Part shown: positions 1 to 64,000 of the stretch, one piece after another
How the letters are laid out: the number at the start of each line of letters is the position of its first letter
Position numbering within the stretch: the stretch's first letter is position 1
Assembly: GCA_035526025.1 (NCBI GenBank)
Contig: DATLDE010000012.1
Span: forward strand, 20,222-84,221
Reading direction: 5' to 3'
DNA from: Candidatus Limnocylindrales bacterium
GTDB taxonomy: Bacteria; Patescibacteriota; Microgenomatia; Levybacterales; UBA12049
DNA: 64,000 nt
The notes under the pieces: model-generated
What the model was told of the DNA's origin: nothing
The model's input: the letters and a program-made list of their open reading frames with translations, nothing else
Databases searched by the model: none
Translations under genes and position numbers: made by a program

Positions 1-491
1 CTTTCCCAGAGATTCTCAGATTTTACGAGTTTGTAAAGAATTGCCTTATCTTTGTCGGCTAAATAATCTCCCAAGATATATCCGGCAGAGGAATCAACCA
101 AGTCCCAATTATTCACTCGCTTTGTATTCTTAAGATAGAAATCTACAATCTTCTTCTTTTCTTGCGCTGCCTGCCCTGAGCCTGCCGAATGGGAGCTTGC
201 CGAAGCATCGACTGCTTTATTATATTTGTATACTAGAATAAATAGAGCAACCAAACGGATCTCATGGAATTTGTTATTCAACATTTCCGAAAGATCCCTC
301 AATTCTAAATCAATATATTTCCTTGCAATCTTTCTTTGCTCGGGAACAGTAATCCCCAAAAATTCATCCCCTTCCCCATACTGTCCTTTTCCTGTTTTGA
401 AAAACCGTAACAAAAACTTCCCTTTTTCCGGATTCTTTAACTCCATTAATTCTTTTGTAATTTTGGAAAGAAAGATATTGCTATATTTCAT
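1..491 (-). CDS. DNA alkylation repair enzyme (AlkD/AlkC-like HEAT-repeat glycosylase), partial; C-terminus beyond window start
   Basis: Minus-strand translation from ATG (revcomp of 489-491) gives MKYSNIFLSKITKELMELKNPEKGKFLLRFFKTGKGQYGEGDEFLGITVPEQRKIARKY..., matching the family N-terminal signature (PEKAxFLxRFFKTGKGxYGEGDxFLGIxVP). No stop before position 1, so it was missed by the ORF track. Confidence 0.6.
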   Translation of the reverse strand, partial: MKYSNIFLSKITKELMELKNPEKGKFLLRFFKTGKGQYGEGDEFLGITVPEQRKIARKYIDLELRDLSEMLNNKFHEIRLVALFILVYKYNKAVDASASSHSAGSGQAAQEKKKIVDFYLKNTKRVNNWDLVDSSAGYILGDYLADKDKAILYKLVKSENLWE

Positions 492-520
492 TTTCTTAAT
501 TTACCATATCCATTAATGTG

Positions 521-548
521 TTGACACACACAAAAGTAAATATAAAAT
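521..548 (+). promoter_or_regulatory. Sigma70-like promoter (TTGACA-16nt-TAAAAT) immediately upstream of the ATG at 557; likely leaderless transcript
   Basis: TTGACA at 521-526 and TAAAAT at 543-548. The ATG at 557 sits ~8 nt downstream of the -10 with no SD. Confidence 0.35.
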
Positions 549-556
549 GTATTTAG

Positions 557-1738
557 ATGTTTAACAGAAATTTTTGGCTTTTCCTGCTTTTATTTCTTGC
601 ACTTAATATCTTGCTCTATTCTTTCATATCCCTTTATCACCATAAAGTACCATTCAGTTCCGATAATTACAAATCAAATGCATATCATTTTTTATCGGAC
701 CCGCGGAGTGAAACAGATAATGATTTTGTTCTTTTGCGAGCATTGGGACAATACGACGCTCAATGGTATTTGAGAATTGCAACTCACGGATATCCAAAAA
801 ATCCCCCCAATGAAAACGTCAGTCTACAAAATGCACAAAACGGTTTATCTTATGCTTTTTTCCCTCTATATCCAGTCTTATTATCAATAACAGATATCCC
901 TATTCAAAACATCGAGCTGACTGCATTCTTGATATCAAATATACTTATGCTTGCAATTTTTGCAAGCCTTTATTTTGTGATACAAAGTTTTTACAATGTA
1001 AATACAGCCGTAAAAACTATCTTCCTCTTGTTTTTGTTTCCTTTTAGCATTTTTTATAGAAGTTATTTTACTGAAGGATTATTTTTACTTATTCTTATAT
1101 GGTTTTTGTATTTCCTGATAAAAAAACGCTTTATTGTATCTGCGGTTTTTCTGGCACTCACTTGCATCACAAGACCCAATGGACTACTTCTAGCCCCTTT
1201 CTTTTTATTTATTATTGCATATGACTACATATGGGAAAGGATCTCTTTAAAAATATTACTTGTATCTCTTTTAATAAGCGCCGTTCCATTTTCTGGGTGG
1301 CTGTTGTTCTGTTACATAAATACTGGTAGTCCTTTTTACTGGGCTAGTGTTCAATCAAACTGGACAAGTAATCAAAATATTTCTTTTCCCCTATTACATA
1401 ACATCGATACTTTTCTGAGGCTCCCCTCCCTTCCTTTGCATACATTCCACGCTTCAAAATTGGAAACTCTAACAGTTGCTTCAGTAGGCATACTATTGGT
1501 TTTAAGCAGGAAGAAATTAAAACCTGAGCTATGGTGGGTTAGCTTTCTATTTTGGCTATTTCCTCTGCTTTTTAAAGACACAATGTCTTATACCAGATAT
1601 CAAATTGTTTCTTTTCCTCTGTTTCTATATCTTGCCCAAAAAACAAACCGTACAGGATTTATTATCTTACTAATACTTTTTAGTATTGGACTATTGTTAC
1701 TGTCTTTATTTTTTATAAATTGGTATTGGGTGGGATAG
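557..1738 (+). CDS. Polytopic integral membrane protein, putative GT-C-type glycosyltransferase/mannosyltransferase-like
   Basis: 393 aa with ~10 hydrophobic helices, F/L/Y-rich. Looks like a DUF2029/PMT-like envelope glycosyltransferase. Function inferred from topology only. Confidence 0.35.
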   Translation: MFNRNFWLFLLLFLALNILLYSFISLYHHKVPFSSDNYKSNAYHFLSDPRSETDNDFVLLRALGQYDAQWYLRIATHGYPKNPPNENVSLQNAQNGLSYAFFPLYPVLLSITDIPIQNIELTAFLISNILMLAIFASLYFVIQSFYNVNTAVKTIFLLFLFPFSIFYRSYFTEGLFLLILIWFLYFLIKKRFIVSAVFLALTCITRPNGLLLAPFFLFIIAYDYIWERISLKILLVSLLISAVPFSGWLLFCYINTGSPFYWASVQSNWTSNQNISFPLLHNIDTFLRLPSLPLHTFHASKLETLTVASVGILLVLSRKKLKPELWWVSFLFWLFPLLFKDTMSYTRYQIVSFPLFLYLAQKTNRTGFIILLILFSIGLLLLSLFFINWYWVG

Positions 1739-1768
1739 GATATGTTATACTAAGATCAATCTGCTCAT

Positions 1769-2947
1769 ATGAAATTTGTTGATGAAGTTGAAATAAAAAA
1801 TAAAAGAATTCTTCTCCGCGTGGACTTTAACGTTTCTCTTAATCCCAATCACTCAATCGCTGATGACGCACGGATCAAGCAATCCCTCCCAACTATTGAA
1901 TACCTTCTCAAAGGGAATAACAAACTTATACTAATTGCACATCTTGGAGAGCCTGAAAAAAGAAACGCAGCTGATTCCCTGATGCGCGTGAAAAATCGAC
2001 TTCACGAATATCTGCCAAAATACAAGATTAACTTCGTTGAGGATTTTCTAAAAAATCCTGATACAGCAACCCAAAACGATGCAGAGATTACGATGCTTGA
2101 GAATATCAGATTTTATGAAGGTGAAACAAAAAACGATCCGGAATTTGCCAAACAACTTGCAAGCCTGGGTGAGGTCTATGTAAATGACGGATTCAGTGTC
2201 AGTCACCGATCCCATGCTTCTGTCACAGGACTGGCATCTGTCCTCCCCTCTTATGGTGGACTACTTCTCAAAAAAGAAATTACCAATTTAACCAAATTAA
2301 CTGAGCACCCTAAAAAACCTTTTGTTGCCATAATGGGCGGAAAGAAAATCACAACTAAAATAAAGTTCATAAACAAACTCATTACTCTTGCAGATTATTT
2401 GCTTCTGGGCGGTGGACTGGCAAATACTTTTCTCGTTGCAGAAGGAAACAATCTGGGAGATAGTCTAGTCTCAGAAGACGATTTAAAACTCGCAAAACAA
2501 ATCCTCTCGCACGCCAAAAAAGAAAACACACAAATCATATTGCCAAAAGACGGAGTGGTGGCAAACGATATCCATAGTCATACCAGTGAGGTCAGAAAAA
2601 TATCAGAGATCAAACCAAAAGACGAAATTCTTGATATCGGTCCTGAAACAGAAGCGGAGTTTGGTAAAATCATAGATGATGCTGCAACCATTGTCTGGAA
2701 CGGACCAGTGGGTTACATGGAAAATCCGGTATTCAAAAGAGGTACTGACTTTCTTTACTATTCTATAACTGAGAATACTAAAGCCATATCAGTTATAGGA
2801 GGCGGCGACACACTTGCTGCAATTTCCAAAAAAGAATATCTTGATAAAATAACTCACATCTCAACAGGAGGCGGCGCAATGCTTGAATTCATCGAAAACG
2901 GCACCCTCCCCGGCATTGAGGCATTAAATCATGCAGACAGATCTTAA
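1769..2947 (+). CDS. pgk: Phosphoglycerate kinase
   Basis: N-terminal RVDFNVSL motif, FVAIMGGKKITTKI, GGGLANTFL, WNGPVGYMENPVF and GGGDT motifs; 392 aa. Confidence 0.93.
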   Translation: MKFVDEVEIKNKRILLRVDFNVSLNPNHSIADDARIKQSLPTIEYLLKGNNKLILIAHLGEPEKRNAADSLMRVKNRLHEYLPKYKINFVEDFLKNPDTATQNDAEITMLENIRFYEGETKNDPEFAKQLASLGEVYVNDGFSVSHRSHASVTGLASVLPSYGGLLLKKEITNLTKLTEHPKKPFVAIMGGKKITTKIKFINKLITLADYLLLGGGLANTFLVAEGNNLGDSLVSEDDLKLAKQILSHAKKENTQIILPKDGVVANDIHSHTSEVRKISEIKPKDEILDIGPETEAEFGKIIDDAATIVWNGPVGYMENPVFKRGTDFLYYSITENTKAISVIGGGDTLAAISKKEYLDKITHISTGGGAMLEFIENGTLPGIEALNHADRS

Positions 2948-3620
2948 ACTGATTATTGAGCAGATAACTACTAACTCTCTTTTTGCACGACTTAAAGATA
3001 TTCAGCAAAATCATAAAGGTTGGCATGACCATGAAAGCATTTTTGATCACAGTGTAAAAACAGCTGATATTGCCAAAATTGTCTGTGAGGGTGATTTCAT
3101 AACAAATCCTCAAGCAGATCAATTATTTTCAGATTGGATAAATGAAGATCTTTATAGGTTAAAACGCAAAGAGATTGTTGTGCTCACAGCACTTGTTCAT
3201 GATTGCGGCAAAATCCTAAACACTCGCGATGAGGAACAATTCTCAACACTATCTGTCCAAAAACCCAATTATCAAAATCAGAATATATTCCCAGGACATG
3301 AATACTGGGGAGGAGAATTGGTTGTCCCTAAAATTCTTAAGGATACAGATCTTCCCTCAGGGGCCAAACAATTAATCGCATCGGTTGTTAAGCAACATGG
3401 TGTTTTTTCTGATTTTTTTAATTCAAGGAAAGACTGGCCAATTAAAGATCTTATTAATTTTGTTAAATCCCAAGCTGAGGGATATTATATGGAATCATTG
3501 TTCAACATGTATTGTGATGGATTCACAGCTTCTGGATTTTTATATGGCAAAAAAAGAATAGAAGAATTATTTAATGAATCTACTCTGTATATAAAACGTG
3601 AATATTTTATTACTGAATAA
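2931..3620 (+). CDS. HD-domain phosphohydrolase
   Basis: H...HD signature (HDHESIFDHS ... ALVHDCGK). Overlaps the pgk 3' end by 17 nt. Confidence 0.55.
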   Translation: MQTDLKLIIEQITTNSLFARLKDIQQNHKGWHDHESIFDHSVKTADIAKIVCEGDFITNPQADQLFSDWINEDLYRLKRKEIVVLTALVHDCGKILNTRDEEQFSTLSVQKPNYQNQNIFPGHEYWGGELVVPKILKDTDLPSGAKQLIASVVKQHGVFSDFFNSRKDWPIKDLINFVKSQAEGYYMESLFNMYCDGFTASGFLYGKKRIEELFNESTLYIKREYFITE

Positions 3621-3641
3621 TAAATCTGTTATAATTATTTT

Positions 3642-4346
3642 ATGGATATTCTCACCTTTGTGCTTCATCTTGACGAACATCTTACCAACATCGTTAATCA
3701 ATTTGGCACCCTCACTTATGGACTTATTTTTCTTGTCATTTTTGCAGAAACAGGATTTGTCGTCACCCCTTTTCTACCCGGAGATTCACTTCTTTTTGCA
3801 GTCGGTGCACTTTCAGCTTCTGGAATTCTTAATATTTGGATTATTTATTTTTTACTTCTTGCTGCAGCCATACTTGGAGATACTGCCAATTACTGGATCG
3901 GGAAAAGAATAGGACCCAAAGTGTTTTCAAAGAAAAATTCAAGAATATTCAATCAAGAATATCTGGCCAAAACGGAAAATTATTATGCCAAATATGGTGG
4001 GAAAACAATTATTATCGCCCGTTTTCTTCCGATAGTTAGAACTTTCGCTCCCTTTGTTGCAGGTGTGGGAAGAATGAACTACAAAACCTTTTTTCTCTAT
4101 AACGTAATTGGGGGATTTATCTGGGTCACAACTTTTGTTTGGTTAGGGTTTTTCTTCGGGAGAATCCAAATCATAAAAGATAATTTTGAATTTGCAGTAA
4201 TAGGCATAATCCTCTTCTCCTTAATTCCTGTTGTCTATGAATACATTAGCCATAAAAAAGATAAATCCAACCATAAGAAGACTGATAATGAAGTCTCTTA
4301 CAAAGACGTTAAGAAGACATTTGAAAAAGAAAACTTCAAAGATTAA
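3642..4346 (+). CDS. DedA/SNARE-associated family membrane protein
   Basis: Canonical DedA motif GLIFLVIFAETGFVVTPFLPGDSLLFAVGAL with multiple TM helices and a K-rich C-terminal tail. Confidence 0.85.
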   Translation: MDILTFVLHLDEHLTNIVNQFGTLTYGLIFLVIFAETGFVVTPFLPGDSLLFAVGALSASGILNIWIIYFLLLAAAILGDTANYWIGKRIGPKVFSKKNSRIFNQEYLAKTENYYAKYGGKTIIIARFLPIVRTFAPFVAGVGRMNYKTFFLYNVIGGFIWVTTFVWLGFFFGRIQIIKDNFEFAVIGIILFSLIPVVYEYISHKKDKSNHKKTDNEVSYKDVKKTFEKENFKD

Positions 4347-5206
4347 TATTTCGAACTTGCAACGCTGTATGTAATCCCATCCGAGGAGATTCTTATACTT
4401 CCCTGTTTATCTGTCCTAAATGTTTTTATATTACCAGTTTTTAAAAAGCCCAAGATGTTTGGAGCAGGGTGCTTGTATCTATTCTTGTCACCAACTGATA
4501 TGACAGCGAGCTCAGGTTTTGTAACATTTAAAAACTCAGAATCAAACCCAGTACGTGATCCGTGGTGCGGAACTTTCAGTACGTCTATATCTCCTACGAT
4601 ATTATCTACTAAATCCTCTACTCCCTCGCCTGCATCACCTGTTAATAGAAGCTGAAAGTCTTTGTATGATAATAGTCCAACCACTGAATTATCATTTGGG
4701 TCTGTGCTCAGAATTGTCTTGCTCAAATCACAACTCCTAGGCCAAAGAATCTCAAAGCTTACTCCGCTTTTTAAAGAAAATTTATCTCCCTGACAAATAA
4801 AGCGCTTTGGAATCTTTTGGTTATCCAAAATCCCAGCCAATGCCTTATATCCCGAGTCTGATTCCCGAACAAGAGACGATGCGAACGAAAGCACTTTATA
4901 ACTCTTGGCAATACTTATGAGTCCCGTGTAGTGATCTGCATGCGGGTGCGTCAGAATCATCAGCTCAATTTCCCGATCCCAAAAAGGCATGTTTTCGCTT
5001 AGACAAAGCAAGATGCTATTATCAGGTCCACCATCAACTATGATATCTTGTCCCTCAGGAGTCCTGATATATATCCCGTCCCCCTGCCCAACATCACAAA
5101 AAACCACTTTTAGCTTTCCGTTATTAATTTCTTTGTCTTGATAAATAAAAAGCAATAAAAATGATATTAAAAACAACAACGTGAGAAATATTCTCTTTTT
5201 ACTCAT
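4343..5206 (-). CDS. ComEC/Rec2-related metallo-beta-lactamase fold protein (standalone), N-terminal membrane anchor
   Basis: VVFCDVGQGDGIYI ... ILTHPHADHYTGL ... VLKVPHHGS motifs typical of the ComEC C-terminal MBL domain, plus a signal/TM N-terminus. Confidence 0.75.
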   Translation of the reverse strand: MSKKRIFLTLLFLISFLLLFIYQDKEINNGKLKVVFCDVGQGDGIYIRTPEGQDIIVDGGPDNSILLCLSENMPFWDREIELMILTHPHADHYTGLISIAKSYKVLSFASSLVRESDSGYKALAGILDNQKIPKRFICQGDKFSLKSGVSFEILWPRSCDLSKTILSTDPNDNSVVGLLSYKDFQLLLTGDAGEGVEDLVDNIVGDIDVLKVPHHGSRTGFDSEFLNVTKPELAVISVGDKNRYKHPAPNILGFLKTGNIKTFRTDKQGSIRISSDGITYSVASSKY

Positions 5207-5246
5207 TTTCTTTATTGTAAATCAAAAATGAATATTTTCTGCTATA

Positions 5247-6194
5247 ATGTCATTTATGAAAAAGCAAACAAGTAAGAAGTCAGTCAAAAATAAAGCAGTA
5301 GTAAAAAAAACTTTGGCAAGAAAAGTCAAAACACCTGCTAGCAAAATAAAAGCCGTGGAAGCAAAATCAACTGTTAAAGAACAGGTTCTACCAATTGTCT
5401 TTACCGTAATCACAGCAGCTTTCCTGATTGCTGTAATTTATCTTGAGATAATCACGCTAAACATTTTTACCCCAACTGATATCCTGACCAAGATCCAATT
5501 GAGTGATATACTGATAGGGTTGACAATTTATCTTAAGACATCAGTCGACTTTGCAATCTTCATCGGTAATTTGATGGCTTCGTACCATGGATGGAAAAAC
5601 AGGATCTCAATTGAAATAGGAACAGCAGTTGGAAATGCACTGGGAACAGTCATAATACTGGCAATTTGGGATTTCTTTAAAGAAATAAAGCTACTTCTTG
5701 CTGCTATGATCCTTATTGCAGCTCTAGTACTCCTCAAGCTTGCTGAGGAGAGCCTTTCACACGTTAAAGACCAGGAAGTCGGTGCCAAGGAGCGATTATT
5801 GACAATTGCCAAAAGAATTGAAACCGTCCTTTCCCCGATAAATAAATTCCTGCATGGCGGACTAAAATACATAATGCCAAATCTCTCCATGAAGCCTAAG
5901 CTGAATTTAACTTTTTGGGGGTTACTCGCAACATCATTCACAATTCCATTCATCCTCGGGCTTGATGACTTCGCAGGATATGTTCCGGTATTTAATATTG
6001 TTAATGTTTTTGGCTTTTCAATTGGAGTTATTGTCGGACATATGATTTTAAATATTTTTCTTTTCATCTCACCAGCCAACACTATCAAGGCAGTTAAAAA
6101 TCCGGTTGTGTCAGTTCTCGGAAGCCTCGCTTTCATCGGCCTTGCGATTTGGGGATTCTACGAAGTATTCAATATCCTATTCCTGGGTCACTAG
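5247..6194 (+). CDS. Hypothetical integral membrane protein with lysine-rich N-terminus
   Basis: 315 aa with a K-rich N-terminal ~45 aa followed by ~7 TM helices. The antisense ORF 5528..6136 looks non-coding by composition. Confidence 0.4.
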   Translation: MSFMKKQTSKKSVKNKAVVKKTLARKVKTPASKIKAVEAKSTVKEQVLPIVFTVITAAFLIAVIYLEIITLNIFTPTDILTKIQLSDILIGLTIYLKTSVDFAIFIGNLMASYHGWKNRISIEIGTAVGNALGTVIILAIWDFFKEIKLLLAAMILIAALVLLKLAEESLSHVKDQEVGAKERLLTIAKRIETVLSPINKFLHGGLKYIMPNLSMKPKLNLTFWGLLATSFTIPFILGLDDFAGYVPVFNIVNVFGFSIGVIVGHMILNIFLFISPANTIKAVKNPVVSVLGSLAFIGLAIWGFYEVFNILFLGH

Positions 6195-6199
6195 GCTTA

Positions 6200-8902
6200 C
6201 TATTTCTGAGAGAATTTTAAATTTACTTCCCTGTCTTCCGACAAGAGAGTTTCATAAATGACTCTTCCCCCTAAATCAATTGCCCCATTTTCAACGCTGA
6301 TTGCCTTGAATTTGGCAGGGTAAGAGAAGGTCAGCTTATAGGGATCCTCAACCGTTCCGGGTTGCTTAAAAAGCATTGTATTGTATGAAAAAGCAGACGA
6401 GTTGATATTGACTGCTTGGGACGGAAGATATCTTATCTCAACTTTTTTGGTAGTGGATATCGGCACAGTCATAAAAAAAGCTATGACTTCTTTTCCCCCG
6501 ACCTTACTACTCTCTACTTCAACTTCCTGATCTAGTAAAGCATTATTAACAGATCTATTAACTGAATTGGTAACCGCATCAACAATTTCAAGATTTTTCC
6601 CGTCAATTGCAATAGAGCGCAAATCAGCACCATTTGGCAGAAGGAACCTCAAGTAATTTTTGTACTCTCCCCCGAACTTACTATCCTTCTTACTGGTATT
6701 CTCATATGTAATAGTCGCTGTTGCTTCCAATCCTCCGCTATCTGTTACCCTGATGTCTTGCGCAATCGAGCGTTTTAAATAGTAATTTCCTTTATTTGCG
6801 CCTATATTGGCGTCCACTGTGCCGAAGAAATCGGAAAAGGAATTTTGACCGGTTACTTTTATGTCACGAAGCGTGCTTGAAAGATTATTTACTGAGAAAA
6901 CTTCCTGAATTGCCGTATCAGAAAAAGCCATAAGCAAATGTTTTTCTTTAATTGATTTTTCAGCAGCCTTGGAAAGATTAAGATAAGAAAAATTATTTTT
7001 GCTAGAACCTTTATCTATCATGCTGTTAAGAAGTGCTCTTAGAAAATCTTTTTTCTGAGTCGAGCCGGGGAAGAAATTATCCTCTGCGTGCTTCTGGGTC
7101 AGGATATAAAAATTATCTGCGCTGACATCCTCTTTATAATCCTCAACCCTAACTGTTCCTAGTACCTCAAGGATGTTTTTAATGAAATTTGTGTCAATTG
7201 CAATCACACCGTCAACATTTTCCCCAACAGAGCGCATAAGTAGATCTGCAGATGCCGCTGCATTGGTCACAAAATCAACGTCAAAGTTACTGTCTCTCAA
7301 AAACCAGTGAGTTACACCTCCATAACGCTTGAGCCCATATGGCGGCTCTACATGAGTTGTGAGCTTGCCGTCTGCATCATAAACATCATGTATTTTAATC
7401 TGGGGAATTTTCCCGTTTTCTATATCTGCAATTGCGTATGAACCGATGAATCCCCCACCTGGGCGAATTTCCATGTTATTCTGAAACAGAACAAGATACT
7501 TCTTTTTTCCCTCAAAACCTAACAATGTGGGCAGCGTGTCAATCGTGTTCTCAAAAAGAGTCAGCATGAATCCAGCGCTATCAAGTTTTTTTACTACCTC
7601 TTGTGGAAGCTGGTTCTGAGCTTTCATTTCCTCAAGCTTAAGCAAAGAATTCTTGGTATTTGAAAGCGCATTTTGAAACTCAACAGGCGTTATCGGTTTT
7701 TCAGACTGATTATAAATGTCACTAAATGTGTTTAGTGATGCAAATAAATTACCCCCAATTTCTGAGACATGCTTACCAGACCGTAAGCTTTGAACAATAT
7801 TGCTTTTTGTTGCCCCCACAACATCAAGAACAACATAATTCTGCGTTGCGAATTCTGAAGCAGCAAAGGCATTCCGTGAGAACTTTGAATACTCGCTTGC
7901 GCTTTTGAACTTGCCGCTTTCTGCCTGCTTGAGGGCTATAGAAAGCAATATCGCTCCCATGAGAAAAGCGATTAGAATAACTGCAAGCGGCAAGGCAAAA
8001 ACTCCGATAATAACCAGCCAGATCGTTTTGAAGCTAAAACGTTTTTGCGTTGGTGCATCCGTAATCTTTCTCTCAGGAACCGATGACTCCCCTCCCTGAT
8101 GACTTAAGCTAATTTGCCTTAGCCCATTTTCAAGATCATATGACTTGAACACATACTTCCCATCCGCTGGAATAAAGTATTGTGGATTTCTAAGTTTTCT
8201 TTTACTGAAGTCTATTTTTAGAGTAGGGTTAATTTTTTGAAATATCCTGGCAACTGTCATCTCGCTTATTGGGAATCTGGGAAATACAAATATTCTTTTA
8301 TCAATTGTGTCTTGTGAGAAAGCGCTGGCAATTATTACAGCGAGTAGGTCATTGATAAAGACAGGGTACAATTTCCCTATACCCTCATTTGGGATCTCCA
8401 GTCTTCCGTATTTTCTCGCCTGATAAATGAACAGATTAACCATATTTCCGATACTTATCAGCTCATCAAAGACTTCACCATAAACAACAACATGCATTGC
8501 GTGATAAAGATGATTGGAAAGTCTGGCAAAAAGAGATTTGCTACTGTTAAGAAGTGGTGTTAAAAAGAACACTTTTCCTTTTGACGAATTTGCTTTTGTC
8601 ATCAATGCCGGAAGCATTGAAAGAATTTCCTCTTCACCATTATAAAAAACAAAAATGTGTGAGTATGAGTTATCAGGAATAATAGGGGTTTTTTTACGGA
8701 AAGGGATGTGGATAATATTATTGTGAAATTCAAGCTCTTTACCGCTGACCAGAACGACAAGGAATTGCTCTTTTAATTTGTTGGCCAGTGCTGATCCGAC
8801 AAATCCTTTTTTATCAATTACAAGAACTGGTAGGGCATTATTTTCTTCGGTCGCGACAAGACGTGGGCGGTCCCTTTTCATTTCATACTTATCATACAAC
8901 AT
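6200..8902 (-). CDS. Large membrane-anchored protein: cytoplasmic Rossmann-like N-domain + TM + DUF4012-like extracytoplasmic domain
   Basis: 900 aa. N-terminal VIDKKGFVGSALANKL looks like a degenerate SDR glycine-rich motif. A single TM (IWLVIIGVFALPLAVILIAFLMGAILL) is followed by a large domain with a MEIRPGGGFIGSYA motif that resembles DUF4012 (from memory). Confidence 0.5.
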   Translation of the reverse strand: MLYDKYEMKRDRPRLVATEENNALPVLVIDKKGFVGSALANKLKEQFLVVLVSGKELEFHNNIIHIPFRKKTPIIPDNSYSHIFVFYNGEEEILSMLPALMTKANSSKGKVFFLTPLLNSSKSLFARLSNHLYHAMHVVVYGEVFDELISIGNMVNLFIYQARKYGRLEIPNEGIGKLYPVFINDLLAVIIASAFSQDTIDKRIFVFPRFPISEMTVARIFQKINPTLKIDFSKRKLRNPQYFIPADGKYVFKSYDLENGLRQISLSHQGGESSVPERKITDAPTQKRFSFKTIWLVIIGVFALPLAVILIAFLMGAILLSIALKQAESGKFKSASEYSKFSRNAFAASEFATQNYVVLDVVGATKSNIVQSLRSGKHVSEIGGNLFASLNTFSDIYNQSEKPITPVEFQNALSNTKNSLLKLEEMKAQNQLPQEVVKKLDSAGFMLTLFENTIDTLPTLLGFEGKKKYLVLFQNNMEIRPGGGFIGSYAIADIENGKIPQIKIHDVYDADGKLTTHVEPPYGLKRYGGVTHWFLRDSNFDVDFVTNAAASADLLMRSVGENVDGVIAIDTNFIKNILEVLGTVRVEDYKEDVSADNFYILTQKHAEDNFFPGSTQKKDFLRALLNSMIDKGSSKNNFSYLNLSKAAEKSIKEKHLLMAFSDTAIQEVFSVNNLSSTLRDIKVTGQNSFSDFFGTVDANIGANKGNYYLKRSIAQDIRVTDSGGLEATATITYENTSKKDSKFGGEYKNYLRFLLPNGADLRSIAIDGKNLEIVDAVTNSVNRSVNNALLDQEVEVESSKVGGKEVIAFFMTVPISTTKKVEIRYLPSQAVNINSSAFSYNTMLFKQPGTVEDPYKLTFSYPAKFKAISVENGAIDLGGRVIYETLLSEDREVNLKFSQK

Positions 8903-9098
8903 GAAAACTCAAAAATTCAAAGTGAAAAGTTTCACAGATTTAATGTTGCAGGTTGTATAATTTTCATTTATTAGGTTCAGGCATTGATAAAAAATACTAG
9001 AATGGCTTGTGTTGACAATCAAATCTTCCAGAAATTTTCTAGTCCTGGTAAATTAAAGATTCAATAATGAATAGTGTTTTCACGAAGAATTAATCAGT

Positions 9099-10607
9099 CT
9101 ATTTTAAATAGTTTTTATTCTTAACTTTTATCCAACACAAGCCGATTACAAATGCAAATAAGAGTTGACCTTGTTGGAGCGTCAGCCAGTAGTGATCAAA
9201 TATCCCAATTATTAAAATTGCAGAAAGAACTATTAACAAAGTGCTTCTGACTTCTGACTTCTGACTTCTGACTTTGTAAAAGGTTTTTGTTAAAAACCAT
9301 ATAAAAAGTCCCAGCCCGATAAGTCCTGTCTCTGCTGCTACGAGCAAAAATATATTATGAACCGGCTGAAGATAAGTGGAGGTGGTTAAAGGTTTCTGGA
9401 TCTCAGCAAGGCTTGGGAGAAATTGACCAAGCCCAACACCAATTAGGGGAGACTTCCCAATCATCTTAACTGAGGAATCTATAAGGGTTGTTCTTTGAAC
9501 AATCGCCTCATCATTTGTTTTTATATTTGTGAACCTTGATCCAATCGGACTGAATATAAAAATACTAATTATTCCGGATATAAAAATTAAGACCACAGCC
9601 ATCTTAATCTTGAATCTATCCTTTTTTAAGTTCCAAAACGCATCGTGCTCAATTCTACCGTACAGCTGAGCTTCTTCGTCCTTCTCCAGAGGAGGGATTA
9701 GGCGTGAAATCCAAAACCAAATTAAAACTACCATCCACGCTACAATCGCAATTCTGCTCATCGTAAGAAATAAAGCAATTGTGCCAAGCGCAAGTGTTGT
9801 TGCTTGAATTAAGAAGGAAGAATTAAGAATTATGAGATTAATCATTCGCTGGACAAGACTTGCTTCTTGCTTCTTGCTTCCTGCTTCTTTTTTTAACTTT
9901 TGAAACTTCAGTGAAAACAATACCAAGATCATCGCAACCAGCAGATAACCAGCCAAAACGTTTGGATGGGGGAGGGTACCATATGCTCTTAGCACAAGCT
10001 CCCCATTCAACGACGCATTCGCAATTCCTGGTGTGCCTGAATTAAAAGATCTCTCGCCCAAAAAATATAATAGGCGCCCAATTGATCCTTTATTCAAAAA
10101 TTGCGTTATCGCAATTACAGACTCAGTGATTGCCCCAAAGCTTAATGCAAAAATAATTTTTTGGAAAATATTTTTACTTACTATAAATTTGGCGCTGTAG
10201 TACGCTACAAAGGCCATTTCTAGCAATTTGAACAAACTGTAAAGACTTCCTAGTCTTCTTCCAGAAATTAGAATATTAATGACCAGAAACACAACGATAA
10301 ACATAAGGAATAAAAACAACTTAGATTTTTTTAAGTTTTTAGTTTTAAGCTTTAAGTTTGCTCTTGAACCTTTTCCAAATGCCCTAGGTAACCACAATAC
10401 AAAAATAAACAACACGAGAAGGTCGGTAAGATATACGGTGGGGGAGAGATAATCAATTCTGATGCCCCGTACATATGCAAAATCCGGCCAGAAGTGTTTG
10501 CCTAGCTGAGTTGGGATTAAAAAGACTAAGGAGTAAAAAAGAAATGATTCTATTCGAGAAGCTATTGTTGAATCTGGAATTAGAGGTTTGTAATTTTTAA
10601 TTTTCAA
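9099..10607 (-). CDS. O-antigen ligase/polymerase-like polytopic membrane protein (Wzy_C-like); start codon uncertain (TTG)
   Basis: 502 aa with ~12 TM helices and a central large loop, typical of O-antigen ligase-like proteins. The first in-frame start after the stop is TTG. Contains three 7-nt x4 tandem repeat tracts in K-rich loops. Confidence 0.45.
   Translation of the reverse strand: MKIKNYKPLIPDSTIASRIESFLFYSLVFLIPTQLGKHFWPDFAYVRGIRIDYLSPTVYLTDLLVLFIFVLWLPRAFGKGSRANLKLKTKNLKKSKLFLFLMFIVVFLVINILISGRRLGSLYSLFKLLEMAFVAYYSAKFIVSKNIFQKIIFALSFGAITESVIAITQFLNKGSIGRLLYFLGERSFNSGTPGIANASLNGELVLRAYGTLPHPNVLAGYLLVAMILVLFSLKFQKLKKEAGSKKQEASLVQRMINLIILNSSFLIQATTLALGTIALFLTMSRIAIVAWMVVLIWFWISRLIPPLEKDEEAQLYGRIEHDAFWNLKKDRFKIKMAVVLIFISGIISIFIFSPIGSRFTNIKTNDEAIVQRTTLIDSSVKMIGKSPLIGVGLGQFLPSLAEIQKPLTTSTYLQPVHNIFLLVAAETGLIGLGLFIWFLTKTFYKVRSQKSEVRSTLLIVLSAILIIGIFDHYWLTLQQGQLLFAFVIGLCWIKVKNKNYLK
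9244..9274. repeat. Heptanucleotide tandem repeat (CTTCTGA)x4 inside coding sequence (coding sense AAGTCAG x4)
   Basis: Four perfect units read directly from the sequence at 9244-9271. They encode KVRSQKSEVRS in a loop of the membrane protein. Confidence 0.9.
9861..9888. repeat. Heptanucleotide tandem repeat (TGCTTCT)x4, one variant unit, inside coding sequence
   Basis: Read directly from the sequence; encodes KKEAGSKKQEAS. Confidence 0.9.
10329..10356. repeat. Degenerate heptanucleotide tandem repeat (TTTTAAG-like)x4 inside coding sequence
   Basis: Units ttttaag / tttttag / ttttaag / ctttaag; encodes NLKLKTKNLKK. Confidence 0.8.
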
Positions 10608-10698
10608 TTTAAAATTTGAAATGAATATTCAATGTTTTAAATTTAAATTTTCAAGTATTTAAAGTTCAATGAAAATTGAAAATTTCGAATTGAAAATT
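10608..10698. repeat. AT-rich intergenic repeat region (TTGAAAAT/ATTTTCAA direct and inverted repeats)
   Basis: aattttcaatttaaaatttgaaat ... gaaaattgaaaatttcgaattgaaaatttt shows repeated ttgaaaatt motifs in both orientations between jag and the downstream membrane protein gene. Confidence 0.7.
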
Positions 10699-11172
10699 TT
10701 AAGCCTTTGGTTTGATAATAAGTACCCTGTCCCGTCCCGATCCTGCTGATTCAGATGTTACTTCTTCGTCATCTTGGAGTATCATGTGAACTATTCTTCT
10801 CTCCCATGACTTAAGAGATTCTACCACCTGCTCGCTATTTTCTGTCAGTGCTTTCTCACGCATTTGAGCTGCAAGTTTTTCCAGATACTCAGTTCTGTTT
10901 TTCTTATACCCATCAACTTCTATCGAAACTCGTATGAATTCGCCTAATTTTTTGGCAATAATAAGGGAGATGATGAGCTGAAGAGATTCAAGCCCTTCAC
11001 CATGATATCCGATAACCATACCGCTGTCTTTTGTGTCCATAAGGATGTCGAGGGTGTTTTCCTCATTCTGGGTAACTTCAAACGTACCTGTGATTTCAAG
11101 GAGCGAGAAAAGCTTTTCTGTAATTTCCTCAACCTTTTTTAGATCTTTTGCTGTTAGTTTTCCGTCCTTCAT
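10699..11172 (-). CDS. jag: Jag/KhpB-like KH + R3H domain RNA-binding protein (SpoIIIJ-associated protein)
   Basis: 157 aa, ends with an R3H-like region (VIGYHGEGLESLQLIISLI). It lies immediately downstream of yidC, as in the conserved yidC-jag arrangement. Confidence 0.75.
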   Translation of the reverse strand: MKDGKLTAKDLKKVEEITEKLFSLLEITGTFEVTQNEENTLDILMDTKDSGMVIGYHGEGLESLQLIISLIIAKKLGEFIRVSIEVDGYKKNRTEYLEKLAAQMREKALTENSEQVVESLKSWERRIVHMILQDDEEVTSESAGSGRDRVLIIKPKA

Positions 11173-11173
11173 A

Positions 11174-11983
11174 TTATTTTATTCCATCTCTCAGACTGCC
11201 CCAGCCACTGATTCTGTATTGCTGTATAATACCAAAAATTGTGAAAGTATTCCAGTACAAGGATAAACCGATAGGGAATCCAAATGAAAATACACCAATC
11301 ATGATTGGTAAAATATATAGCGTTTGGGACTGGAATGTGCTTGCAAAATCCATTTTTTTCTCTTCTTGTTTTGCAGGAAGATTGGTCTTCTTAGATTTCT
11401 CTTCTGGTGTTTTTGGAACTGCCATCATCTTTGATTGAATGAACTGAGACGCACCTGTAAGAACAGGTACCAGGATTATTGCAAACCCAACCACAGGTAG
11501 TAACTCACGCGGAGTCTTTCCAAGAGGCAAACCAAAAAAATTCTTATCCCACAGTTGCGAGATCTTTAATGAGTCTGTGTAGAGAAGCTTATTGATTTCT
11601 TCTATAGATTTTAAGTTCACAGCCTTCTGAAGAACTCCATAAAGTCCGAAAAAGATAGGGAGCTGAAGAAGAGCTGGAAGACATCCTGCTGCAGGATTTA
11701 GATTGTGCTCTTTGTAAAGAGCCATGGTAGCTGCTTGTTGTCCCTTCATGTCTCCCTTATGTTTTTCTTTAATTTTATTTAGATGAGGTGCAATGTCCTG
11801 CATCTTTTTTTGTGTTTTCATCTGAGAAGCTGTTAATGGATAAAGAAGTAAACGTATAGCTGCTGTAAGAGCAATTATTGAAAATCCCAAAGCATAGGGC
11901 ACATTGACTGAAACCAATCCCTGATAAATCGCAACAAGCGCGTTGGTAATGGGTTGTTGAACTAAAATTGTAAAAATATTCAT
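11174..11983 (-). CDS. yidC: YidC/Oxa1 family membrane protein insertase (short form)
   Basis: 269 aa with 5 TM, conserved YidC core, and a K-rich C-tail. Found in rnpA-yidD-yidC synteny. Confidence 0.85.
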   Translation of the reverse strand: MNIFTILVQQPITNALVAIYQGLVSVNVPYALGFSIIALTAAIRLLLYPLTASQMKTQKKMQDIAPHLNKIKEKHKGDMKGQQAATMALYKEHNLNPAAGCLPALLQLPIFFGLYGVLQKAVNLKSIEEINKLLYTDSLKISQLWDKNFFGLPLGKTPRELLPVVGFAIILVPVLTGASQFIQSKMMAVPKTPEEKSKKTNLPAKQEEKKMDFASTFQSQTLYILPIMIGVFSFGFPIGLSLYWNTFTIFGIIQQYRISGWGSLRDGIK

Positions 11984-12207
11984 ATACTGTATTTAAATTT
12001 GTTTAATTTCAAGGGCTGGCAGGAAATTATGCGCTTCAATGACAAAAAAACTCCCTTTGCGCTTCCTTGTTTTTTAATTACTGAAAGTGCATAGTCAGAA
12101 CAGGTTGGGGAATAACGGCAAAAACTTTTTACTCCAAATACTTGTTTTAATGCAGGAGAGATAAATAATTTATATATTAAGATTAATTTCAATAATAGAT
12201 ATTTCAT
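11980..12207 (-). CDS. yidD: Membrane protein insertion efficiency factor YidD
   Basis: 75 aa; ISPALKQVFGVKSFCRYSPTCSDYA matches the YidD signature (CRFxPTCSxY). Confidence 0.85.
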   Translation of the reverse strand: MKYLLLKLILIYKLFISPALKQVFGVKSFCRYSPTCSDYALSVIKKQGSAKGVFLSLKRIISCQPLKLNKFKYSI

Positions 12208-12533
12208 GTTAAAAGCTTTTTTTCAGTCAGAAGCTTGTGTAAATCTTTGAAGATTATCTCCCGCTTTTTTTCTATTATACCTTTTTCCAAGACAAAAAGC
12301 ATGTCATAACCCAATTTTATTTCATTAATCATTTCTTCTATGCATGACCTAAACACCCGCCTGGTCCTATTTCTGACAACTGCCCTTTTGTCCAGCGCTT
12401 TACGCACAACAAATCCAAAGCGAGATACTGGCAGATCATTTGGGGAGATTCTGATAGTAAAATCCGGAGTTTTAAAAAACGATGAGTTCCTGAATTTCTG
12501 CTTTGCGGGTAAACGATGGACTTTTTGTAACAT
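12204..12533 (-). CDS. rnpA: Ribonuclease P protein component
   Basis: 109 aa basic protein between rpmH and yidD; N-terminal LPAKQKFRNSSFFK is typical of RnpA. Confidence 0.7.
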   Translation of the reverse strand: MLQKVHRLPAKQKFRNSSFFKTPDFTIRISPNDLPVSRFGFVVRKALDKRAVVRNRTRRVFRSCIEEMINEIKLGYDMLFVLEKGIIEKKREIIFKDLHKLLTEKKLLT

Positions 12534-12544
12534 GAAGGAGTTTT

Positions 12545-12679
12545 TTATGCTGAAAGCTTCTTGCGTCCCGTTGCGCGTCTTCTTTTTAAGACTTTTCTTC
12601 CACCGTGGCTTTTCATCAATACTAGAAATCCATGTTTTCTTTTTCTCTTAACCTTTTTGATCTTCGTCATTCTTTCCAT
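12545..12679 (-). CDS. rpmH: 50S ribosomal protein L34 (missed by ORF track, <60 aa)
   Basis: Manual minus-strand translation gives [44 protein letters not shown] with stop TAA at 12545-12547. It matches the L34 consensus (KRKRxHGF ... GRKxLxRRRxKGRKxL). An alternative start ATG lies at 12670. Confidence 0.8.
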
Positions 12680-12790
12680 GAAGGTGAGTATACCATAACA
12701 ATTGACAGTTCACAATTAACAACTTGGGCATTAATTAAGGAGATATATTGTTAAAGGTTAAAAGTTAAATGTCAATTGCTAAACTGCCTC

Positions 12791-12820
12791 TTGACAAAGA
12801 GTTATCCACATTACTACACT
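12791..12820 (+). promoter_or_regulatory. dnaA promoter (TTGACA -35) with a consensus DnaA box TTATCCACA in the spacer (autoregulation site)
   Basis: TTGACA at 12791-12796, TTATCCACA at 12802-12810, TACACT -10-like at 12815-12820; dnaA ATG at 12854. Confidence 0.5.
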
Positions 12821-12853
12821 GGTAAACCTCGCCCGTATTTCTGCTTTTGCATT

Positions 12854-14218
12854 ATGGACATTCATTTAACTACTGTCTGGAACAGCGTATTGGCTGACAT
12901 AAAACCTCAGGTTTCTGATGGTAAATTTGGCACACTTCTTAAGCCAACGGAGTTATTGTCCTTAACTGATGGACTGGCGACTATAAGTGCGCCTTCTCCA
13001 ATAATTATCAATATGTTGAGGGAAAGATTTTTGCCTGAAATCAAAATACTGCTTGAGAAACACTCCAAGATAAAAGATATTTCTATTGTTTTTGTTCCCA
13101 GTGCCTATCAAAAAAAATCTAAAAATACTTCTACAGAGGAGCCTCCGCTTCTGTCAATTGACTCTGAACCAATTGCAAAAGCTCAAACCTCAATTGGTCA
13201 TTTGCCAAGAGTAAGGGCGGATTTTACATTTGAGAACTTTGCTGTATCAGGAAGTAACCAACTGGCTTTTGTGTCAAGCACGACGGTCGCCAAAAACCCT
13301 GGAAAATCGTATAATCCGCTTTTTATCTATGGCCCTGTTGGAGTTGGTAAAACCCATCTTATGAATGCAATAGCCAATGAGGTCTATTCCAATAATCCAA
13401 ATAGGAAAATTATTTATATAACAAGTGAGGAGTTCACAAATGAGGTGGTGGACGCGATCAGACACAATGAAACAGCCCAAATGAAACGACGTTTCCGTTC
13501 AGCACAACTTCTTCTAATAGACGATATACAATTTATAGAGGGTAAGGAAAAGGTTCAGGAAGAGCTTTTTCACACTTTTAATATCTTAATTGATGGTGAA
13601 TCACAAATTGTTCTTTCATCAGACAGGCCGCCTCATGAAATAAAAAAGCTTGAAAAAAGATTATCTTCTCGTTTTGCGGGGGGATTAAGCGTTGATGTTG
13701 GGCCACCTGATTTTGAACTTAAAACTGCAATTATTTTGATAAAAGCGAAAAAATATGGTCATGAAATCCCAATGGATGTAGCAAAGCTCTTGGCTGATAA
13801 CGCACAGGATACGCGTTCGCTTGAAGGACTTTTGCTCAGAATTATAACCCTCTCTACAACAACGGATAAAGAAATTACTTTGGAAATGGCTGAAAGAGCG
13901 ATAGGGGGTGTAACCCAGGAAAGAAGCAAGCATATTCACCCAGATGATGTTATCAATTATGTCTGTGAGTACTACAGAATAAAAACAACACAACTTAAAG
14001 GTCCAAAAAGAGATGCAGCACTTGTAAAAGCCCGGCATGTTGCAATGTACATATTGAAAAACAATCTCAAGCTTACTTTAAAAGATATCGGGGGTTTACT
14101 AGGAGGAAGGGACCACACAACAATTATGCATGGTGTGGAAAAAGTCGAGAAAAGTGTGAATAACAAGGGTGAGATCGTCGAGGATATAATGGGGATTACT
14201 AAATTATTAAGTGGATAA
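12854..14218 (+). CDS. dnaA: Chromosomal replication initiator protein DnaA
   Basis: Start placed at MDIHLTTVWNSVL (typical DnaA N-terminus) rather than the upstream ORF-track start. Carries Walker A GPVGVGKTHL, sensor LLIDDIQF, and the C-terminal DNA-binding helix DHTTIMHGVEKVE. Confidence 0.93.
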   Translation: MDIHLTTVWNSVLADIKPQVSDGKFGTLLKPTELLSLTDGLATISAPSPIIINMLRERFLPEIKILLEKHSKIKDISIVFVPSAYQKKSKNTSTEEPPLLSIDSEPIAKAQTSIGHLPRVRADFTFENFAVSGSNQLAFVSSTTVAKNPGKSYNPLFIYGPVGVGKTHLMNAIANEVYSNNPNRKIIYITSEEFTNEVVDAIRHNETAQMKRRFRSAQLLLIDDIQFIEGKEKVQEELFHTFNILIDGESQIVLSSDRPPHEIKKLEKRLSSRFAGGLSVDVGPPDFELKTAIILIKAKKYGHEIPMDVAKLLADNAQDTRSLEGLLLRIITLSTTTDKEITLEMAERAIGGVTQERSKHIHPDDVINYVCEYYRIKTTQLKGPKRDAALVKARHVAMYILKNNLKLTLKDIGGLLGGRDHTTIMHGVEKVEKSVNNKGEIVEDIMGITKLLSG

Positions 14219-14368
14219 GATCATGATAAAAAAGACATTTAATTTAATCAACATACTGTACCCATTTTTATCAACTTGTTATCCACATATTTCTAAGGTT
14301 AGATTTTCGTGTTTTATTGCTTTTCTCCACTTTTCCCGATACACTACAACAACAACTAAAATTAATAT
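14219..14368. other. Candidate oriC segment: AT-rich dnaA-dnaN intergenic region with DnaA boxes
   Basis: TTATCCACA at 14279-14287, TTATCAACT at 14267-14275, a degenerate box near 14330, and an AT-rich flank, in the classic dnaA-dnaN location. Confidence 0.4.
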
Positions 14369-15475
14369 ATGAAGATAAATATATTAACAATAAACATCCA
14401 GAATAAACTTTCTTTTATTAACCACGCAATATCTCTCAAGAGCCAAATACCTATTCTTCTTAATGTACTTCTTGAAACACAAGATGGAAGTTTAAAAATC
14501 AGCAGTACAGATCTAGAAATAGGAATTGAGGTTTTTGTGCCGGCAACAATTGAAGAAGAGGGGAGTATTACTGTTCCTGCAAAGACATTCATAGAATTAA
14601 TTAGTTCTATTTCAGAGGAAACAATAACACTTGAAACAGACAAAGAAACACTTACAGTTAAAAGTAAAAAAACAAAAAGTCTTTTCCAAACCATAAAAAG
14701 CGATGAATTCCCTAAGTTATATAAAGAAAAAGGAGAGAAATTAGTAACACTCCAGGAAGAAGAGATTCAGAAGGATTTTTCAAGTGTTATATTTGCAGCG
14801 GCTACTGATACAACAAGGCCTGCATTATCTGGAGTTTTGGTAAAAAACGAAGAATCAGGTTTTTTACTAGTGGCAACTGATGGTTATAGACTTTCTCTAA
14901 AACACCATAAAACTCTCAGTAAAAGCACAGCGTCTAATAATATTATTGTCCCGGCAAGAGTTTTTAAAGAATTGATGTCAATCAAAGAAGAAAGTCATGA
15001 TATCGAAGTTTTTACTTCAGTAGAGAGTAGTCAAGTGATATTTTCCCAAGGCAAAACAACTCTTATTGGAAGACTTATTGAGGGAGCATTTCCAAATTAC
15101 GAAAAGATCATACCAACTGATTTTTCAACCAGTGCAGAATTTGACCGCGAAGAAATGCAGAAAGCAGTTAAGATATGCTCCATTTTTGCAAGAGATAGTG
15201 CCAATATAATAAAGCTTTCTTTGAAAAAGGATCATATAGTCGTTTCGTCTCAATCACCATCTATAGGGGAGAACACAGTGACAGTGGAAGGGATATTAAA
15301 AGGTGAAGAAAATGAAATCGCATTCAATGCTCGTTATCTTCAGGATTTATTATCAGGATTATCAAATAATGAGATGGTTTTTGAGATGACAGGACCCCTT
15401 AACCCAGGAGTTTTTAAGATAAAGGATGATATATCATATCTTCATTTGATAATGCCGGTCAGGGTTCAAGGCTGA
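14369..15475 (+). CDS. dnaN: DNA polymerase III beta sliding clamp
   Basis: 368 aa with three-domain clamp architecture, conserved N-terminus MKINIL...LETQDGSLKISSTDLEIGIE, and C-terminal ...MPVRVQG ending at TGA. Confidence 0.9.
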   Translation: MKINILTINIQNKLSFINHAISLKSQIPILLNVLLETQDGSLKISSTDLEIGIEVFVPATIEEEGSITVPAKTFIELISSISEETITLETDKETLTVKSKKTKSLFQTIKSDEFPKLYKEKGEKLVTLQEEEIQKDFSSVIFAAATDTTRPALSGVLVKNEESGFLLVATDGYRLSLKHHKTLSKSTASNNIIVPARVFKELMSIKEESHDIEVFTSVESSQVIFSQGKTTLIGRLIEGAFPNYEKIIPTDFSTSAEFDREEMQKAVKICSIFARDSANIIKLSLKKDHIVVSSQSPSIGENTVTVEGILKGEENEIAFNARYLQDLLSGLSNNEMVFEMTGPLNPGVFKIKDDISYLHLIMPVRVQG

Positions 15476-16080
15476 GCAGGGATATCTTCACCATACTTTT
15501 TCACATACTCCTCAACTTTCATAGGTGAGAAAAGATGATATTCTAAAACCTCATCCCTGCTAGGTTTTGCTATAAAGGCAATACCTAACTCCGGATAAAT
15601 ATATGTTTGAGCTTCAGGGCCATAAAAAATGGAACCTTTAAAAATCCACTTCGCTGGGCCATAACTATCAGTGTAATCTGTTATTTTAACAGGATATCCT
15701 GGACTAATTACAGATCTTTGAAATTGTACATCATGTGTATTCTTTGCATAAATTATATTTGGTCGGGTAGGAACCTTGGACACAAAAGTATATTTAATTG
15801 TTTTGTCTGGAAGAATTTCTTTACTTTGTATACTGGGCATTTCATCCAAAGACTCTTCAATACTTTCTGGTCTGTCCTCGGAAAGTGTTTTATTTGGTAT
15901 AACAAAAGGAGGAGAGTTTTTAGGGGAAGTAGATGGGGTGGGTAGATTCTGTTTTTCTGTGCCTGTGGGACTAAAGATATATGTAAGTGTAGTAATTAAG
16001 AAAATTAAAGGAATAACTGGAATAATAATCCACCTAAATTTAATCAAGTTTTTTTTAAAATTACTAAAAAAAGAATTCAT
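15466..16080 (-). CDS. Hypothetical membrane-anchored, proline-rich protein (last gene of T4SS-like operon)
   Basis: 204 aa; N-terminal TM (IIIPVIPLIFLITTLTYIF), then a P/S-rich linker and a globular domain; no recognised motif. Confidence 0.35.
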   Translation of the reverse strand: MNSFFSNFKKNLIKFRWIIIPVIPLIFLITTLTYIFSPTGTEKQNLPTPSTSPKNSPPFVIPNKTLSEDRPESIEESLDEMPSIQSKEILPDKTIKYTFVSKVPTRPNIIYAKNTHDVQFQRSVISPGYPVKITDYTDSYGPAKWIFKGSIFYGPEAQTYIYPELGIAFIAKPSRDEVLEYHLFSPMKVEEYVKKYGEDIPAQP

Positions 16081-16084
16081 ATTA

Positions 16085-16816
16085 TCAACAACCAGGTTGC
16101 CAAACTGGTAAATAAGGATCTAGTTTTACATCAAGGTGGAAGTGATTCTCATGTCCCTTTTGCTGCATCATGACCATTCCTGATGACCTACCAGAGCCCT
16201 TAGGATCATTTACAAATTCAAGCACATCATTATTAACCGGCTGGTCATTGTACCAAATATTAACGACTTGATCTGTGGCTGCAAAAATCTGACCCAGCTC
16301 AACTGTCGCCGGGCGATTATAAGGACCAAAATTTCCAGTCATGTCTGCAACTCTATCCGCACCGTCTGTCGTTGCAACTAGATCAACAGCTCGTCCCCAT
16401 TTATGTGATGAGTGAGGAGGGTTAGGTCCGTTAAGATCATTTATAAATAAATAACCCCCCGAATGTTTTTGCTTCCATGTTTTTGCTACAGAATAAAGTA
16501 CTGTAATTAATTCCTTCGATCCATATAGGCAATCACCACTAGTGATTAATCTATATGATCCATCGTCAGATTCTGGCATTTTACAGTAACCATCATCACG
16601 GCAAGCAAGCCCGGGGGGAGTTATAAGCCCATTTGGCCCGATTGGGCCAACAGCTGTCTGGCATTCTGGTGGAAGGACTGGTTTTTGGTCACCTATATTG
16701 CCTATTTTTGTAATCACACAATTACTTTTTGCTGTTTGAGCATAAACAATGATGGGTAATACAAGAAAAATGAATAACGCACTAGATGCAATGTAGAAAT
16801 TAATCCTGATTTTCAT
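16085..16816 (-). CDS. Secreted LAS-family zinc metallopeptidase (peptidase M15 / VanY-like D-Ala-D-Ala carboxypeptidase fold), putative cell-wall hydrolase
   Basis: Signal peptide, then HSSHKWGRAVDL (SxHxxGxAxD motif) and ENHFHLDV (HxH motif), characteristic of M15/LAS peptidases. Confidence 0.6.
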   Translation of the reverse strand: MKIRINFYIASSALFIFLVLPIIVYAQTAKSNCVITKIGNIGDQKPVLPPECQTAVGPIGPNGLITPPGLACRDDGYCKMPESDDGSYRLITSGDCLYGSKELITVLYSVAKTWKQKHSGGYLFINDLNGPNPPHSSHKWGRAVDLVATTDGADRVADMTGNFGPYNRPATVELGQIFAATDQVVNIWYNDQPVNNDVLEFVNDPKGSGRSSGMVMMQQKGHENHFHLDVKLDPYLPVWQPGC

Positions 16817-16837
16817 AAATTTATTTAAGTATAAAGC

Positions 16838-17404
16838 CTAACATCCCTCAGCCAAAGGACTAAAAGTATAGTTCTTATCCCTTAATTGACCCAATACATT
16901 TCGGCTTAAATAAAACACCACTGGGAGATCACAAATTCCCTGTTGGCTTAAGCCTTGTGACTTTAACCACGCAGTGGCATCTGCTTTTGCCTGAGCGATA
17001 TCAACAGTAATGATCTCAGCCTGAAACTGATCTGCAGCATTTGTGTAATCAATAATAATTGTTGGAGATCTGTAGAGAACGCCCGAAACTTGTCCTGCTG
17101 GGAGAAGTGACAATAACTTTTCTCTAGCTTCTGTATCGTTTTGTGATAGGGTAGTTTTGTTATTTAGCTTATCCAGCATCTTGCGCGCTGAGTCCTGGTC
17201 ATATTGTATGGGAGGGTTGGTTTTTGCTTCAATTGGTAGGGGTGTTGGCTCAATGGAGGTGGCAGATTCAGGGATGGGGGTAGGAGTAGCTATTTCTTCC
17301 GTCTTTTCTCTTGGAGAAAGCGCAAAGAAAATAACAGCAACCGTAATTATTATTAATATAATTGCAAAAATAACAATGATTACACGTTCTTTTTTAATTG
17401 TCAT
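16838..17404 (-). CDS. Hypothetical bitopic membrane protein (position and size compatible with a VirB8/PrgL-like T4SS component)
   Basis: 188 aa with an N-terminal TM and ~150-aa extracytoplasmic domain, immediately downstream of the VirB1-like hydrolase. The VirB8-like assignment is inference from gene order only. Confidence 0.3.
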   Translation of the reverse strand: MTIKKERVIIVIFAIILIIITVAVIFFALSPREKTEEIATPTPIPESATSIEPTPLPIEAKTNPPIQYDQDSARKMLDKLNNKTTLSQNDTEAREKLLSLLPAGQVSGVLYRSPTIIIDYTNAADQFQAEIITVDIAQAKADATAWLKSQGLSQQGICDLPVVFYLSRNVLGQLRDKNYTFSPLAEGC

Positions 17405-17416
17405 ACTAGTAATACT

Positions 17417-18931
17417 TTAACATGAATATTTTCCCCAGACACTTCTGGCACTTGCCCAATAGCGGAAATTACAACCAAGCAGCTTCATATTGTAATCAAT
17501 TGCCTTTGTTGTCTGTATTTCCCAATTTAAATCTCCCCGGTCATATATCCCATTTTTTCCGGGCTCAGTTGGGGGTTGGCCGGAAGGCTTGCTGCTACCC
17601 ATTTGATATAATCCCCAGGCACCTGCACAATCAAGTGAGCATTGGACTCCAACTGGTGGTGCAAACGCATTGGGGCTAAAACCACTCTCAACAGGGACGA
17701 TCATATCAAACCAGATATTGACAAATTCAGGGTTAGGCTCCTTCGACTGTAGGTGTTTGTAAAGATTGTCTTTGCTGAAATTACACTTGGGATCGCCATA
17801 ATTACCAAGAGGATTCTGCTCAGGGTATTTTGAAAAATTATATTTTCCACCACAATCATCATTTGGTGCTGGGGGCACATAGCCGTCTGAAATAGGCCCT
17901 CCGCCACCCCCTCCGTTTGTAGGGGCAGCATACGGAGTTACTGTTCCCTCAGCTTGGTTAAAAATAACTAAGTCGTTTTTAACTGCGCGAAGTTTTATGG
18001 CCAGTATTGAATTGACATTGCTCAGGATAGCGCCGGGCGAGGCCTGAAAATCTTTTAAGTTCCAAGTAGCAGTTTTTGTTACGGGATCAAATTGTGCGGA
18101 TGGACTTGAATCAACATACTCAGTCCCTTCCGGAATTTTATCAGTAATAACAATATCTATTGCCTGCTCAGGGTATGCAACTGTAATTTCATAGGGAAGT
18201 TCCTGGCCGTTTTGCGCTTCTATAGGACCTGTTTTGGTTATGGTCAGTTTGGGCGCATTGGGATCAGCCTCGCTTGGTCCTCCCATTACGACTACAATTA
18301 AGAACAATATTATTCCAAGCGGAATCATAACTTGACCGACAGGACTGCTTACAATAGCGCCTGCAATTGCAATTTTTTTAAGAGTCTTATGCTTGTCAAG
18401 GAATTGTTTTGCTTTTAAAGCAACCTGGGCTTCAGGTCCTGCTGCCTTTGCAGCTTTATTCACAACCCTATTCACGCTTTTTTTAAGCATTGCCTTGGTT
18501 CGGCTTTCTTCTCCTCCTGCTCGAGGATTTTTTGCAGCTCCCTTGGCGGCACCTTTAGCACCCCCTTTGGCTGCTCCCTGCATTCCCCCTTTGGCTGCTC
18601 CCGCAGCTCCACCGACTGCGGCGCCCCCAGCAGCGCCTGCACCAGCACCTAAGGCTCCGCCTATAGCCGTTCCCACGCCAGGCAATATTGCAGTGCCTAC
18701 CGCTGCGCCTGCTTTTCCACCAAGCTGAGCTCCTTTTTGTGCCCCTTTTACAGCACCCTTTGCTCCTTGAATTGCAGCTTGTTTGCCTGCTTCTTTCGCA
18801 GCTCCGCTTGCAGCACCTTTCGCAGCATTTCCCATACGACTTTTACTGCGTCCTCCTCGCTTGCTTGTAGAGCCTGCGCCTTGTTGGGGATACTGGTCTT
18901 CTTGGGGATCTTGAGAATCTGCTTCACTCAT
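17417..18931 (-). CDS. VirB1/PrgK-like lytic transglycosylase (SLT domain) with long Ala/Gly/Lys-rich disordered cytoplasmic N-terminus and one TM
   Basis: C-terminal VPVESGFSPNAF ... AGAWGLYQM matches the SLT catalytic motif (ES-x-FNP-x-A ... AxGLMQ). The N-terminal ~170 aa are GAKGAAKGA-type low complexity, followed by TM IPLGIILFLIVVVMGG. Confidence 0.6.
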   Translation of the reverse strand: MSEADSQDPQEDQYPQQGAGSTSKRGGRSKSRMGNAAKGAASGAAKEAGKQAAIQGAKGAVKGAQKGAQLGGKAGAAVGTAILPGVGTAIGGALGAGAGAAGGAAVGGAAGAAKGGMQGAAKGGAKGAAKGAAKNPRAGGEESRTKAMLKKSVNRVVNKAAKAAGPEAQVALKAKQFLDKHKTLKKIAIAGAIVSSPVGQVMIPLGIILFLIVVVMGGPSEADPNAPKLTITKTGPIEAQNGQELPYEITVAYPEQAIDIVITDKIPEGTEYVDSSPSAQFDPVTKTATWNLKDFQASPGAILSNVNSILAIKLRAVKNDLVIFNQAEGTVTPYAAPTNGGGGGGPISDGYVPPAPNDDCGGKYNFSKYPEQNPLGNYGDPKCNFSKDNLYKHLQSKEPNPEFVNIWFDMIVPVESGFSPNAFAPPVGVQCSLDCAGAWGLYQMGSSKPSGQPPTEPGKNGIYDRGDLNWEIQTTKAIDYNMKLLGCNFRYWASARSVWGKYSC

Positions 18932-18950
18932 GCTTTAATACTAACAAATA

Positions 18951-21065
18951 TTAAGATTCCGGTAAAACCGATGGACTGGGAGAGGGCGCAGGGGATATCG
19001 GCGACTGTGGTGATGGCGTAGGGCTCGGCTCTGCTGATGGGACTGGGGAAGAGCTGGGGGACGTATCCATAGGTTGAGGCGTGGTCTCAATGCCCGGGGC
19101 TTGTGGCTCAATCGCTGTTGGGCTTGGTGAGATTGTGGTATTGGATAAGATCTCATTCATGTTGGTGCTGATTGCATTGGAGGTAGGAGCTGCTTCTTCG
19201 GCTTTTGTCTGGCTCGCATTTGCAGCAGCGTCTTCCTGTCTCTTCAATAATTCCATAGGATTGGAGGTGATTAATTCATGTTCAAAAGGAGCTGCGAAAA
19301 CCTTCATTGCTACGTGATTTTGTCCTGCAAAGAATAAGCCCTCACCAACGTCAGAGGACAATAAAAGGGCTTTTTCCCCCTCTGATAGATAGAATGTGTC
19401 TGCGATCATATCCACTTCAGCTGTTCCCTGCTTCAAAAGGATCTGAATAGACGAATTGGTTAACACAGCCTTGCCGTATTCATTTTTGAGAAAGTCTTCA
19501 ACGTCTTGAGTAGCAGTGGTCATTCCTAGATAATATTTTCTAGCTCTTTTTGCAATTGAATAAACAAATGACGCTGAGTCCTGGTACTTCATCATGTACC
19601 ATCCCTCGTCCAGTATGAGAATTCGCTTTTTCAAAGTCTTTTTGACTTTTGTCCACACAAAATCGAGAACTATGTGCATGGCAACAGGGCGAAGTTCTTC
19701 TTCAAGATTACGTATCGAAAAAACAGTTAGGGGATTGTTGATCTCAAAATTAGATTGCTGGTTGAAAATACCAGCTGCTGATCCTTTAATGAATTTTTCA
19801 AGCCTGAAAGCCAGATCTTTTGAGGGCTGTGTCTCCATTCCAAGAAGGGTTTTGTACAAATCCTCCATCAGGGGGGGCTGCCTTTTTTGGGTTGCAGGGT
19901 CGGTTGTGATTCCTTTTTGGCGGTAACACTCAATAAGTGCACGATCCAGGATAGCGTCATGTTCTGCATCAAGATCCCCTGTGATAAGCTTTAACAAACC
20001 GTGAAGGGATAGGATTTTAAGTCCCAATTCATTTTCACCCTCTTCAAATACATCAGAAAGATCGAATGGGTTTATCTTTATGTCAGAATTAGATGAGAAC
20101 TCGACTACTTCTCCACCAAGCGCCGGGACCATGGTTCCATATTCTCCCTCAGGATCAATTACGATTACCTCAGCGCCAAGCATAAATTGTCTGGCAATTT
20201 CAAGCTTGATGCAGTATGATTTTCCGGCACCTGATTTACCCAGAACCACCTCGTTTGCGTTTTCTAGCGAGAATCGGTCAAAAATAATGAGTGATCCATT
20301 CTGTTGATTTACCCCGTACATCACTCCTTTATTTTGAGTAAGAATTGCTGATGTGAATGGAAAAGTTGACGCAAGGGATGACGTGTCCATGTTTCGGGTA
20401 ACATACAGCCTGTCTTGTCCCATGGGAAGGGTTGATTTAAATCCTTCCTCCATTTGAAGCGTTGCTGTTTTTCCAGCAAGCAGAAGAGACGCCAGGGTAG
20501 TTTGGAGCTCTTTGGTAGTCTGTTGAAGCTCTGCCAGGTCTGGTGCTGAAACAGTGATATAGAATCCGAATTGGAAAAATCTTTCAATTCCCTTTGCGAG
20601 TTCTTCCTGCAGTCCCAAGGCATCTTCAAGTGCTGCTTCAACCGTTGGATCAGTGACTTTTCCAGCCTCTGCGTCCGATGACAAAGTTGCCTGCATCTCA
20701 CCAATTTTTCGCTTCAAATCGGCCAGCACGTCTGAGCTTGAGGTCGGATAGCAAAACATTGATATATCTAGGGTATGATCATAATCAATAATTGGCTGAA
20801 GCCAACCAGGGGATACATACCGTGGATAGCCTGAGATAAAAAGCGTTGAGTAGAACGCTTCCCCGACTCTTATAAATCTAAAATCAACCTCAACAGAAGA
20901 GGGTGCGATAATATCTATTATTGAGGTCAGTCCTTTTTCGGTTGCTTCAATGCTCTTGCTTACAGGAGGTTGAGCCTGTGCGCCTGCTGTTTTTTTGCTT
21001 TTTACAGGATTTGCTGAAGCAGTTGGTGCTGCTTTGGGAGATTTATTCAAAAAAGGGAGTTTCAT
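18951..21065 (-). CDS. virB4: VirB4/TrbE/CagE-family type IV secretion ATPase with Pro/Ser-rich C-terminal tail
   Basis: Walker A VVLGKSGAGKSY, Walker B ILILDEGW, and conserved TQ...DF (ATQDVEDFL) motifs. 704 aa, of which the C-terminal ~90 aa are SPxP low complexity. Confidence 0.85.
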   Translation of the reverse strand: MKLPFLNKSPKAAPTASANPVKSKKTAGAQAQPPVSKSIEATEKGLTSIIDIIAPSSVEVDFRFIRVGEAFYSTLFISGYPRYVSPGWLQPIIDYDHTLDISMFCYPTSSSDVLADLKRKIGEMQATLSSDAEAGKVTDPTVEAALEDALGLQEELAKGIERFFQFGFYITVSAPDLAELQQTTKELQTTLASLLLAGKTATLQMEEGFKSTLPMGQDRLYVTRNMDTSSLASTFPFTSAILTQNKGVMYGVNQQNGSLIIFDRFSLENANEVVLGKSGAGKSYCIKLEIARQFMLGAEVIVIDPEGEYGTMVPALGGEVVEFSSNSDIKINPFDLSDVFEEGENELGLKILSLHGLLKLITGDLDAEHDAILDRALIECYRQKGITTDPATQKRQPPLMEDLYKTLLGMETQPSKDLAFRLEKFIKGSAAGIFNQQSNFEINNPLTVFSIRNLEEELRPVAMHIVLDFVWTKVKKTLKKRILILDEGWYMMKYQDSASFVYSIAKRARKYYLGMTTATQDVEDFLKNEYGKAVLTNSSIQILLKQGTAEVDMIADTFYLSEGEKALLLSSDVGEGLFFAGQNHVAMKVFAAPFEHELITSNPMELLKRQEDAAANASQTKAEEAAPTSNAISTNMNEILSNTTISPSPTAIEPQAPGIETTPQPMDTSPSSSPVPSAEPSPTPSPQSPISPAPSPSPSVLPES

Positions 21066-21733
21066 TTCTTGTCTCCTCCTGTAACTATTGATGCGCCAAC
21101 AGCGCTTCCAAGTTGTTCAACCTCAATATTGGTCCCATTGTTGTAAATGTCGTAATAAAGCTTTATCAAGTCATCCCGTTCAAGAATTCTTGCTGATACG
21201 GCAAATTTTTGAAGCTGTCCTAGCACTTGCTCTGCTTTAGACTGCAGATTTTTAGCCGCACCTTCAGGAAGAGCAGTGGTCGTTGCTTTTTTGCTTTTCT
21301 GAGTAGTCGCCTTAGCTCCGGACACTCCCATTTCAAGAGATGAAAAGGGAATGACGATATAAAAAGATTTACTCAAAACAACGTTAACTGTGACCATTTC
21401 CTGAACAAAGTCCCGATAATAGCTGATATATGAGCTAAGTTGCGGATTTTTGCTGTTTTTTATAATTTCATCAAGATCCTTAAGGTAATTTGAGATGTCA
21501 ATTCTTTTATTTCTTATTAAGATTTGAATAGGAAAAGAAAGTGAATTAAGAAGAGATGCATAAGAAAAGATTCTTGAATCCTGCTCTCTTTTGGAAAGAA
21601 GCGCGAAGTTACTGGCTGTAATCTCAATTATCAAACATGCTGCCCCGCCCTGTAAAACCACCATGTTATCAACAAAATCTGTTATTTCAGTAAATTTCTG
21701 AGTTGAAGCGTGAATTTTTTGGGCAGCACTCAT
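21062..21733 (-). CDS. Hypothetical cytoplasmic protein in T4SS-like operon
   Basis: 223 aa, no TM, translationally coupled to virB4 (4-nt overlap). No recognisable motif. Confidence 0.4.
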   Translation of the reverse strand: MSAAQKIHASTQKFTEITDFVDNMVVLQGGAACLIIEITASNFALLSKREQDSRIFSYASLLNSLSFPIQILIRNKRIDISNYLKDLDEIIKNSKNPQLSSYISYYRDFVQEMVTVNVVLSKSFYIVIPFSSLEMGVSGAKATTQKSKKATTTALPEGAAKNLQSKAEQVLGQLQKFAVSARILERDDLIKLYYDIYNNGTNIEVEQLGSAVGASIVTGGDKK

Positions 21734-21734
21734 T

Positions 21735-22961
21735 TTAACTAAATAATTCCTTTCTTAATTCTTCTCTTTTGTCATAAGAAATGATTTCAATAGGAAGCAT
21801 GATTTGGCCATTTGCCGTGATGTTGATCTCATCAAATGTGTGGAGCTTTTTAGGATCCTCAAGAGAGATTGTATAAGTGCCAGAGGATAGTGGAGTGGCT
21901 GATGCGAAATTTCCAAGCGTGTTGGTCTTAAAAGCCCTTACGGGATTGTTATCTTTGTCTTTTATCTCGACCAAGATGTTTGGAAGCACGTTGTTTCTTG
22001 AATCTTTTACCATCCCTGAAACAACATTTGGAGTGTCAGATACAAGAATGCCCATTTTTTTATTCAATTCCTTTGGCACACTTCTAACATGGCCAACAGC
22101 TTTGGGTATTTCAGCATCAGGCTTTCTAATCACCTGTGTAATTACAGGGGCTTTCTGGGTGAGCAATTGTGATTTTAATTTAACTATTTCTTGCTCAAGC
22201 ATCTGTTTTTGAGAATGAATTTGTTGAACTTGAGCCTCAAGATCTAATGTTTTCTGGTGAATTGCAGCGAGTGCTTTCGGGTCATGTTGGGCAGACTCGT
22301 CTTTTTTTGCAAATTCAAGCTGTTTTTTAAGCGCTTCCTCTTTTGCCAACAGCACTTGTGGGGATGGGATTTGTGGCGAGGGATTTATTTGATTTGGGCT
22401 TATTGGACTTATCGGATGTGGTGGAGTCGGCTGCAGGGGTGTAGGGGTCAGGCCTGGTGCGGAAGTAGAGAGTGATTTGAGAAATGCAGCTTCTCTTGCA
22501 TCCTGAGGATTATGTATAGATTTTGCGGCGCTGGTGATTAAGATCTTTTGAAGTGCCAAGCCGCGGCTATTGATCATTTGTTGTTGAGGTGTAGATCCGG
22601 GGTGCTCAGTTGCAGGTTTTACAGCTTTTTGCGCATGGAAGCTTGAAAAACTGAATTTATTATCATTTTTATGATAAACATATTGATTTGGTGAAAGCAG
22701 CGCTTTAAAAAAATTTCCGGCCATTACATCAATTGGTCTTCCATCAATTGGAAGGAATGCTGCGATCGCACCGCTTGCGCCTAGAAATGGAATTAAAAAG
22801 GCTTTTATAATTACGCCAAGCAATCCCTTAATGGGCAAGTAGTAAGCTATAAATGCTCCAATTACGCCTACCGCAACATAACCAAATTGTTTAACCGTCA
22901 TAGCTCCAATGAGCTTGAACTGAAATCCTGTTACGTTTTGTGGAATAGGGTGTTGATCCAT
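21735..22961 (-). CDS. PrgI/VirB3-like two-TM N-domain fused to Pro/Gln-rich coiled-coil linker and C-terminal beta-sandwich (CarboxypepD_reg-like) domain
   Basis: N-terminal FQFKLIGAMTVKQFGYVAVGVI ... two TM resembles the PrgI family (VirB3 analog) found upstream of VirB4 in monoderm T4SS. C-terminal SGMVKDSRNNVLPNILVEI ... TYTISL is transthyretin/CarboxypepD_reg-like. Confidence 0.45.
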   Translation of the reverse strand: MDQHPIPQNVTGFQFKLIGAMTVKQFGYVAVGVIGAFIAYYLPIKGLLGVIIKAFLIPFLGASGAIAAFLPIDGRPIDVMAGNFFKALLSPNQYVYHKNDNKFSFSSFHAQKAVKPATEHPGSTPQQQMINSRGLALQKILITSAAKSIHNPQDAREAAFLKSLSTSAPGLTPTPLQPTPPHPISPISPNQINPSPQIPSPQVLLAKEEALKKQLEFAKKDESAQHDPKALAAIHQKTLDLEAQVQQIHSQKQMLEQEIVKLKSQLLTQKAPVITQVIRKPDAEIPKAVGHVRSVPKELNKKMGILVSDTPNVVSGMVKDSRNNVLPNILVEIKDKDNNPVRAFKTNTLGNFASATPLSSGTYTISLEDPKKLHTFDEINITANGQIMLPIEIISYDKREELRKELFS

Positions 22962-23065
22962 GGCGTGCTAAAAAAGTGTATAACGTGAAAAATAGCAATG
23001 CAACTCACACAAAGTAGGTCAAACGAATCATGTTTTGAGGCTAGCGTGTGAAAACTCAGAGGTGA

Positions 23066-23488
23066 TTATTTGCAACCGCCAGTGTTAATCTGGTTGATGT
23101 CTGTAATGCAATCTTTGGAGTTGGTGATATATCCTATGAAGTATATAATTGCAAAAGAAGACATGATAACAATTGTGCCTATTATGGCGTACGTCATAAT
23201 TTGTCTAGCCGCCTGGACTTGCTTTGGGTCCCCACCTGAGGTGACCAATTTAATTCCTGAGTAGATAATAAGTACCAGCGCAACAGCGCCAGCAAACATA
23301 AGAAATGCAGTAACTACGTTTTGAAATATAACAGGCACGCAGCGGAGGCTCGCAACCTCCGTAGTTTTGCCTGAGGTTGTTATTTTGTCGGTGCAGCCTG
23401 ACCAGTCTTTGAACTGCGCAGCAGCAGGCTGTGGTATTGCTGCGGAAATTAAAAAAGCTATAGCAAATGCTAAAAATGTATTTTTCAT
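23066..23488 (-). CDS. Putative T4SS pilin (VirB2/TrbC-like): signal peptide + two hydrophobic helices
   Basis: 140 aa; cleavable signal (AAIPQPAAA-QF), ~40-aa spacer, then helix-loop(GGDPKQVQAARQ)-helix topology typical of VirB2 pilins; first gene of the operon. Confidence 0.4.
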   Translation of the reverse strand: MKNTFLAFAIAFLISAAIPQPAAAQFKDWSGCTDKITTSGKTTEVASLRCVPVIFQNVVTAFLMFAGAVALVLIIYSGIKLVTSGGDPKQVQAARQIMTYAIIGTIVIMSSFAIIYFIGYITNSKDCITDINQINTGGCK

Positions 23489-23529
23489 ATCTAACCTAAG
23501 ACTAGCAAATAAAAATACATAAAAGCAAG

Positions 23530-25743
23530 TTATGGGGATACTTTGTATATTTTAGTATTTTGACTTTGGTAAATAATTTTACTTAACTTCTGAAATTTTT
23601 GCTCAGACAAGGCAGGGTATTTTTGATACTCTAGTGTTCCTATGAAAACGTATTCTACGTCGTACTTTTTAAGTAAAGCCTGAGCCTCTTTTAAATCTAA
23701 TGTTTCATAAAGAGTTTTAATCTCAGCAATTCTGGGGGAGGGGATATCGTAAGTTCCCCGCCAAAGCCATTCGTGAACAGTCCACCCAAGAACAGTCGGC
23801 AGGCCTGTGTTTGCAGATACTCTTGCATAATCAGTGTATGAATCGCCTTGTGCTTCAAGAATTATCGGTTGCTTGGCAACATTTTTTCTTAACCATTCTA
23901 TTGCTTTAAAATCATCCGGATACAGATTTTTAAGATACTTTGTGCCATCAAGCCCCGCAGGTTTCTTAAATTTACCCTTCTCGTCTTTTTGATCAAGCCC
24001 GTAATATGAGTTAATTGCAAGGTATGGATATGTCATGACAAGAGAGATTAGACCAATAACCAATAACAGATAGCTAATAGTTAATAACTTTTTTCCTAGA
24101 TTTATTTTCTTAAGCTTAACACTTGATAGTATTCTGACAATTATATATCCGCATGAAACAGAGAGCATAATGAAGGACTGAAATACAAGCTTGAACATGG
24201 TATTGGCGCGGTAGTGGGCCGGGTAAATATCTTTAAGGTAAATAAATTCAGGCAGGATAATGAGAAATGTCGAAAGCAATATCAGAAGTAAAACAAATGT
24301 ATCTGTTGGGAGAAGTTTTTTTGTGCGATTGATAAAAACCAGAAAAGATATAACAAAAAAATAGAAAAAACCATAGAGTATTAACAGCTGCCACCAGGGT
24401 GAATGTTGACAAAAGTTTTGTTCAAATAAAAATGGACCTATTTTACCGATTTTGGTTAAGAATTCCGGCGCACATAAAATTCCCATGCCAGAGGTAAACG
24501 GTTTGAAAAAGTAATTATAGGGAAGTGAAAATAGCGCAAGGCTTACTGAAGTGATAAAAACTGAAAGAAAAAATACTACTAGATTTTTGTGATAAATCGT
24601 AAATAGAACAAGTATAGATAGAAGCAGGTAAATTCCTCCGTCCCAGGCATTGGTCATATACATAATAGCAAGAAGAAAACCGAGCAGGAGCAGGCCGTAG
24701 ATTCGTTGGTCGAAATATGATAATAATCCCATTCTTGCGTTTTTCTGAACCTGAGAAGAATCAGATTTGGGTTTGGAAATCTCGGAGTTAATAAAGAGCG
24801 ATAGAAGAACAGCTATAGTTAAGAGAACAAATGGGATGTCAAGTACATGTCCATGAAGATCGGCAACTACCCAGGAGTATATTGGAAATTCATGTATCGT
24901 ATTGTGGATAAAACGCGTTGCATTCGGGTACCAATATGAATTCGGGAAAGTAACCGGGAGAAAAGGAAGATCCCAGAAGGGTACTGGTTTGTCATTTGTG
25001 TAGGGTTTGAAAAAACCATAGACAATATGGAGATTTCCTGCAAAAGTTACAAGAAGGGCCGTCAAGAGTCCTGAAACAAATCTTTTTGCTTCTGAGATTT
25101 TTTCACTTTTTTTCATAAAGCTATAGATATTGGCACCTAGTGAAAATGTTTGGGTAAAGCAAAAGGCAAAAATGGTTGAAAGCATTAAATTAAATGTAAT
25201 ATTTGGTGAAAGCGCGCTAATTCTGGTCAAGACCGCAGTTACTAAGTGGCCGAAATAATAATAATTAATAAAAAGCGGTGTCAGCCACATGTCTTTTGGT
25301 GGGAAATAGTCGCTTCTGAGAATCGAGTTTATAAATCCATAATCCATGTATTTCTCAAGACCGTGAATGTCCGGATTAAAAGAGTGAATGTATGCCCACA
25401 GGAATAAGGTCGCCAGGAATAGTAGTTCTTCAAATACAAATATTAAGAAGTTCTGTTTGATAACCAAAAATAAATCTCTTTTACCTGGAGTCAATCCGTA
25501 TATCAAGCTCGCAATTAGAAAAAACATCAGCCAGGAGTTAATTTCGGTAAAGGGTAGGATATGAAGAATTCCAAGTAAAAGAATTACATAAGTCAGGATG
25601 CATAGGCTTAATAATTTGGAAAAAATATATCCTTTGTCAAAGAAGTTTTTAAACAGCAGAAAGGTTAAAGGCAAAAATCCTGTCCCTAGTATAAGGATTG
25701 CCAACCACCATTGTAGAATTGAGCAAATATCAGACGGAAGCAT
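23530..25743 (-). CDS. Chlor_Arch_YYY-domain (DUF2298-like) polytopic membrane protein, putative GT-C-type glycosyltransferase
   Basis: 737 aa, >15 TM, contains the hallmark YYYxG motif (FINYYYFGHL) and a C-terminal soluble domain. Confidence 0.55.
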   Translation of the reverse strand: MLPSDICSILQWWLAILILGTGFLPLTFLLFKNFFDKGYIFSKLLSLCILTYVILLLGILHILPFTEINSWLMFFLIASLIYGLTPGKRDLFLVIKQNFLIFVFEELLFLATLFLWAYIHSFNPDIHGLEKYMDYGFINSILRSDYFPPKDMWLTPLFINYYYFGHLVTAVLTRISALSPNITFNLMLSTIFAFCFTQTFSLGANIYSFMKKSEKISEAKRFVSGLLTALLVTFAGNLHIVYGFFKPYTNDKPVPFWDLPFLPVTFPNSYWYPNATRFIHNTIHEFPIYSWVVADLHGHVLDIPFVLLTIAVLLSLFINSEISKPKSDSSQVQKNARMGLLSYFDQRIYGLLLLGFLLAIMYMTNAWDGGIYLLLSILVLFTIYHKNLVVFFLSVFITSVSLALFSLPYNYFFKPFTSGMGILCAPEFLTKIGKIGPFLFEQNFCQHSPWWQLLILYGFFYFFVISFLVFINRTKKLLPTDTFVLLLILLSTFLIILPEFIYLKDIYPAHYRANTMFKLVFQSFIMLSVSCGYIIVRILSSVKLKKINLGKKLLTISYLLLVIGLISLVMTYPYLAINSYYGLDQKDEKGKFKKPAGLDGTKYLKNLYPDDFKAIEWLRKNVAKQPIILEAQGDSYTDYARVSANTGLPTVLGWTVHEWLWRGTYDIPSPRIAEIKTLYETLDLKEAQALLKKYDVEYVFIGTLEYQKYPALSEQKFQKLSKIIYQSQNTKIYKVSP

Positions 25744-26291
25744 TATTGTTTATCATTGAATATCATCTTGATTTTGGAAATTGCAAAGATATTCTCTGAA
25801 ATAACTTTATCAATCTGATCCTGATTAAGCCAAAAAAATTTTGTTTTTACGTTGTATTTTGCAACGTGCTTGAGCAGAGACAGGTCGTCATCAACATAAA
25901 TATTGAGCCTAAGTCTCTTAATAACATCATTTTTGAATTCATGAGGCTGTTGATTGCCGAAATTGAAATACAGTTCATCAAATACCTTGTCCAGATCATA
26001 ACGTTTGACGAGCTTTAGAGTTCTTTTTTCTAAAAATTTAAAACGGCTTGAGATAAGATAAAGCTTATTGTTTTTTTTGGGGATGTTTCTAAGAAATTCA
26101 AGATTCTCTTTGATAGCAGGACGAAGAAGCGGAAAATGGCTGATTCTTCTAAATACTTGTTCAGGATAGGCAGGTATTCTGTAAAGCAAGCCACCATTGT
26201 CCTTTTTTTTATATAATTTATCAATTAATTTGGGCGAGACAAGAGGGGGATAGTCAATAAAAACTTTATCTAAGTCAAAGCCAATATTCAT
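25743..26291 (-). CDS. HAD-superfamily hydrolase-like protein
   Basis: N-terminal FDLDKVF (DxDx[TV] motif I), ISSR (motif II) and YVDDD (motif IV-like). Confidence 0.45.
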   Translation of the reverse strand: MNIGFDLDKVFIDYPPLVSPKLIDKLYKKKDNGGLLYRIPAYPEQVFRRISHFPLLRPAIKENLEFLRNIPKKNNKLYLISSRFKFLEKRTLKLVKRYDLDKVFDELYFNFGNQQPHEFKNDVIKRLRLNIYVDDDLSLLKHVAKYNVKTKFFWLNQDQIDKVISENIFAISKIKMIFNDKQ

Positions 26292-26296
26292 AGTTA

Positions 26297-27340
26297 TTAA
26301 AATCGTGAAATTAGATTTAGTATCTTGAAATTCCAGCCAACTCTGTGTGTATTGCCGATTTTTCCATGAACACTTTTTCTATTCTGCTTGTACCAGAGAT
26401 AACTCTCAAGAAACAGATCCTGATTTGATTTTTTAGGCTGCCAGTGCAAAAGTTTTTTTGCTTTTTCAACTGAAACATACGAATCAACAGGCATAGTTTT
26501 GTAATGCCAGGCCGCAATTGGTGAAAGGCGTAGGACCTCAAGCGCTTGAAGAATGAACTGGGATGGCAAGGTAGGAAGCCCAGTGATTTTTGATTTGGAC
26601 TTAGTTTGCTTAATTACATATCCCAAGTCAGATTTCCATGTACCGAATTTTTCAGCTCCTATGTTGAAAATCTCGCCATTTACACGTGTTGTTAGTGCTT
26701 TTTCTATGGCATCAGCAATATCTGTAACTGCCAGTAGTTGATATTTATTATTTCCATCTCCAAGTATAAAAACCCGTTTGTCAGTATAGATTGCCTCAAA
26801 CCACAACTCAAAAACCCCTAGTCTTTCAGTTCCCAGGAAAGTTTTTGGACGGATGATATTTACTTGCAGGCCCTTTTTCTGATACTCCATGCATAGCTTT
26901 TCTCCCTCAATTTTTGATATACCATAGTGTCCGATTGGGTCAAGGGGTGATGTTTCGGTTTCTGGGAGGTGTTTGGGGACACCATAGACAGCTGTACTGG
27001 AGATGAAAACAAGACGTTTTATCTTATTTTTTAAGGCAGATGATAATATGTTTCTTGTGCCATCAATATTTACTGAAAATATTACTTTTTTATCAACTTG
27101 GATGGGAAGAGCGGCCGCTGCGTGAACTATATAATCCTGGCCAATCAAGGCTTTGTTAATTATTTTGGAATCTCTTATGTCACCTAGTACAACTTTTACC
27201 TTGCCAATCAAATCTTCCGCGTCTAGTTCTGCTAGGTCAAAAAGTGTAACAACGTACTTTTCTTTTAAAAACTTACGGGCTAAATGAACGCCCAAAAATC
27301 CCGTTCCGCCTGTAATGAGAACCTTTTTTGTCATGTGCAT
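26297..27340 (-). CDS. NAD-dependent epimerase/dehydratase (extended SDR)
   Basis: KKVLITGGTGFLGVHLARKF Rossmann motif and catalytic YGISK (YxxxK). Confidence 0.8.
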   Translation of the reverse strand: MHMTKKVLITGGTGFLGVHLARKFLKEKYVVTLFDLAELDAEDLIGKVKVVLGDIRDSKIINKALIGQDYIVHAAAALPIQVDKKVIFSVNIDGTRNILSSALKNKIKRLVFISSTAVYGVPKHLPETETSPLDPIGHYGISKIEGEKLCMEYQKKGLQVNIIRPKTFLGTERLGVFELWFEAIYTDKRVFILGDGNNKYQLLAVTDIADAIEKALTTRVNGEIFNIGAEKFGTWKSDLGYVIKQTKSKSKITGLPTLPSQFILQALEVLRLSPIAAWHYKTMPVDSYVSVEKAKKLLHWQPKKSNQDLFLESYLWYKQNRKSVHGKIGNTHRVGWNFKILNLISRF

Positions 27341-27401
27341 TCATTGTACTATTTTGGGGATTGCTGAAGCAAGAGAGGCATCTCTGAAATTAATTTAAAA
27401 A

Positions 27402-29096
27402 CTATTTTGTTTTCAAAATTACCTTGTCAAACAGTTCCATGTTTTTGTAAAACACTTTTTCACTACTCATTAAGTATTGGGTTGAATAATCGTTCAAAAT
27501 GCTCTCAGAAGATAAGTTAGTGAAATTCTGAGGAAGGACGATTAGAATATATGATTCGGAGGCATTTCTGGTGAGCAGCTCTTTAAGTTGTTCTGCGGAT
27601 GTAATGTCAATTATCTGATGCTTTTGAGTAAGATAGGGAAGAGGGTGTACACTGTTAATGGCTGGCCAAACAGTATTGCCAAGGAAAAAGGTAATTGTAG
27701 GTCTATCAACCGGAGCATTGATAATCTTTTGTGCCTCCCACGCACGAAACTCATTGATATAAAGTGTTTTTTCCCAAATGTTTTGAACGAAGTATAGCTG
27801 CAAATTGTAGATTGCAAAACCAACACATATCATGACAACAAATCCTTTTGCTATTTGTTTTCCAAGGGTTTTTTGTATCAATTGGGCAGCTTTGGTTATT
27901 CCACTGGCGGTAAGTAAGATAATGATCGGTACAACAGACATTAAGCGGTGAGTGTAGTTGATCTCTGTAAGCAATGCGCTATTGAAAAAAGGAATACCCA
28001 AAATTGCAGCAATTAAGAGGAGGAAATTGGCATTTTTTATATTTCTAATCACAAAATAAAGCCCGATTAAAAATAGTAATGAAAAGGGCAGAACAAGAAA
28101 CGGCCCACCATAATGATAATGAAAATTGATCGGCTCATAAATATATGCCAGAAGAGAGTGCGCATAATTTGTAATCAAATGTAAAAATTCATTTCCCGCG
28201 CTTGTAACCTGCGCAGTTCCAGCTGCAAATGCTTCAGTAGGTCTGGTCTTGAAAACTACGAGTTCAGGCCCGATAGCGATTAGAAAGAAAGAAAGAAAAG
28301 TGATTATTGAGCGGAGGCGATTGGTTTGTGACCTTTGAGACATAATGAAGATTATCGTTGTTAGTAATACGATCGCTCTTAAACCGCTATAGAAATGAAG
28401 CCCAAATCCAAGCGTTATTGCAAGTAAGATAATGGAATAAATCGAGCGGCGTTGTATATAGACAGAAAAGACGAGTAAAATCACAAGCGCATAAAAACTG
28501 TCAAAAAGATTAAGAAACTCAGTGCGGCTGAAATGAATATGGACATGATATGTAGCAAGAAGAAGCATCGCAACAAGCCCTGTTTTTTTATCAAACAATT
28601 TTTTGGCAAGAAAATATATGAGGATTATCGAACAAACCCCAAAGAATGCTGAGAAAAAGCGGACTTTTAACACGGGGTTACTAAAAAGCAGATGCGGAAT
28701 AGTGGATAAAGCAAAAAAGAAATTATTAATTCCGGCATAGTATCCAAAAAAATCAGCTAGTTCCCCTGTTAAGATTTTTTGGGGAAAAAATCCGGTATCT
28801 TTTGCTTCATCATGGGTCAATATGGGAATTGTGCTGAGGCTTGCAAATCGGACTAAAATGCCAAGCAGTAAGATGCTTAAAAAATCCCAATGCTTTCTGA
28901 GTAATTTTTTCAGATGGAATTTTTGAGGCAGGAAGCTTGGCAGCTTTTCATTATGGAGTATAAAGCCCAGGGAATAGACAATGGATATGAGCCAAAGCAT
29001 CAGAGAGGGAAGAGAGCGTGTAGGATTTTGGGAATATAAAAAAATTGAGAGAAAAGACGAGAGAAGAATGACAGACAGAAAGAGTATATTTCCCAT
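27402..29096 (-). CDS. GT-C fold glycosyltransferase (family 39 / ArnT-PMT-like), paralog 1
   Basis: 564 aa, ~12 TM N-terminal half plus C-terminal soluble domain; architecture of polyprenol-P-sugar dependent GT39/GT83 enzymes. Confidence 0.5.
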   Translation of the reverse strand: MGNILFLSVILLSSFLSIFLYSQNPTRSLPSLMLWLISIVYSLGFILHNEKLPSFLPQKFHLKKLLRKHWDFLSILLLGILVRFASLSTIPILTHDEAKDTGFFPQKILTGELADFFGYYAGINNFFFALSTIPHLLFSNPVLKVRFFSAFFGVCSIILIYFLAKKLFDKKTGLVAMLLLATYHVHIHFSRTEFLNLFDSFYALVILLVFSVYIQRRSIYSIILLAITLGFGLHFYSGLRAIVLLTTIIFIMSQRSQTNRLRSIITFLSFFLIAIGPELVVFKTRPTEAFAAGTAQVTSAGNEFLHLITNYAHSLLAYIYEPINFHYHYGGPFLVLPFSLLFLIGLYFVIRNIKNANFLLLIAAILGIPFFNSALLTEINYTHRLMSVVPIIILLTASGITKAAQLIQKTLGKQIAKGFVVMICVGFAIYNLQLYFVQNIWEKTLYINEFRAWEAQKIINAPVDRPTITFFLGNTVWPAINSVHPLPYLTQKHQIIDITSAEQLKELLTRNASESYILIVLPQNFTNLSSESILNDYSTQYLMSSEKVFYKNMELFDKVILKTK

Positions 29097-29794
29097 TATT
29101 GTGCTCTTCTTAATTTATACAATCCTAAAATGTTCCGCAAGGCGATATCGAAAATCTTATTGGATTTGTAAACTTGGGTGCTGCCATTGAGTCGCTCTCT
29201 GTGGTTGATGGGGAGTTCATGGACTGCTATATTTTTCTTTACACACATACCGATAAACCCCCACCAAAAGCCTTCTTTTAGAAAACGTAAGTAGGGAATG
29301 TGGGGATGAACCGTTGCTTTTTTAAATAACACAAAAGGGGCACTGGGATCATGGATGTTATTGGGAAAGAGAAAAGTAAATAATTGTTTAAATGCCTTCG
29401 AAAATAACTTTCGCTGAAGTGGGTCAGCTCTATTTGTACGGTGCCCAATCAGAATTGGCGCTTTATGTTTTTTATCCCAAAATTTCGTGAAATCCTTAGG
29501 GTCACACTGACCGTCAGAATCAATACAGAGAATATACTCAGACTTCGCAGCTACAATTCCATCAATAACCGCGCCACCATATCCTCTGCGCTTTTGCTTC
29601 TGGCTAAGTATAATAGGGAATTTTTTACCTAATTTCTTAAGTAACTCTTTTGTTCCGTCCGTTGATCCGTCCTCACAAATTACAAAAGAAAAAGAAAGTT
29701 TTTGCTGCTTAAGCATTTGTTGCCATTCCTTAAGGACTGTTTCAATCGTATCTTTTTCATTATAAACCGGTAAGATGATATTTAATTTATACAT
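29096..29794 (-). CDS. GT2 polyprenol-phosphate glycosyltransferase (DPM1/ArnC/GtrB-like)
   Basis: ILPVYNEKDTIETVL ... CEDGSTDGT ... IDSDGQCDP (GT2 DxD-containing motifs); 232 aa. Confidence 0.8.
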   Translation of the reverse strand: MYKLNIILPVYNEKDTIETVLKEWQQMLKQQKLSFSFVICEDGSTDGTKELLKKLGKKFPIILSQKQKRRGYGGAVIDGIVAAKSEYILCIDSDGQCDPKDFTKFWDKKHKAPILIGHRTNRADPLQRKLFSKAFKQLFTFLFPNNIHDPSAPFVLFKKATVHPHIPYLRFLKEGFWWGFIGMCVKKNIAVHELPINHRERLNGSTQVYKSNKIFDIALRNILGLYKLRRAQ

Positions 29795-29797
29795 GTC

Positions 29798-30841
29798 CTA
29801 GAGGGTCTCCACCTGTAATGGTTTTTCGCTGATAAACCATTCAATTGTGCTCTCAAGCCCGCGTCTTAGATCATACTGCGGCTGCCACCTGAGAATCTTT
29901 TTGGCTTTTGTGTTATTAAGTGCCCGTGTCTTCACTCCTTCCGGTTTGGTTTTATCAAATATTATTTTTTTAGGGTGCCAATTTATAATATCAAAAATCA
30001 TTTCCACCACTTCTTTTATAGTATAACGGGTGCTCGTGCCAAGATTGATTACATCACCATTTGTGATTTTCTCACAAGCGGCAAGGGTTCCGGATGCTAT
30101 GTCATCAACATAGGTGAAATCACGGTCTTGATTGCCCGAACCCCACACGATATATGGATCCTGCCGCTCCACTGCGCGTCTTATAAGCATGATTATTGCA
30201 TGGGTGTCGTTTTCCCAAGGGCCATAGGCTGTTACATAGCGTGCCCCCGATCCCTTCAGTCCATACTGTTTGTTATATGCTTTTAGGGTCATTTCTCCCA
30301 TTAATTTTGCCCATCCATATTCCTGGTCTGCATTTGCCCAGTTATTTTTAATTGCGTCAGTTTCTTTTAACAAATAAGTTGAGTCATATTCTTTTTGTAA
30401 ATCATGAGGGTAAACACATGCACTGGATGCAAAAAATACCCTGTCAATGCCACAGGCAGAAGAAGCTTTTATGACATTTTGGTTTATTGCAAAACCCTCT
30501 GAGCAATCCGCAGGATGGGTGTCAATATAGCCGCGGCCGCCAAAATTGGCTGCCAGGTGGAAGACAATATCGTGGTCTTTGATTGTTTCAATGGCAACTG
30601 AAAAATGTTCATAATTGGCATTAACAAACCGGTGGCCTTTATTGGCTGATAATCCTGTCTTTGTTTTTCTCCATTTGAGGTCATTTTCTTTCCAAACTCT
30701 CTGAATATTTTGCAGGCTACCAGATGACAGATTGTCACCGATTGTTGTTATAGCACCTTTTTTAATTAGCTGGTTAATAAGGGCTGATCCGATAAAGCCC
30801 GCACCACCGGTTACCAACACCCGCTTTCCTTCATAGAACAT
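29798..30841 (-). CDS. NAD-dependent epimerase/dehydratase (nucleotide-sugar modifying SDR)
   Basis: KRVLVTGGAGFIGSALINQL and catalytic YGWAK (YxxxK). Confidence 0.8.
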   Translation of the reverse strand: MFYEGKRVLVTGGAGFIGSALINQLIKKGAITTIGDNLSSGSLQNIQRVWKENDLKWRKTKTGLSANKGHRFVNANYEHFSVAIETIKDHDIVFHLAANFGGRGYIDTHPADCSEGFAINQNVIKASSACGIDRVFFASSACVYPHDLQKEYDSTYLLKETDAIKNNWANADQEYGWAKLMGEMTLKAYNKQYGLKGSGARYVTAYGPWENDTHAIIMLIRRAVERQDPYIVWGSGNQDRDFTYVDDIASGTLAACEKITNGDVINLGTSTRYTIKEVVEMIFDIINWHPKKIIFDKTKPEGVKTRALNNTKAKKILRWQPQYDLRRGLESTIEWFISEKPLQVETL

Positions 30842-30857
30842 ATCAGATCATTATAGA

Positions 30858-32558
30858 TTATCTTTTCTTGAAAATCATTACTTTCGGATGGTCATAGACT
30901 GTAAATGATTCATCTGCGCTTTCGTCATTGATTGGGATATTGAAAATCGGGATGTTTGGGTAATTTGTGAATTCTGCAACTTTTTGAAAGGGGGAATTTC
31001 CGGCAAACAGATTTTTGTAATAAGTTGCAGTCATGGGAAAGCAGCTATTTATAGGCAAGGACCTGCAGTCAGTTAATTTAAGAAGGGGCGTGTAGAGTCT
31101 GTTGGAGGCAATTATCACGTAATCAGCTTGCTGAAGCTGGGTATTTATCTGTGCCCACTTCATTTCAGTATCCGGGTCATAGAGATTAAGAGTTAACATT
31201 TGGTAATTTGACTGAATAGCAAGTGGCAATCCGTCGTCCCAGTGTTCAATTGCAATGACTTTTCCAACCGGGATATTTTGCCTAATCCAGAAAGTTGCAT
31301 CAACTCTGGTATTATTTCTGGTGTAAATATTTAAAAAAGTCAAAGGCCATATTACGCTTATAACTAAAAACAAATAACCAACAACAATACGAGTGTTTTT
31401 GGATTGGATGCTAACAATAATTCTATAAACTAATAATGCGGCGAACAATGCAAGGAGCGGATAGAGGGGCAGCATGTAGCGCATGAATCCTACCGAGAAT
31501 CTTCCAACAACAATTAAGTAAGATAGGAAAAATACAAAAATAATAAATTCTTTTGCAAATTGGGAATTGCGTTCTTTTTTGAAAATGAGAAACGTAAAGT
31601 AAATTAAACCTGAGAATGCGAGAGTGCCAAGTACCGGGCCTAGTCCCCAGAAGAAAACATTTTTAAGTTCATAGATATAGGGAATTTTTCCTACATACTG
31701 AAGAGTATAGGGAAAATAAAATGGGTTTTTGGTAAGTTCTGATTGCTGGAGGGTTTGGGACCAGAAGCTTTGGAAATCTATCAAAGCGTAGGGTTCAAAG
31801 AATGCAAAGGTTAAGAAAGTTACTAACACGATAGCTACGCCATGCGTAAGAATACGTTTTATGGAAGCAGGCATAAGAGGGAGCCAGTGCTTAATTTTAT
31901 GGGGACTTTTCATAAATATCAAAAGAAAATCGGCTGTCAGAGTGAGCCCGATTGATAAAATTAAAACAACTGCGCTTATTTTTGTCGCAAGCGCTAAGCC
32001 AAATAAAAATCCTACCATCAGTGATCTGGTAAGCGAAGGCTTTTCATAAAAGCGCAAAAGTGAATAAAGCGTTGCGAGGGTAAAGCAGGTCAGAAGAGTA
32101 TCAACTGCGAAGAAGTGGGAAAGCTGGATTGGCAGGACGCTTATTGTGTAGAAAAAAGCCGCCAATAGACCTGAAGGTGTATTGAATAATTTGCGGGCAA
32201 TTTTATAGATTAAAAAAACCGAAAAAAGATCAGCAAGAGCGGACAACACCCGTCCAACAAGATGGAGTGAGGGATAATGACTAAGTGTGGGATCCAAAAC
32301 GCTTAAAGAGTCTCCTGTGACACGCAGGAGATACATAGGGAAAGATCCGTAAGCGAAGAATTTAGGATTCCAGGAGCTTTGGGGAGAAAGAAAGTAATTG
32401 ACGTTATTTGGAAATTTTAATTTATCAACTGCCATGAGTATGGCCCGTTCATCAGGATGCAATTGATGCCCGCTATCCCAATTGATATTATAAAAGCGGA
32501 AAGTCGCCGCAAGGAGAAGAATTAAAACTAGAATTAACTTATCTTTGGAAAATTTCAT
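30858..32558 (-). CDS. GT-C fold glycosyltransferase (family 39-like), paralog 2
   Basis: 566 aa polytopic membrane protein with a DE-containing first loop (LHPDERAIL, as in the PMT/ArnT DE motif) and a C-terminal soluble domain. Confidence 0.55.
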   Translation of the reverse strand: MKFSKDKLILVLILLLAATFRFYNINWDSGHQLHPDERAILMAVDKLKFPNNVNYFLSPQSSWNPKFFAYGSFPMYLLRVTGDSLSVLDPTLSHYPSLHLVGRVLSALADLFSVFLIYKIARKLFNTPSGLLAAFFYTISVLPIQLSHFFAVDTLLTCFTLATLYSLLRFYEKPSLTRSLMVGFLFGLALATKISAVVLILSIGLTLTADFLLIFMKSPHKIKHWLPLMPASIKRILTHGVAIVLVTFLTFAFFEPYALIDFQSFWSQTLQQSELTKNPFYFPYTLQYVGKIPYIYELKNVFFWGLGPVLGTLAFSGLIYFTFLIFKKERNSQFAKEFIIFVFFLSYLIVVGRFSVGFMRYMLPLYPLLALFAALLVYRIIVSIQSKNTRIVVGYLFLVISVIWPLTFLNIYTRNNTRVDATFWIRQNIPVGKVIAIEHWDDGLPLAIQSNYQMLTLNLYDPDTEMKWAQINTQLQQADYVIIASNRLYTPLLKLTDCRSLPINSCFPMTATYYKNLFAGNSPFQKVAEFTNYPNIPIFNIPINDESADESFTVYDHPKVMIFKKR

Positions 32559-33130
32559 GACTTCAAACTTGTGGTTTTCGGTTTTGTTATTAGTAAAACC
32601 ATCAATAAATTAATAATTACAATGTAAAGAGGATATGAAAAATCTTTAATTGCATATGCGGAAAGTGCAAGCAGGTTGAAAGCTCCTGCGACAGAATCTA
32701 GCAGGAAAAAACTCCATACTTCTGTATTTGGTTTGTGATAAGTTTTGATAATTGTTGGAATCATGCCCGTAAAGTCTGCGAAAATGGCAAAATACAACGC
32801 GATCACTGGATTGTTTGTTGTTTGCCATAAAATAATTCCAGCAATAGCGATAATCAGACAGGCTACATCGGTTTTTGTCCATCCACCCATTCCATACTTA
32901 AAACTAAGTACAAAAACAATAATTGATTGTAATAGCGAAACCCCAGCAAGCCAAACTGCAACATTGTTATGCTGGGCTATTAATGAGGCTGCTGCAAGAG
33001 TATTAATTAGAAGCAGAACAAATCGAGTAGTGCGATGTGGCTTCGCATCGCCTCTTAAAATAGCTTTGGAGTAAATGATTGGAGAGATTACAGGGAGAGC
33101 GGTGCTTATTATTAGGAAAATTGTTTTCAT
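32555..33130 (-). CDS. Small polytopic membrane protein (6 TM), function unknown
   Basis: 191 aa hydrophobic protein, translationally coupled between two GT-C genes. Confidence 0.4.
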   Translation of the reverse strand: MKTIFLIISTALPVISPIIYSKAILRGDAKPHRTTRFVLLLINTLAAASLIAQHNNVAVWLAGVSLLQSIIVFVLSFKYGMGGWTKTDVACLIIAIAGIILWQTTNNPVIALYFAIFADFTGMIPTIIKTYHKPNTEVWSFFLLDSVAGAFNLLALSAYAIKDFSYPLYIVIINLLMVLLITKPKTTSLKS

Positions 33131-33150
33131 CTTACTACAAATTGTAGCAT

Positions 33151-34959
33151 TTATTTGCTGGCTTTTTTAAATATCATTACCGTTGGGCGGTCAAAAACCA
33201 TTGCAGTTTCTTCAAATCTAAATACAGGGTCGTTAAGGTAGGTGATGCGGCAGAAAATATCACATGGTGTTTGATATATCTTTTCCCATTGTTCGCTATT
33301 TATTAATTCGGAATAGAACAAATGTCCATTGGGGAATTTAGCCCTTTTTGGCAAACGGGAAATGAGAAGTCTTTGGCTTGGTAAAATCATATATTCTGTT
33401 GAGCTCAAATCTTCTTTGAGTTTTTGTTGCGTAAACTCAGGTGAGTTATTGTCCAGCTCATAAAAATTAAACATATTAATAGGATCGCTAAAATTAAAGG
33501 GTATCAGTCCCAAATCATAAGGTTCACTCATAACCTTAGAACTAAAAGGTATATTTAATTTTGCAAATTCACTAGCAATAACTCTTGTGTCCGGTCTTGC
33601 AAAAGCTGTTATAAAATATGAAACTCCGAACAGAATATTTAAACCTAAAAAAATACTAAATACTAAATACCTAATTCTTAATACTTGTTTCTTTCTATCC
33701 ACCAAATCCCATAAGTGCGCAAACGCAAGGGATAGCGTTAAGTACATGAATGGGAGCGCGGGTACTATGTAGCGGGTCCATTTGGCAAAAAGAACCGCTT
33801 GAGGTAAGAAAAGGGTTAAGAAATAAAAATTAAGAAGTAAGAGCGGCACGCTTTTGGTCTTAGCCGCTTGGAATAATAGATACAAGAATGCTGGCACAAA
33901 CATGGCTGTGAGTAGAGGATTTAAAATGAATGGGAAAATCCTATTAAATTGAAAAATAATCGGAATTGTGTCGTAAAACCCTTGGGTATAAAAAACAGGA
34001 AGTGAGCCGAGGGCGAGACCCGATTCATACTTCATGCTATTAAGAAATGATTGATAGTCAAAGTGGACAAAGGGATTGCTGATAAAATAAGTTGCTGTCG
34101 CAACGGCAGCAAAAAATAATATACGGATTATAGCTTTAGTAAAGCGTTTCATGTGGAGAGATAATGTGTTTTTTGGGTCATTATGTTTTGTTCGAAAAGT
34201 TGCATGGTAATATTGAAAATCCTTGTAAAGAATAGCAATAATTGGCAAAGGAAGGATCAGAATGTGAGAAATTTTTGTGGCAATAAGTATCCCGCTTATT
34301 ATCGCGAGAAGAAAAATATTGGATGCAGTAAGCTTCTCTATGCAGCGTAAGCAAAGCCAGAAGAGGAGTGTAGTGAAAAATGTCAGCCACATTTCAAACG
34401 TTCCGAAATGTGCGAATTGAATAAAGCCAACGCTAAATGCCGCAAAAAATGCAGCCAAAAGGCCAGTTTTCGTACCCTTCAAATTTTTACCGATAAGATA
34501 GAGCAAGGGGATAAGAAGTGTTGAAAAAAAAGCGGAGTAAACCCGACTTATGACTATTGCCTGCTCAAAAGATGATTTACAATCAGCAATTAACAATTGA
34601 CAGGACGTAAAAAAGTTATAAATAAGGCCAGAAAAATAAATTGCATAAATAGGCAAAGAACCATAAGCAAAAAAATTAGGATTCATTTGCTCTGGAAATC
34701 TTAACTGCGCAACGGCAGTTGCGATATTACGCTCATCAGGGTGGAAATAAAATGGAGCCCCCCAGTTGAGATTGTAAAATCTCAAACAAACACCGATTAA
34801 AATTAAAGCTAATAAGACAATGTTTATTATTCGAGCTTGTCGAGAACTTCTCGATTCGCTTTGCTCACTCGAAGAAGATGGCATAGACTTTATTGTAGTA
34901 GCTTTCAGCCTCGTTGACAAATGGCTTATAAGATGATATATTTCAGCCCATGGCATCAT
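33151..34959 (-). CDS. GT-C fold glycosyltransferase (family 39-like), paralog 3
   Basis: 602 aa with FHPDERNIA (DE motif in first loop), many TM, and a C-terminal soluble domain ending ...VMIFKK like paralog 2 (...VMIFKKR). Confidence 0.55.
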   Translation of the reverse strand: MMPWAEIYHLISHLSTRLKATTIKSMPSSSSEQSESRSSRQARIINIVLLALILIGVCLRFYNLNWGAPFYFHPDERNIATAVAQLRFPEQMNPNFFAYGSLPIYAIYFSGLIYNFFTSCQLLIADCKSSFEQAIVISRVYSAFFSTLLIPLLYLIGKNLKGTKTGLLAAFFAAFSVGFIQFAHFGTFEMWLTFFTTLLFWLCLRCIEKLTASNIFLLAIISGILIATKISHILILPLPIIAILYKDFQYYHATFRTKHNDPKNTLSLHMKRFTKAIIRILFFAAVATATYFISNPFVHFDYQSFLNSMKYESGLALGSLPVFYTQGFYDTIPIIFQFNRIFPFILNPLLTAMFVPAFLYLLFQAAKTKSVPLLLLNFYFLTLFLPQAVLFAKWTRYIVPALPFMYLTLSLAFAHLWDLVDRKKQVLRIRYLVFSIFLGLNILFGVSYFITAFARPDTRVIASEFAKLNIPFSSKVMSEPYDLGLIPFNFSDPINMFNFYELDNNSPEFTQQKLKEDLSSTEYMILPSQRLLISRLPKRAKFPNGHLFYSELINSEQWEKIYQTPCDIFCRITYLNDPVFRFEETAMVFDRPTVMIFKKASK

Positions 34960-35723
34960 CTATTGAAGCAATACTTGCATACCAACAAGCACAAGCAGAG
35001 CCTGACAGAGCTCAAGAGATTAGTCGGTTAAGAGATGTTATTAAGCGTGCAAAAGAAGATGGAGTGATCGATGAAAGCTTGCCCCCGACACGTGTAGCGA
35101 CAGCAAGGGAAGAAAGGGATAGGCTTACGCGGGAGGTTCAAGATCGCGCACGCGCAACCTATATGTTGTTAGAAGGTGTGAGAACTCCAACAAATGAGGA
35201 CATGGAGGCATTAAGAGGTGCTAGGGTTTTTGATATTGAACCTGTTTCGCTAGGGAGATTGGTAGAAGATCATCCAGAGCATTTTAAACGAGGTCAAATG
35301 GATATTCTTGATGGACGTAGACGTAGTGAGCTTAAGAATTATGTGCCCCCTGCAATGGCAGTTGTCATGAGATTTGATGTCCTAGATCATCCACGTGGTC
35401 AGGGTGAACAGGGTTTTCTAAAAGTTTTAAATGCAGTTGATGATTACTCAGAAAGTGAGATTAAGCCACGAAATGCTGATGCTCAGGCGGTTCTGTTGCC
35501 TGCATCAGCACTTGCTCAAATAGACATTAGCCTTGCGGCAGAAGGTAAGGCACTATTTTCCAGCCATTGCACGAGCGTATTAGATAATTATGGCGCTATG
35601 CGTATTGGGCGTGGTGGACCAGCGGGGAGATTGGTTGTAGGTGATTGGGTTGATGGGCTTGCGGGAGTCCATGTACGAATCACTCCTGGAATAGTATTTC
35701 CCAAAAATAGATCCTCCCAATAA
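34950..35723 (+). CDS. Hypothetical cytoplasmic Arg/Glu-rich protein encoded on a GC-rich (~46%) segment; probable horizontally acquired gene
   Basis: 257-aa ORF, the only long ORF in this segment. Compositionally distinct from flanking genes (R-rich rather than K-rich; GC well above the ~35% background). Confidence 0.45.
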   Translation: MASSIEAILAYQQAQAEPDRAQEISRLRDVIKRAKEDGVIDESLPPTRVATAREERDRLTREVQDRARATYMLLEGVRTPTNEDMEALRGARVFDIEPVSLGRLVEDHPEHFKRGQMDILDGRRRSELKNYVPPAMAVVMRFDVLDHPRGQGEQGFLKVLNAVDDYSESEIKPRNADAQAVLLPASALAQIDISLAAEGKALFSSHCTSVLDNYGAMRIGRGGPAGRLVVGDWVDGLAGVHVRITPGIVFPKNRSSQ

Positions 35724-35737
35724 TTCAGAGTTCTAAA

Positions 35738-36985
35738 TTATGAATTCTGAATTAGGTCTGCTACTTTTTCTCCCATCTCAATTGCGTAGTTGGTGCCGCG
35801 GTCCCATGGATAGACCATATCCATATTGGCGAGATAAACATTTTTAATTGGAGTTACAAATTCAGGTTTAATTCTTGAATAATTAATAGGAAAGACAGGT
35901 TGGGCGAAGTAGCCAAGGAACATTTCGTAGTCAATTATATTTTTTTTCAGATCATACTCAGGATTTATTCTTTGAAGATAGGGCGTGAACTTTTTGAGTA
36001 TTTCCTTTTTATCCATTTTCAAAAGCGGATGGTCAATCGGCAAATAATTTACAAGCCACATCAAATTTTGTCCACCGTAGTGCTTGGGATCTACAAAATT
36101 GGTATGCTGGACAACTCCGACAAAGGGAAATTCAGAATCACTGACATTTAGCCAGTAGCTTTTCTTAAGAAACTTTTCCTTTGTGACGAGAAGCATGTTA
36201 AAGGCATGAAGATGGGGGATTTGGTTGATTTTGTCTTTGTAGTGATCAGGCAAATCAGGGAACATTTTCACAAATACAGCAAGAGGCGTAGTGACAATTA
36301 CTTTGTCAAACTTAGATATTAATTCCGGATTAAATGATTTACCAAGATTTATTGTTGCACCGTTTTCCTTTATTTTCTCAGCCAATTTTTCAGATAGACT
36401 CTGGTATCCACCTCCCAGATAGCCCAAGGAAAAAGTCCTTTTGTAAATGCGTGCCCAGAACCAAGCCATGTTAACTGTTTCTGCAAAAGGGCCAAACTTA
36501 CCGTTTAGAAGTGGTTTCCATACTTTTTGCCACACCTCTTCTCCGTAGTATTTTCGGATCCAATCACGGGCCGTGGTTTTTTCAAATTTAACAGCTATTT
36601 GTGGGGGAATAGATTTTAGGACAAGGCTTACAAAGCCCAATCTGATTCTGGAGACAAACGAAAGCGGTTTGAGATTTAATATGTCAAAAGGTGAGTTTAG
36701 GGGATAGATTTTATTTTCCAAAAATACATCAGTCCTGGGTTTTTTGAAAAAAAGATCATCACCAAGGCCAACTTCTTTTATAAGATTTATTGCATAGCTA
36801 TCATTTGCAAACCAGTGGTGATAGTGTTTTTCCAAAGACCATTCCCAATTTTTATTTTTAAATCCTACCGCAAGCCCGCCAACTCTATTTTCTTTTTCAA
36901 AAACAGTGACGTCATGTCCTTTTTCTGTGAGCCTTAAAGCTGCCGTAAGGCCTGTAAAACCCGCTCCTATTATTGCAATTTTCAT
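35738..36985 (-). CDS. FAD-dependent oxidoreductase (amine-oxidase / UDP-galactopyranose-mutase-like superfamily)
   Basis: MKIAIIGAGFTGLTAALRL...VTVFEKENRVGGLA dinucleotide-binding motif; 415 aa. The UGM-like possibility rests on its position in the glycosylation cluster and is inference. Confidence 0.7.
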   Translation of the reverse strand: MKIAIIGAGFTGLTAALRLTEKGHDVTVFEKENRVGGLAVGFKNKNWEWSLEKHYHHWFANDSYAINLIKEVGLGDDLFFKKPRTDVFLENKIYPLNSPFDILNLKPLSFVSRIRLGFVSLVLKSIPPQIAVKFEKTTARDWIRKYYGEEVWQKVWKPLLNGKFGPFAETVNMAWFWARIYKRTFSLGYLGGGYQSLSEKLAEKIKENGATINLGKSFNPELISKFDKVIVTTPLAVFVKMFPDLPDHYKDKINQIPHLHAFNMLLVTKEKFLKKSYWLNVSDSEFPFVGVVQHTNFVDPKHYGGQNLMWLVNYLPIDHPLLKMDKKEILKKFTPYLQRINPEYDLKKNIIDYEMFLGYFAQPVFPINYSRIKPEFVTPIKNVYLANMDMVYPWDRGTNYAIEMGEKVADLIQNS

Positions 36986-37015
36986 ATTTTAGATTATTAA
37001 CTTGAAGATATTTTA

Positions 37016-38434
37016 TCAGATAAGTAAGAAGATTAATCCCCCAATTCCGATGGTTAATATAGTTCCAATTATCCCCAAGATCAATGCTGAACTCCCGCTT
37101 GCAGGAATTGGTGGAATTGTTATGACAGTAGATGGTGAAAGGACCGGAGCGGAAATTATAAGTGTAGGCGCTATAACAATAGCAGTAGGTTGTGTTGAGG
37201 GCGCAAGAGTTGGTATGACAGTTGCCGTTGGAGCTTGAGTGGCTATGGGAGCTGTGACAGAAGGCGCAGGCCTTGTCGTGGGAGTTGGGGTAGTAGCTGA
37301 GGCTGGGGAAATTGATGGTTCTGTAAACTGACTGCCTTCTGCGAATACTGTAAACGAGCGAGTTAATGTCTGAAGGATGCCCTGCGCGTTTAGTGTTTTT
37401 ATTGTGATTTTATGAACTCCAGGTTCTAGCTTTGTATTCGGGCGGAATTGCCAGTTGCCATTCTGGTCTGATTGTACGGTTGCTGTGATCGGATCTGATT
37501 GGATGGTGATCTCAACATCGCTTTGAGGCAAAGCTTTGCCTTCAAATAGAGGCTGTTGATCTTCAAATTTTTCATTACTTGTTGGGGTAAGAATTTGAGG
37601 GCCAGACTGAGTGGTTTCTCCTTCCGGAAGTGCCGGGAATTCAGGAATTTTTGCTGATTCACTTGCTGATGAGGAGCCCACCTGTTCAATTGTAAAGTCG
37701 TAGTCTTTGGAAAGAATTATTGGTGGAATTGAGTCTGCCAAATTTGCAAAAAACGAAATTTTAGATTGCAACACTGAGTCATTTATCGTCATTGTTAGAA
37801 TGGATTTGTCATCAAGCTCAAGTGATCCTGATAAATCATTTTTTAATAATTTTTGGATGGTAAATTCATACTTGCCATCTGGTTTAACAAGCGATGATAT
37901 AAGTTGTGAGTCACTTGTTTTCAGATATGCTATAGCTTCATTTGGAGCCTTTGTTCCATCAATTGTTATAGCGCCTTTTACGGTAATGGACTTTGGAAGA
38001 GAAGTTCCCGCATTTGACGCAGTTGTTAATTCATAAGGAACACTATCTTTTTGAAAAATGCCATCACCTGAAATAACTGAAAAGAAGTACTTTGTTCCCG
38101 GATCAAGGCCGGTTAGATTGATGTAATGAGCCACATGTTGGGCAGGGGATTGAGCGTCGCGGGTATCAAATCCGACTTGACCAAGGCTTATATCTTTTCC
38201 ATATGACACGCTTCCAATAACGCTAGCATCTGTCGTAAAAGAAATAGTAGCCGAATTGTCAGTTATATTACTTATTTCTACATTTTTAGGAGTGTTGCCA
38301 AGCGCTGCCTTGCCCTCAAAGAGCACTACATTACCACTAAGCCAAAAGATAGAACCAATAGAAAGCAGTAGCACAAAAAACCCCAAAAATCTAGGTATTG
38401 GCTTGTTCCAGATCTTGTTATCGTTAAATGTCAT
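37016..38434 (-). CDS. Cell-surface protein: N-terminal anchor/signal, FN3-like + Ig-like (Big) domains, Pro/Thr-rich stalk, C-terminal TM anchor
   Basis: ATISFTTDASVIGSVSYG...YFFSV FN3-like; later DVEITIQSDP...HKITIKT Ig-like; C-terminal TPTPTTRPAPS linker and hydrophobic end ALILGIIGTILTIGIGGLIFLLI. Confidence 0.5.
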   Translation of the reverse strand: MTFNDNKIWNKPIPRFLGFFVLLLSIGSIFWLSGNVVLFEGKAALGNTPKNVEISNITDNSATISFTTDASVIGSVSYGKDISLGQVGFDTRDAQSPAQHVAHYINLTGLDPGTKYFFSVISGDGIFQKDSVPYELTTASNAGTSLPKSITVKGAITIDGTKAPNEAIAYLKTSDSQLISSLVKPDGKYEFTIQKLLKNDLSGSLELDDKSILTMTINDSVLQSKISFFANLADSIPPIILSKDYDFTIEQVGSSSASESAKIPEFPALPEGETTQSGPQILTPTSNEKFEDQQPLFEGKALPQSDVEITIQSDPITATVQSDQNGNWQFRPNTKLEPGVHKITIKTLNAQGILQTLTRSFTVFAEGSQFTEPSISPASATTPTPTTRPAPSVTAPIATQAPTATVIPTLAPSTQPTAIVIAPTLIISAPVLSPSTVITIPPIPASGSSALILGIIGTILTIGIGGLIFLLI

Positions 38435-38769
38435 TGTCCTTGTATTTGAAAAGAATCTTTTGGCGAAGGCAGTTGGGCAGGTGTGTCGGCCGAAGGGGAC
38501 GTTTGTATGGGTTGATTAGGATTAGTGCTCGCTGAGCCGCTTGCGGAATCAAGTTGGTATACTGGAATTACTTTTTTCCGAGTTTTAATCTTATCAAGTG
38601 ACTGGGTATTAAAAGCGGGATCAATTGGCGTGATTTGTAATTGTAAATCAGGTTCAATCGTTGAGTCCGCTCTGCCATGATAAATGTTAAAGCCTATCCA
38701 TAATGCAACAACTACAAATATCGATATTGAAATCCAAAGTAGGTCTTTTTGAGCTCTATTTTTTTTCAT
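38431..38769 (-). CDS. Small bitopic membrane protein downstream of pilO (possible PilP-like component)
   Basis: 112 aa, N-terminal TM, P/S/Q-rich C-terminal region; operonic with pilN-pilO. Confidence 0.35.
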   Translation of the reverse strand: MKKNRAQKDLLWISISIFVVVALWIGFNIYHGRADSTIEPDLQLQITPIDPAFNTQSLDKIKTRKKVIPVYQLDSASGSASTNPNQPIQTSPSADTPAQLPSPKDSFQIQGQ

Positions 38770-38785
38770 TTTTTTTTAGGTCAGA

Positions 38786-39400
38786 TTAATACTTGAAATA
38801 AGCTTTTCCCCTGAGATTTAAAATTAGCTGATTTGAGTCCGATGACTTACTAAGAGTAATTGATTCTACTGTCAGGACCCTACTGATATTGGTTAAATCT
38901 TTTGAAAAATCTATTAACTCTTGGTAGCTTCCCTCAGCCTCAAGTGAAAATCCAAAAGATAAAATTGCCTTACTCTTATTTGGAGTCAAAGGAGCCTCTG
39001 ACAAATCCAGTGATTTAATGGATATTTTTTTTTCTTTTGCCAAACCCAGTATTTCCCCTGCAAGAATTGGAGCCTTAGGGTTATTTGGTATCGCTTCCTG
39101 AAGCAGGGGCAAATCTGATTCAATTATTTTATATTGTTGCTGGAGGGAGTCCAGATTTTGAATTTTTGTTTTTAGATTTGCATAAACAAGATGACTATCA
39201 GCCAGTTGCTTTTTTAGCTTTACAATAGTTGAAATCGTTGGATTTATGGCAAAAATTCCAAAGAAGGACATTGCGAAAAAAGTAAGAATTAAGGTAGTTA
39301 TTATACGGGTATTTTCCTGTTTCATGCTTGGTAAGAGCTTTAGGTACTCGCGGTACCTGGCAATAGATGTGGTATTTAAGAAGTTTTTTGGGATTTTCAT
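38786..39400 (-). CDS. pilO: PilO-like type IV pilus assembly protein
   Basis: 204 aa; N-terminal TM, then coiled coil and ferredoxin-like C-domain, overlapping the pilN stop by 4 nt. Confidence 0.45.
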   Translation of the reverse strand: MKIPKNFLNTTSIARYREYLKLLPSMKQENTRIITTLILTFFAMSFFGIFAINPTISTIVKLKKQLADSHLVYANLKTKIQNLDSLQQQYKIIESDLPLLQEAIPNNPKAPILAGEILGLAKEKKISIKSLDLSEAPLTPNKSKAILSFGFSLEAEGSYQELIDFSKDLTNISRVLTVESITLSKSSDSNQLILNLRGKAYFKY

Positions 39401-39945
39401 AGTTTGGTGCCAAGTTGTTCAATTCGAGCTGTAATATCTGCATTTATTAAAGAGCTACTTGTTTTGGTCTCAATACTGCCTATGCTTACAGAGACAATTC
39501 CTGGGTAGTTTTTGAGGGTATTAACAAAAAGAGTCAGGGCATTTCCGTTAGGCGCTTGTGCCTCAATTTTTACAGTGCCACTTGAAATAACTAATTTTTT
39601 GAATGTGATTTTTGCTCGTCCCATCTCGATAATGTCAGATAAGATGAGGGAAGCATTATTGTTTTTATTTCCATATGTTTCGGTTAGAGCGAGTCTTGTT
39701 TGGATGTCGCGGAAAGCTTGTTCTTTCTGATACTGCTGAACAATAGTGCTATTATATTTAATATTGTCATGGAGATCTATGATTTTCATGTCAATAGAGA
39801 ACCTGTAAATGAATGTCCCTAGAGCAAGCGTTTCTGTGAGTATGATAAGGAGCCTTCCAATAGTTAAGGCCCACCCCAAAAATTGATCTACAAAGCCACC
39901 GTTTTTATTGGGAAGCAGGTTTATGGATTTTATTTTTTCTGCCAT
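39397..39945 (-). CDS. pilN: PilN-like type IV pilus assembly protein
   Basis: Canonical N-terminal INLLP motif (MAEKIKSINLLPNK), then TM and coiled coil; 182 aa. Confidence 0.55.
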   Translation of the reverse strand: MAEKIKSINLLPNKNGGFVDQFLGWALTIGRLLIILTETLALGTFIYRFSIDMKIIDLHDNIKYNSTIVQQYQKEQAFRDIQTRLALTETYGNKNNNASLILSDIIEMGRAKITFKKLVISSGTVKIEAQAPNGNALTLFVNTLKNYPGIVSVSIGSIETKTSSSLINADITARIEQLGTKL

Positions 39946-40118
39946 AGCGACAAATCGCTAACTTTTAGCGACTACTTTTAGCATATGTAAAGCGAATTAA
40001 AAAGTCAAAGAAAAAATGGAGGAGTCTGGAAATTAGAGTTTGCTTATGCTATACTCGTGTTAATCCCAAAACTTTTCGTAAAAAACGAGAAGACGAGGGA
40101 TGATTTTTTTATAAATTT

Positions 40119-42245
40119 ATGGCTGATCAATCAAGAAACGTACCGCTAGATAAAATCCGTAACATCGGCATTATTGCCCACATTGACGCTGGAAAAACTA
40201 CCACAACTGAGCGAATTCTGTTTTATACGGGAAAAACCTATAAAATCGGGGATATTGATGAGGGTAATACTCAGATGGACTGGATGGAGCAGGAAAAAGA
40301 GCGAGGAATCACTATCGTTTCAGCCGCAACCACTGCTTTCTGGACACATGCTCAGAATCCAACAGATCCTTACCGCATTAACATAATTGATACACCAGGA
40401 CACGTTGATTTTACAGCAGAGGTTGAGCGCTCTCTACGTGTTCTTGATGGAGGGATTACAGTTCTTGACGCCGAAGAGGGTGTTCAGTCACAGTCAGAGA
40501 CGGTATGGCGCCAAGCTGATAAATACAAGGTTCCACGTCTTTGCTTTGTTAACAAAATGGACAAATTGGGTGCTGATTTTCTTTACACAGTTGGTACTAT
40601 TGAAGACCGACTCGGTGCAAATTGTGCCATAATGGTTCTTCCAATTGGTGCTGAGAACACATATGTCGGAAACGTAGATCTTCTTTCGCGCAAATCTTAC
40701 ACTTGGAACTCTGAAGAGTTGGGAGCAAAATATGATGTAAAAGACGAGGTCCCAGAGGACATGAAGGACAAGGTTGAGGAGTACAGGTCTAAATTAATTG
40801 AAAAGATTTCAGAAACAGACGATGCGTTACTTGAAAAATATCTTGGAGGAGAAGAGCCAACAGTTGACGAGCTTAAGGCAGCACTCCGCGCCGCTGTTAT
40901 TGCATATAAGTTAGTTCCGATTTATGCAGGTACGTCACTAAGAAATAAAGGCGTACAGCCACTTCTTGATGCAGTTATAGATTATCTCCCCTCACCTGTT
41001 GATCTTAAAGAGGTAAAAGGTCTTCATCCCAAGACTGGTGAGGCAGTGCTTCGTCAATTAGTTCCTGATGAAGCATTTTCAGGACTGGCTTTTAAAATTC
41101 AGAATGATCCACACGTTGGTAAGCTTTCGTATTTTAGAGTGTATTCAGGAACTTTGGTTTCTGGTTCATATATCTACAACAGCACAAAAGGTGTTAGAGA
41201 GCGCGTTGGTCGGATACTTCTTATGCATGCCAACAACCGCGAAGAGGTTAAGGAAGCCTATGCTGGAGAAATTGTCGCAATTGTAGGCCTTAAAGACACT
41301 ATAACAGGAGACACTCTTTGTGATGAGGCCAAGCCAATTGTTCTAGAGCAGATTACGTTCCCTGAGCCTGTTATCTCACTTGCAATTGAACCAAAAACAA
41401 AATCAGACCAGGAGAAGCTTGGGTTCTCTATAAAAAGACTAACTGAGGAAGACCCGACTTTCTCTGTTAAATCCAACCCGGAAACAGGCCAGACTATCAT
41501 CTCAGGAATCGGAGAGCTTCAGCTTGAGATTATGGTTGACAGGATGAAGCGGGAATTTGGTGTAGAGGCCAACGTCGGTGCTCCTATGGTTGCTTATAAA
41601 GAAACAATTGAGGCTGAGACTGAGGCTGAGGGAAAATACATCAAGCAGTCAGGGGGTCGCGGACAATACGGCCATTGTTACTTGCGTGTGACACCTGTTC
41701 CACGAGGAGAGGGATACTCATTTGTTAATGCCATAAAAGGTGGAGCGATCCCAGCTGAATTTGTCAAAGCTGTTGAAAAGGGAGCCAAAGAAACTCTTGA
41801 AAACGGTGTGCTTCTTGGATATCCACTGATTGATGTCAAAGTTACCTGTTATGACGGATCTTATCACGATGTTGATTCAAGTGAGATTGCATTTAAAATC
41901 GCGGCAAGTCAGGCAATCCAGGCTGCTACCAAAAAAGCTGGTATCACCCTTCTTGAGCCTATTATGAAAGTTGAAGTTACAACTCCATCTGATTATATGG
42001 GAGAAGTAATTGGGGACTTGTCATCAAAAAGAGCACAGATACTAGGATCTGAGGAGAAAAATAAAGCAACGATTATCATGGCTATGGTTCCTCTTGCTGA
42101 ATTTTCAGGATATGCCACACAGCTTCGATCACTCACTCAGGGAAGAGCTCACTACTACATGGAACCTTCTCACTACGAAGCAGTGCCCAAGAACATTGTC
42201 GAAGGCCTCCTCGCCAAGTCCACATTTACAGGAAGAGTAGAGTAA
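40119..42245 (+). CDS. fusA: Translation elongation factor G
   Basis: G1 motif [24 protein letters not shown], and full five-domain length of 708 aa. Confidence 0.97.
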
Positions 42246-42265
42246 AAACTCCATACATCCCATAG

Positions 42266-42294
42266 TTGACAGCAAGTATTTTATATTATATAAT
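42266..42294 (+). promoter_or_regulatory. Textbook sigma70 promoter TTGACA-17nt-TATAAT placed so that transcription would start at or next to the ATG at 42301 (leaderless)
   Basis: TTGACA at 42266-42271, TATAAT at 42289-42294, ATG at 42301, no SD. Confidence 0.45.
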
Positions 42295-42300
42295 ACAGCT

Positions 42301-42591
42301 ATGATTAGAGAGCGTGAACCCTTTGTGGGTCCTATGATGGGCCAATTTAGATTGGAAAGAGTGGATGCTATGGAGCAGGCTGCAGGTGAATTTGATATGC
42401 CCTTTGAGCGCATAGCAGTTGAAGGCGAGACCTTGTTGACTGACACTGGAAAAAGAATTGATATTATGCAAGGTCATATGTTTGTGAGCGTTGGTACCGG
42501 CCTAGAAGGTTGGCTTACTCGATTTTGGAAACGGGTTGATGAGATATCACCTAAAGCCCCTCCAATAAAAGTATCCCAAGGGAAAATCTAA
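42301..42591 (+). CDS. Hypothetical small protein, GC-elevated (~45%), Arg/Glu-rich; first gene of the fusA-tuf insertion
   Basis: 96-aa ORF with a perfect upstream promoter and composition unlike the host background; no recognised motif. Confidence 0.35.
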   Translation: MIREREPFVGPMMGQFRLERVDAMEQAAGEFDMPFERIAVEGETLLTDTGKRIDIMQGHMFVSVGTGLEGWLTRFWKRVDEISPKAPPIKVSQGKI

Positions 42592-42625
42592 AAGACCGAA
42601 AAACCACACTAAAGTTTAATTAATA

Positions 42626-42697
42626 ATAGAAAGTAAAAGTTATATCAGTTATAATATCCTCATGTCTACTGTTCTCGGGGTTTTTGCACATCCAGAT
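42626..42697 (+). repeat. Direct repeat copy A: duplicated promoter + first 12 codons of the PIG-L deacetylase gene (MSTVLGVFAHPD then stop)
   Basis: ~80% identity (first 14 nt, TATAAT box, and codons 1-12 nearly identical) to 43245-43316. Confidence 0.8.
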
Positions 42698-42733
42698 ATT
42701 TCATAACTTCTCCAAAAGTGCTATAATTTAGTC

Positions 42734-43009
42734 ATGTCACTCAAGTTCCCAATCACTATCAAAATCATCTACGAAAAAGAGTCAAAGGATGCACCATTTG
42801 TCGCATATATTCCTGAATTTGATGTTTCATCATGTGGTAAAACAGAAGAGGAAGCAAAAAGCAATGTAAAAGAAGTGCTGGAAATTACCCTTGAAACAGT
42901 CAAAAAGCAGAATAAGCTTGAAGAATTTTTGAAAGAAGCAGGAGTTTCTGTCAAAAAGCCAAGTCTATTCCCCAAAATCAGTTTTGAGCCATTTGTGTTC
43001 TCTGCCTAA
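42734..43009 (+). CDS. hicB: Type II toxin-antitoxin system HicB-family antitoxin (UPF0150-type, short)
   Basis: 91 aa; ITIKIIYEKESKDAPFVAYIPEFDVSSCGKTEEEAKSNVKEVLEITLE is typical of the HicB RNase-H-like fold; immediately followed by hicA. Confidence 0.65.
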   Translation: MSLKFPITIKIIYEKESKDAPFVAYIPEFDVSSCGKTEEEAKSNVKEVLEITLETVKKQNKLEEFLKEAGVSVKKPSLFPKISFEPFVFSA

Positions 43010-43240
43010 ATGCCTGCAATAAAGCCAATTCATCATAAAAAATTAGTAGAGTTTTTTGAAAAGTCAGGTTGGAAGTATGAGCGGACTAAAGGTGATCATA
43101 TAATTTTCACCAAAAAGGGATATCTCAGGCCAGTGGTAATTCCAATGTATAAAACAATTCCGGTTTTTATAATCAAAAACAATCTGAGAACCGCAAAGAT
43201 AAGTAATGAGGAATACTTCAAGGGATTAAAATTAAATTAG
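43010..43240 (+). CDS. hicA: Type II toxin-antitoxin system HicA-family mRNA interferase toxin
   Basis: 76 aa; KKLVEFFEKSGWKYERTKGDHIIFTKKG...PVVIPMYKTIP matches the HicA/YcfA family (GSHH-type region as GDHI). Confidence 0.7.
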   Translation: MPAIKPIHHKKLVEFFEKSGWKYERTKGDHIIFTKKGYLRPVVIPMYKTIPVFIIKNNLRTAKISNEEYFKGLKLN

Positions 43241-43244
43241 ACCA

Positions 43245-43316
43245 ATAGAAAGTAAAAGGGAGTTCCGCTATAATATTCTCATGTCTACAGTTCTCGGAGT
43301 ATTTGCGCATCCGGAT
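43245..43316 (+). repeat. Direct repeat copy B: native promoter/5' end of PIG-L deacetylase gene
   Basis: Pairs with 42626-42697. Confidence 0.8.
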
Positions 43317-43934
43317 GATGAAGCTTTTTTTACAGGCGGTACGCTTGCCACACTTGCCAAAGAGCACGATGTCTATACGATTTGTATCACAGATGGTGCT
43401 GCTGGGGAGAATAGTAGCAATAAAGAAGGCGAACTCTCAGAAATTAGGCGCGATGAGCTTCTGGATGCTGGAAAAATTCTCGGTGTAAAACAGACTTTTT
43501 TCCTAGACTATAAAGATGGAACTCTCTCAAACAATCTCTATCATGATATCGCAGAGAAGATACAAAAAATTACAGATGAACTGAAGCCTGAATTGCTCCT
43601 TACATTTGAGCTCCGGGGTATATCAGGACATATTGATCATATGGCGACATCTGTGATCACCTCCTATGTTTTTGAGAAGGCAGAATACATAAAAGAGCTT
43701 TGGTATTTCTGTAATACAGAGCAAATTAAAGAAACAGTTGGAGATTATTATATTTTTTGGCCACCAGGATACAAAGATTCTGATATCTCAAAGACTATTG
43801 ATATCTCTCCTGTTTGGGACACAAAAGTCTCAGCGATGATAGCTCACAACTCTCAAATGCATGATGTGATGCGTATTCTCAAGCGTGCTGAAACCCTGCC
43901 AAAAGAAGAAAATTTCATAATAATTAAAAAATAA
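43281..43934 (+). CDS. PIG-L/LmbE family N-acetylglucosaminyl deacetylase
   Basis: VFAHPDDEAFFTGGTLA ... HIDH motifs; TATAAT 10 nt upstream of the ATG (leaderless-like). Confidence 0.8.
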   Translation: MSTVLGVFAHPDDEAFFTGGTLATLAKEHDVYTICITDGAAGENSSNKEGELSEIRRDELLDAGKILGVKQTFFLDYKDGTLSNNLYHDIAEKIQKITDELKPELLLTFELRGISGHIDHMATSVITSYVFEKAEYIKELWYFCNTEQIKETVGDYYIFWPPGYKDSDISKTIDISPVWDTKVSAMIAHNSQMHDVMRILKRAETLPKEENFIIIKK

Positions 43935-43938
43935 CAGT

Positions 43939-44331
43939 ATGGCTTTTTCAAAATATAGAATTCTCATATATTCAGAAAATCCGGACAAGCTGATGGAATT
44001 TTATCGTGATGTCTTGGGCTTTGAACTGCTTGAACATTTAGATATTCCAGGAGACTATGGCTATATGCTTAGGGTTATTGATGATCTCTGGGTTTGGATT
44101 GGCAAGCACTCTGAAATTAAAGGAAAAGCCAAGGAAAATTTCAGGCATTTATTTAATCTTTATCCAGAAGAAGGAGTTGGATACTGGTTTAATAAAATCA
44201 AGAATAGTCCTCAAGTGAAAATTATTGCTGAGCCATTTTTGGCTCCTTTCTCAACTCCTGACAATCAGGTTTGGTTCTGTACTTTTCTTGATCCAGAAGG
44301 AAATTGCTGGCAATTTGTGGGTAAGAAGTAG
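43939..44331 (+). CDS. VOC/glyoxalase-bleomycin resistance family protein
   Basis: 130 aa; N-terminal ...LMEFYRDVLGFEL pattern typical of the VOC fold. Confidence 0.5.
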   Translation: MAFSKYRILIYSENPDKLMEFYRDVLGFELLEHLDIPGDYGYMLRVIDDLWVWIGKHSEIKGKAKENFRHLFNLYPEEGVGYWFNKIKNSPQVKIIAEPFLAPFSTPDNQVWFCTFLDPEGNCWQFVGKK

Positions 44332-44349
44332 AAAAGGTATAATAGGGAA

Positions 44350-45447
44350 ATGAAAAAGTTTCTTTTTCTGATGTCCCTGCTGGTGGTTTTTCTGTTTTTT
44401 GGCTTTAAAGTTGTTCGGCAGAATGTAAAAAATGATCTAGCCGCTCCAGTCTCTCTTCCCTCCCCAACGCCCATCCAGACATCTATTAAAAACGTAAAAG
44501 GAGTTCGTAGCGCGGATATTAAAAAGTCTATTTTTGTGCCTTATTGGGGGCTAAATGGCGAGGATATTGAGGATAAGTACGATAGCTATTTATACTTTGG
44601 AGTAGTCCCGACAAGATCAGGCATAAATAAGAAAGAAGCAGGGTATATAGGTATAGATAAATTTTTAAAAGTAACTCCAAAAAGCTCTGAGAAAAAACTA
44701 GTTATTCGGATGCTAGATCCTGACATAACCTTTCCGGTTTTGAAGGATACCGCAGCACAAAAAGTTGTTATTCGTGACAGCTTAAGGATTGCGATAGAGC
44801 ATGGATTTTCAGGAGTAGTTCTTGATCTGGAAGTTTCTGCGGTTCCATTTGACTCTCTCATTAAGCAGATAAATGAATTTAGCAAATTATTTTATGAGGA
44901 ATCAAAAGATAAAGACTTGGGTTTTGCAATCATGTTTTATGGTGATACTTTTTACAGAATTCGCCCCTTTGACATAAAAGCTTTATCAGCAAATGCGGAT
45001 GAATTTTTAATCATGAGCTATGATTTCAGCAAAAGTCGTGGAAATCCAGGTCCTAATTTCCCGCTTCGGGGTAAAGAAGTTTATGGCTACGATATGACAA
45101 CTATGATTGATGATTTTTCACGATATCTGCCAGATGAAAAGACAACTATTGTCTTTGGTTTATATGGTTATGATTGGGAAGTTGATGACAAGGGGAATGC
45201 AGTTGGAACAGGGGAGGCGAAATCCTATCAAAAAATAAGCAAGGAATTTTTAGGAAAATGTGAATACAAAGAGTGCAGTGTTAAGAGCAAGAATGATTCA
45301 AGGGAAACTGAGATTCGCTATACAGATAGCGAGAATAAAAAGCATATTGTCTGGTTTGAGGATATGGAATCAGTTTCCGCAAAACAGAATTTCTTAAAAG
45401 CAAAGGGGATTAGCAATTTTTCTTTCTGGGCCTACTCGTATTTTTAA
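44350..45447 (+). CDS. Secreted glycoside hydrolase family 18-like protein (degenerate DxDxE motif)
   Basis: Signal peptide; GFSGVVLDLE (GH18 DGxDxDWE-like region retaining D-x-E) and LIMSYDF (MxYD motif). Confidence 0.45.
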   Translation: MKKFLFLMSLLVVFLFFGFKVVRQNVKNDLAAPVSLPSPTPIQTSIKNVKGVRSADIKKSIFVPYWGLNGEDIEDKYDSYLYFGVVPTRSGINKKEAGYIGIDKFLKVTPKSSEKKLVIRMLDPDITFPVLKDTAAQKVVIRDSLRIAIEHGFSGVVLDLEVSAVPFDSLIKQINEFSKLFYEESKDKDLGFAIMFYGDTFYRIRPFDIKALSANADEFLIMSYDFSKSRGNPGPNFPLRGKEVYGYDMTTMIDDFSRYLPDEKTTIVFGLYGYDWEVDDKGNAVGTGEAKSYQKISKEFLGKCEYKECSVKSKNDSRETEIRYTDSENKKHIVWFEDMESVSAKQNFLKAKGISNFSFWAYSYF

Positions 45448-47700
45448 TTACTCAACAATTTCACTTACTTCAACGGCTGTTAAGCCAGTCCTTAACAAAG
45501 GCTTATCAAATACTGGAGGAGCAGGAGTGTAATTTGGTTCCTGATCAAGTTGCCTGAAGTAAAAAACAACGTTTAGGTAATTATCAGGTTCAGGCAAAAA
45601 CGTAAGCGGGAGAATTTGCTCTGAAGTTGCCTGATCGAAAAAGGATATGAATACATAAGGACTGTTAGTCTTGGTCTTGCCAACCCGTACTAGGTCTTTT
45701 ATTTCTTTTTCATTTAATCCAAGTTTTTTAGCATATTCTCTGAGCACTTTTTCTATCTCTGTTTTTTTAGTAATAGATCCGCGGGTAGGGGGATTGAGTT
45801 TCCTTAGGTTTGAAAGATAGTCATAGTTAATGGCTTGATATGAGTTTCCGTTAATCAGCATTTTCCCATTGTTCCCTAGGGTAACATCATAACCGCTATT
45901 GTAAGAAGGTTTATCATTATAAACTGCTGTTAAGATCTGAACTCTCACGTTTTGGCCCTCATTTCCGTATAAATACAGAGGCGATTGGTTGCATTTTCCT
46001 TCTGCTCTGAGTTGGACCCTTCTATCCATAATGCACTGGTTGCGGTTATAGCCCATTATTCCACACTGCTCAAGTGCCAATGAGGTACAATTTACGGTTT
46101 TAGTTAATTTATAGGTCTGACGGGTGGGCACTGGACCTGTGGGAATAGGCGTTGGGATTGGTTTTGTCTGTTGCTCTTGTCTTTTTATAGTTAGAGACGG
46201 TTTGAAAAGAAAGGTTTTAAGTTGAAGATTTTCCTGAGATGGTTTATCTGAATAAAGATCAATAATTGTTACATTGGGATCTGATGGGTTTCCGCCTTGT
46301 GCATATGCTTTCATGCCGAGCACCTTTTGAAAATAATTTGAGGGAAGAGTTGTGACATACTGAAAATGTGTGTCGCTTACCGGGATTCTGAAGGCTTGAT
46401 TAGTTTTGGGATCGAAATTGAAAAGCTGTGTCAGTGATGGCGCGTACACTTCTCCTAAATTCCCTAGGCTTGATGCAGAATCGTCAATTGTTGCAATTAG
46501 ATATTTATCAGTAGTAAAGCTTGAAACAAGGGAATTGGATCCTGGAATTTTCAATCTGTTTGGTTTTTGACTTGTAAGATCGTATCTAAAAAGTCCATTT
46601 TTGTTTTCGATTTTTGAAATTACAGTAATCATAATGTTATTTGACGCTCCGCCCCATTCCGCTGTTGGATAAATGTCATTGTTTGATAGGTTAGTGAGCT
46701 TCCTGCGAGCTAGAGTTGACGTGTCTAGAAGCTCAATTGTGTTAGGAGTTAAAAGAGCCTGGCGAAATCCCTCCGGAGCCGCTTTACCATCACCATTCTT
46801 ACCATCATATCCTGCAAAAACAAGAAACTTTCCATCATGCGATAAGGATGGCTGCGTTCCATAAGAGCCTTCTTTCATTTGGTCCAGTTCCCTCTTATTG
46901 CTGCCTGTAAAATCGGAAACACCCATTCCGTATGCCCAGCCTGCTCCGCCGTTGGGGTCATTTGGCAGGAATTTATCCGTAAATACTTTTCCGTCATTAA
47001 GTATGGCCCGGGGATAATGAATTGGCTCGGTTGCCAGCTCGTCGTACAATAGCTGTTTATTGCCCGGAGTGGATAATTTAACTGCAAATACCCGGGAGCG
47101 GCCACCTTGTAATACTTCAGATCTAGGCGCAAATCTTACTTCCCAAATTACCATGTATTCTTTGTTGGGAGAAAGAATATAGTCATCAATTCCAAATCCC
47201 GGGGAGGCAGTAACTAGTGTCTTTGATGACTTTTCTTTTATCTGAAAACTTGTGATTTGCGTTCCATAATCTCTGTTATCAGTTTGATTAATAAATATCA
47301 AATTTTCAGGGGATAATACGCTGACTTTTTTGATATTAAAAGGGAGAGTTGCGATTTGAGCTGATTTATTTGATAGAAGGTCAATTGATGTTATTACAGA
47401 TTGTTCACCCTTCCACGACCCGTACACAATCGTATTTGAGGTCTTAAATTTCTCGATTATTGCTTGATTTTCTTTTTGTTTTTGGGCTGATGTTTTTGGG
47501 CTTTGCGAGTTTTCCTGTACGGTATTTATCTCATCTTCATTTTTGATAGAAGTTTTTGTTGAAAATAAAAGGATTGTAAAGACAAATATAAGCGCAAGAA
47601 ATACAATACCAGAAGTCAAAAGAATTGTTTTTTTTGAAAATCTCCCGTGTTTAGGGATTGATTCAGGGGATTCTGGGTTAGTTATGTAAGTTTCGGACAT
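45448..47700 (-). CDS. Large membrane-anchored surface protein, beta-propeller (PD40/TolB-like) region + Cys-containing C-terminal domain; paralog A
   Basis: 750 aa; N-terminal TM; LSHDGKFLVFAGYDGKNGDG PD40-like repeats; conserved C-terminal ~200 aa shared with the upstream paralog. Confidence 0.55.
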   Translation of the reverse strand: MSETYITNPESPESIPKHGRFSKKTILLTSGIVFLALIFVFTILLFSTKTSIKNEDEINTVQENSQSPKTSAQKQKENQAIIEKFKTSNTIVYGSWKGEQSVITSIDLLSNKSAQIATLPFNIKKVSVLSPENLIFINQTDNRDYGTQITSFQIKEKSSKTLVTASPGFGIDDYILSPNKEYMVIWEVRFAPRSEVLQGGRSRVFAVKLSTPGNKQLLYDELATEPIHYPRAILNDGKVFTDKFLPNDPNGGAGWAYGMGVSDFTGSNKRELDQMKEGSYGTQPSLSHDGKFLVFAGYDGKNGDGKAAPEGFRQALLTPNTIELLDTSTLARRKLTNLSNNDIYPTAEWGGASNNIMITVISKIENKNGLFRYDLTSQKPNRLKIPGSNSLVSSFTTDKYLIATIDDSASSLGNLGEVYAPSLTQLFNFDPKTNQAFRIPVSDTHFQYVTTLPSNYFQKVLGMKAYAQGGNPSDPNVTIIDLYSDKPSQENLQLKTFLFKPSLTIKRQEQQTKPIPTPIPTGPVPTRQTYKLTKTVNCTSLALEQCGIMGYNRNQCIMDRRVQLRAEGKCNQSPLYLYGNEGQNVRVQILTAVYNDKPSYNSGYDVTLGNNGKMLINGNSYQAINYDYLSNLRKLNPPTRGSITKKTEIEKVLREYAKKLGLNEKEIKDLVRVGKTKTNSPYVFISFFDQATSEQILPLTFLPEPDNYLNVVFYFRQLDQEPNYTPAPPVFDKPLLRTGLTAVEVSEIVE

Positions 47701-47714
47701 GATACTATTTTTAA

Positions 47715-49949
47715 TTATTCAACGATTTCACTAATTTCTATAGCTGTAAACCCTGATCTGTTTATAGGTTTCTCAAAAGTCTGTGGAATTGGTGAATAAT
47801 TAGGTTTTGTATTAAGCAGTTTGAAATAAAACACAACATTTAGATAATTATCTGGGGTAGGGGCAAATGAAAGGGGGAGTATGTTGGTTGATGTTTCGTG
47901 ATCAAAGAAAGATATAAATACGTATGGAGTTGTTACTTTATTCTTTCCTGATTTTACCAAATAATCTGTTTCTTTCGTATTTAGCCCTAATTTTTTGGAG
48001 TATTCTCGAAGAACCCTCTCAACTCCCATGCGTGGCACTATGGTTCCTTTGGTAGGTGGATTTATCCTTCTGAGGTTGGAGCGGTAGTCGTAATTTAGTC
48101 CTTCATAGCTTTGTCCATTGACCAGCATTTTACCCTCTTCTTGGAGGGTTACACTATATCCATCAGAGTATTTTGGTATATCGTTATAAATTGTTGCCTG
48201 CACCCTAACTTTTACCTGTTCCCCAGTTGACCCATATAAATAGAGAGGTGATTTGTTGCATACGGCTTCAGGAGTTCCTTTGGTTGCCCTATTTGCATCC
48301 CACGCTTTGCTATGACAGTCTCTGAATCCATCTGAGTCTTCCTGATAACCCATCGCAAGGCATTGCTCTGTTGCAAGGTCCCGACAGGAAACAGTTTTTG
48401 TAAGAGTCGGAAGGCTGCGTACTGGTGTAGGAGCATTTGGGGTATTTGGAGGAGTTGTTGGTTTTGGGGGTGTACTTTGCTGTTTTTCCCTGACTGGTGC
48501 AAGTGCTGGTTTCATCAAAAATGTTTTAAGCTGGAGATTTTCCTGCGATGGCTTGTCAGAATAAAGGTCAATTATGGTCACATTGGGTTGTCCGGGGTTG
48601 CCTCCTTGAGCATATGCAATCCCTAATACATTTTGAAAATAATTTGACGGGAGTACTGTAATGAATTGCGCCAGAGAATTTCCAAGCCTGATGTTCTGCA
48701 GATCTCCTGTGGTACTGTCTTGAGTATAAAGTGTTGTTAGGGAAGCAGCATATTCTTCGCCAAGATTTGCAAGTGATGATCTTGAATCATCCGATATTCC
48801 AATAAGAGATATGGTTGGTGATAAATTACTGATAAAGGCGTAAGGAGGTTGAGAATTTTCTGGGAGAATAACTTTTTTCAAAGATTTTGAAGAGGTGTTA
48901 TATGTAAATAATCCGCTCTCGCCATCTATTTTTGAAAGGAGGGTTACGATGATACTTCCCGAAAGATTGTCCCAGAAAACATTTGAATATATATTGCTGT
49001 TTGGAAGATTTTCAAGTCTACTTCTTTGAAGCGTTGTTGTATTGAGTAGCTCAACTGTATTGGGAGTCAGAAGAGCCTGACGTATCCCGCCTTTTATAAC
49101 TTTTCCATCTCCAAGTGATCCGTCATACCCTGCAAAAACCAGCGAATTTCCATCAGGAGACAGGAAAGGTTGGGTCCCGTAGGTCCCATGGACCATTGAT
49201 TCGACGTCCTTTTTGTTGCTTCCGTCAAAATCAATAACACCCATTCCGTATGCCCATCCCATGCCTGAACTAGGATCATTTGGGAGGAATTTATCGGTGA
49301 ATACTTTTCCGTTATTAAGTATGGCTTTTGGATAATGGATAGGTGTCGTATTGGCAACCTCATCATAAAGTAAGCGTTTCAGAGATGGGTTAGAAAGATC
49401 CACTGCATAAACCCGAGATCTTCCTCCTTGTAGAATTTCTGACCCGCTTGCAAAGGATACCTCCCAAATGGCCATGAATTTCTTGTTTGGGGAGAGTATG
49501 TAATCATCAATTCCAAATCCATTGTCGGCTGGAATGTTTGCTTTTTCTTTTTTATCTTTTAGCTCATAAATTTTAATTTGTTTTCCGTGGTCACGTATAT
49601 TTGTATCATCAATATAGGCAAGTGAATTGGAATTAAGGACGCTTACTTTTTTGATGCTGATTGGCAAGGAAGCTATAACTGATGAGTTTAGGCTACTCAA
49701 ATCTACAGCAGTGATCTCAGAATTTGAGCCGGTCCAGCTTCCATACACAATTGTATTAGGGGCTATTGGCCTAGTATTACCCGAAGGAGTAGGTCTTTGA
49801 GCTTGGTTTGGATCAACTGGATTACCTGAGTTTGGGTTGTTCCGAACTGTCGTAAAACCTGCAGCGCCTAGAACTAGGACGATAACTATGAATGCAATCC
49901 ACCCCAAGGGGTTTGTGCGGGGAGTTTGGGCAGCCTCGTTTTTATCCAT
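47715..49949 (-). CDS. Large membrane-anchored surface protein, paralog B (tandem duplicate of 45448..47700)
   Basis: 744 aa; collinear similarity with paralog A, e.g. IVYGSWTGSNSEITAVDL vs IVYGSWKGEQSVITSIDL, and C-termini ...GFTAIEISEIVE vs ...GLTAVEVSEIVE. Confidence 0.55.
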   Translation of the reverse strand: MDKNEAAQTPRTNPLGWIAFIVIVLVLGAAGFTTVRNNPNSGNPVDPNQAQRPTPSGNTRPIAPNTIVYGSWTGSNSEITAVDLSSLNSSVIASLPISIKKVSVLNSNSLAYIDDTNIRDHGKQIKIYELKDKKEKANIPADNGFGIDDYILSPNKKFMAIWEVSFASGSEILQGGRSRVYAVDLSNPSLKRLLYDEVANTTPIHYPKAILNNGKVFTDKFLPNDPSSGMGWAYGMGVIDFDGSNKKDVESMVHGTYGTQPFLSPDGNSLVFAGYDGSLGDGKVIKGGIRQALLTPNTVELLNTTTLQRSRLENLPNSNIYSNVFWDNLSGSIIVTLLSKIDGESGLFTYNTSSKSLKKVILPENSQPPYAFISNLSPTISLIGISDDSRSSLANLGEEYAASLTTLYTQDSTTGDLQNIRLGNSLAQFITVLPSNYFQNVLGIAYAQGGNPGQPNVTIIDLYSDKPSQENLQLKTFLMKPALAPVREKQQSTPPKPTTPPNTPNAPTPVRSLPTLTKTVSCRDLATEQCLAMGYQEDSDGFRDCHSKAWDANRATKGTPEAVCNKSPLYLYGSTGEQVKVRVQATIYNDIPKYSDGYSVTLQEEGKMLVNGQSYEGLNYDYRSNLRRINPPTKGTIVPRMGVERVLREYSKKLGLNTKETDYLVKSGKNKVTTPYVFISFFDHETSTNILPLSFAPTPDNYLNVVFYFKLLNTKPNYSPIPQTFEKPINRSGFTAIEISEIVE

Positions 49950-50083
49950 AGTATACTAATATTGTTATGCAATATAGATTCTTTGTCAAGCATTTTTCCC
50001 TCTTGACGGTATAAAAAAAATATTGTATCATTACATTCATCTCATTCTCATTGAGAACTGGGATTTATTTTTTTGTATTAACT

Positions 50084-51268
50084 ATGGCAGACACAAAATT
50101 TAACAGAAGCAAACCACACGTAAACATCGGAACAATCGGTCACGTCGATCACGGCAAGACCACTCTATCTGCTGCAATTGCAACAGTTCTCTCCAAAGCA
50201 GGTGGGGGAAAAGCAATGAAATATGAAGATATCGATAATGCCCCTGAAGAAAAAGCCCGCGGAGTCACAATTAACATTTCCCACTTAGAGTATGAAACAG
50301 AAAAACGCCATTACGCTCACATTGATGCTCCAGGACACGCTGATTATGTTAAGAATATGATTACAGGAGCTGCTCAAATGGACGGAGCAATTCTAGTTGT
50401 ATCAGCACCAGATGGACCTATGCCTCAGACTAGAGAGCACATCCTTCTAGCAAAGCAAGTTGGAGTTCCATCAATTTTAGTTTTTCTTAACAAATGTGAC
50501 ATGGTTGATGATGAAGAGCTTCTTGATTTAGTTGAGATGGAAGTCCGTGAACTTCTTAACAAATACGAATTCCCAGGTGACACAACTCCTATCATCCGTG
50601 GATCTGCGCTTAAAGCGCTTGAAGGTGATGCTGCTGCAGAAGCTGCAATAACAGAACTGATGAAAACAGTTGATGAGTATATTCCAACACCTGAGCGCGC
50701 GCTAGATAAGCCATTCCTGATGCCTGTTGAAGATGTTTTCTCAATTAAAGGACGTGGAACTGTTGTAACAGGAAGAATTGAAAGAGGAGTTGTAAAGGTG
50801 AATGAAGCTGTTTCAGTAGTCGGACTTGATAAAAATAAAGAATCAGTGGTAACAGGAGTAGAGATGTTCAAGAAACAGCTTGAAGATGGACAAGCAGGAG
50901 ATAATGTAGGATTACTTTTGAGAGGACTTGAAAAAACAGATGTTGAACGCGGACAAGTTATCGCAAAGCCAGGAAGCATCACTCCTCATACAGAATTTGA
51001 AGCAGAAGCATATATCCTTACAAAAGAAGAAGGAGGACGTCACACACCTTTCTTTACAGGATATCGACCGCAATTCTATATCAGAACAACCGATGTTACT
51101 GGAACCGCAACTCTTCCAACAGGCGTTGAGATGGTAATGCCAGGTGATAACACAAAAATGACAGTCAAGCTTATTGTGCCAGTTGCTCTTGAAGAAGGAG
51201 TCAGATACGCGATCAGAGAAGGTGGAAAGACAGTTGGAGCAGGAGTTATTACAAAGATTATTAAGTAA
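50084..51268 (+). CDS. tuf: Translation elongation factor Tu
   Basis: [39 protein letters not shown] motifs; start placed at the ATG at 50084 rather than the upstream TTG of the ORF track. Confidence 0.97.
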
Positions 51269-51281
51269 AAAACTTAATAAG

Positions 51282-51304
51282 AACCCGGGAAACCGGGTTT
51301 TTTG
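51282..51304 (+). terminator. Rho-independent terminator after tuf
   Basis: aacccgg-GAAA-ccgggtt perfect 7-bp stem with tetraloop, followed by a T5 run. Confidence 0.7.
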
Positions 51305-51330
51305 TTCTTTAAAAGTTTGTTAGGAGACAT

Positions 51331-51639
51331 ATGCCGAAAGGAAGAATCAGAGTCAGATTAAAAAGTTATGACGCACGCGTCTTAGATGCTTGTTGTCAGC
51401 AAATTCTTGATTCCGTAATCAGAACAGGCGCCAAAGTTATTGGTCCAGTTCCGCTTCCAACAGACAGATCCCTATACGCTGTAAACAAATCACCTTTTAT
51501 TGACAAAGACGCAAGAGATCATTTCGAAATTAGAGTTCATAAAAGGCTGATTGATATTATGTCGCCAACAGACAAAACTATTGACAGTTTGACAAATCTA
51601 TCACTCCCAGCAGGAGTTGATGTTGAGTTGAAAATGTAG
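51331..51639 (+). CDS. rpsJ: 30S ribosomal protein S10
   Basis: MPKGRIRVRLKSYDARVLD...; SD AGGAG 8 nt upstream. Confidence 0.95.
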   Translation: MPKGRIRVRLKSYDARVLDACCQQILDSVIRTGAKVIGPVPLPTDRSLYAVNKSPFIDKDARDHFEIRVHKRLIDIMSPTDKTIDSLTNLSLPAGVDVELKM

Positions 51640-51755
51640 TTTTAATTTAATAATAGATGCCCAAAACAATTAAATACATGGTAGATCGATTAAAAATGCT
51701 TAAGCTAAGCCACCCCGATTAGAGGGGATCAGATCACAAAGGATTGTGAAATATG

Positions 51756-51787
51756 ATGATAGCCTTAAGGGGTTATCATTTTTTTTT
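51756..51787 (+). terminator. Strong intrinsic terminator/attenuator hairpin 30 nt upstream of rplC, inside the S10 operon
   Basis: atgatagcc-ttaagg-ggttatcat: 9-bp stem (one G.U pair), 6-nt loop, followed by 8 T. Confidence 0.55.
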
Positions 51788-51816
51788 GACGAAAAAACAA
51801 AACAAATAAAATTATT

Positions 51817-52746
51817 ATGATAAGTACACTAATTGGACAAAAATTAAATCAAGCACAGGACTTTTACCAAAATGGCAAAAGAGTCCCTGTCACAGAAATT
51901 GTAGTGTCTGAAAATGTTGTTTTACAAGTTAAAACAACCGACAAGGATTCATATTCTGCTATTCAGCTTGGGTATGGCAACAAGAAAAAGCCGATCAAGG
52001 CTCTGTTAGGGCACTCAAAAAAAGCTGGAGTAAAGCATGCGCCATTAAAAGCTCGGGAAGTATCAGTTAAAGATGTAGCAGAAGACGAGATGCCTAAAAC
52101 CGGTGATTTGATCAAAGTTGACGCTGTATTCAAGCCAGGAGATATAGTCCAGGTTAGCGGAATTTCAAAAGGAAAGGGTTTTGCAGGAGGAGTTAAGAGA
52201 CATGGTTTTAAAGGGGGCCCCAAGACTCATGGTCAGTCAGACAGGCACCGAGCTCCTGGATCAATCGGTCAGGGAACAACTCCTGGAAGAGTATATAAGG
52301 GAAAAAGAATGGCTGGTCGTATGGGTTCTGACACCGTGACGCTTAAAAACTTAACAGTAGTTGATGTGGATGCTGATAATAACAGGCTCTATATCAGTGG
52401 TCTTGTGCCAGGACACAGAAATTCGTTGGTATATGTCACAAAGACTGGTGAGAGAAAAAACTTTGTTCAACTCCTTTCATCATTTGAAAAAGAAGAAGCA
52501 GAGTCAAACGCAGCTGAGGCAAAAGCTGCAGAAGAGGCAGCCAAGGTAGTCGAGGAAGCGCCTGTTGTTGAGACGCCAGCTGAAGAAGCAAAAGTTGATG
52601 AAGCGGTAGCCGAAGAAGCACCAACAAATGAAGAAAAAACTGAAGCAGCAGCAGGCTCAGCTGATGAGAAAGTTGTTGAGGAAGAAAAGCCAGCTGAGGT
52701 AATAGAAGATGCACCTATTGAAAAGGAGGAAAAGAAAGATGCCTAA
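51817..52746 (+). CDS. rplC: 50S ribosomal protein L3 with ~100-aa acidic Glu/Ala/Lys-rich C-terminal extension
   Basis: L3 core (MISTLIGQKLNQAQDFYQNGKRVPVTEIV ... GKGFAGGVKRHGFKGGPKTHGQS) plus an EEAESNAAEAKAAEEAAK... tail. Confidence 0.9.
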   Translation: MISTLIGQKLNQAQDFYQNGKRVPVTEIVVSENVVLQVKTTDKDSYSAIQLGYGNKKKPIKALLGHSKKAGVKHAPLKAREVSVKDVAEDEMPKTGDLIKVDAVFKPGDIVQVSGISKGKGFAGGVKRHGFKGGPKTHGQSDRHRAPGSIGQGTTPGRVYKGKRMAGRMGSDTVTLKNLTVVDVDADNNRLYISGLVPGHRNSLVYVTKTGERKNFVQLLSSFEKEEAESNAAEAKAAEEAAKVVEEAPVVETPAEEAKVDEAVAEEAPTNEEKTEAAAGSADEKVVEEEKPAEVIEDAPIEKEEKKDA

Positions 52747-53548
52747 GGAAAGTTCAAAGTTGAAAGTTCAAAGCGCAAAGCCAAAAAAGCTGCCAGTAAA
52801 GAGCAAAACTGTAGCAGCTAAAAAAACGCCAGTTGTTAAAAAAGAGGCAACAGTTAAAGCTGTCACGCCAGTTGTAAAAGCAAAGGTTGTTGAGAAAAAG
52901 GAAAACTCTCTCTCAATAAGTGTTTATGATCTTCAAGGAAAAGTGTCTGGTAAGGTATCTCTGAGCTCTGAGATCTTTGGACAACCGATAAATAAAAAAC
53001 TTCTCGCACAAGCTGTAAGAGTTTATCAGGCAAATAAAAGACAAGGAAATGCGTCAACAAAAACCAGGGGAGAAGTAGACGGATCAACACGCAAGATTTA
53101 TAGACAAAAAGGAACAGGAAATGCGCGTCACGGATCACTCAGAGCACCTATCTTTGTAAAGGGTGGAATAGTACATGGGCCAAAGCCACGGGATTTTAAT
53201 CTTGAACTCCCAAAAAAGATGAGAAGAAAAGCGCTTTTATCAGCACTTTCCGGAAAATTTGCAGATTCAGAGATAAGAGTTGTGTCAGGATTTGAAAAAA
53301 TTGATGCAAAGACAAAGGGATTTGCAGTAGTTCTTAAGAGCCTTACTCTTGATTCCAAAAAAGGCAAATTGTTACTTATTACACCAGACAGTTTTGAAAG
53401 CGTAAAAAGAGCTTCCGGAAATATAACTGGCGTAAATAGTACCTCAGCAAATAGGCTTAATGCTCTTGAGGTTTTAAGACACAAGAATTTATTGATTGCA
53501 AAAGAATCAATTGCTGAGATGGAGAAATTTTTATTAAAAAATGAATAA
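52739..53548 (+). CDS. rplD: 50S ribosomal protein L4 with ~65-aa Lys-rich N-terminal extension
   Basis: Start ATG at 52739 overlaps the rplC stop (ATGCCTAA), with SD AAGGAGGA upstream. L4 core from ...SVYDLQGK. Confidence 0.85.
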   Translation: MPKESSKLKVQSAKPKKLPVKSKTVAAKKTPVVKKEATVKAVTPVVKAKVVEKKENSLSISVYDLQGKVSGKVSLSSEIFGQPINKKLLAQAVRVYQANKRQGNASTKTRGEVDGSTRKIYRQKGTGNARHGSLRAPIFVKGGIVHGPKPRDFNLELPKKMRRKALLSALSGKFADSEIRVVSGFEKIDAKTKGFAVVLKSLTLDSKKGKLLLITPDSFESVKRASGNITGVNSTSANRLNALEVLRHKNLLIAKESIAEMEKFLLKNE

Positions 53549-53867
53549 TATTAATCAAAACGTAATCATAAAACCAATTGTTACTGAGAAATCAATGCAG
53601 GGAAACTTAGGAAAATACACTTTTTTGGTTGCGCATTCTGCAACAAAAGCTGAGATCAGAAGTGCTTTTAAAAAGTTTTTTTCAGTAAATATCGTTTCGA
53701 TCTCAACAAGCAAGGTAAAGGGAAAAAGAAAAAGAATCGGTGCAAGAAGAGTTGAGGTAAATGATTCATTAACTAAGAAAGCAACAATCCTTTTGAAAAA
53801 AGGTGAAAAGTTATCAATTTTTGAATCAGGAGAAGACAAGAAAGAGAACAAAAAGAAAAAGAAATAA
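53541..53867 (+). CDS. rplW: 50S ribosomal protein L23
   Basis: IIKPIVTEKSM...YTFLVAHSATKAEIRSAF; K-rich C-tail. Confidence 0.9.
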   Translation: MNNINQNVIIKPIVTEKSMQGNLGKYTFLVAHSATKAEIRSAFKKFFSVNIVSISTSKVKGKRKRIGARRVEVNDSLTKKATILLKKGEKLSIFESGEDKKENKKKKK

Positions 53868-53894
53868 TACATTCGGCAAGCTCAGTATAAAATT

Positions 53895-54650
53895 ATGAAA
53901 AGCTTAAAAACTATTAAAAAGAAAAATTCAGGCAGAGATGCAAGCGGACAGGTAGCTGTTAGGCATCAGGGCGGACAGCATAAGAGATTTTTAAGAGCAA
54001 TTGATTTTAAAAGAGACAAGATTGGAATAAAGGGAAAAGTTATAGCAATTGAATACGATCCCAACAGAAGTTGTGATATCGCACTTGTTCAATATACAGA
54101 CGGCGAGAAGCGATACATATTGAGTCCCTCAGGACTGAAGATAAATGATATAATAAGATCCGGTAAAAATTCAGATGTGTCTTTGGGTAATTCGCTGACA
54201 CTTGCTGAGATGCCAGTTGGGACGATAGTTCACAATATAGAGATCACACCCGGAAAGGGTGGTCAGATCGCAAGAGGGGCCGGAACAGGCGCAATCGTAA
54301 CAGCCAAAGAAGGAGAATTTGCACATCTTAAGTTGCCATCAGGCGAGATGCGTAAATTCAGAATGGATGCACAAGCTACGATAGGACAACTTGGTAATGC
54401 TGATTGGAAAAATGAAGTAATTGGAAAAGCAGGAAGAGCCAGGAACATGGGAAGACGTCCAACCGTCCGAGGAGTGGCTCAAAATCCAAGATCTCACCCA
54501 CATGGTGGAGGAGAAGGACGATCTGGAATTGGTATGCCAGGACCAAAAACATATGCAGGTAGGTCAGCAGTTGGAAATACAAGAAAGAAGAAGAAGTACT
54601 CAGATAAATATATTCTAAAGAGAAGAAAAACAAAGAGGGGACAGAAATAA
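53895..54650 (+). CDS. rplB: 50S ribosomal protein L2 (N-terminally short)
   Basis: [14 protein letters not shown]...[25 protein letters not shown]...GGGEGR. An in-frame stop 27 nt upstream of the ATG precludes a longer N-terminus. Confidence 0.9.
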
Positions 54651-54651
54651 T

Positions 54652-54936
54652 ATGGGAAGAAGTATTAAAAAAGGACCATACATAGACGAAAAATTGATGA
54701 AGAAGGTTATGCTGCAAAAAGCAGGCAGTAACCGGGATGGAATTAAGACTTGGGCAAGAGCTTGCCAAATTCCACCAGAGTTCGTAGGACACACATTTAT
54801 GGTCCATAATGGTAAGAACTTCATAAAAGTCCTAGTTAGTGAAAATATGGTCGGTTACAGGCTTGGTGAATTCGCGCCAACAAGAACATTTAGAGGTCAT
54901 GGAAAAGTTGTTTCAAGAGAGGTAAGTAAGACTTAA
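54652..54936 (+). CDS. rpsS: 30S ribosomal protein S19
   Basis: [12 protein letters not shown]...[15 protein letters not shown]. Confidence 0.95.
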
Positions 54937-54940
54937 TACT

Positions 54941-55405
54941 ATGCAAGTAAGAGCAGTAGCAAAATCAGTTAGAATGAGTCCAAGAAAAATTCGCTTAGTT
55001 GCGGACGCGATAAGGCAGCTTTCAATAGCTGATGCTTTTCAGATTCTTGAAGCAACCCAGAATAGAGCAGCTGGTCCGATTTCAAAGACTCTTGAGTCAG
55101 CAGTTGCGAATGCAGTCACAAATAACAACTTGGACAAACAAAATTTGATAATTGAGAGTATCATGGTCAATGAAGGGCAGGCTTTAAAAAGATTCCATCC
55201 CTCATCCCGCGGACGAGTGCATCCTTACAAAAAAAGAAGCAGTCACATCACAATTGTTTTGAAGGAAAAAGCTGTTAAAAAAGTAGCAGTTGCAAAAGTA
55301 GACAATAAACAAGCAAAAAAAGATGATAAAAAAGAAACAGTATTTGTTAAGAAGACAAAAGATAAATCCATTCGGCAAGCTCAGGACAAGGGAGGTAATA
55401 AATAA
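54941..55405 (+). CDS. rplV: 50S ribosomal protein L22 with K-rich C-terminal extension
   Basis: MQVRAVAKSVRMSPRKIRLVADAIRQLSIADAFQILE... Confidence 0.93.
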   Translation: MQVRAVAKSVRMSPRKIRLVADAIRQLSIADAFQILEATQNRAAGPISKTLESAVANAVTNNNLDKQNLIIESIMVNEGQALKRFHPSSRGRVHPYKKRSSHITIVLKEKAVKKVAVAKVDNKQAKKDDKKETVFVKKTKDKSIRQAQDKGGNK

Positions 55406-56049
55406 TGGGACAGAAAATTAATCCACACGTCGTCAGACTTGGAAATGTATTTAGCTGGTCAAGCCGCTGGTTTGATGAGAAAAAGTACAAAGAAACGCTT
55501 TTTCAGGACTATACTCTTCGAAAAATGCTTATGGACAAGCTAAGAGGAGCTGGAGTTGCAAAAGTTGAGATTGAGCGATCAATCAACAGTTTGAAAATTA
55601 TTATCTTTGTTTCGCGTCCCGGAATAGTTATCGGACGAGGGGGATCTGGACTTGAAGACTTGAAAAAAAGCATTACAAAGTTCTTTATCAAGCAAAAAGG
55701 ATCAAATATGCCAAAGCTTGATATAAGAGTAGAGCCTGTAAAAGAGCCAAATCTTGATTCGTATTTGGTAGCAACAAATATCTCAGATCAGCTGATAAGA
55801 CGATTACCATACAAGAGAGTCCTAAATAGCACAGCAGAGCGCGTTATGGGATCTGGTGCAAAGGGAGTAAAGATCTTGTTGGCTGGAAGAATTGCAGGCT
55901 CAGAAATTGCAAGACGTGAGAAAATAAGGCTTGGAACTGTTCCATTATCAACCATAAGAGAGAATATCGCATACTCAAGCTACGCATGCTTGACCAAAAA
56001 AGGATATATCGGAATAAAGGTTTGGATCAACAAACCAGAGGAGAAATAA
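55405..56049 (+). CDS. rpsC: 30S ribosomal protein S3
   Basis: [14 protein letters not shown]... KH domain; SD GGGAGG upstream. Confidence 0.95.
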
Positions 56050-56053
56050 AATT

Positions 56054-56467
56054 ATGTTAATGCCAAGAAGACAAAAGTATAGAAAGCAAATGAGAGGAAG
56101 CATGAAAGGAAATGCGCTGCGGGGCATTAAGCTTTCATTTGGAGACTTTGGACTCCAAACCCTTGAGACTGCCTGGATATCTGCAAGACAAATTGAAGCT
56201 GGAAGACGGGCTATCACTCACTATACGCAAAGAGGTGGAAGGGTCTGGATCAGGATATTTCCTGATAAGCCGATCAGCAAGAAGCCAGCTGAAGTTAGAA
56301 TGGGTGGAGGAAAAGGTGATACGCATGAGTATGTTGCACCAGTCAGGCCTGGCAGAATGCTCTTTGAGATATCAGGTGTAACACATGAAATAGCAAAAGA
56401 AGCTTTGAGACTTGCGTCACATAAATTACCAGTTAAAACAAGATTTGTATTTAAAGGAGAAAGATAA
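56054..56467 (+). CDS. rplP: 50S ribosomal protein L16
   Basis: [15 protein letters not shown]... Confidence 0.95.
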
Positions 56468-56470
56468 ATT

Positions 56471-56731
56471 ATGAAATTAAATATTAAAAAAGAATTACAC
56501 ACTAAATCATTAGCTGAGCTGAGAGCTCAACTGAAAGTGGCAAAAGAGGAAAAACGCGTACTGAATCTTGATCACGAGATGGGAAAATTAAAAAACACCA
56601 GTGCGGTTAATCAGAAAAGAGTTGAAATTGCCGTGATCAGCACAATTATAAAAGAGAAAACAACTGAAGCCGAAGCGCTTGCAGCAAAAGCATTAGTCAG
56701 TGAAATTAAAGAAAAAGGAGGTAAAAAATGA
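56471..56731 (+). CDS. rpmC: 50S ribosomal protein L29
   Basis: LHTKSLAELRAQLKVAKEEKRVLNL... Confidence 0.85.
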   Translation: MKLNIKKELHTKSLAELRAQLKVAKEEKRVLNLDHEMGKLKNTSAVNQKRVEIAVISTIIKEKTTEAEALAAKALVSEIKEKGGKK

Positions 56732-56970
56732 GTAAAGTATTAGTAGGAAAAGTAGTATCTATAAAAATGACAGACACTGTGCTTGTGGAGGTAACCCGAA
56801 GAACCCCTCACAAGCTATACGGAAAGCTAATAAAGAGAAGCAAGAAATTTAAAGTTGCTTTGAATGGACTCGCACCAGTTATCGGTAATACTGTAAAGAT
56901 TGAAGAAACCAAACCAGTTTCAAAAGAAAAGTATTTTAAATTGATTGAGATTGAGGAGAAAAAAATATGA
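56728..56970 (+). CDS. rpsQ: 30S ribosomal protein S17
   Basis: [30 protein letters not shown]... Confidence 0.9.
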
Positions 56971-57341
56971 TACAGCTTAGAAGCATAATAAATAGCGCAG
57001 ATAACTCGGGAGCCAAGCAACTTGCCGTGATACACGTTTATGGTGGATCAAAGCATAAATTTGCCAGAATTGGGGATGTTATCCACTGCGTTGTAAAAGA
57101 AGCTGCACCAAACGGGCAGGTAAAAGATAGTGAGATGGTAAAATGCGTTGTTGTCAGAACCAGAAAAGAATTCAGACGAGCTGACGGGTCATATATCCGC
57201 TTCTCAGATAACGCAGCTGTAGTAATTGACAATGCCAAGGATAAAAACGTTCGAGGAACTAGGATCTTTGGCCCAATTGCAAGAGAAGTAAAAGATCGCG
57301 GATTTGCAAAAATTGCCAGTATGGCAACAGAAGTTTTATAG
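56967..57341 (+). CDS. rplN: 50S ribosomal protein L14
   Basis: [24 protein letters not shown]... Confidence 0.95.
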
Positions 57342-57351
57342 AAATAAATAT

Positions 57352-57657
57352 ATGAAATTAATAAAAGGAGACATAGTTAAAGTAGTAGCAGGAAAAGATA
57401 GCGGTAAAACCGGCAAGATTGAGCGAACAGACTCTAAAAAGGGAAGAGTTCTTGTTGAAGGTGTCAATCAATACAAGAGACACATTAAAGCTAAGATGGC
57501 TGGTCAGAAATCAGAAATTATCACGATTACAAAGAGCTTGCCAGTATCAAATGTTGCATTGCTTTGTCCGAAATGCAAAAAGCAGACAAGAATAGGCTAC
57601 AAGGTCTTAAAAGAAGGAAAAAGCAGAATTTGCAAGAAATGTAATAAAGAAATATGA
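57352..57657 (+). CDS. rplX: 50S ribosomal protein L24 (KOW) with C-terminal CxxC...CxxC zinc-ribbon-like extension
   Basis: Start placed at MKLIKGDIVKVVAGKDSGKTGKI (ATG at 57352; the ORF-track start at 57304 overlaps rplN). C-terminal CPKCKKQTRIGYKVLKEGKSRICKKC. Confidence 0.85.
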   Translation: MKLIKGDIVKVVAGKDSGKTGKIERTDSKKGRVLVEGVNQYKRHIKAKMAGQKSEIITITKSLPVSNVALLCPKCKKQTRIGYKVLKEGKSRICKKCNKEI

Positions 57658-58208
57658 CAGACTTACGAAAAAGATACACAGAAGACATGGTTACAAAACT
57701 TCAGAAAAAACTGAATGTTAAAAATCCAATGAGTGTTCCAAAGCTCTCAAAGATAGTTATCAACATGGGTGTTAAAGACGCTGTTGCTGACAAAAAGAAC
57801 ATTGATAAGATGAGCACTGTTCTGACACAAATTACAGGACAAAAAGTCAAAGTGACACGTGCTAAAAAAGCTATTGCTAGTTTTAAGCTTAGAATTGGTG
57901 ACCCGATTGGTCTAGTTGCAACTCTTAGAGGGGCAAGAATGTATGATTTTTATGACAAAGTAGTCAAAATTGTCCTTCCAAGAATAAAAGACTTCAGAGG
58001 AGTCAAAAGAACAAGTTTTGATAAATCAGGAAATTATACTTTGGGACTTCGTGAATATTCTGTATTTCCAGAAATTGATCCGGGAAGTGTCGAGAAGCTT
58101 CAGGGAATGGAAGTGGTTATTGTAACAACAGCAAAAAACACAAATGATTCGTTGGCGCTTCTTGAAGAATTAGGTATGCCTTTTACGAAGGAGGCAGCAA
58201 AAGAGTAA
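57654..58208 (+). CDS. rplE: 50S ribosomal protein L5
   Basis: ...PKLSKIVINMGV...; 184 aa. Confidence 0.93.
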   Translation: MTDLRKRYTEDMVTKLQKKLNVKNPMSVPKLSKIVINMGVKDAVADKKNIDKMSTVLTQITGQKVKVTRAKKAIASFKLRIGDPIGLVATLRGARMYDFYDKVVKIVLPRIKDFRGVKRTSFDKSGNYTLGLREYSVFPEIDPGSVEKLQGMEVVIVTTAKNTNDSLALLEELGMPFTKEAAKE

Positions 58209-58255
58209 TAATAGGAGAAAGTGTGCTATAATCGTGCGTAGCAAAATATAATAAT

Positions 58256-58441
58256 ATGGCTAAGAAATCAAACGTAGTTCAATCAGCAAAAAAACCAAAA
58301 TTCTCGAGTAGAATTGTTAATCGCTGTGGAATTTGCGGAAGATATCGTGGCTATTACAGAAGATTTGGATTGTGCAGAATTTGTTTTAGAGAAAGAGCGA
58401 TGAAAGGAGAATTGCCAGGCGTGCTAAAAGCCAGCTGGTAA
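58256..58441 (+). CDS. rpsZ: 30S ribosomal protein S14 type Z (zinc-binding)
   Basis: 61 aa; [20 protein letters not shown]. Confidence 0.93.
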
Positions 58442-58449
58442 ATAAATAT

Positions 58450-58830
58450 ATGTATCATGACTTTGTTATTCAACTAAAAAATGCGGCAATGGCTCGTAAA
58501 AAAGATATCGTAACGCCATACGCGAACCTAAATAAAGCAATTGCAAAAGCGCTTATTAAAGAAGGGTTTTTGGAGACTGTTAAAGAAGAGACAGAGGATG
58601 GCAAAAAATCTCTTACTGTTCGTCTTCGCTACCAAAGACGAAAGCCGGCTATTACTGATTTATTGCTTATCTCGAAACCATCTCTTCGAAAATATGTAAC
58701 AACTGGCGAGATCGCAAGAATTCAGGGAAAAGCAACAGTTGCAATTCTTTCAACAAACACAGGCGTAATATCAGGAAGGGAGGCAATAAAGAAGGGCGTT
58801 GGAGGCGAGCTATTATTCAAGATCTGGTAA
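58450..58830 (+). CDS. rpsH: 30S ribosomal protein S8
   Basis: 126 aa; ...LKNAAMARKKDIV...IAKALIKEGFL... Confidence 0.9.
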   Translation: MYHDFVIQLKNAAMARKKDIVTPYANLNKAIAKALIKEGFLETVKEETEDGKKSLTVRLRYQRRKPAITDLLLISKPSLRKYVTTGEIARIQGKATVAILSTNTGVISGREAIKKGVGGELLFKIW

Positions 58831-58934
58831 CAGGTTTTGTTTAAACTTAGTAACCAGCCTTAATATCAAAGATTAAAAATCAAATATTAAAAATATTTTT
58901 GATCTTTTATATTTAATTTTTTATTTTTTAACAT

Positions 58935-59489
58935 ATGTCAAAAGTCGGAAAATTACCAATCACTATTGCCAATGGAGTTAACCTCACTGATTCTGAAAAA
59001 TCTGTACAGGTAACAGGACCTAAAGGATCAGCAACTGTAAATAAGCCTGAAGGACTTGATCTTGCAGTAAATGAGGGAATAGCAGTAGTGAGCGCTAAGG
59101 ATCCAAATGACAAAAAAATAAGAGCAATGTTCGGGATGTTCAGAGCCAATTTAGCAAACGCTGTAAAAGGAGTAGACACAGGATTTGAAAAAAAACTTGA
59201 GATGACAGGAGTTGGATATCGAGCAGTTATTCAGGGAGCTGATCTGGTTCTCTCAGTTGGTTACTCACATCCTGTAAAATTCAGCCCAAAAGAGGGAATA
59301 AAATTGGCAGTTGCAGATAATGTGATTTCAGTATTGGGAATAGATAAAGCAATGGTTGGGGAAATGGCTGCTGAAATAAGAGCAGTCCGCCCACCAGAAC
59401 CATACAAAGGAAAAGGAATAAGGTATCAGGGAGAATATATTAGAAGAAAAGCCGGTAAGGCAGCAAAAGCAGCAGGAGCAACCAAATAA
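58935..59489 (+). CDS. rplF: 50S ribosomal protein L6
   Basis: MSKVGKLPITIANGVNLT...VTGPKG. Confidence 0.93.
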   Translation: MSKVGKLPITIANGVNLTDSEKSVQVTGPKGSATVNKPEGLDLAVNEGIAVVSAKDPNDKKIRAMFGMFRANLANAVKGVDTGFEKKLEMTGVGYRAVIQGADLVLSVGYSHPVKFSPKEGIKLAVADNVISVLGIDKAMVGEMAAEIRAVRPPEPYKGKGIRYQGEYIRRKAGKAAKAAGATK

Positions 59490-59493
59490 TAAT

Positions 59494-59838
59494 ATGAATA
59501 TTAAAACTACAAGACTCAAAAGACAAACAAGAATCAGAAAAAAAGTAAGTGCAAGTTCAGACCGTGTGAGACTTTCTGTATTCCGTTCAAACAAGTATAT
59601 CTATGCACAGATAATTGATAAAAATGGTGACACTTTGATGGGAATTTCTGAAAAAGCATTAGCAGCAAAAGGAAAGGTCACACCAACAGAACGGGCAAAA
59701 GAGCTTGGAGTAGCAATTGCAAAGTTGGCGCTTTCCAAAAAAGTCAAAGAAGTAGCTTTTGATAAAGGAAGATTCTCATATCATGGAAGAGTTGAAGCTG
59801 TTGCAACTGGTGCAAGAGAAGGAGGGTTGAAATTCTAA
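59494..59838 (+). CDS. rplR: 50S ribosomal protein L18
   Basis: ...RLSVFRSNKYIYAQIID... Confidence 0.9.
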   Translation: MNIKTTRLKRQTRIRKKVSASSDRVRLSVFRSNKYIYAQIIDKNGDTLMGISEKALAAKGKVTPTERAKELGVAIAKLALSKKVKEVAFDKGRFSYHGRVEAVATGAREGGLKF

Positions 59839-60347
59839 TGAGACAACGACCACAAAATCGATTAAATTCAACACCTAGTGAATTTGAGGAACTGATTGTT
59901 CAGATCAATAGAGTTTCTAAGAAAACAAAGGGTGGAAATAAAGTTGGTTTCTCAGCGCTGACTGTAGTAGGGGACAAAAAGGGAAAAGTAGGCGTAGGGC
60001 TTGGTAAAGCTCCAGACGTTGCGGCTGCAATTCGTAAGGGAATCTCACAAGCAAAAAAACACTTGGTTGATGTGCCACTTGTTAATGGTTCAATTCCTTT
60101 TAGAATTGACATAAAGCTAGGTGCTGCAAGAATCATGCTTAAGCCTGCTCCTCATGGATCAGGGGTTATTGCAGGTGGATCTGTGAGAAGTGTCGTGACC
60201 TTAGCTGGAATTGAGAATATCTCATCCAAAGTCTTGGGCACAAGAAACAAAATCAGCAATATCTATGCAACGCTTGAAGCTTTGAGACGAGTTAGTGAAA
60301 GAGGCCAGAAGCAAAAAGACAGATTGGAAGCAAAAGGAAAGAATTAA
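59838..60347 (+). CDS. rpsE: 30S ribosomal protein S5
   Basis: ...ELIVQINRVSKKTKGGNKVGFSALTVVGD... Confidence 0.93.
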   Translation: MRQRPQNRLNSTPSEFEELIVQINRVSKKTKGGNKVGFSALTVVGDKKGKVGVGLGKAPDVAAAIRKGISQAKKHLVDVPLVNGSIPFRIDIKLGAARIMLKPAPHGSGVIAGGSVRSVVTLAGIENISSKVLGTRNKISNIYATLEALRRVSERGQKQKDRLEAKGKN

Positions 60348-60352
60348 AATAT

Positions 60353-60790
60353 ATGAACTTAAATAATCTTGAAAAAATAACAACTAAAAAGAAACGACGC
60401 GTAGGGCTAGGTCACGGTTCAGGACGTGGAAAAACCAGTGGACGGGGAACTAAAGGTCAAAAAGCCAGAGGAGATGTGCCGCTAGATTTTGAGGGAGGAG
60501 CGCTTCCTCTTATAAAGCGTCTTCCATTTCTCCGGGGAAAAGGAAAAAACAAAACATTTAGAAAAGATCCATATGTTATAAATGTTGGTCTTTTGAATAC
60601 GCTTCCAAAAAATTCAACTGTTGATATTGAAAGTCTTGCAAAACTAAGACTTGTAAATCTTGAGGACGCAACTAAAAACGGCGTTAAGATATTGGGAGAT
60701 GGGGAACTATCTGTAGCGCTGACTGTTAAGCTTCCTGCATCAAAAAGCGCTATTGAGAAAATTACAAAAGCAGGAGGAAGCGTAGTTTAG
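60353..60790 (+). CDS. rplO: 50S ribosomal protein L15 (follows S5 directly; no L30 gene)
   Basis: ...RRVGLGHGSGRGKTSGRGTKGQKAR... Confidence 0.9.
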   Translation: MNLNNLEKITTKKKRRVGLGHGSGRGKTSGRGTKGQKARGDVPLDFEGGALPLIKRLPFLRGKGKNKTFRKDPYVINVGLLNTLPKNSTVDIESLAKLRLVNLEDATKNGVKILGDGELSVALTVKLPASKSAIEKITKAGGSVV

Positions 60791-60867
60791 TAATTAGTAT
60801 TTTGTATTTAGTAATTTCTTGTTTTACTCTATACTAGATATTAGCTACGAAACATCTTTCCAAGAAC

Positions 60868-62154
60868 ATGAATAGCTTTCTCGACACTCTCAAAAATGCA
60901 TTTAGGTCCCAAGACATCAGAAAGAGGATCCTCTTTACCCTCGGCATATTTCTTGTATTTAGATTCCTAGCACATATTCCGGTATCAGGAGTTGATGTAG
61001 TAGCTCTTAAAAATCTTTTTGCGGGCAATCAATTTTTGGGATTATTAAATATTTTCTCTGGCGGAACCCTGGCCAATTTCTCAATTATGGCCCTTGGGCT
61101 TAATCCATACATTAACGCATCAATTATTCTCCAGCTTTTGACTATGGTTTTTCCAAAGCTTGAAGAGCTCTCAAAAGAAGGAGAGTCAGGGAGAAGGAAG
61201 ATCAATCAATATACGAGATTTTTGACAATTCCACTTGCAGCTCTTCAGGCTATTGGAATGTATGCCTTGTTAAGAAGTCAGGGAATTGTGACAACTCTTC
61301 AGCCTATTACTTTCGTTGCGTTTATTGCAACGCTGGTCGCGGGGACAATGTTTTTGGTTTGGCTTGGGGAACTTATTACAGAACGAGGAGTGGGAAATGG
61401 AATATCTCTTATGATTTTTGCTGGTATCGTAGGAGGCTTCCCTGTGTTATTTGGACAGACTATTTCAACAGCAACTGCTGAAAATTCACTAAGTCTTATT
61501 ACTCTTGTTGGGCTTGGGTTGGTTGTTGTAGCAGCTGTTATCCTGATGACTGAGGCAACCAGGCAAATTACAGTTTTCTATGCAAAAAGAGTCCGCGGAA
61601 ATAAGATGAGTGGGGGAGAGTCTACTCACCTTCCATTAAGACTAAATCAAGCAGGGGTTATACCTATTATTTTTGCGGTATCAATTGTTTTATTGCCCTC
61701 TCTTCTTGCTAATTTTTTCCAGGCTTCCAAGAACCCGCTTTTAGCTGGATTTGCACAAAACGTAAATATTTGGTTTGCACCAAGTAGTATTCCATATAAT
61801 GTGTTATATTTTCTTTTGGTTGTTGGTTTCACTTTTTTCTATACTGCTATTGTATTTAATCCTAAAAAAATCTCAGAAGAGATCCAGAAGCATGGAGGAT
61901 TTATACCAGGTATAAGACCAGGTGGGCCAACGACTAAATACCTTAATTATATTTTAACAAGAATAACTCTAGCGGGCGCATCCTTTCTAGGTATCATAGC
62001 AATTCTTCCTGAAATCGCTAGATCAATAACCGGGGTGCAAACTCTTTTAATTGGAGGTACAAGTATTTTGATTATTGTCAGCGTGGTTTTGGAAACATTT
62101 AAGGCAATTGAAGCAAAACTCGTAATGCGTAATTACGAAAGCTTTCTGAAATAA
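60868..62154 (+). CDS. secY: Preprotein translocase subunit SecY
   Basis: 428 aa, 10 TM, conserved SecY core; follows rplO. Confidence 0.93.
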
Positions 62155-62156
62155 TT

Positions 62157-62696
62157 ATGAAGATAATTCTTATTGGAATCCAAGGATCAGGCAAATCTAC
62201 ACAAGGCACACTTCTGTCTAAAAAACTCGGCGTACCATATCTTTCAACAGGACATATTTTCCGTTCCATGGCCAAGGAACATACTCCACTTGGCAGGCAG
62301 ATAAAAGTTGTTATGAATGCAGGCCTTCTTATATCTGATGCCAAGACCCTGAAAATTGTAAGCGAGTACTTGGGAAGAATCGAATACAAAGACGGCTATA
62401 TTCTTGATGGTTTTCCAAGGACATTGGGGCAAGTAAAAGCATTCAAAAATGGAATTGATAAGGTTGTTTATTTAAAAATAACAGATAAAGAAGCTCTTTG
62501 GAGAATATCAGGACGGGACGGAGAGGCTAGAGAGGACGAAACCCTGATGGCTGTTCGGAAAAGAATTGACTCATTTCATAAATTTACAGAGCCTGTTCTT
62601 GAGCATTATAAGAAGAAAGGTAACCTCATAGAAATTGATGGTGAACAAAAGGTTGAAAAAATCCACAAAGAGATAATGCAAAAGCTTAAAAAATAA
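62157..62696 (+). CDS. adk: Adenylate kinase (short form, no zinc lid)
   Basis: MKIILIGIQGSGKSTQG P-loop; 179 aa. Confidence 0.88.
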   Translation: MKIILIGIQGSGKSTQGTLLSKKLGVPYLSTGHIFRSMAKEHTPLGRQIKVVMNAGLLISDAKTLKIVSEYLGRIEYKDGYILDGFPRTLGQVKAFKNGIDKVVYLKITDKEALWRISGRDGEAREDETLMAVRKRIDSFHKFTEPVLEHYKKKGNLIEIDGEQKVEKIHKEIMQKLKK

Positions 62697-63388
62697 TGGC
62701 TGAGAATAAAGGATTTGTGATAGCAATTGATGGACCCGTCGCCTCAGGTAAAGGAGCTTTAGCTGCACAGCTTGCTAAAAAGCTTAAAGGATTCTATCTA
62801 TATACCGGTGCAATGTATAGAAGCGTTGCTTTCTTATGCATCGAAAAAGGAATTGATCTGGAAAATGAGAGCGATGTCGAATCAGTTTTATCAGATCTTA
62901 ATATAGAACTTGAAAACGACAGAGTAATACTTAACGGGCAAGATGTAACTGAAAGACTGAATGAGCCAGATACCGCAAGCGGTTCATCAGTTGTTGGGGT
63001 TTATCCAAATGTAAGGCAAGTAGCAGTTCTCAAGCAGCAGGAAATAGGGGAAAAAGCAATAAAAAATGGCAAGATAGTGGTTGCAGAGGGGCGTGACATA
63101 GGAACGGTGGTTTTTCCAAATGCGGCGGCTAAAATTTATCTAACAGCAAGACCGGAAATACGTGCAAAGAGACGGATGGAACAATTTATTACCCAGAAAA
63201 AAGATTTGACCAAGGAGCTGCAAAACTTAAAAACCAGGGATAAAAGAGATACCGAGCGGGAAGTAGGTCCTTTACCATCTGATCCTGAAAATCTAGGATA
63301 TTTTATTTTGGATAATTCAGATTTAACAGAAGACCAGACTATGGAAAAAGTACTTGGGGAACTTAAAAAGCGGAATTTAATAATATGA
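62696..63388 (+). CDS. cmk: Cytidylate kinase
   Basis: VIAIDGPVASGKGALAAQLAKKL; 230 aa; its TGA stop overlaps the map ATG (ATGA). Confidence 0.85.
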   Translation: MAENKGFVIAIDGPVASGKGALAAQLAKKLKGFYLYTGAMYRSVAFLCIEKGIDLENESDVESVLSDLNIELENDRVILNGQDVTERLNEPDTASGSSVVGVYPNVRQVAVLKQQEIGEKAIKNGKIVVAEGRDIGTVVFPNAAAKIYLTARPEIRAKRRMEQFITQKKDLTKELQNLKTRDKRDTEREVGPLPSDPENLGYFILDNSDLTEDQTMEKVLGELKKRNLII

Positions 63389-64000
63389 TAGATATTAAAA
63401 CAAAAAAAGAATTAGAAATAATGAAAACCGGAGGGCATATGCTTGCCGAAGTTCTAAATGATGTAATGAATGCAATAAAGCCTGGGGTTACGGAATTGGA
63501 ACTAGATCAGTTGGCTGAGAAGCTGATAAGGCAAAAAGGCGGTGAGCCGGGGTTTAAAAAAGTAAGAGGATATCATCACAGTATCTGCATGTCCACAAAT
63601 GATGTTGTGGTTCATGGAATTCCAGGGGGTTATGTAATCAAAGAAGGGGACGTGGTAGGGGTTGATTGCGGGGTATATTACAAAGGTTTTCATACGGATA
63701 TGGCTGAAACAATTCTCGTTTCAAGTCAAAAGTCAAAAGTCAAAAGTCAAAAGAATGTGGAGAAATTTTTAGAGGTTGGGAAGCAGGCGCATGAGGTGGG
63801 TGTAAAAGTAGCAGTAATAGGTAATAGAGTAGGTCATATTTCAAAAGCTATTCAGGATATTGTTGAGAGAGAATCAGGATACTCAGTCGTTCGCAGCCTG
63901 ATCGGTCATGGAGTGGGACGCGCGCTTCATGAGGATCCAGAAGTGCCAGGCTATTTGGTAGGTAGAATTGAAAAAACACCACTACTTCAGGAAGGTATGA
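63385..64000 (+). CDS. map: Methionine aminopeptidase type I, partial (C-terminus beyond window)
   Basis: MIDIKTKKELEIMKTGGHMLAEVL...GYHHSICMSTNDVVVHGIP...DCGVYYKGFHTDMAET; contains an in-frame heptamer repeat insertion. Confidence 0.85.
   Translation, partial: MIDIKTKKELEIMKTGGHMLAEVLNDVMNAIKPGVTELELDQLAEKLIRQKGGEPGFKKVRGYHHSICMSTNDVVVHGIPGGYVIKEGDVVGVDCGVYYKGFHTDMAETILVSSQKSKVKSQKNVEKFLEVGKQAHEVGVKVAVIGNRVGHISKAIQDIVERESGYSVVRSLIGHGVGRALHEDPEVPGYLVGRIEKTPLLQEGM
63723..63753 (+). repeat. Heptanucleotide tandem repeat (AAGTCAA)x4 + AAG inside map coding sequence
   Basis: Read directly from the sequence; encodes SQKSKVKSQK, inserted where MAPs normally have a short conserved loop. Confidence 0.9.

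Follow-up and report, generated by a model that had tools for sequence, protein, structure and literature searches.

Phase-variable contingency loci of Haemophilus, Neisseria and Campylobacter lie in non-essential surface or restriction genes and occur as on and off alleles among strains, and the Rickettsia palindromic elements (RPEs) are a case of sequence inserted in frame in protein genes. Heptanucleotide SSRs are the commonest long SSR class in most bacterial genomes, an excess attributed to polymerase slippage, with the length of DNA contacting the polymerase as a tentative cause, and those of coding regions have unit lengths divisible by three; this is the account of Mrazek (2007) that two later papers convey (PMC4692102, PMC4679880). 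The STRR sequences of cyanobacteria and the GGGNATC repeats of Xanthomonas and Nostoc consist of a few fixed G-rich units, mostly intergenic and often in much longer arrays (PMC4692102). TAACTGA repeats, found in marine Beggiatoaceae, cyanobacteria and Bacteroidetes with 2-6 copies per set, mostly stand a few nucleotides ahead of start codons, among them those of ribosomal-protein operons, and contain stops in all three frames, with rare in-frame copies at the protein periphery (MacGregor 2015, PMC4679880). We found no report on heptamer repeats in CPR bacteria.

The window, by which we mean the whole 64,000-nucleotide stretch of DNA that was analysed, carries at 63723..63753 (+ strand) a perfect heptanucleotide array, AAGTCAA x4.4, to which Tandem Repeats Finder (TRF) assigns period 7 and 100% matches. 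It is embedded in map, the housekeeping gene of a type I methionine aminopeptidase (MetAP; PF00557), which starts at the ATG at 63385 and of which the window holds the 5' 205 codons (63385..64000, + strand); the gene extends past the window end, and the complete protein (P0001, 256 residues) is encoded on a 96.9-kb NCBI MAG contig. The tract is in frame, its context reading ...ETILVSSQKSKVKSQKNVEKF... / ...HTDMAETILVSSQKSKVKSQKNVEKFLEVGK..., and it is translated through all three unit frames in turn, as S-Q-K-S-K-V-K-S-Q-K, at about residues 113-123. An earlier note on this DNA had given the coordinates and the in-frame peptide exactly; it was also right that the heptamer is perfect, but it described four copies, which would be 28 nt, and the tract is 31 nt long. 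We take it to be a true heptanucleotide microsatellite, with strand slippage and reading-frame selection as the best-supported mechanism, an explanation that we hold to be probable, with moderate confidence.

The host protein is an ordinary member of its family. PF00557 is found in all MetAP homologues, P0001 aligns over its full length with the solved MetAP 3tb5 (E = 1.7e-49), which places it among type I enzymes with the Peptidase_M24 fold, and the metal-ligand motifs DCG...HTD, GHG and E...E are invariant in our MetAP alignment (A1). In the AlphaFold model computed from that alignment (mean pLDDT 89.8), block 111-120 is the sole marked dip of the region (mean pLDDT 64) and is predicted as coil between a strand (102-111) and a helix (120-142), with residues 112-119 as the low-confidence loop itself. 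Compared with the solved MetAPs 3tb5, 1o0x and 3tav, P0001 has six additional residues exactly at the array loop. These extra residues, together with the low-pLDDT coil, indicate that the insertion occupies a surface loop that varies among bacteria, and not, as the earlier note had supposed, that the tract replaced a conserved one.

The map tract has company. TRF reports about 12 period-7 arrays in the 64-kb window, about six of them coding and several in spacers of the ribosomal-protein operon. The closest in sequence is a perfect AAGTCAG x4.4 array of 31 nt on the minus strand (9244..9274; period 7, 100% matches; + strand unit CTTCTGA), which encodes VRSQKSEVRS in frame in the ORF of an O-antigen-ligase-family membrane protein (9099-10607, minus strand; PF04932 in homologues), in a loop separating hydrophobic stretches. 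The same minus-strand gene has a second array, of GAAGCAA type (9859..9889, 91% matches), coding for KKEAGSKKQEAS and adjoined by a weaker period-7 stretch (9806-9841), and a third, of CTTAAAA type (10329..10359, 83% matches), coding for ANLKLKTKNLK. An AAAGTTC-type array (52749..52780, + strand) is part of the region coding for the Lys-rich N-terminal extension of ribosomal protein L4 (MPKESSKLKVQSAK...), the likely start of which is the ATG at 52739, and an AGTATTT-type array with 20 nt perfect (33651..33685, minus strand) lies within the ORF 33151-34959. Between genes, TRF finds a TTAGTAA-type array separating L15 from secY (60787..60816, + strand) and a GTTAAAA-type array directly upstream of the ORF 12776-14218 (12750..12769, + strand). 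The S8-L6 spacer contains an AT-rich palindromic element (58865..58930, + strand) whose arms are complementary heptamer-like arrays (ATCAAAG/ATTAAAA ... TATTTTT x5.3).

Period 7 stands apart from every other repeat period in this DNA. Among periods 1-15, only period 7 has exact tandem repeats in the window that reach both 18 nt and 2.5 units (n = 4), and it alone has near-perfect 28-nt arrays, with 3 observed against 0 in Markov shuffles. The pattern AAGTCARAAGTCAR, with at most one mismatch, is matched seven times in the window against 0.26 expected, a count that 0 of 100 shuffles reach, and the map tract, made of head-to-tail 7-nt copies beyond chance, is a microsatellite in this sense. The 80 closest genome loci, nearly all labelled Candidatus Levybacteria/Levyibacteriota or Patescibacteria with a few Gottesmanbacteria, tell the same story: their 1.36 Mb hold 81 exact repeats of at least 18 nt with period 7, against one with period 6, two with period 8, two with period 14 and none with any remaining period within 2-15. 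The restriction to heptamers is therefore a property of the lineage and not of the window. The earlier note had suggested a common generating process in place of independent drift, and had named random low complexity lacking heptamer enrichment as the finding that would speak against it; neither the window nor the related loci look like that, and a common process is borne out by tandem repeats that are nearly all heptamers, here and in relatives.

The excess also extends beyond CPR. A metagenome scan for (AAGTCAR)x4 returned at least 120 unrelated contigs with a GC content of 0.3-0.7, and among the contigs listed (443 kb) there are 93 other heptamer arrays against at most six of any other period. 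Within the related loci, array density is a genome-level trait: for every 10 kb there are 1.95-3.2 further heptamer arrays in loci whose MetAP loop has one, against 0.58 in loci where it has none, and the presence of the MetAP array correlates with heptamer arrays elsewhere in the locus (three to four times more; Spearman rho 0.51, p 3e-5). Many of the intergenic arrays in Levybacteria loci end up only a few nucleotides ahead of a start codon, and these contain stop codons in every frame.

Comparison of orthologues confirms the insertion point as the MetAP loop, and it also reveals that this loop carries arrays in many relatives. In an alignment of 36 MetAP homologues (66-82% identity), heptamer-like peptides such as QKLKVKSQK, SKFKVQS, DQRLKIKD, QKSEVRS, RNQESRT, NNSQLTINK and others occupy the same loop, and the DNA of the 80 loci contains perfect or near-perfect arrays there in at least 20 species, built from at least 15 different units. 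AAGTCAA is shared by the window, L012 and L075; other units are AAAGTTC (L024, L001), CTCAAAA (L020, L077, L029, L019), TCAAATC (L026, L028), GAACCAA (L057), TCAAAAT (L039), GCAAAAA (L004), CCTCAAA (L016), AAGAGCA (L053), AAATATC (L015) and TCAAAGC (L003). The Levybacteria loop measures 42-57 nt where no array is present and 60-78 nt (mode 69 nt) where there is one. In a MetAP tree from which the loop was excluded, array-bearing and array-less species are interleaved and unit identity is independent of the tree. That a frameshift-prone tract should sit in an essential gene is, as the earlier note remarked, fairly called surprising, yet it is recurrent: 23 of the 102 coding arrays of period 7, 14 or 21 across all loci fall in the MetAP loop. 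The map tract is thus not a recent copy-and-paste insertion.

The membrane-protein gene behaves in the same way. Ligase orthologues (44-61% identity) have heptamer-coded peptides at the same three loops in the protein alignment, and the DNA of three of them bears this out for the first loop and the third. Where the window has its AAGTCAG tract, these three orthologues have ATGGCAA x4.4, which is perfect and encodes MANGKWQMAN, GTCAGAA x3.7 and AATCAAG x4. Many arrays are perfect although the species that carry them are only 60-80% identical in protein sequence, which requires a high rate of birth or of homogenization. Such turnover of units at fixed loops, in the housekeeping proteins of a CPR phylum, is undescribed as far as the literature that we found goes.

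The steps by which these arrays change length can be read from close relatives. MetAP genes P0064 and P0088, about 87% identical in nucleotide sequence as estimated from alignment A3, differ by a single loop gap of exactly 21 nt, or three units, with GCTCAAAACTCGG (CTCAAAA x1.4) in one and AAACTCAAAACTCAAAACTCAAAACTCAAAACTCGG (CTCAAAA x4.4-4.9) in the other: a whole-unit change of copy number. In another close comparison, that of P0094 with P0096 and P0107, the loop difference is exactly +7 amino acids, and the array-less L037 reads GCAAAAAGCA (1.4 copies) at the position where its tree neighbour L004 has GCAAAAA x4.1. No single-unit (7-nt) length variant was seen anywhere among the relatives compared, and no out-of-frame allele was found across the MetAP loop in about 200 homologues and loci examined. 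Because 7 is coprime to 3, only three-unit changes (21 nt, 7 amino acids) keep the reading frame, so that the visible states are those with about 1.x and about 4.x copies. The sharp peak of coding arrays at 31 nt (range 20-37 nt, mostly 28-37 nt) fits such frame selection, with the TRF length peak being partly a score-threshold effect. Heptamer array lengths in unrelated contigs follow a steadily declining distribution. We also considered a distinctive 4.x-copy mode in non-coding DNA, as a length-setting mechanism would produce, and discarded it, as exact runs there give 3.x copies about as often as 4.x.

Taken together under the slippage reading, a lineage-wide tendency of Levybacteria, present also in other heptamer-rich bacteria, would multiply 7-nt units by slippage during replication or repair. 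The map loop would switch between about 1.4 copies, its 'seed' state, and about 4.4 copies, at which the three unit frames read in turn would yield a K/S/Q-rich peptide. Units with a stop in any frame, or coding for hydrophobic residues, would be filtered out, leaving an A-rich, NNTCAAA-like repertoire, and array alleles would then travel between near-identical strains by short-patch homologous recombination. The insertion would survive because it falls in a disordered surface loop between a β-strand and a helix, with a peptide that is presumably neutral there. A simple deletion between direct repeats of 10 nt suffices to bring an array from 4.4 copies down to 1.4. The chief gap in this explanation concerns expansion, which needs, from 1.4 copies, either a multi-unit event or a tolerated out-of-frame intermediate; we assume that 4.4 copies are reached by one multi-unit slip, with no viable out-of-frame intermediate. 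Moreover, 21-nt steps alone cannot keep a period-7 array uniform, so single-unit events must occur, yet these are frameshifts in a presumably essential gene.

The peptides need not be neutral, however. Lys-rich sequences may be useful in themselves, as charge in the MetAP loop for contact with the ribosome or in the loops of membrane proteins, with slippage as only the route by which they arise. Judged from the sequences, we think this rather unlikely, and it is compatible with the slippage explanation. Usefulness would account for the recurrence of arrays at identical loops in dozens of species, for products that are nearly always rich in K, S, Q and N, and for the position of the ligase arrays in loops between hydrophobic segments; the swapping of the loop allele as a patch between strains, described below, also looks as if it were selected. 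Against this, many close relatives are array-less and have short neutral loops, and some products are not basic (MANGKWQMAN, NNSQLTIN). Furthermore, by a crude classification into coding and non-coding DNA, arrays are about 20 times denser outside long ORFs, where about 6% of the sequence holds 154 of them, while the other 94% or so holds 102.

Near-identical strains provide a view of the arrays on a shorter timescale. Four JGI contigs from one species, which share 99.5-99.8% identity along 20.8 kb and whose SNPs are mosaic, have only three internal indel regions, and all three are at heptamer-array loci. At the MetAP loop a patch of about 110 nt has been replaced, including about 25 nt of flanking codons per side, the alleles being AGATCAA x4.6 and, alternatively, GCAAAAA x2 followed by a 28-30-nt GC-rich insert and a further GCAAAAA x2. 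The S8-L6 and S13-S11 spacers contain AT-rich palindromic elements, whose arms are heptamer-like, in some strains and lack them in others. The array loci of these contigs thus differ by whole-block replacement and not by unit steps. Independently of this set, the pair L213/L214, with about 99% identity along 3.9 kb, shows a patch of some 150 nt that has diverged and has the MetAP array at its centre. As the patch flanks differ mostly by synonymous changes of the kind seen between orthologues, the patches look like imports by recombination and not like local mutation.

The GC-rich insert of the JGI allele is one of a wider class. Palindromic inserts of this kind, 16-62 nt long, stand in the middle of arrays of about four units, with about two units per side, at the MetAP loop and elsewhere (L001, L007, L019 at two sites in opposite orientations, L020, L021, L036 and L084). 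They belong to mini-hairpin families (TCCGCC-loop-GGCGGA; TCAGCCTCTGGCTGA; TTCGGCAAGCTCAG) that recur across species, genes and spacers in both orientations. The window contains three copies of the TTCGGCARGCTCAG family where 0.02 would be expected, none of them within the map or ligase tract, and the TCCGCC..GGCGGA hairpin is absent from the window. The possibility that the arrays are target-site duplications of these inserts found no support, as the left and right half-arrays at L007 and L019 differ in unit. Mid-array mini-hairpins are, together with a covarying hairpin beside the map array described below, features that slippage does not predict.

These features bring to mind an active, lineage-specific element or enzyme that would write the arrays, for example by staggered 7-nt cuts and fill-in, by target duplications that miniature hairpin elements leave behind or by template switching from an array at one locus to that at another, the arrays being its footprints or landing pads. 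In keeping with it, insert families are common to several species and genes, identical peptide motifs occur in MetAP and ligase loops, array density is a trait of the genome, and every indel region of the near-identical strains is at an array. We nevertheless regard such an element as unlikely. The unit varies from array to array, leaving no fixed template, and the array of the P0064/P0088 pair is multiplied local sequence. Most arrays, including the map and ligase tracts, are free of any insert, and the window has no copy of the TCCGCC..GGCGGA hairpin. Among the genes looked at, no link to a transposase or reverse transcriptase came to light, the neighbourhoods of map (ribosomal-protein operon, secY, adk, cmk) contain no reverse-transcriptase or integrase gene, and many unrelated bacteria have already been described as rich in heptamers. 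A more elaborate form, in which the Levybacteria arrays would be working parts of an active loop-remodelling system, strikes us as unlikely too; there, arrays of about 31 nt would be made in multi-unit steps and serve as landing pads or portable homology for hairpin elements translated in frame and as recombination hot spots that swap loop cassettes, with the map hairpin taking part in the mechanism.

That hairpin lies directly 5' of the map array, in the codons for E-T-x-x-V-S (63706..63722, + strand), where the window has a weak local structure, GAAAC-AATTCTC-GTTTC, of -4.5 kcal/mol. In relatives it is a 7-bp stem, GAAACNN-NNN-NNGTTTC, whose synonymous third positions carry compensatory changes (GAA..GTT against GAG..GTC; ACC..CGG, ACG..CGC and ACA..CGT). 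Across 15 E-T-x-x-V-S sequences, which are mutually related and were picked solely by peptide pattern, 92.4% of cells are paired, with three pairs changed on both sides and nine compensatory cells; the covariation score is reached by 0 of 500 shuffles, and slid controls are 21-56% paired.

With this covariation in view, hairpin and A-rich array could together form an element in map that functions as mRNA or as DNA, one that causes pausing, binds a protein or lets the ribosome re-pair at a distance of 7 nt and so softens frameshift alleles. The 15 sequences are however related and were chosen by peptide, the window copy is weak, and alleles of the ETK(I/V)VQSSKFKVQ type have arrays with no hairpin. 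Hairpin strength is only marginally related to whether an array is there (p 0.065), and a scan of the window for tRNAs and Rfam families gave no match. A general association of arrays with hairpins was considered and dropped, as arrays overall are not enriched for adjacent hairpins and the pattern is confined to the MetAP site; a hairpin also lies upstream of the ligase tract, and three orthologues show no conservation of it. We consider a functional nucleic-acid element distinctly improbable. Still, the concentration of coding arrays in the MetAP loop and the covarying hairpin beside that loop's array together give a hint that tolerance may not be the whole story and that something more specific is at work.

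It remains to be explained why the map and ligase tracts are so alike. Their near-identity, pointed out in the earlier note, is real, with units that differ at one position and the same length of 31 nt, and the note had put forward templated insertion or an integrase- or retron-like activity as its source. Copying of one tract into the site of the other, or of a common donor into both, is very improbable. The flanks of the two tracts have no similarity, both sites carry other units in orthologues, local sequence has been multiplied threefold in the close P0064/P0088 pair, and AAGTCAR x4 recurs in the unrelated metagenome contigs already mentioned.

The slippage explanation accounts for the likeness by the narrow, A-rich repertoire of units in use. 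On the sense strand, coding-array units are A-rich (A 47%, T 28%, C 17%, G 8%) and cluster around NNTCAAA; 54 coding arrays comprise 41 distinct units, and intergenic units are diverse too. Pairs of coding arrays whose units are within one mismatch in the best rotation make up 9.5-11.7% of all pairs, against 3% for random stop-free units of equal composition. With about 10% of pairs near-identical and about six coding arrays in the window, a near-identical pair is likely, and copying between loci is needless.

Finally, an assembly artefact, in which the repeat would have been collapsed at k = 31, is exceedingly improbable: both perfect tracts are exactly 31 nt long and a Logan contig (k = 31) of this organism seems to stop within the map tract, but the gene is in frame, the length class recurs in dozens of independent assemblies, including the complete chromosomes L001 and L038, imperfect arrays are equally long, and the contig would be expected to break in any case if further AAGTCAA arrays exist in the sample. 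As a sign of copy-number heterogeneity the same contig break is ambiguous, as such further arrays would interrupt a k = 31 graph too.

The heptanucleotide excess has been prominent since 2007, and CPR genomes offer a clean natural experiment on it, one that bears on multi-unit steps, on the factor that sets the 7-nt period, and on array-driven recombination and in-frame insertion. Near-identical strains differ mainly at array loci, and heptamer tracts account for many of the lineage-specific Lys-rich insertions in CPR proteins. They are also places where metagenome assemblies are likely to break contigs or to introduce frameshift errors.

Set beside the described systems, the Levybacteria arrays have features in common with each and differ from each. 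They share with contingency loci a repeat inside an ORF, with a unit that is not a multiple of three so that a one-unit change shifts the frame; unlike those loci, map is a housekeeping gene, and all of the approximately 200 homologues and loci are in frame. The likeness to RPEs may be drawn, by analogy, for the GC-rich inserts of relatives, which are short dispersed palindromes translated in loops of conserved proteins; RPEs are far longer, the inserts being 16-62 nt and placed inside heptamer arrays, and the two perfect tracts of the window have none. With STRR and GGGNATC repeats the arrays have in common the heptamer period, many genomic copies, intergenic sites common to related strains, and variation in length and sequence (PMC4692102), but they comprise many A-rich units, rarely exceed five copies and are often coding. 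Many intergenic Levybacteria arrays are placed as TAACTGA repeats are and likewise have stops in all frames (PMC4679880). TAACTGA is, however, one fixed unit, whereas 41 distinct units in 54 coding arrays are not a fixed-unit family of the TAACTGA or STRR type, and Levybacteria have dozens of units, with in-gene arrays in internal loops of conserved enzymes. The known class to which the map tract belongs is that of the long heptanucleotide SSRs of bacteria, which, in the account that later papers give of Mrazek (2007) (PMC4692102, PMC4679880), are alike in the dominance of 7 nt, a lineage-specific excess, variable units and slippage as the proposed cause; measured against that account, the Levybacteria heptamers differ in lying in frame in housekeeping genes, at the same loops, with changing units and a three-unit step.

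Between strains that are about 99% identical or more, a divergent allele of 110–150 nt replaces the surface loop of methionine aminopeptidase (MetAP), together with roughly 25–60 nt on each side, as we find when comparing locus L081 with L084–L086, strains of one species (10316–10440), and, in a second, independent pair, L213 with L214. This replacement resembles short-patch recombination with its centre at the heptamer array, which in the window is the AAGTCAA tract of map at 63723–63753 (+). The loop allele classes ETK(I/V)VQSSKFKVQ and ETRRVSEIKDQRLKIKD both recur across different species backgrounds. Directly 5′ of the array, the E-T-x-x-V-S codons of the map coding sequence form a conserved hairpin (window 63706–63722), found at the same codons in L012, L017, L019, L020, L037, L042, L052, L081, L084 and L213, with compensatory changes at synonymous sites.

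The tract also seems to coincide with a break in an assembly of the same organism: the end of a 12554-bp SRR8554898 Logan contig (k = 31), corresponding to window ~51200–63752, appears to fall inside it, and map is called there as a 122-aa fragment. Copy-number variants, or other AAGTCAA arrays in the sample, could be the cause.

Arrays of about four heptamer units can hold, at their centre, GC-rich palindromic mini-inserts of 16–62 nt, as at L020 1592–1638, L019 2640–2686 and 10339–10417, L036 4337–4407, L007 10338–10394, L021 14045–14131 and L084 10345–10403. Some lie in intergenic DNA and others in genes, whose reading frame they preserve when translated; their families (TCCGCC-loop-GGCGGA; TCAGCCTCTGGCTGA; and CCGCTTCGCC...GCGAGGCGAG) are shared across species and occur in both orientations. 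The MetAP array of L001, for its part, is split by an insert identical to TTCGGCARGCTCAG, a small GC-rich dispersed repeat with three copies in the window, at 176–189 (−), 53872–53885 (+) and 55371–55384 (+), against 0.02 expected. One window copy is part of an ORF close to the start of the window and in frame with it, one encodes the C-terminal SIRQAQD of L22 and one lies in the L23–L2 spacer; the peptide that the repeat encodes is also present in P0140, an ortholog of the O-antigen-ligase-family protein.

An AT-rich palindromic element of about 70 nt, in which heptamer-like arms are followed by a T-rich run, occupies the S8–L6 spacer of the window (58865–58930) and recurs at L085 5464–5556 and L081 11623–11727, with a predicted fold of −10 kcal/mol (z = −2.3). 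Over ~70 nt, by our estimate from an alignment (A5), the window element is near-identical to its counterpart in a species with 75% MetAP identity, and among strains of the same species that are 99.5–99.8% identical the S8–L6 element is present in some and absent from others. A similar AT-rich element in the S13–S11 spacer likewise occurs in some strains but not in others. Just upstream of the O-antigen-ligase-family gene, window 10587–10699 contains AT-rich repeats with periods of 7, 22 and 47, and this region shows inverted symmetry.

Arrays of AAGTCAG, 4 to 11 copies long, are also carried by contigs of 60–68% GC (L091, L102, L113, L115, L123, L144, L146 and other metagenome loci), whose base composition makes so AT-rich a unit uncharacteristic.
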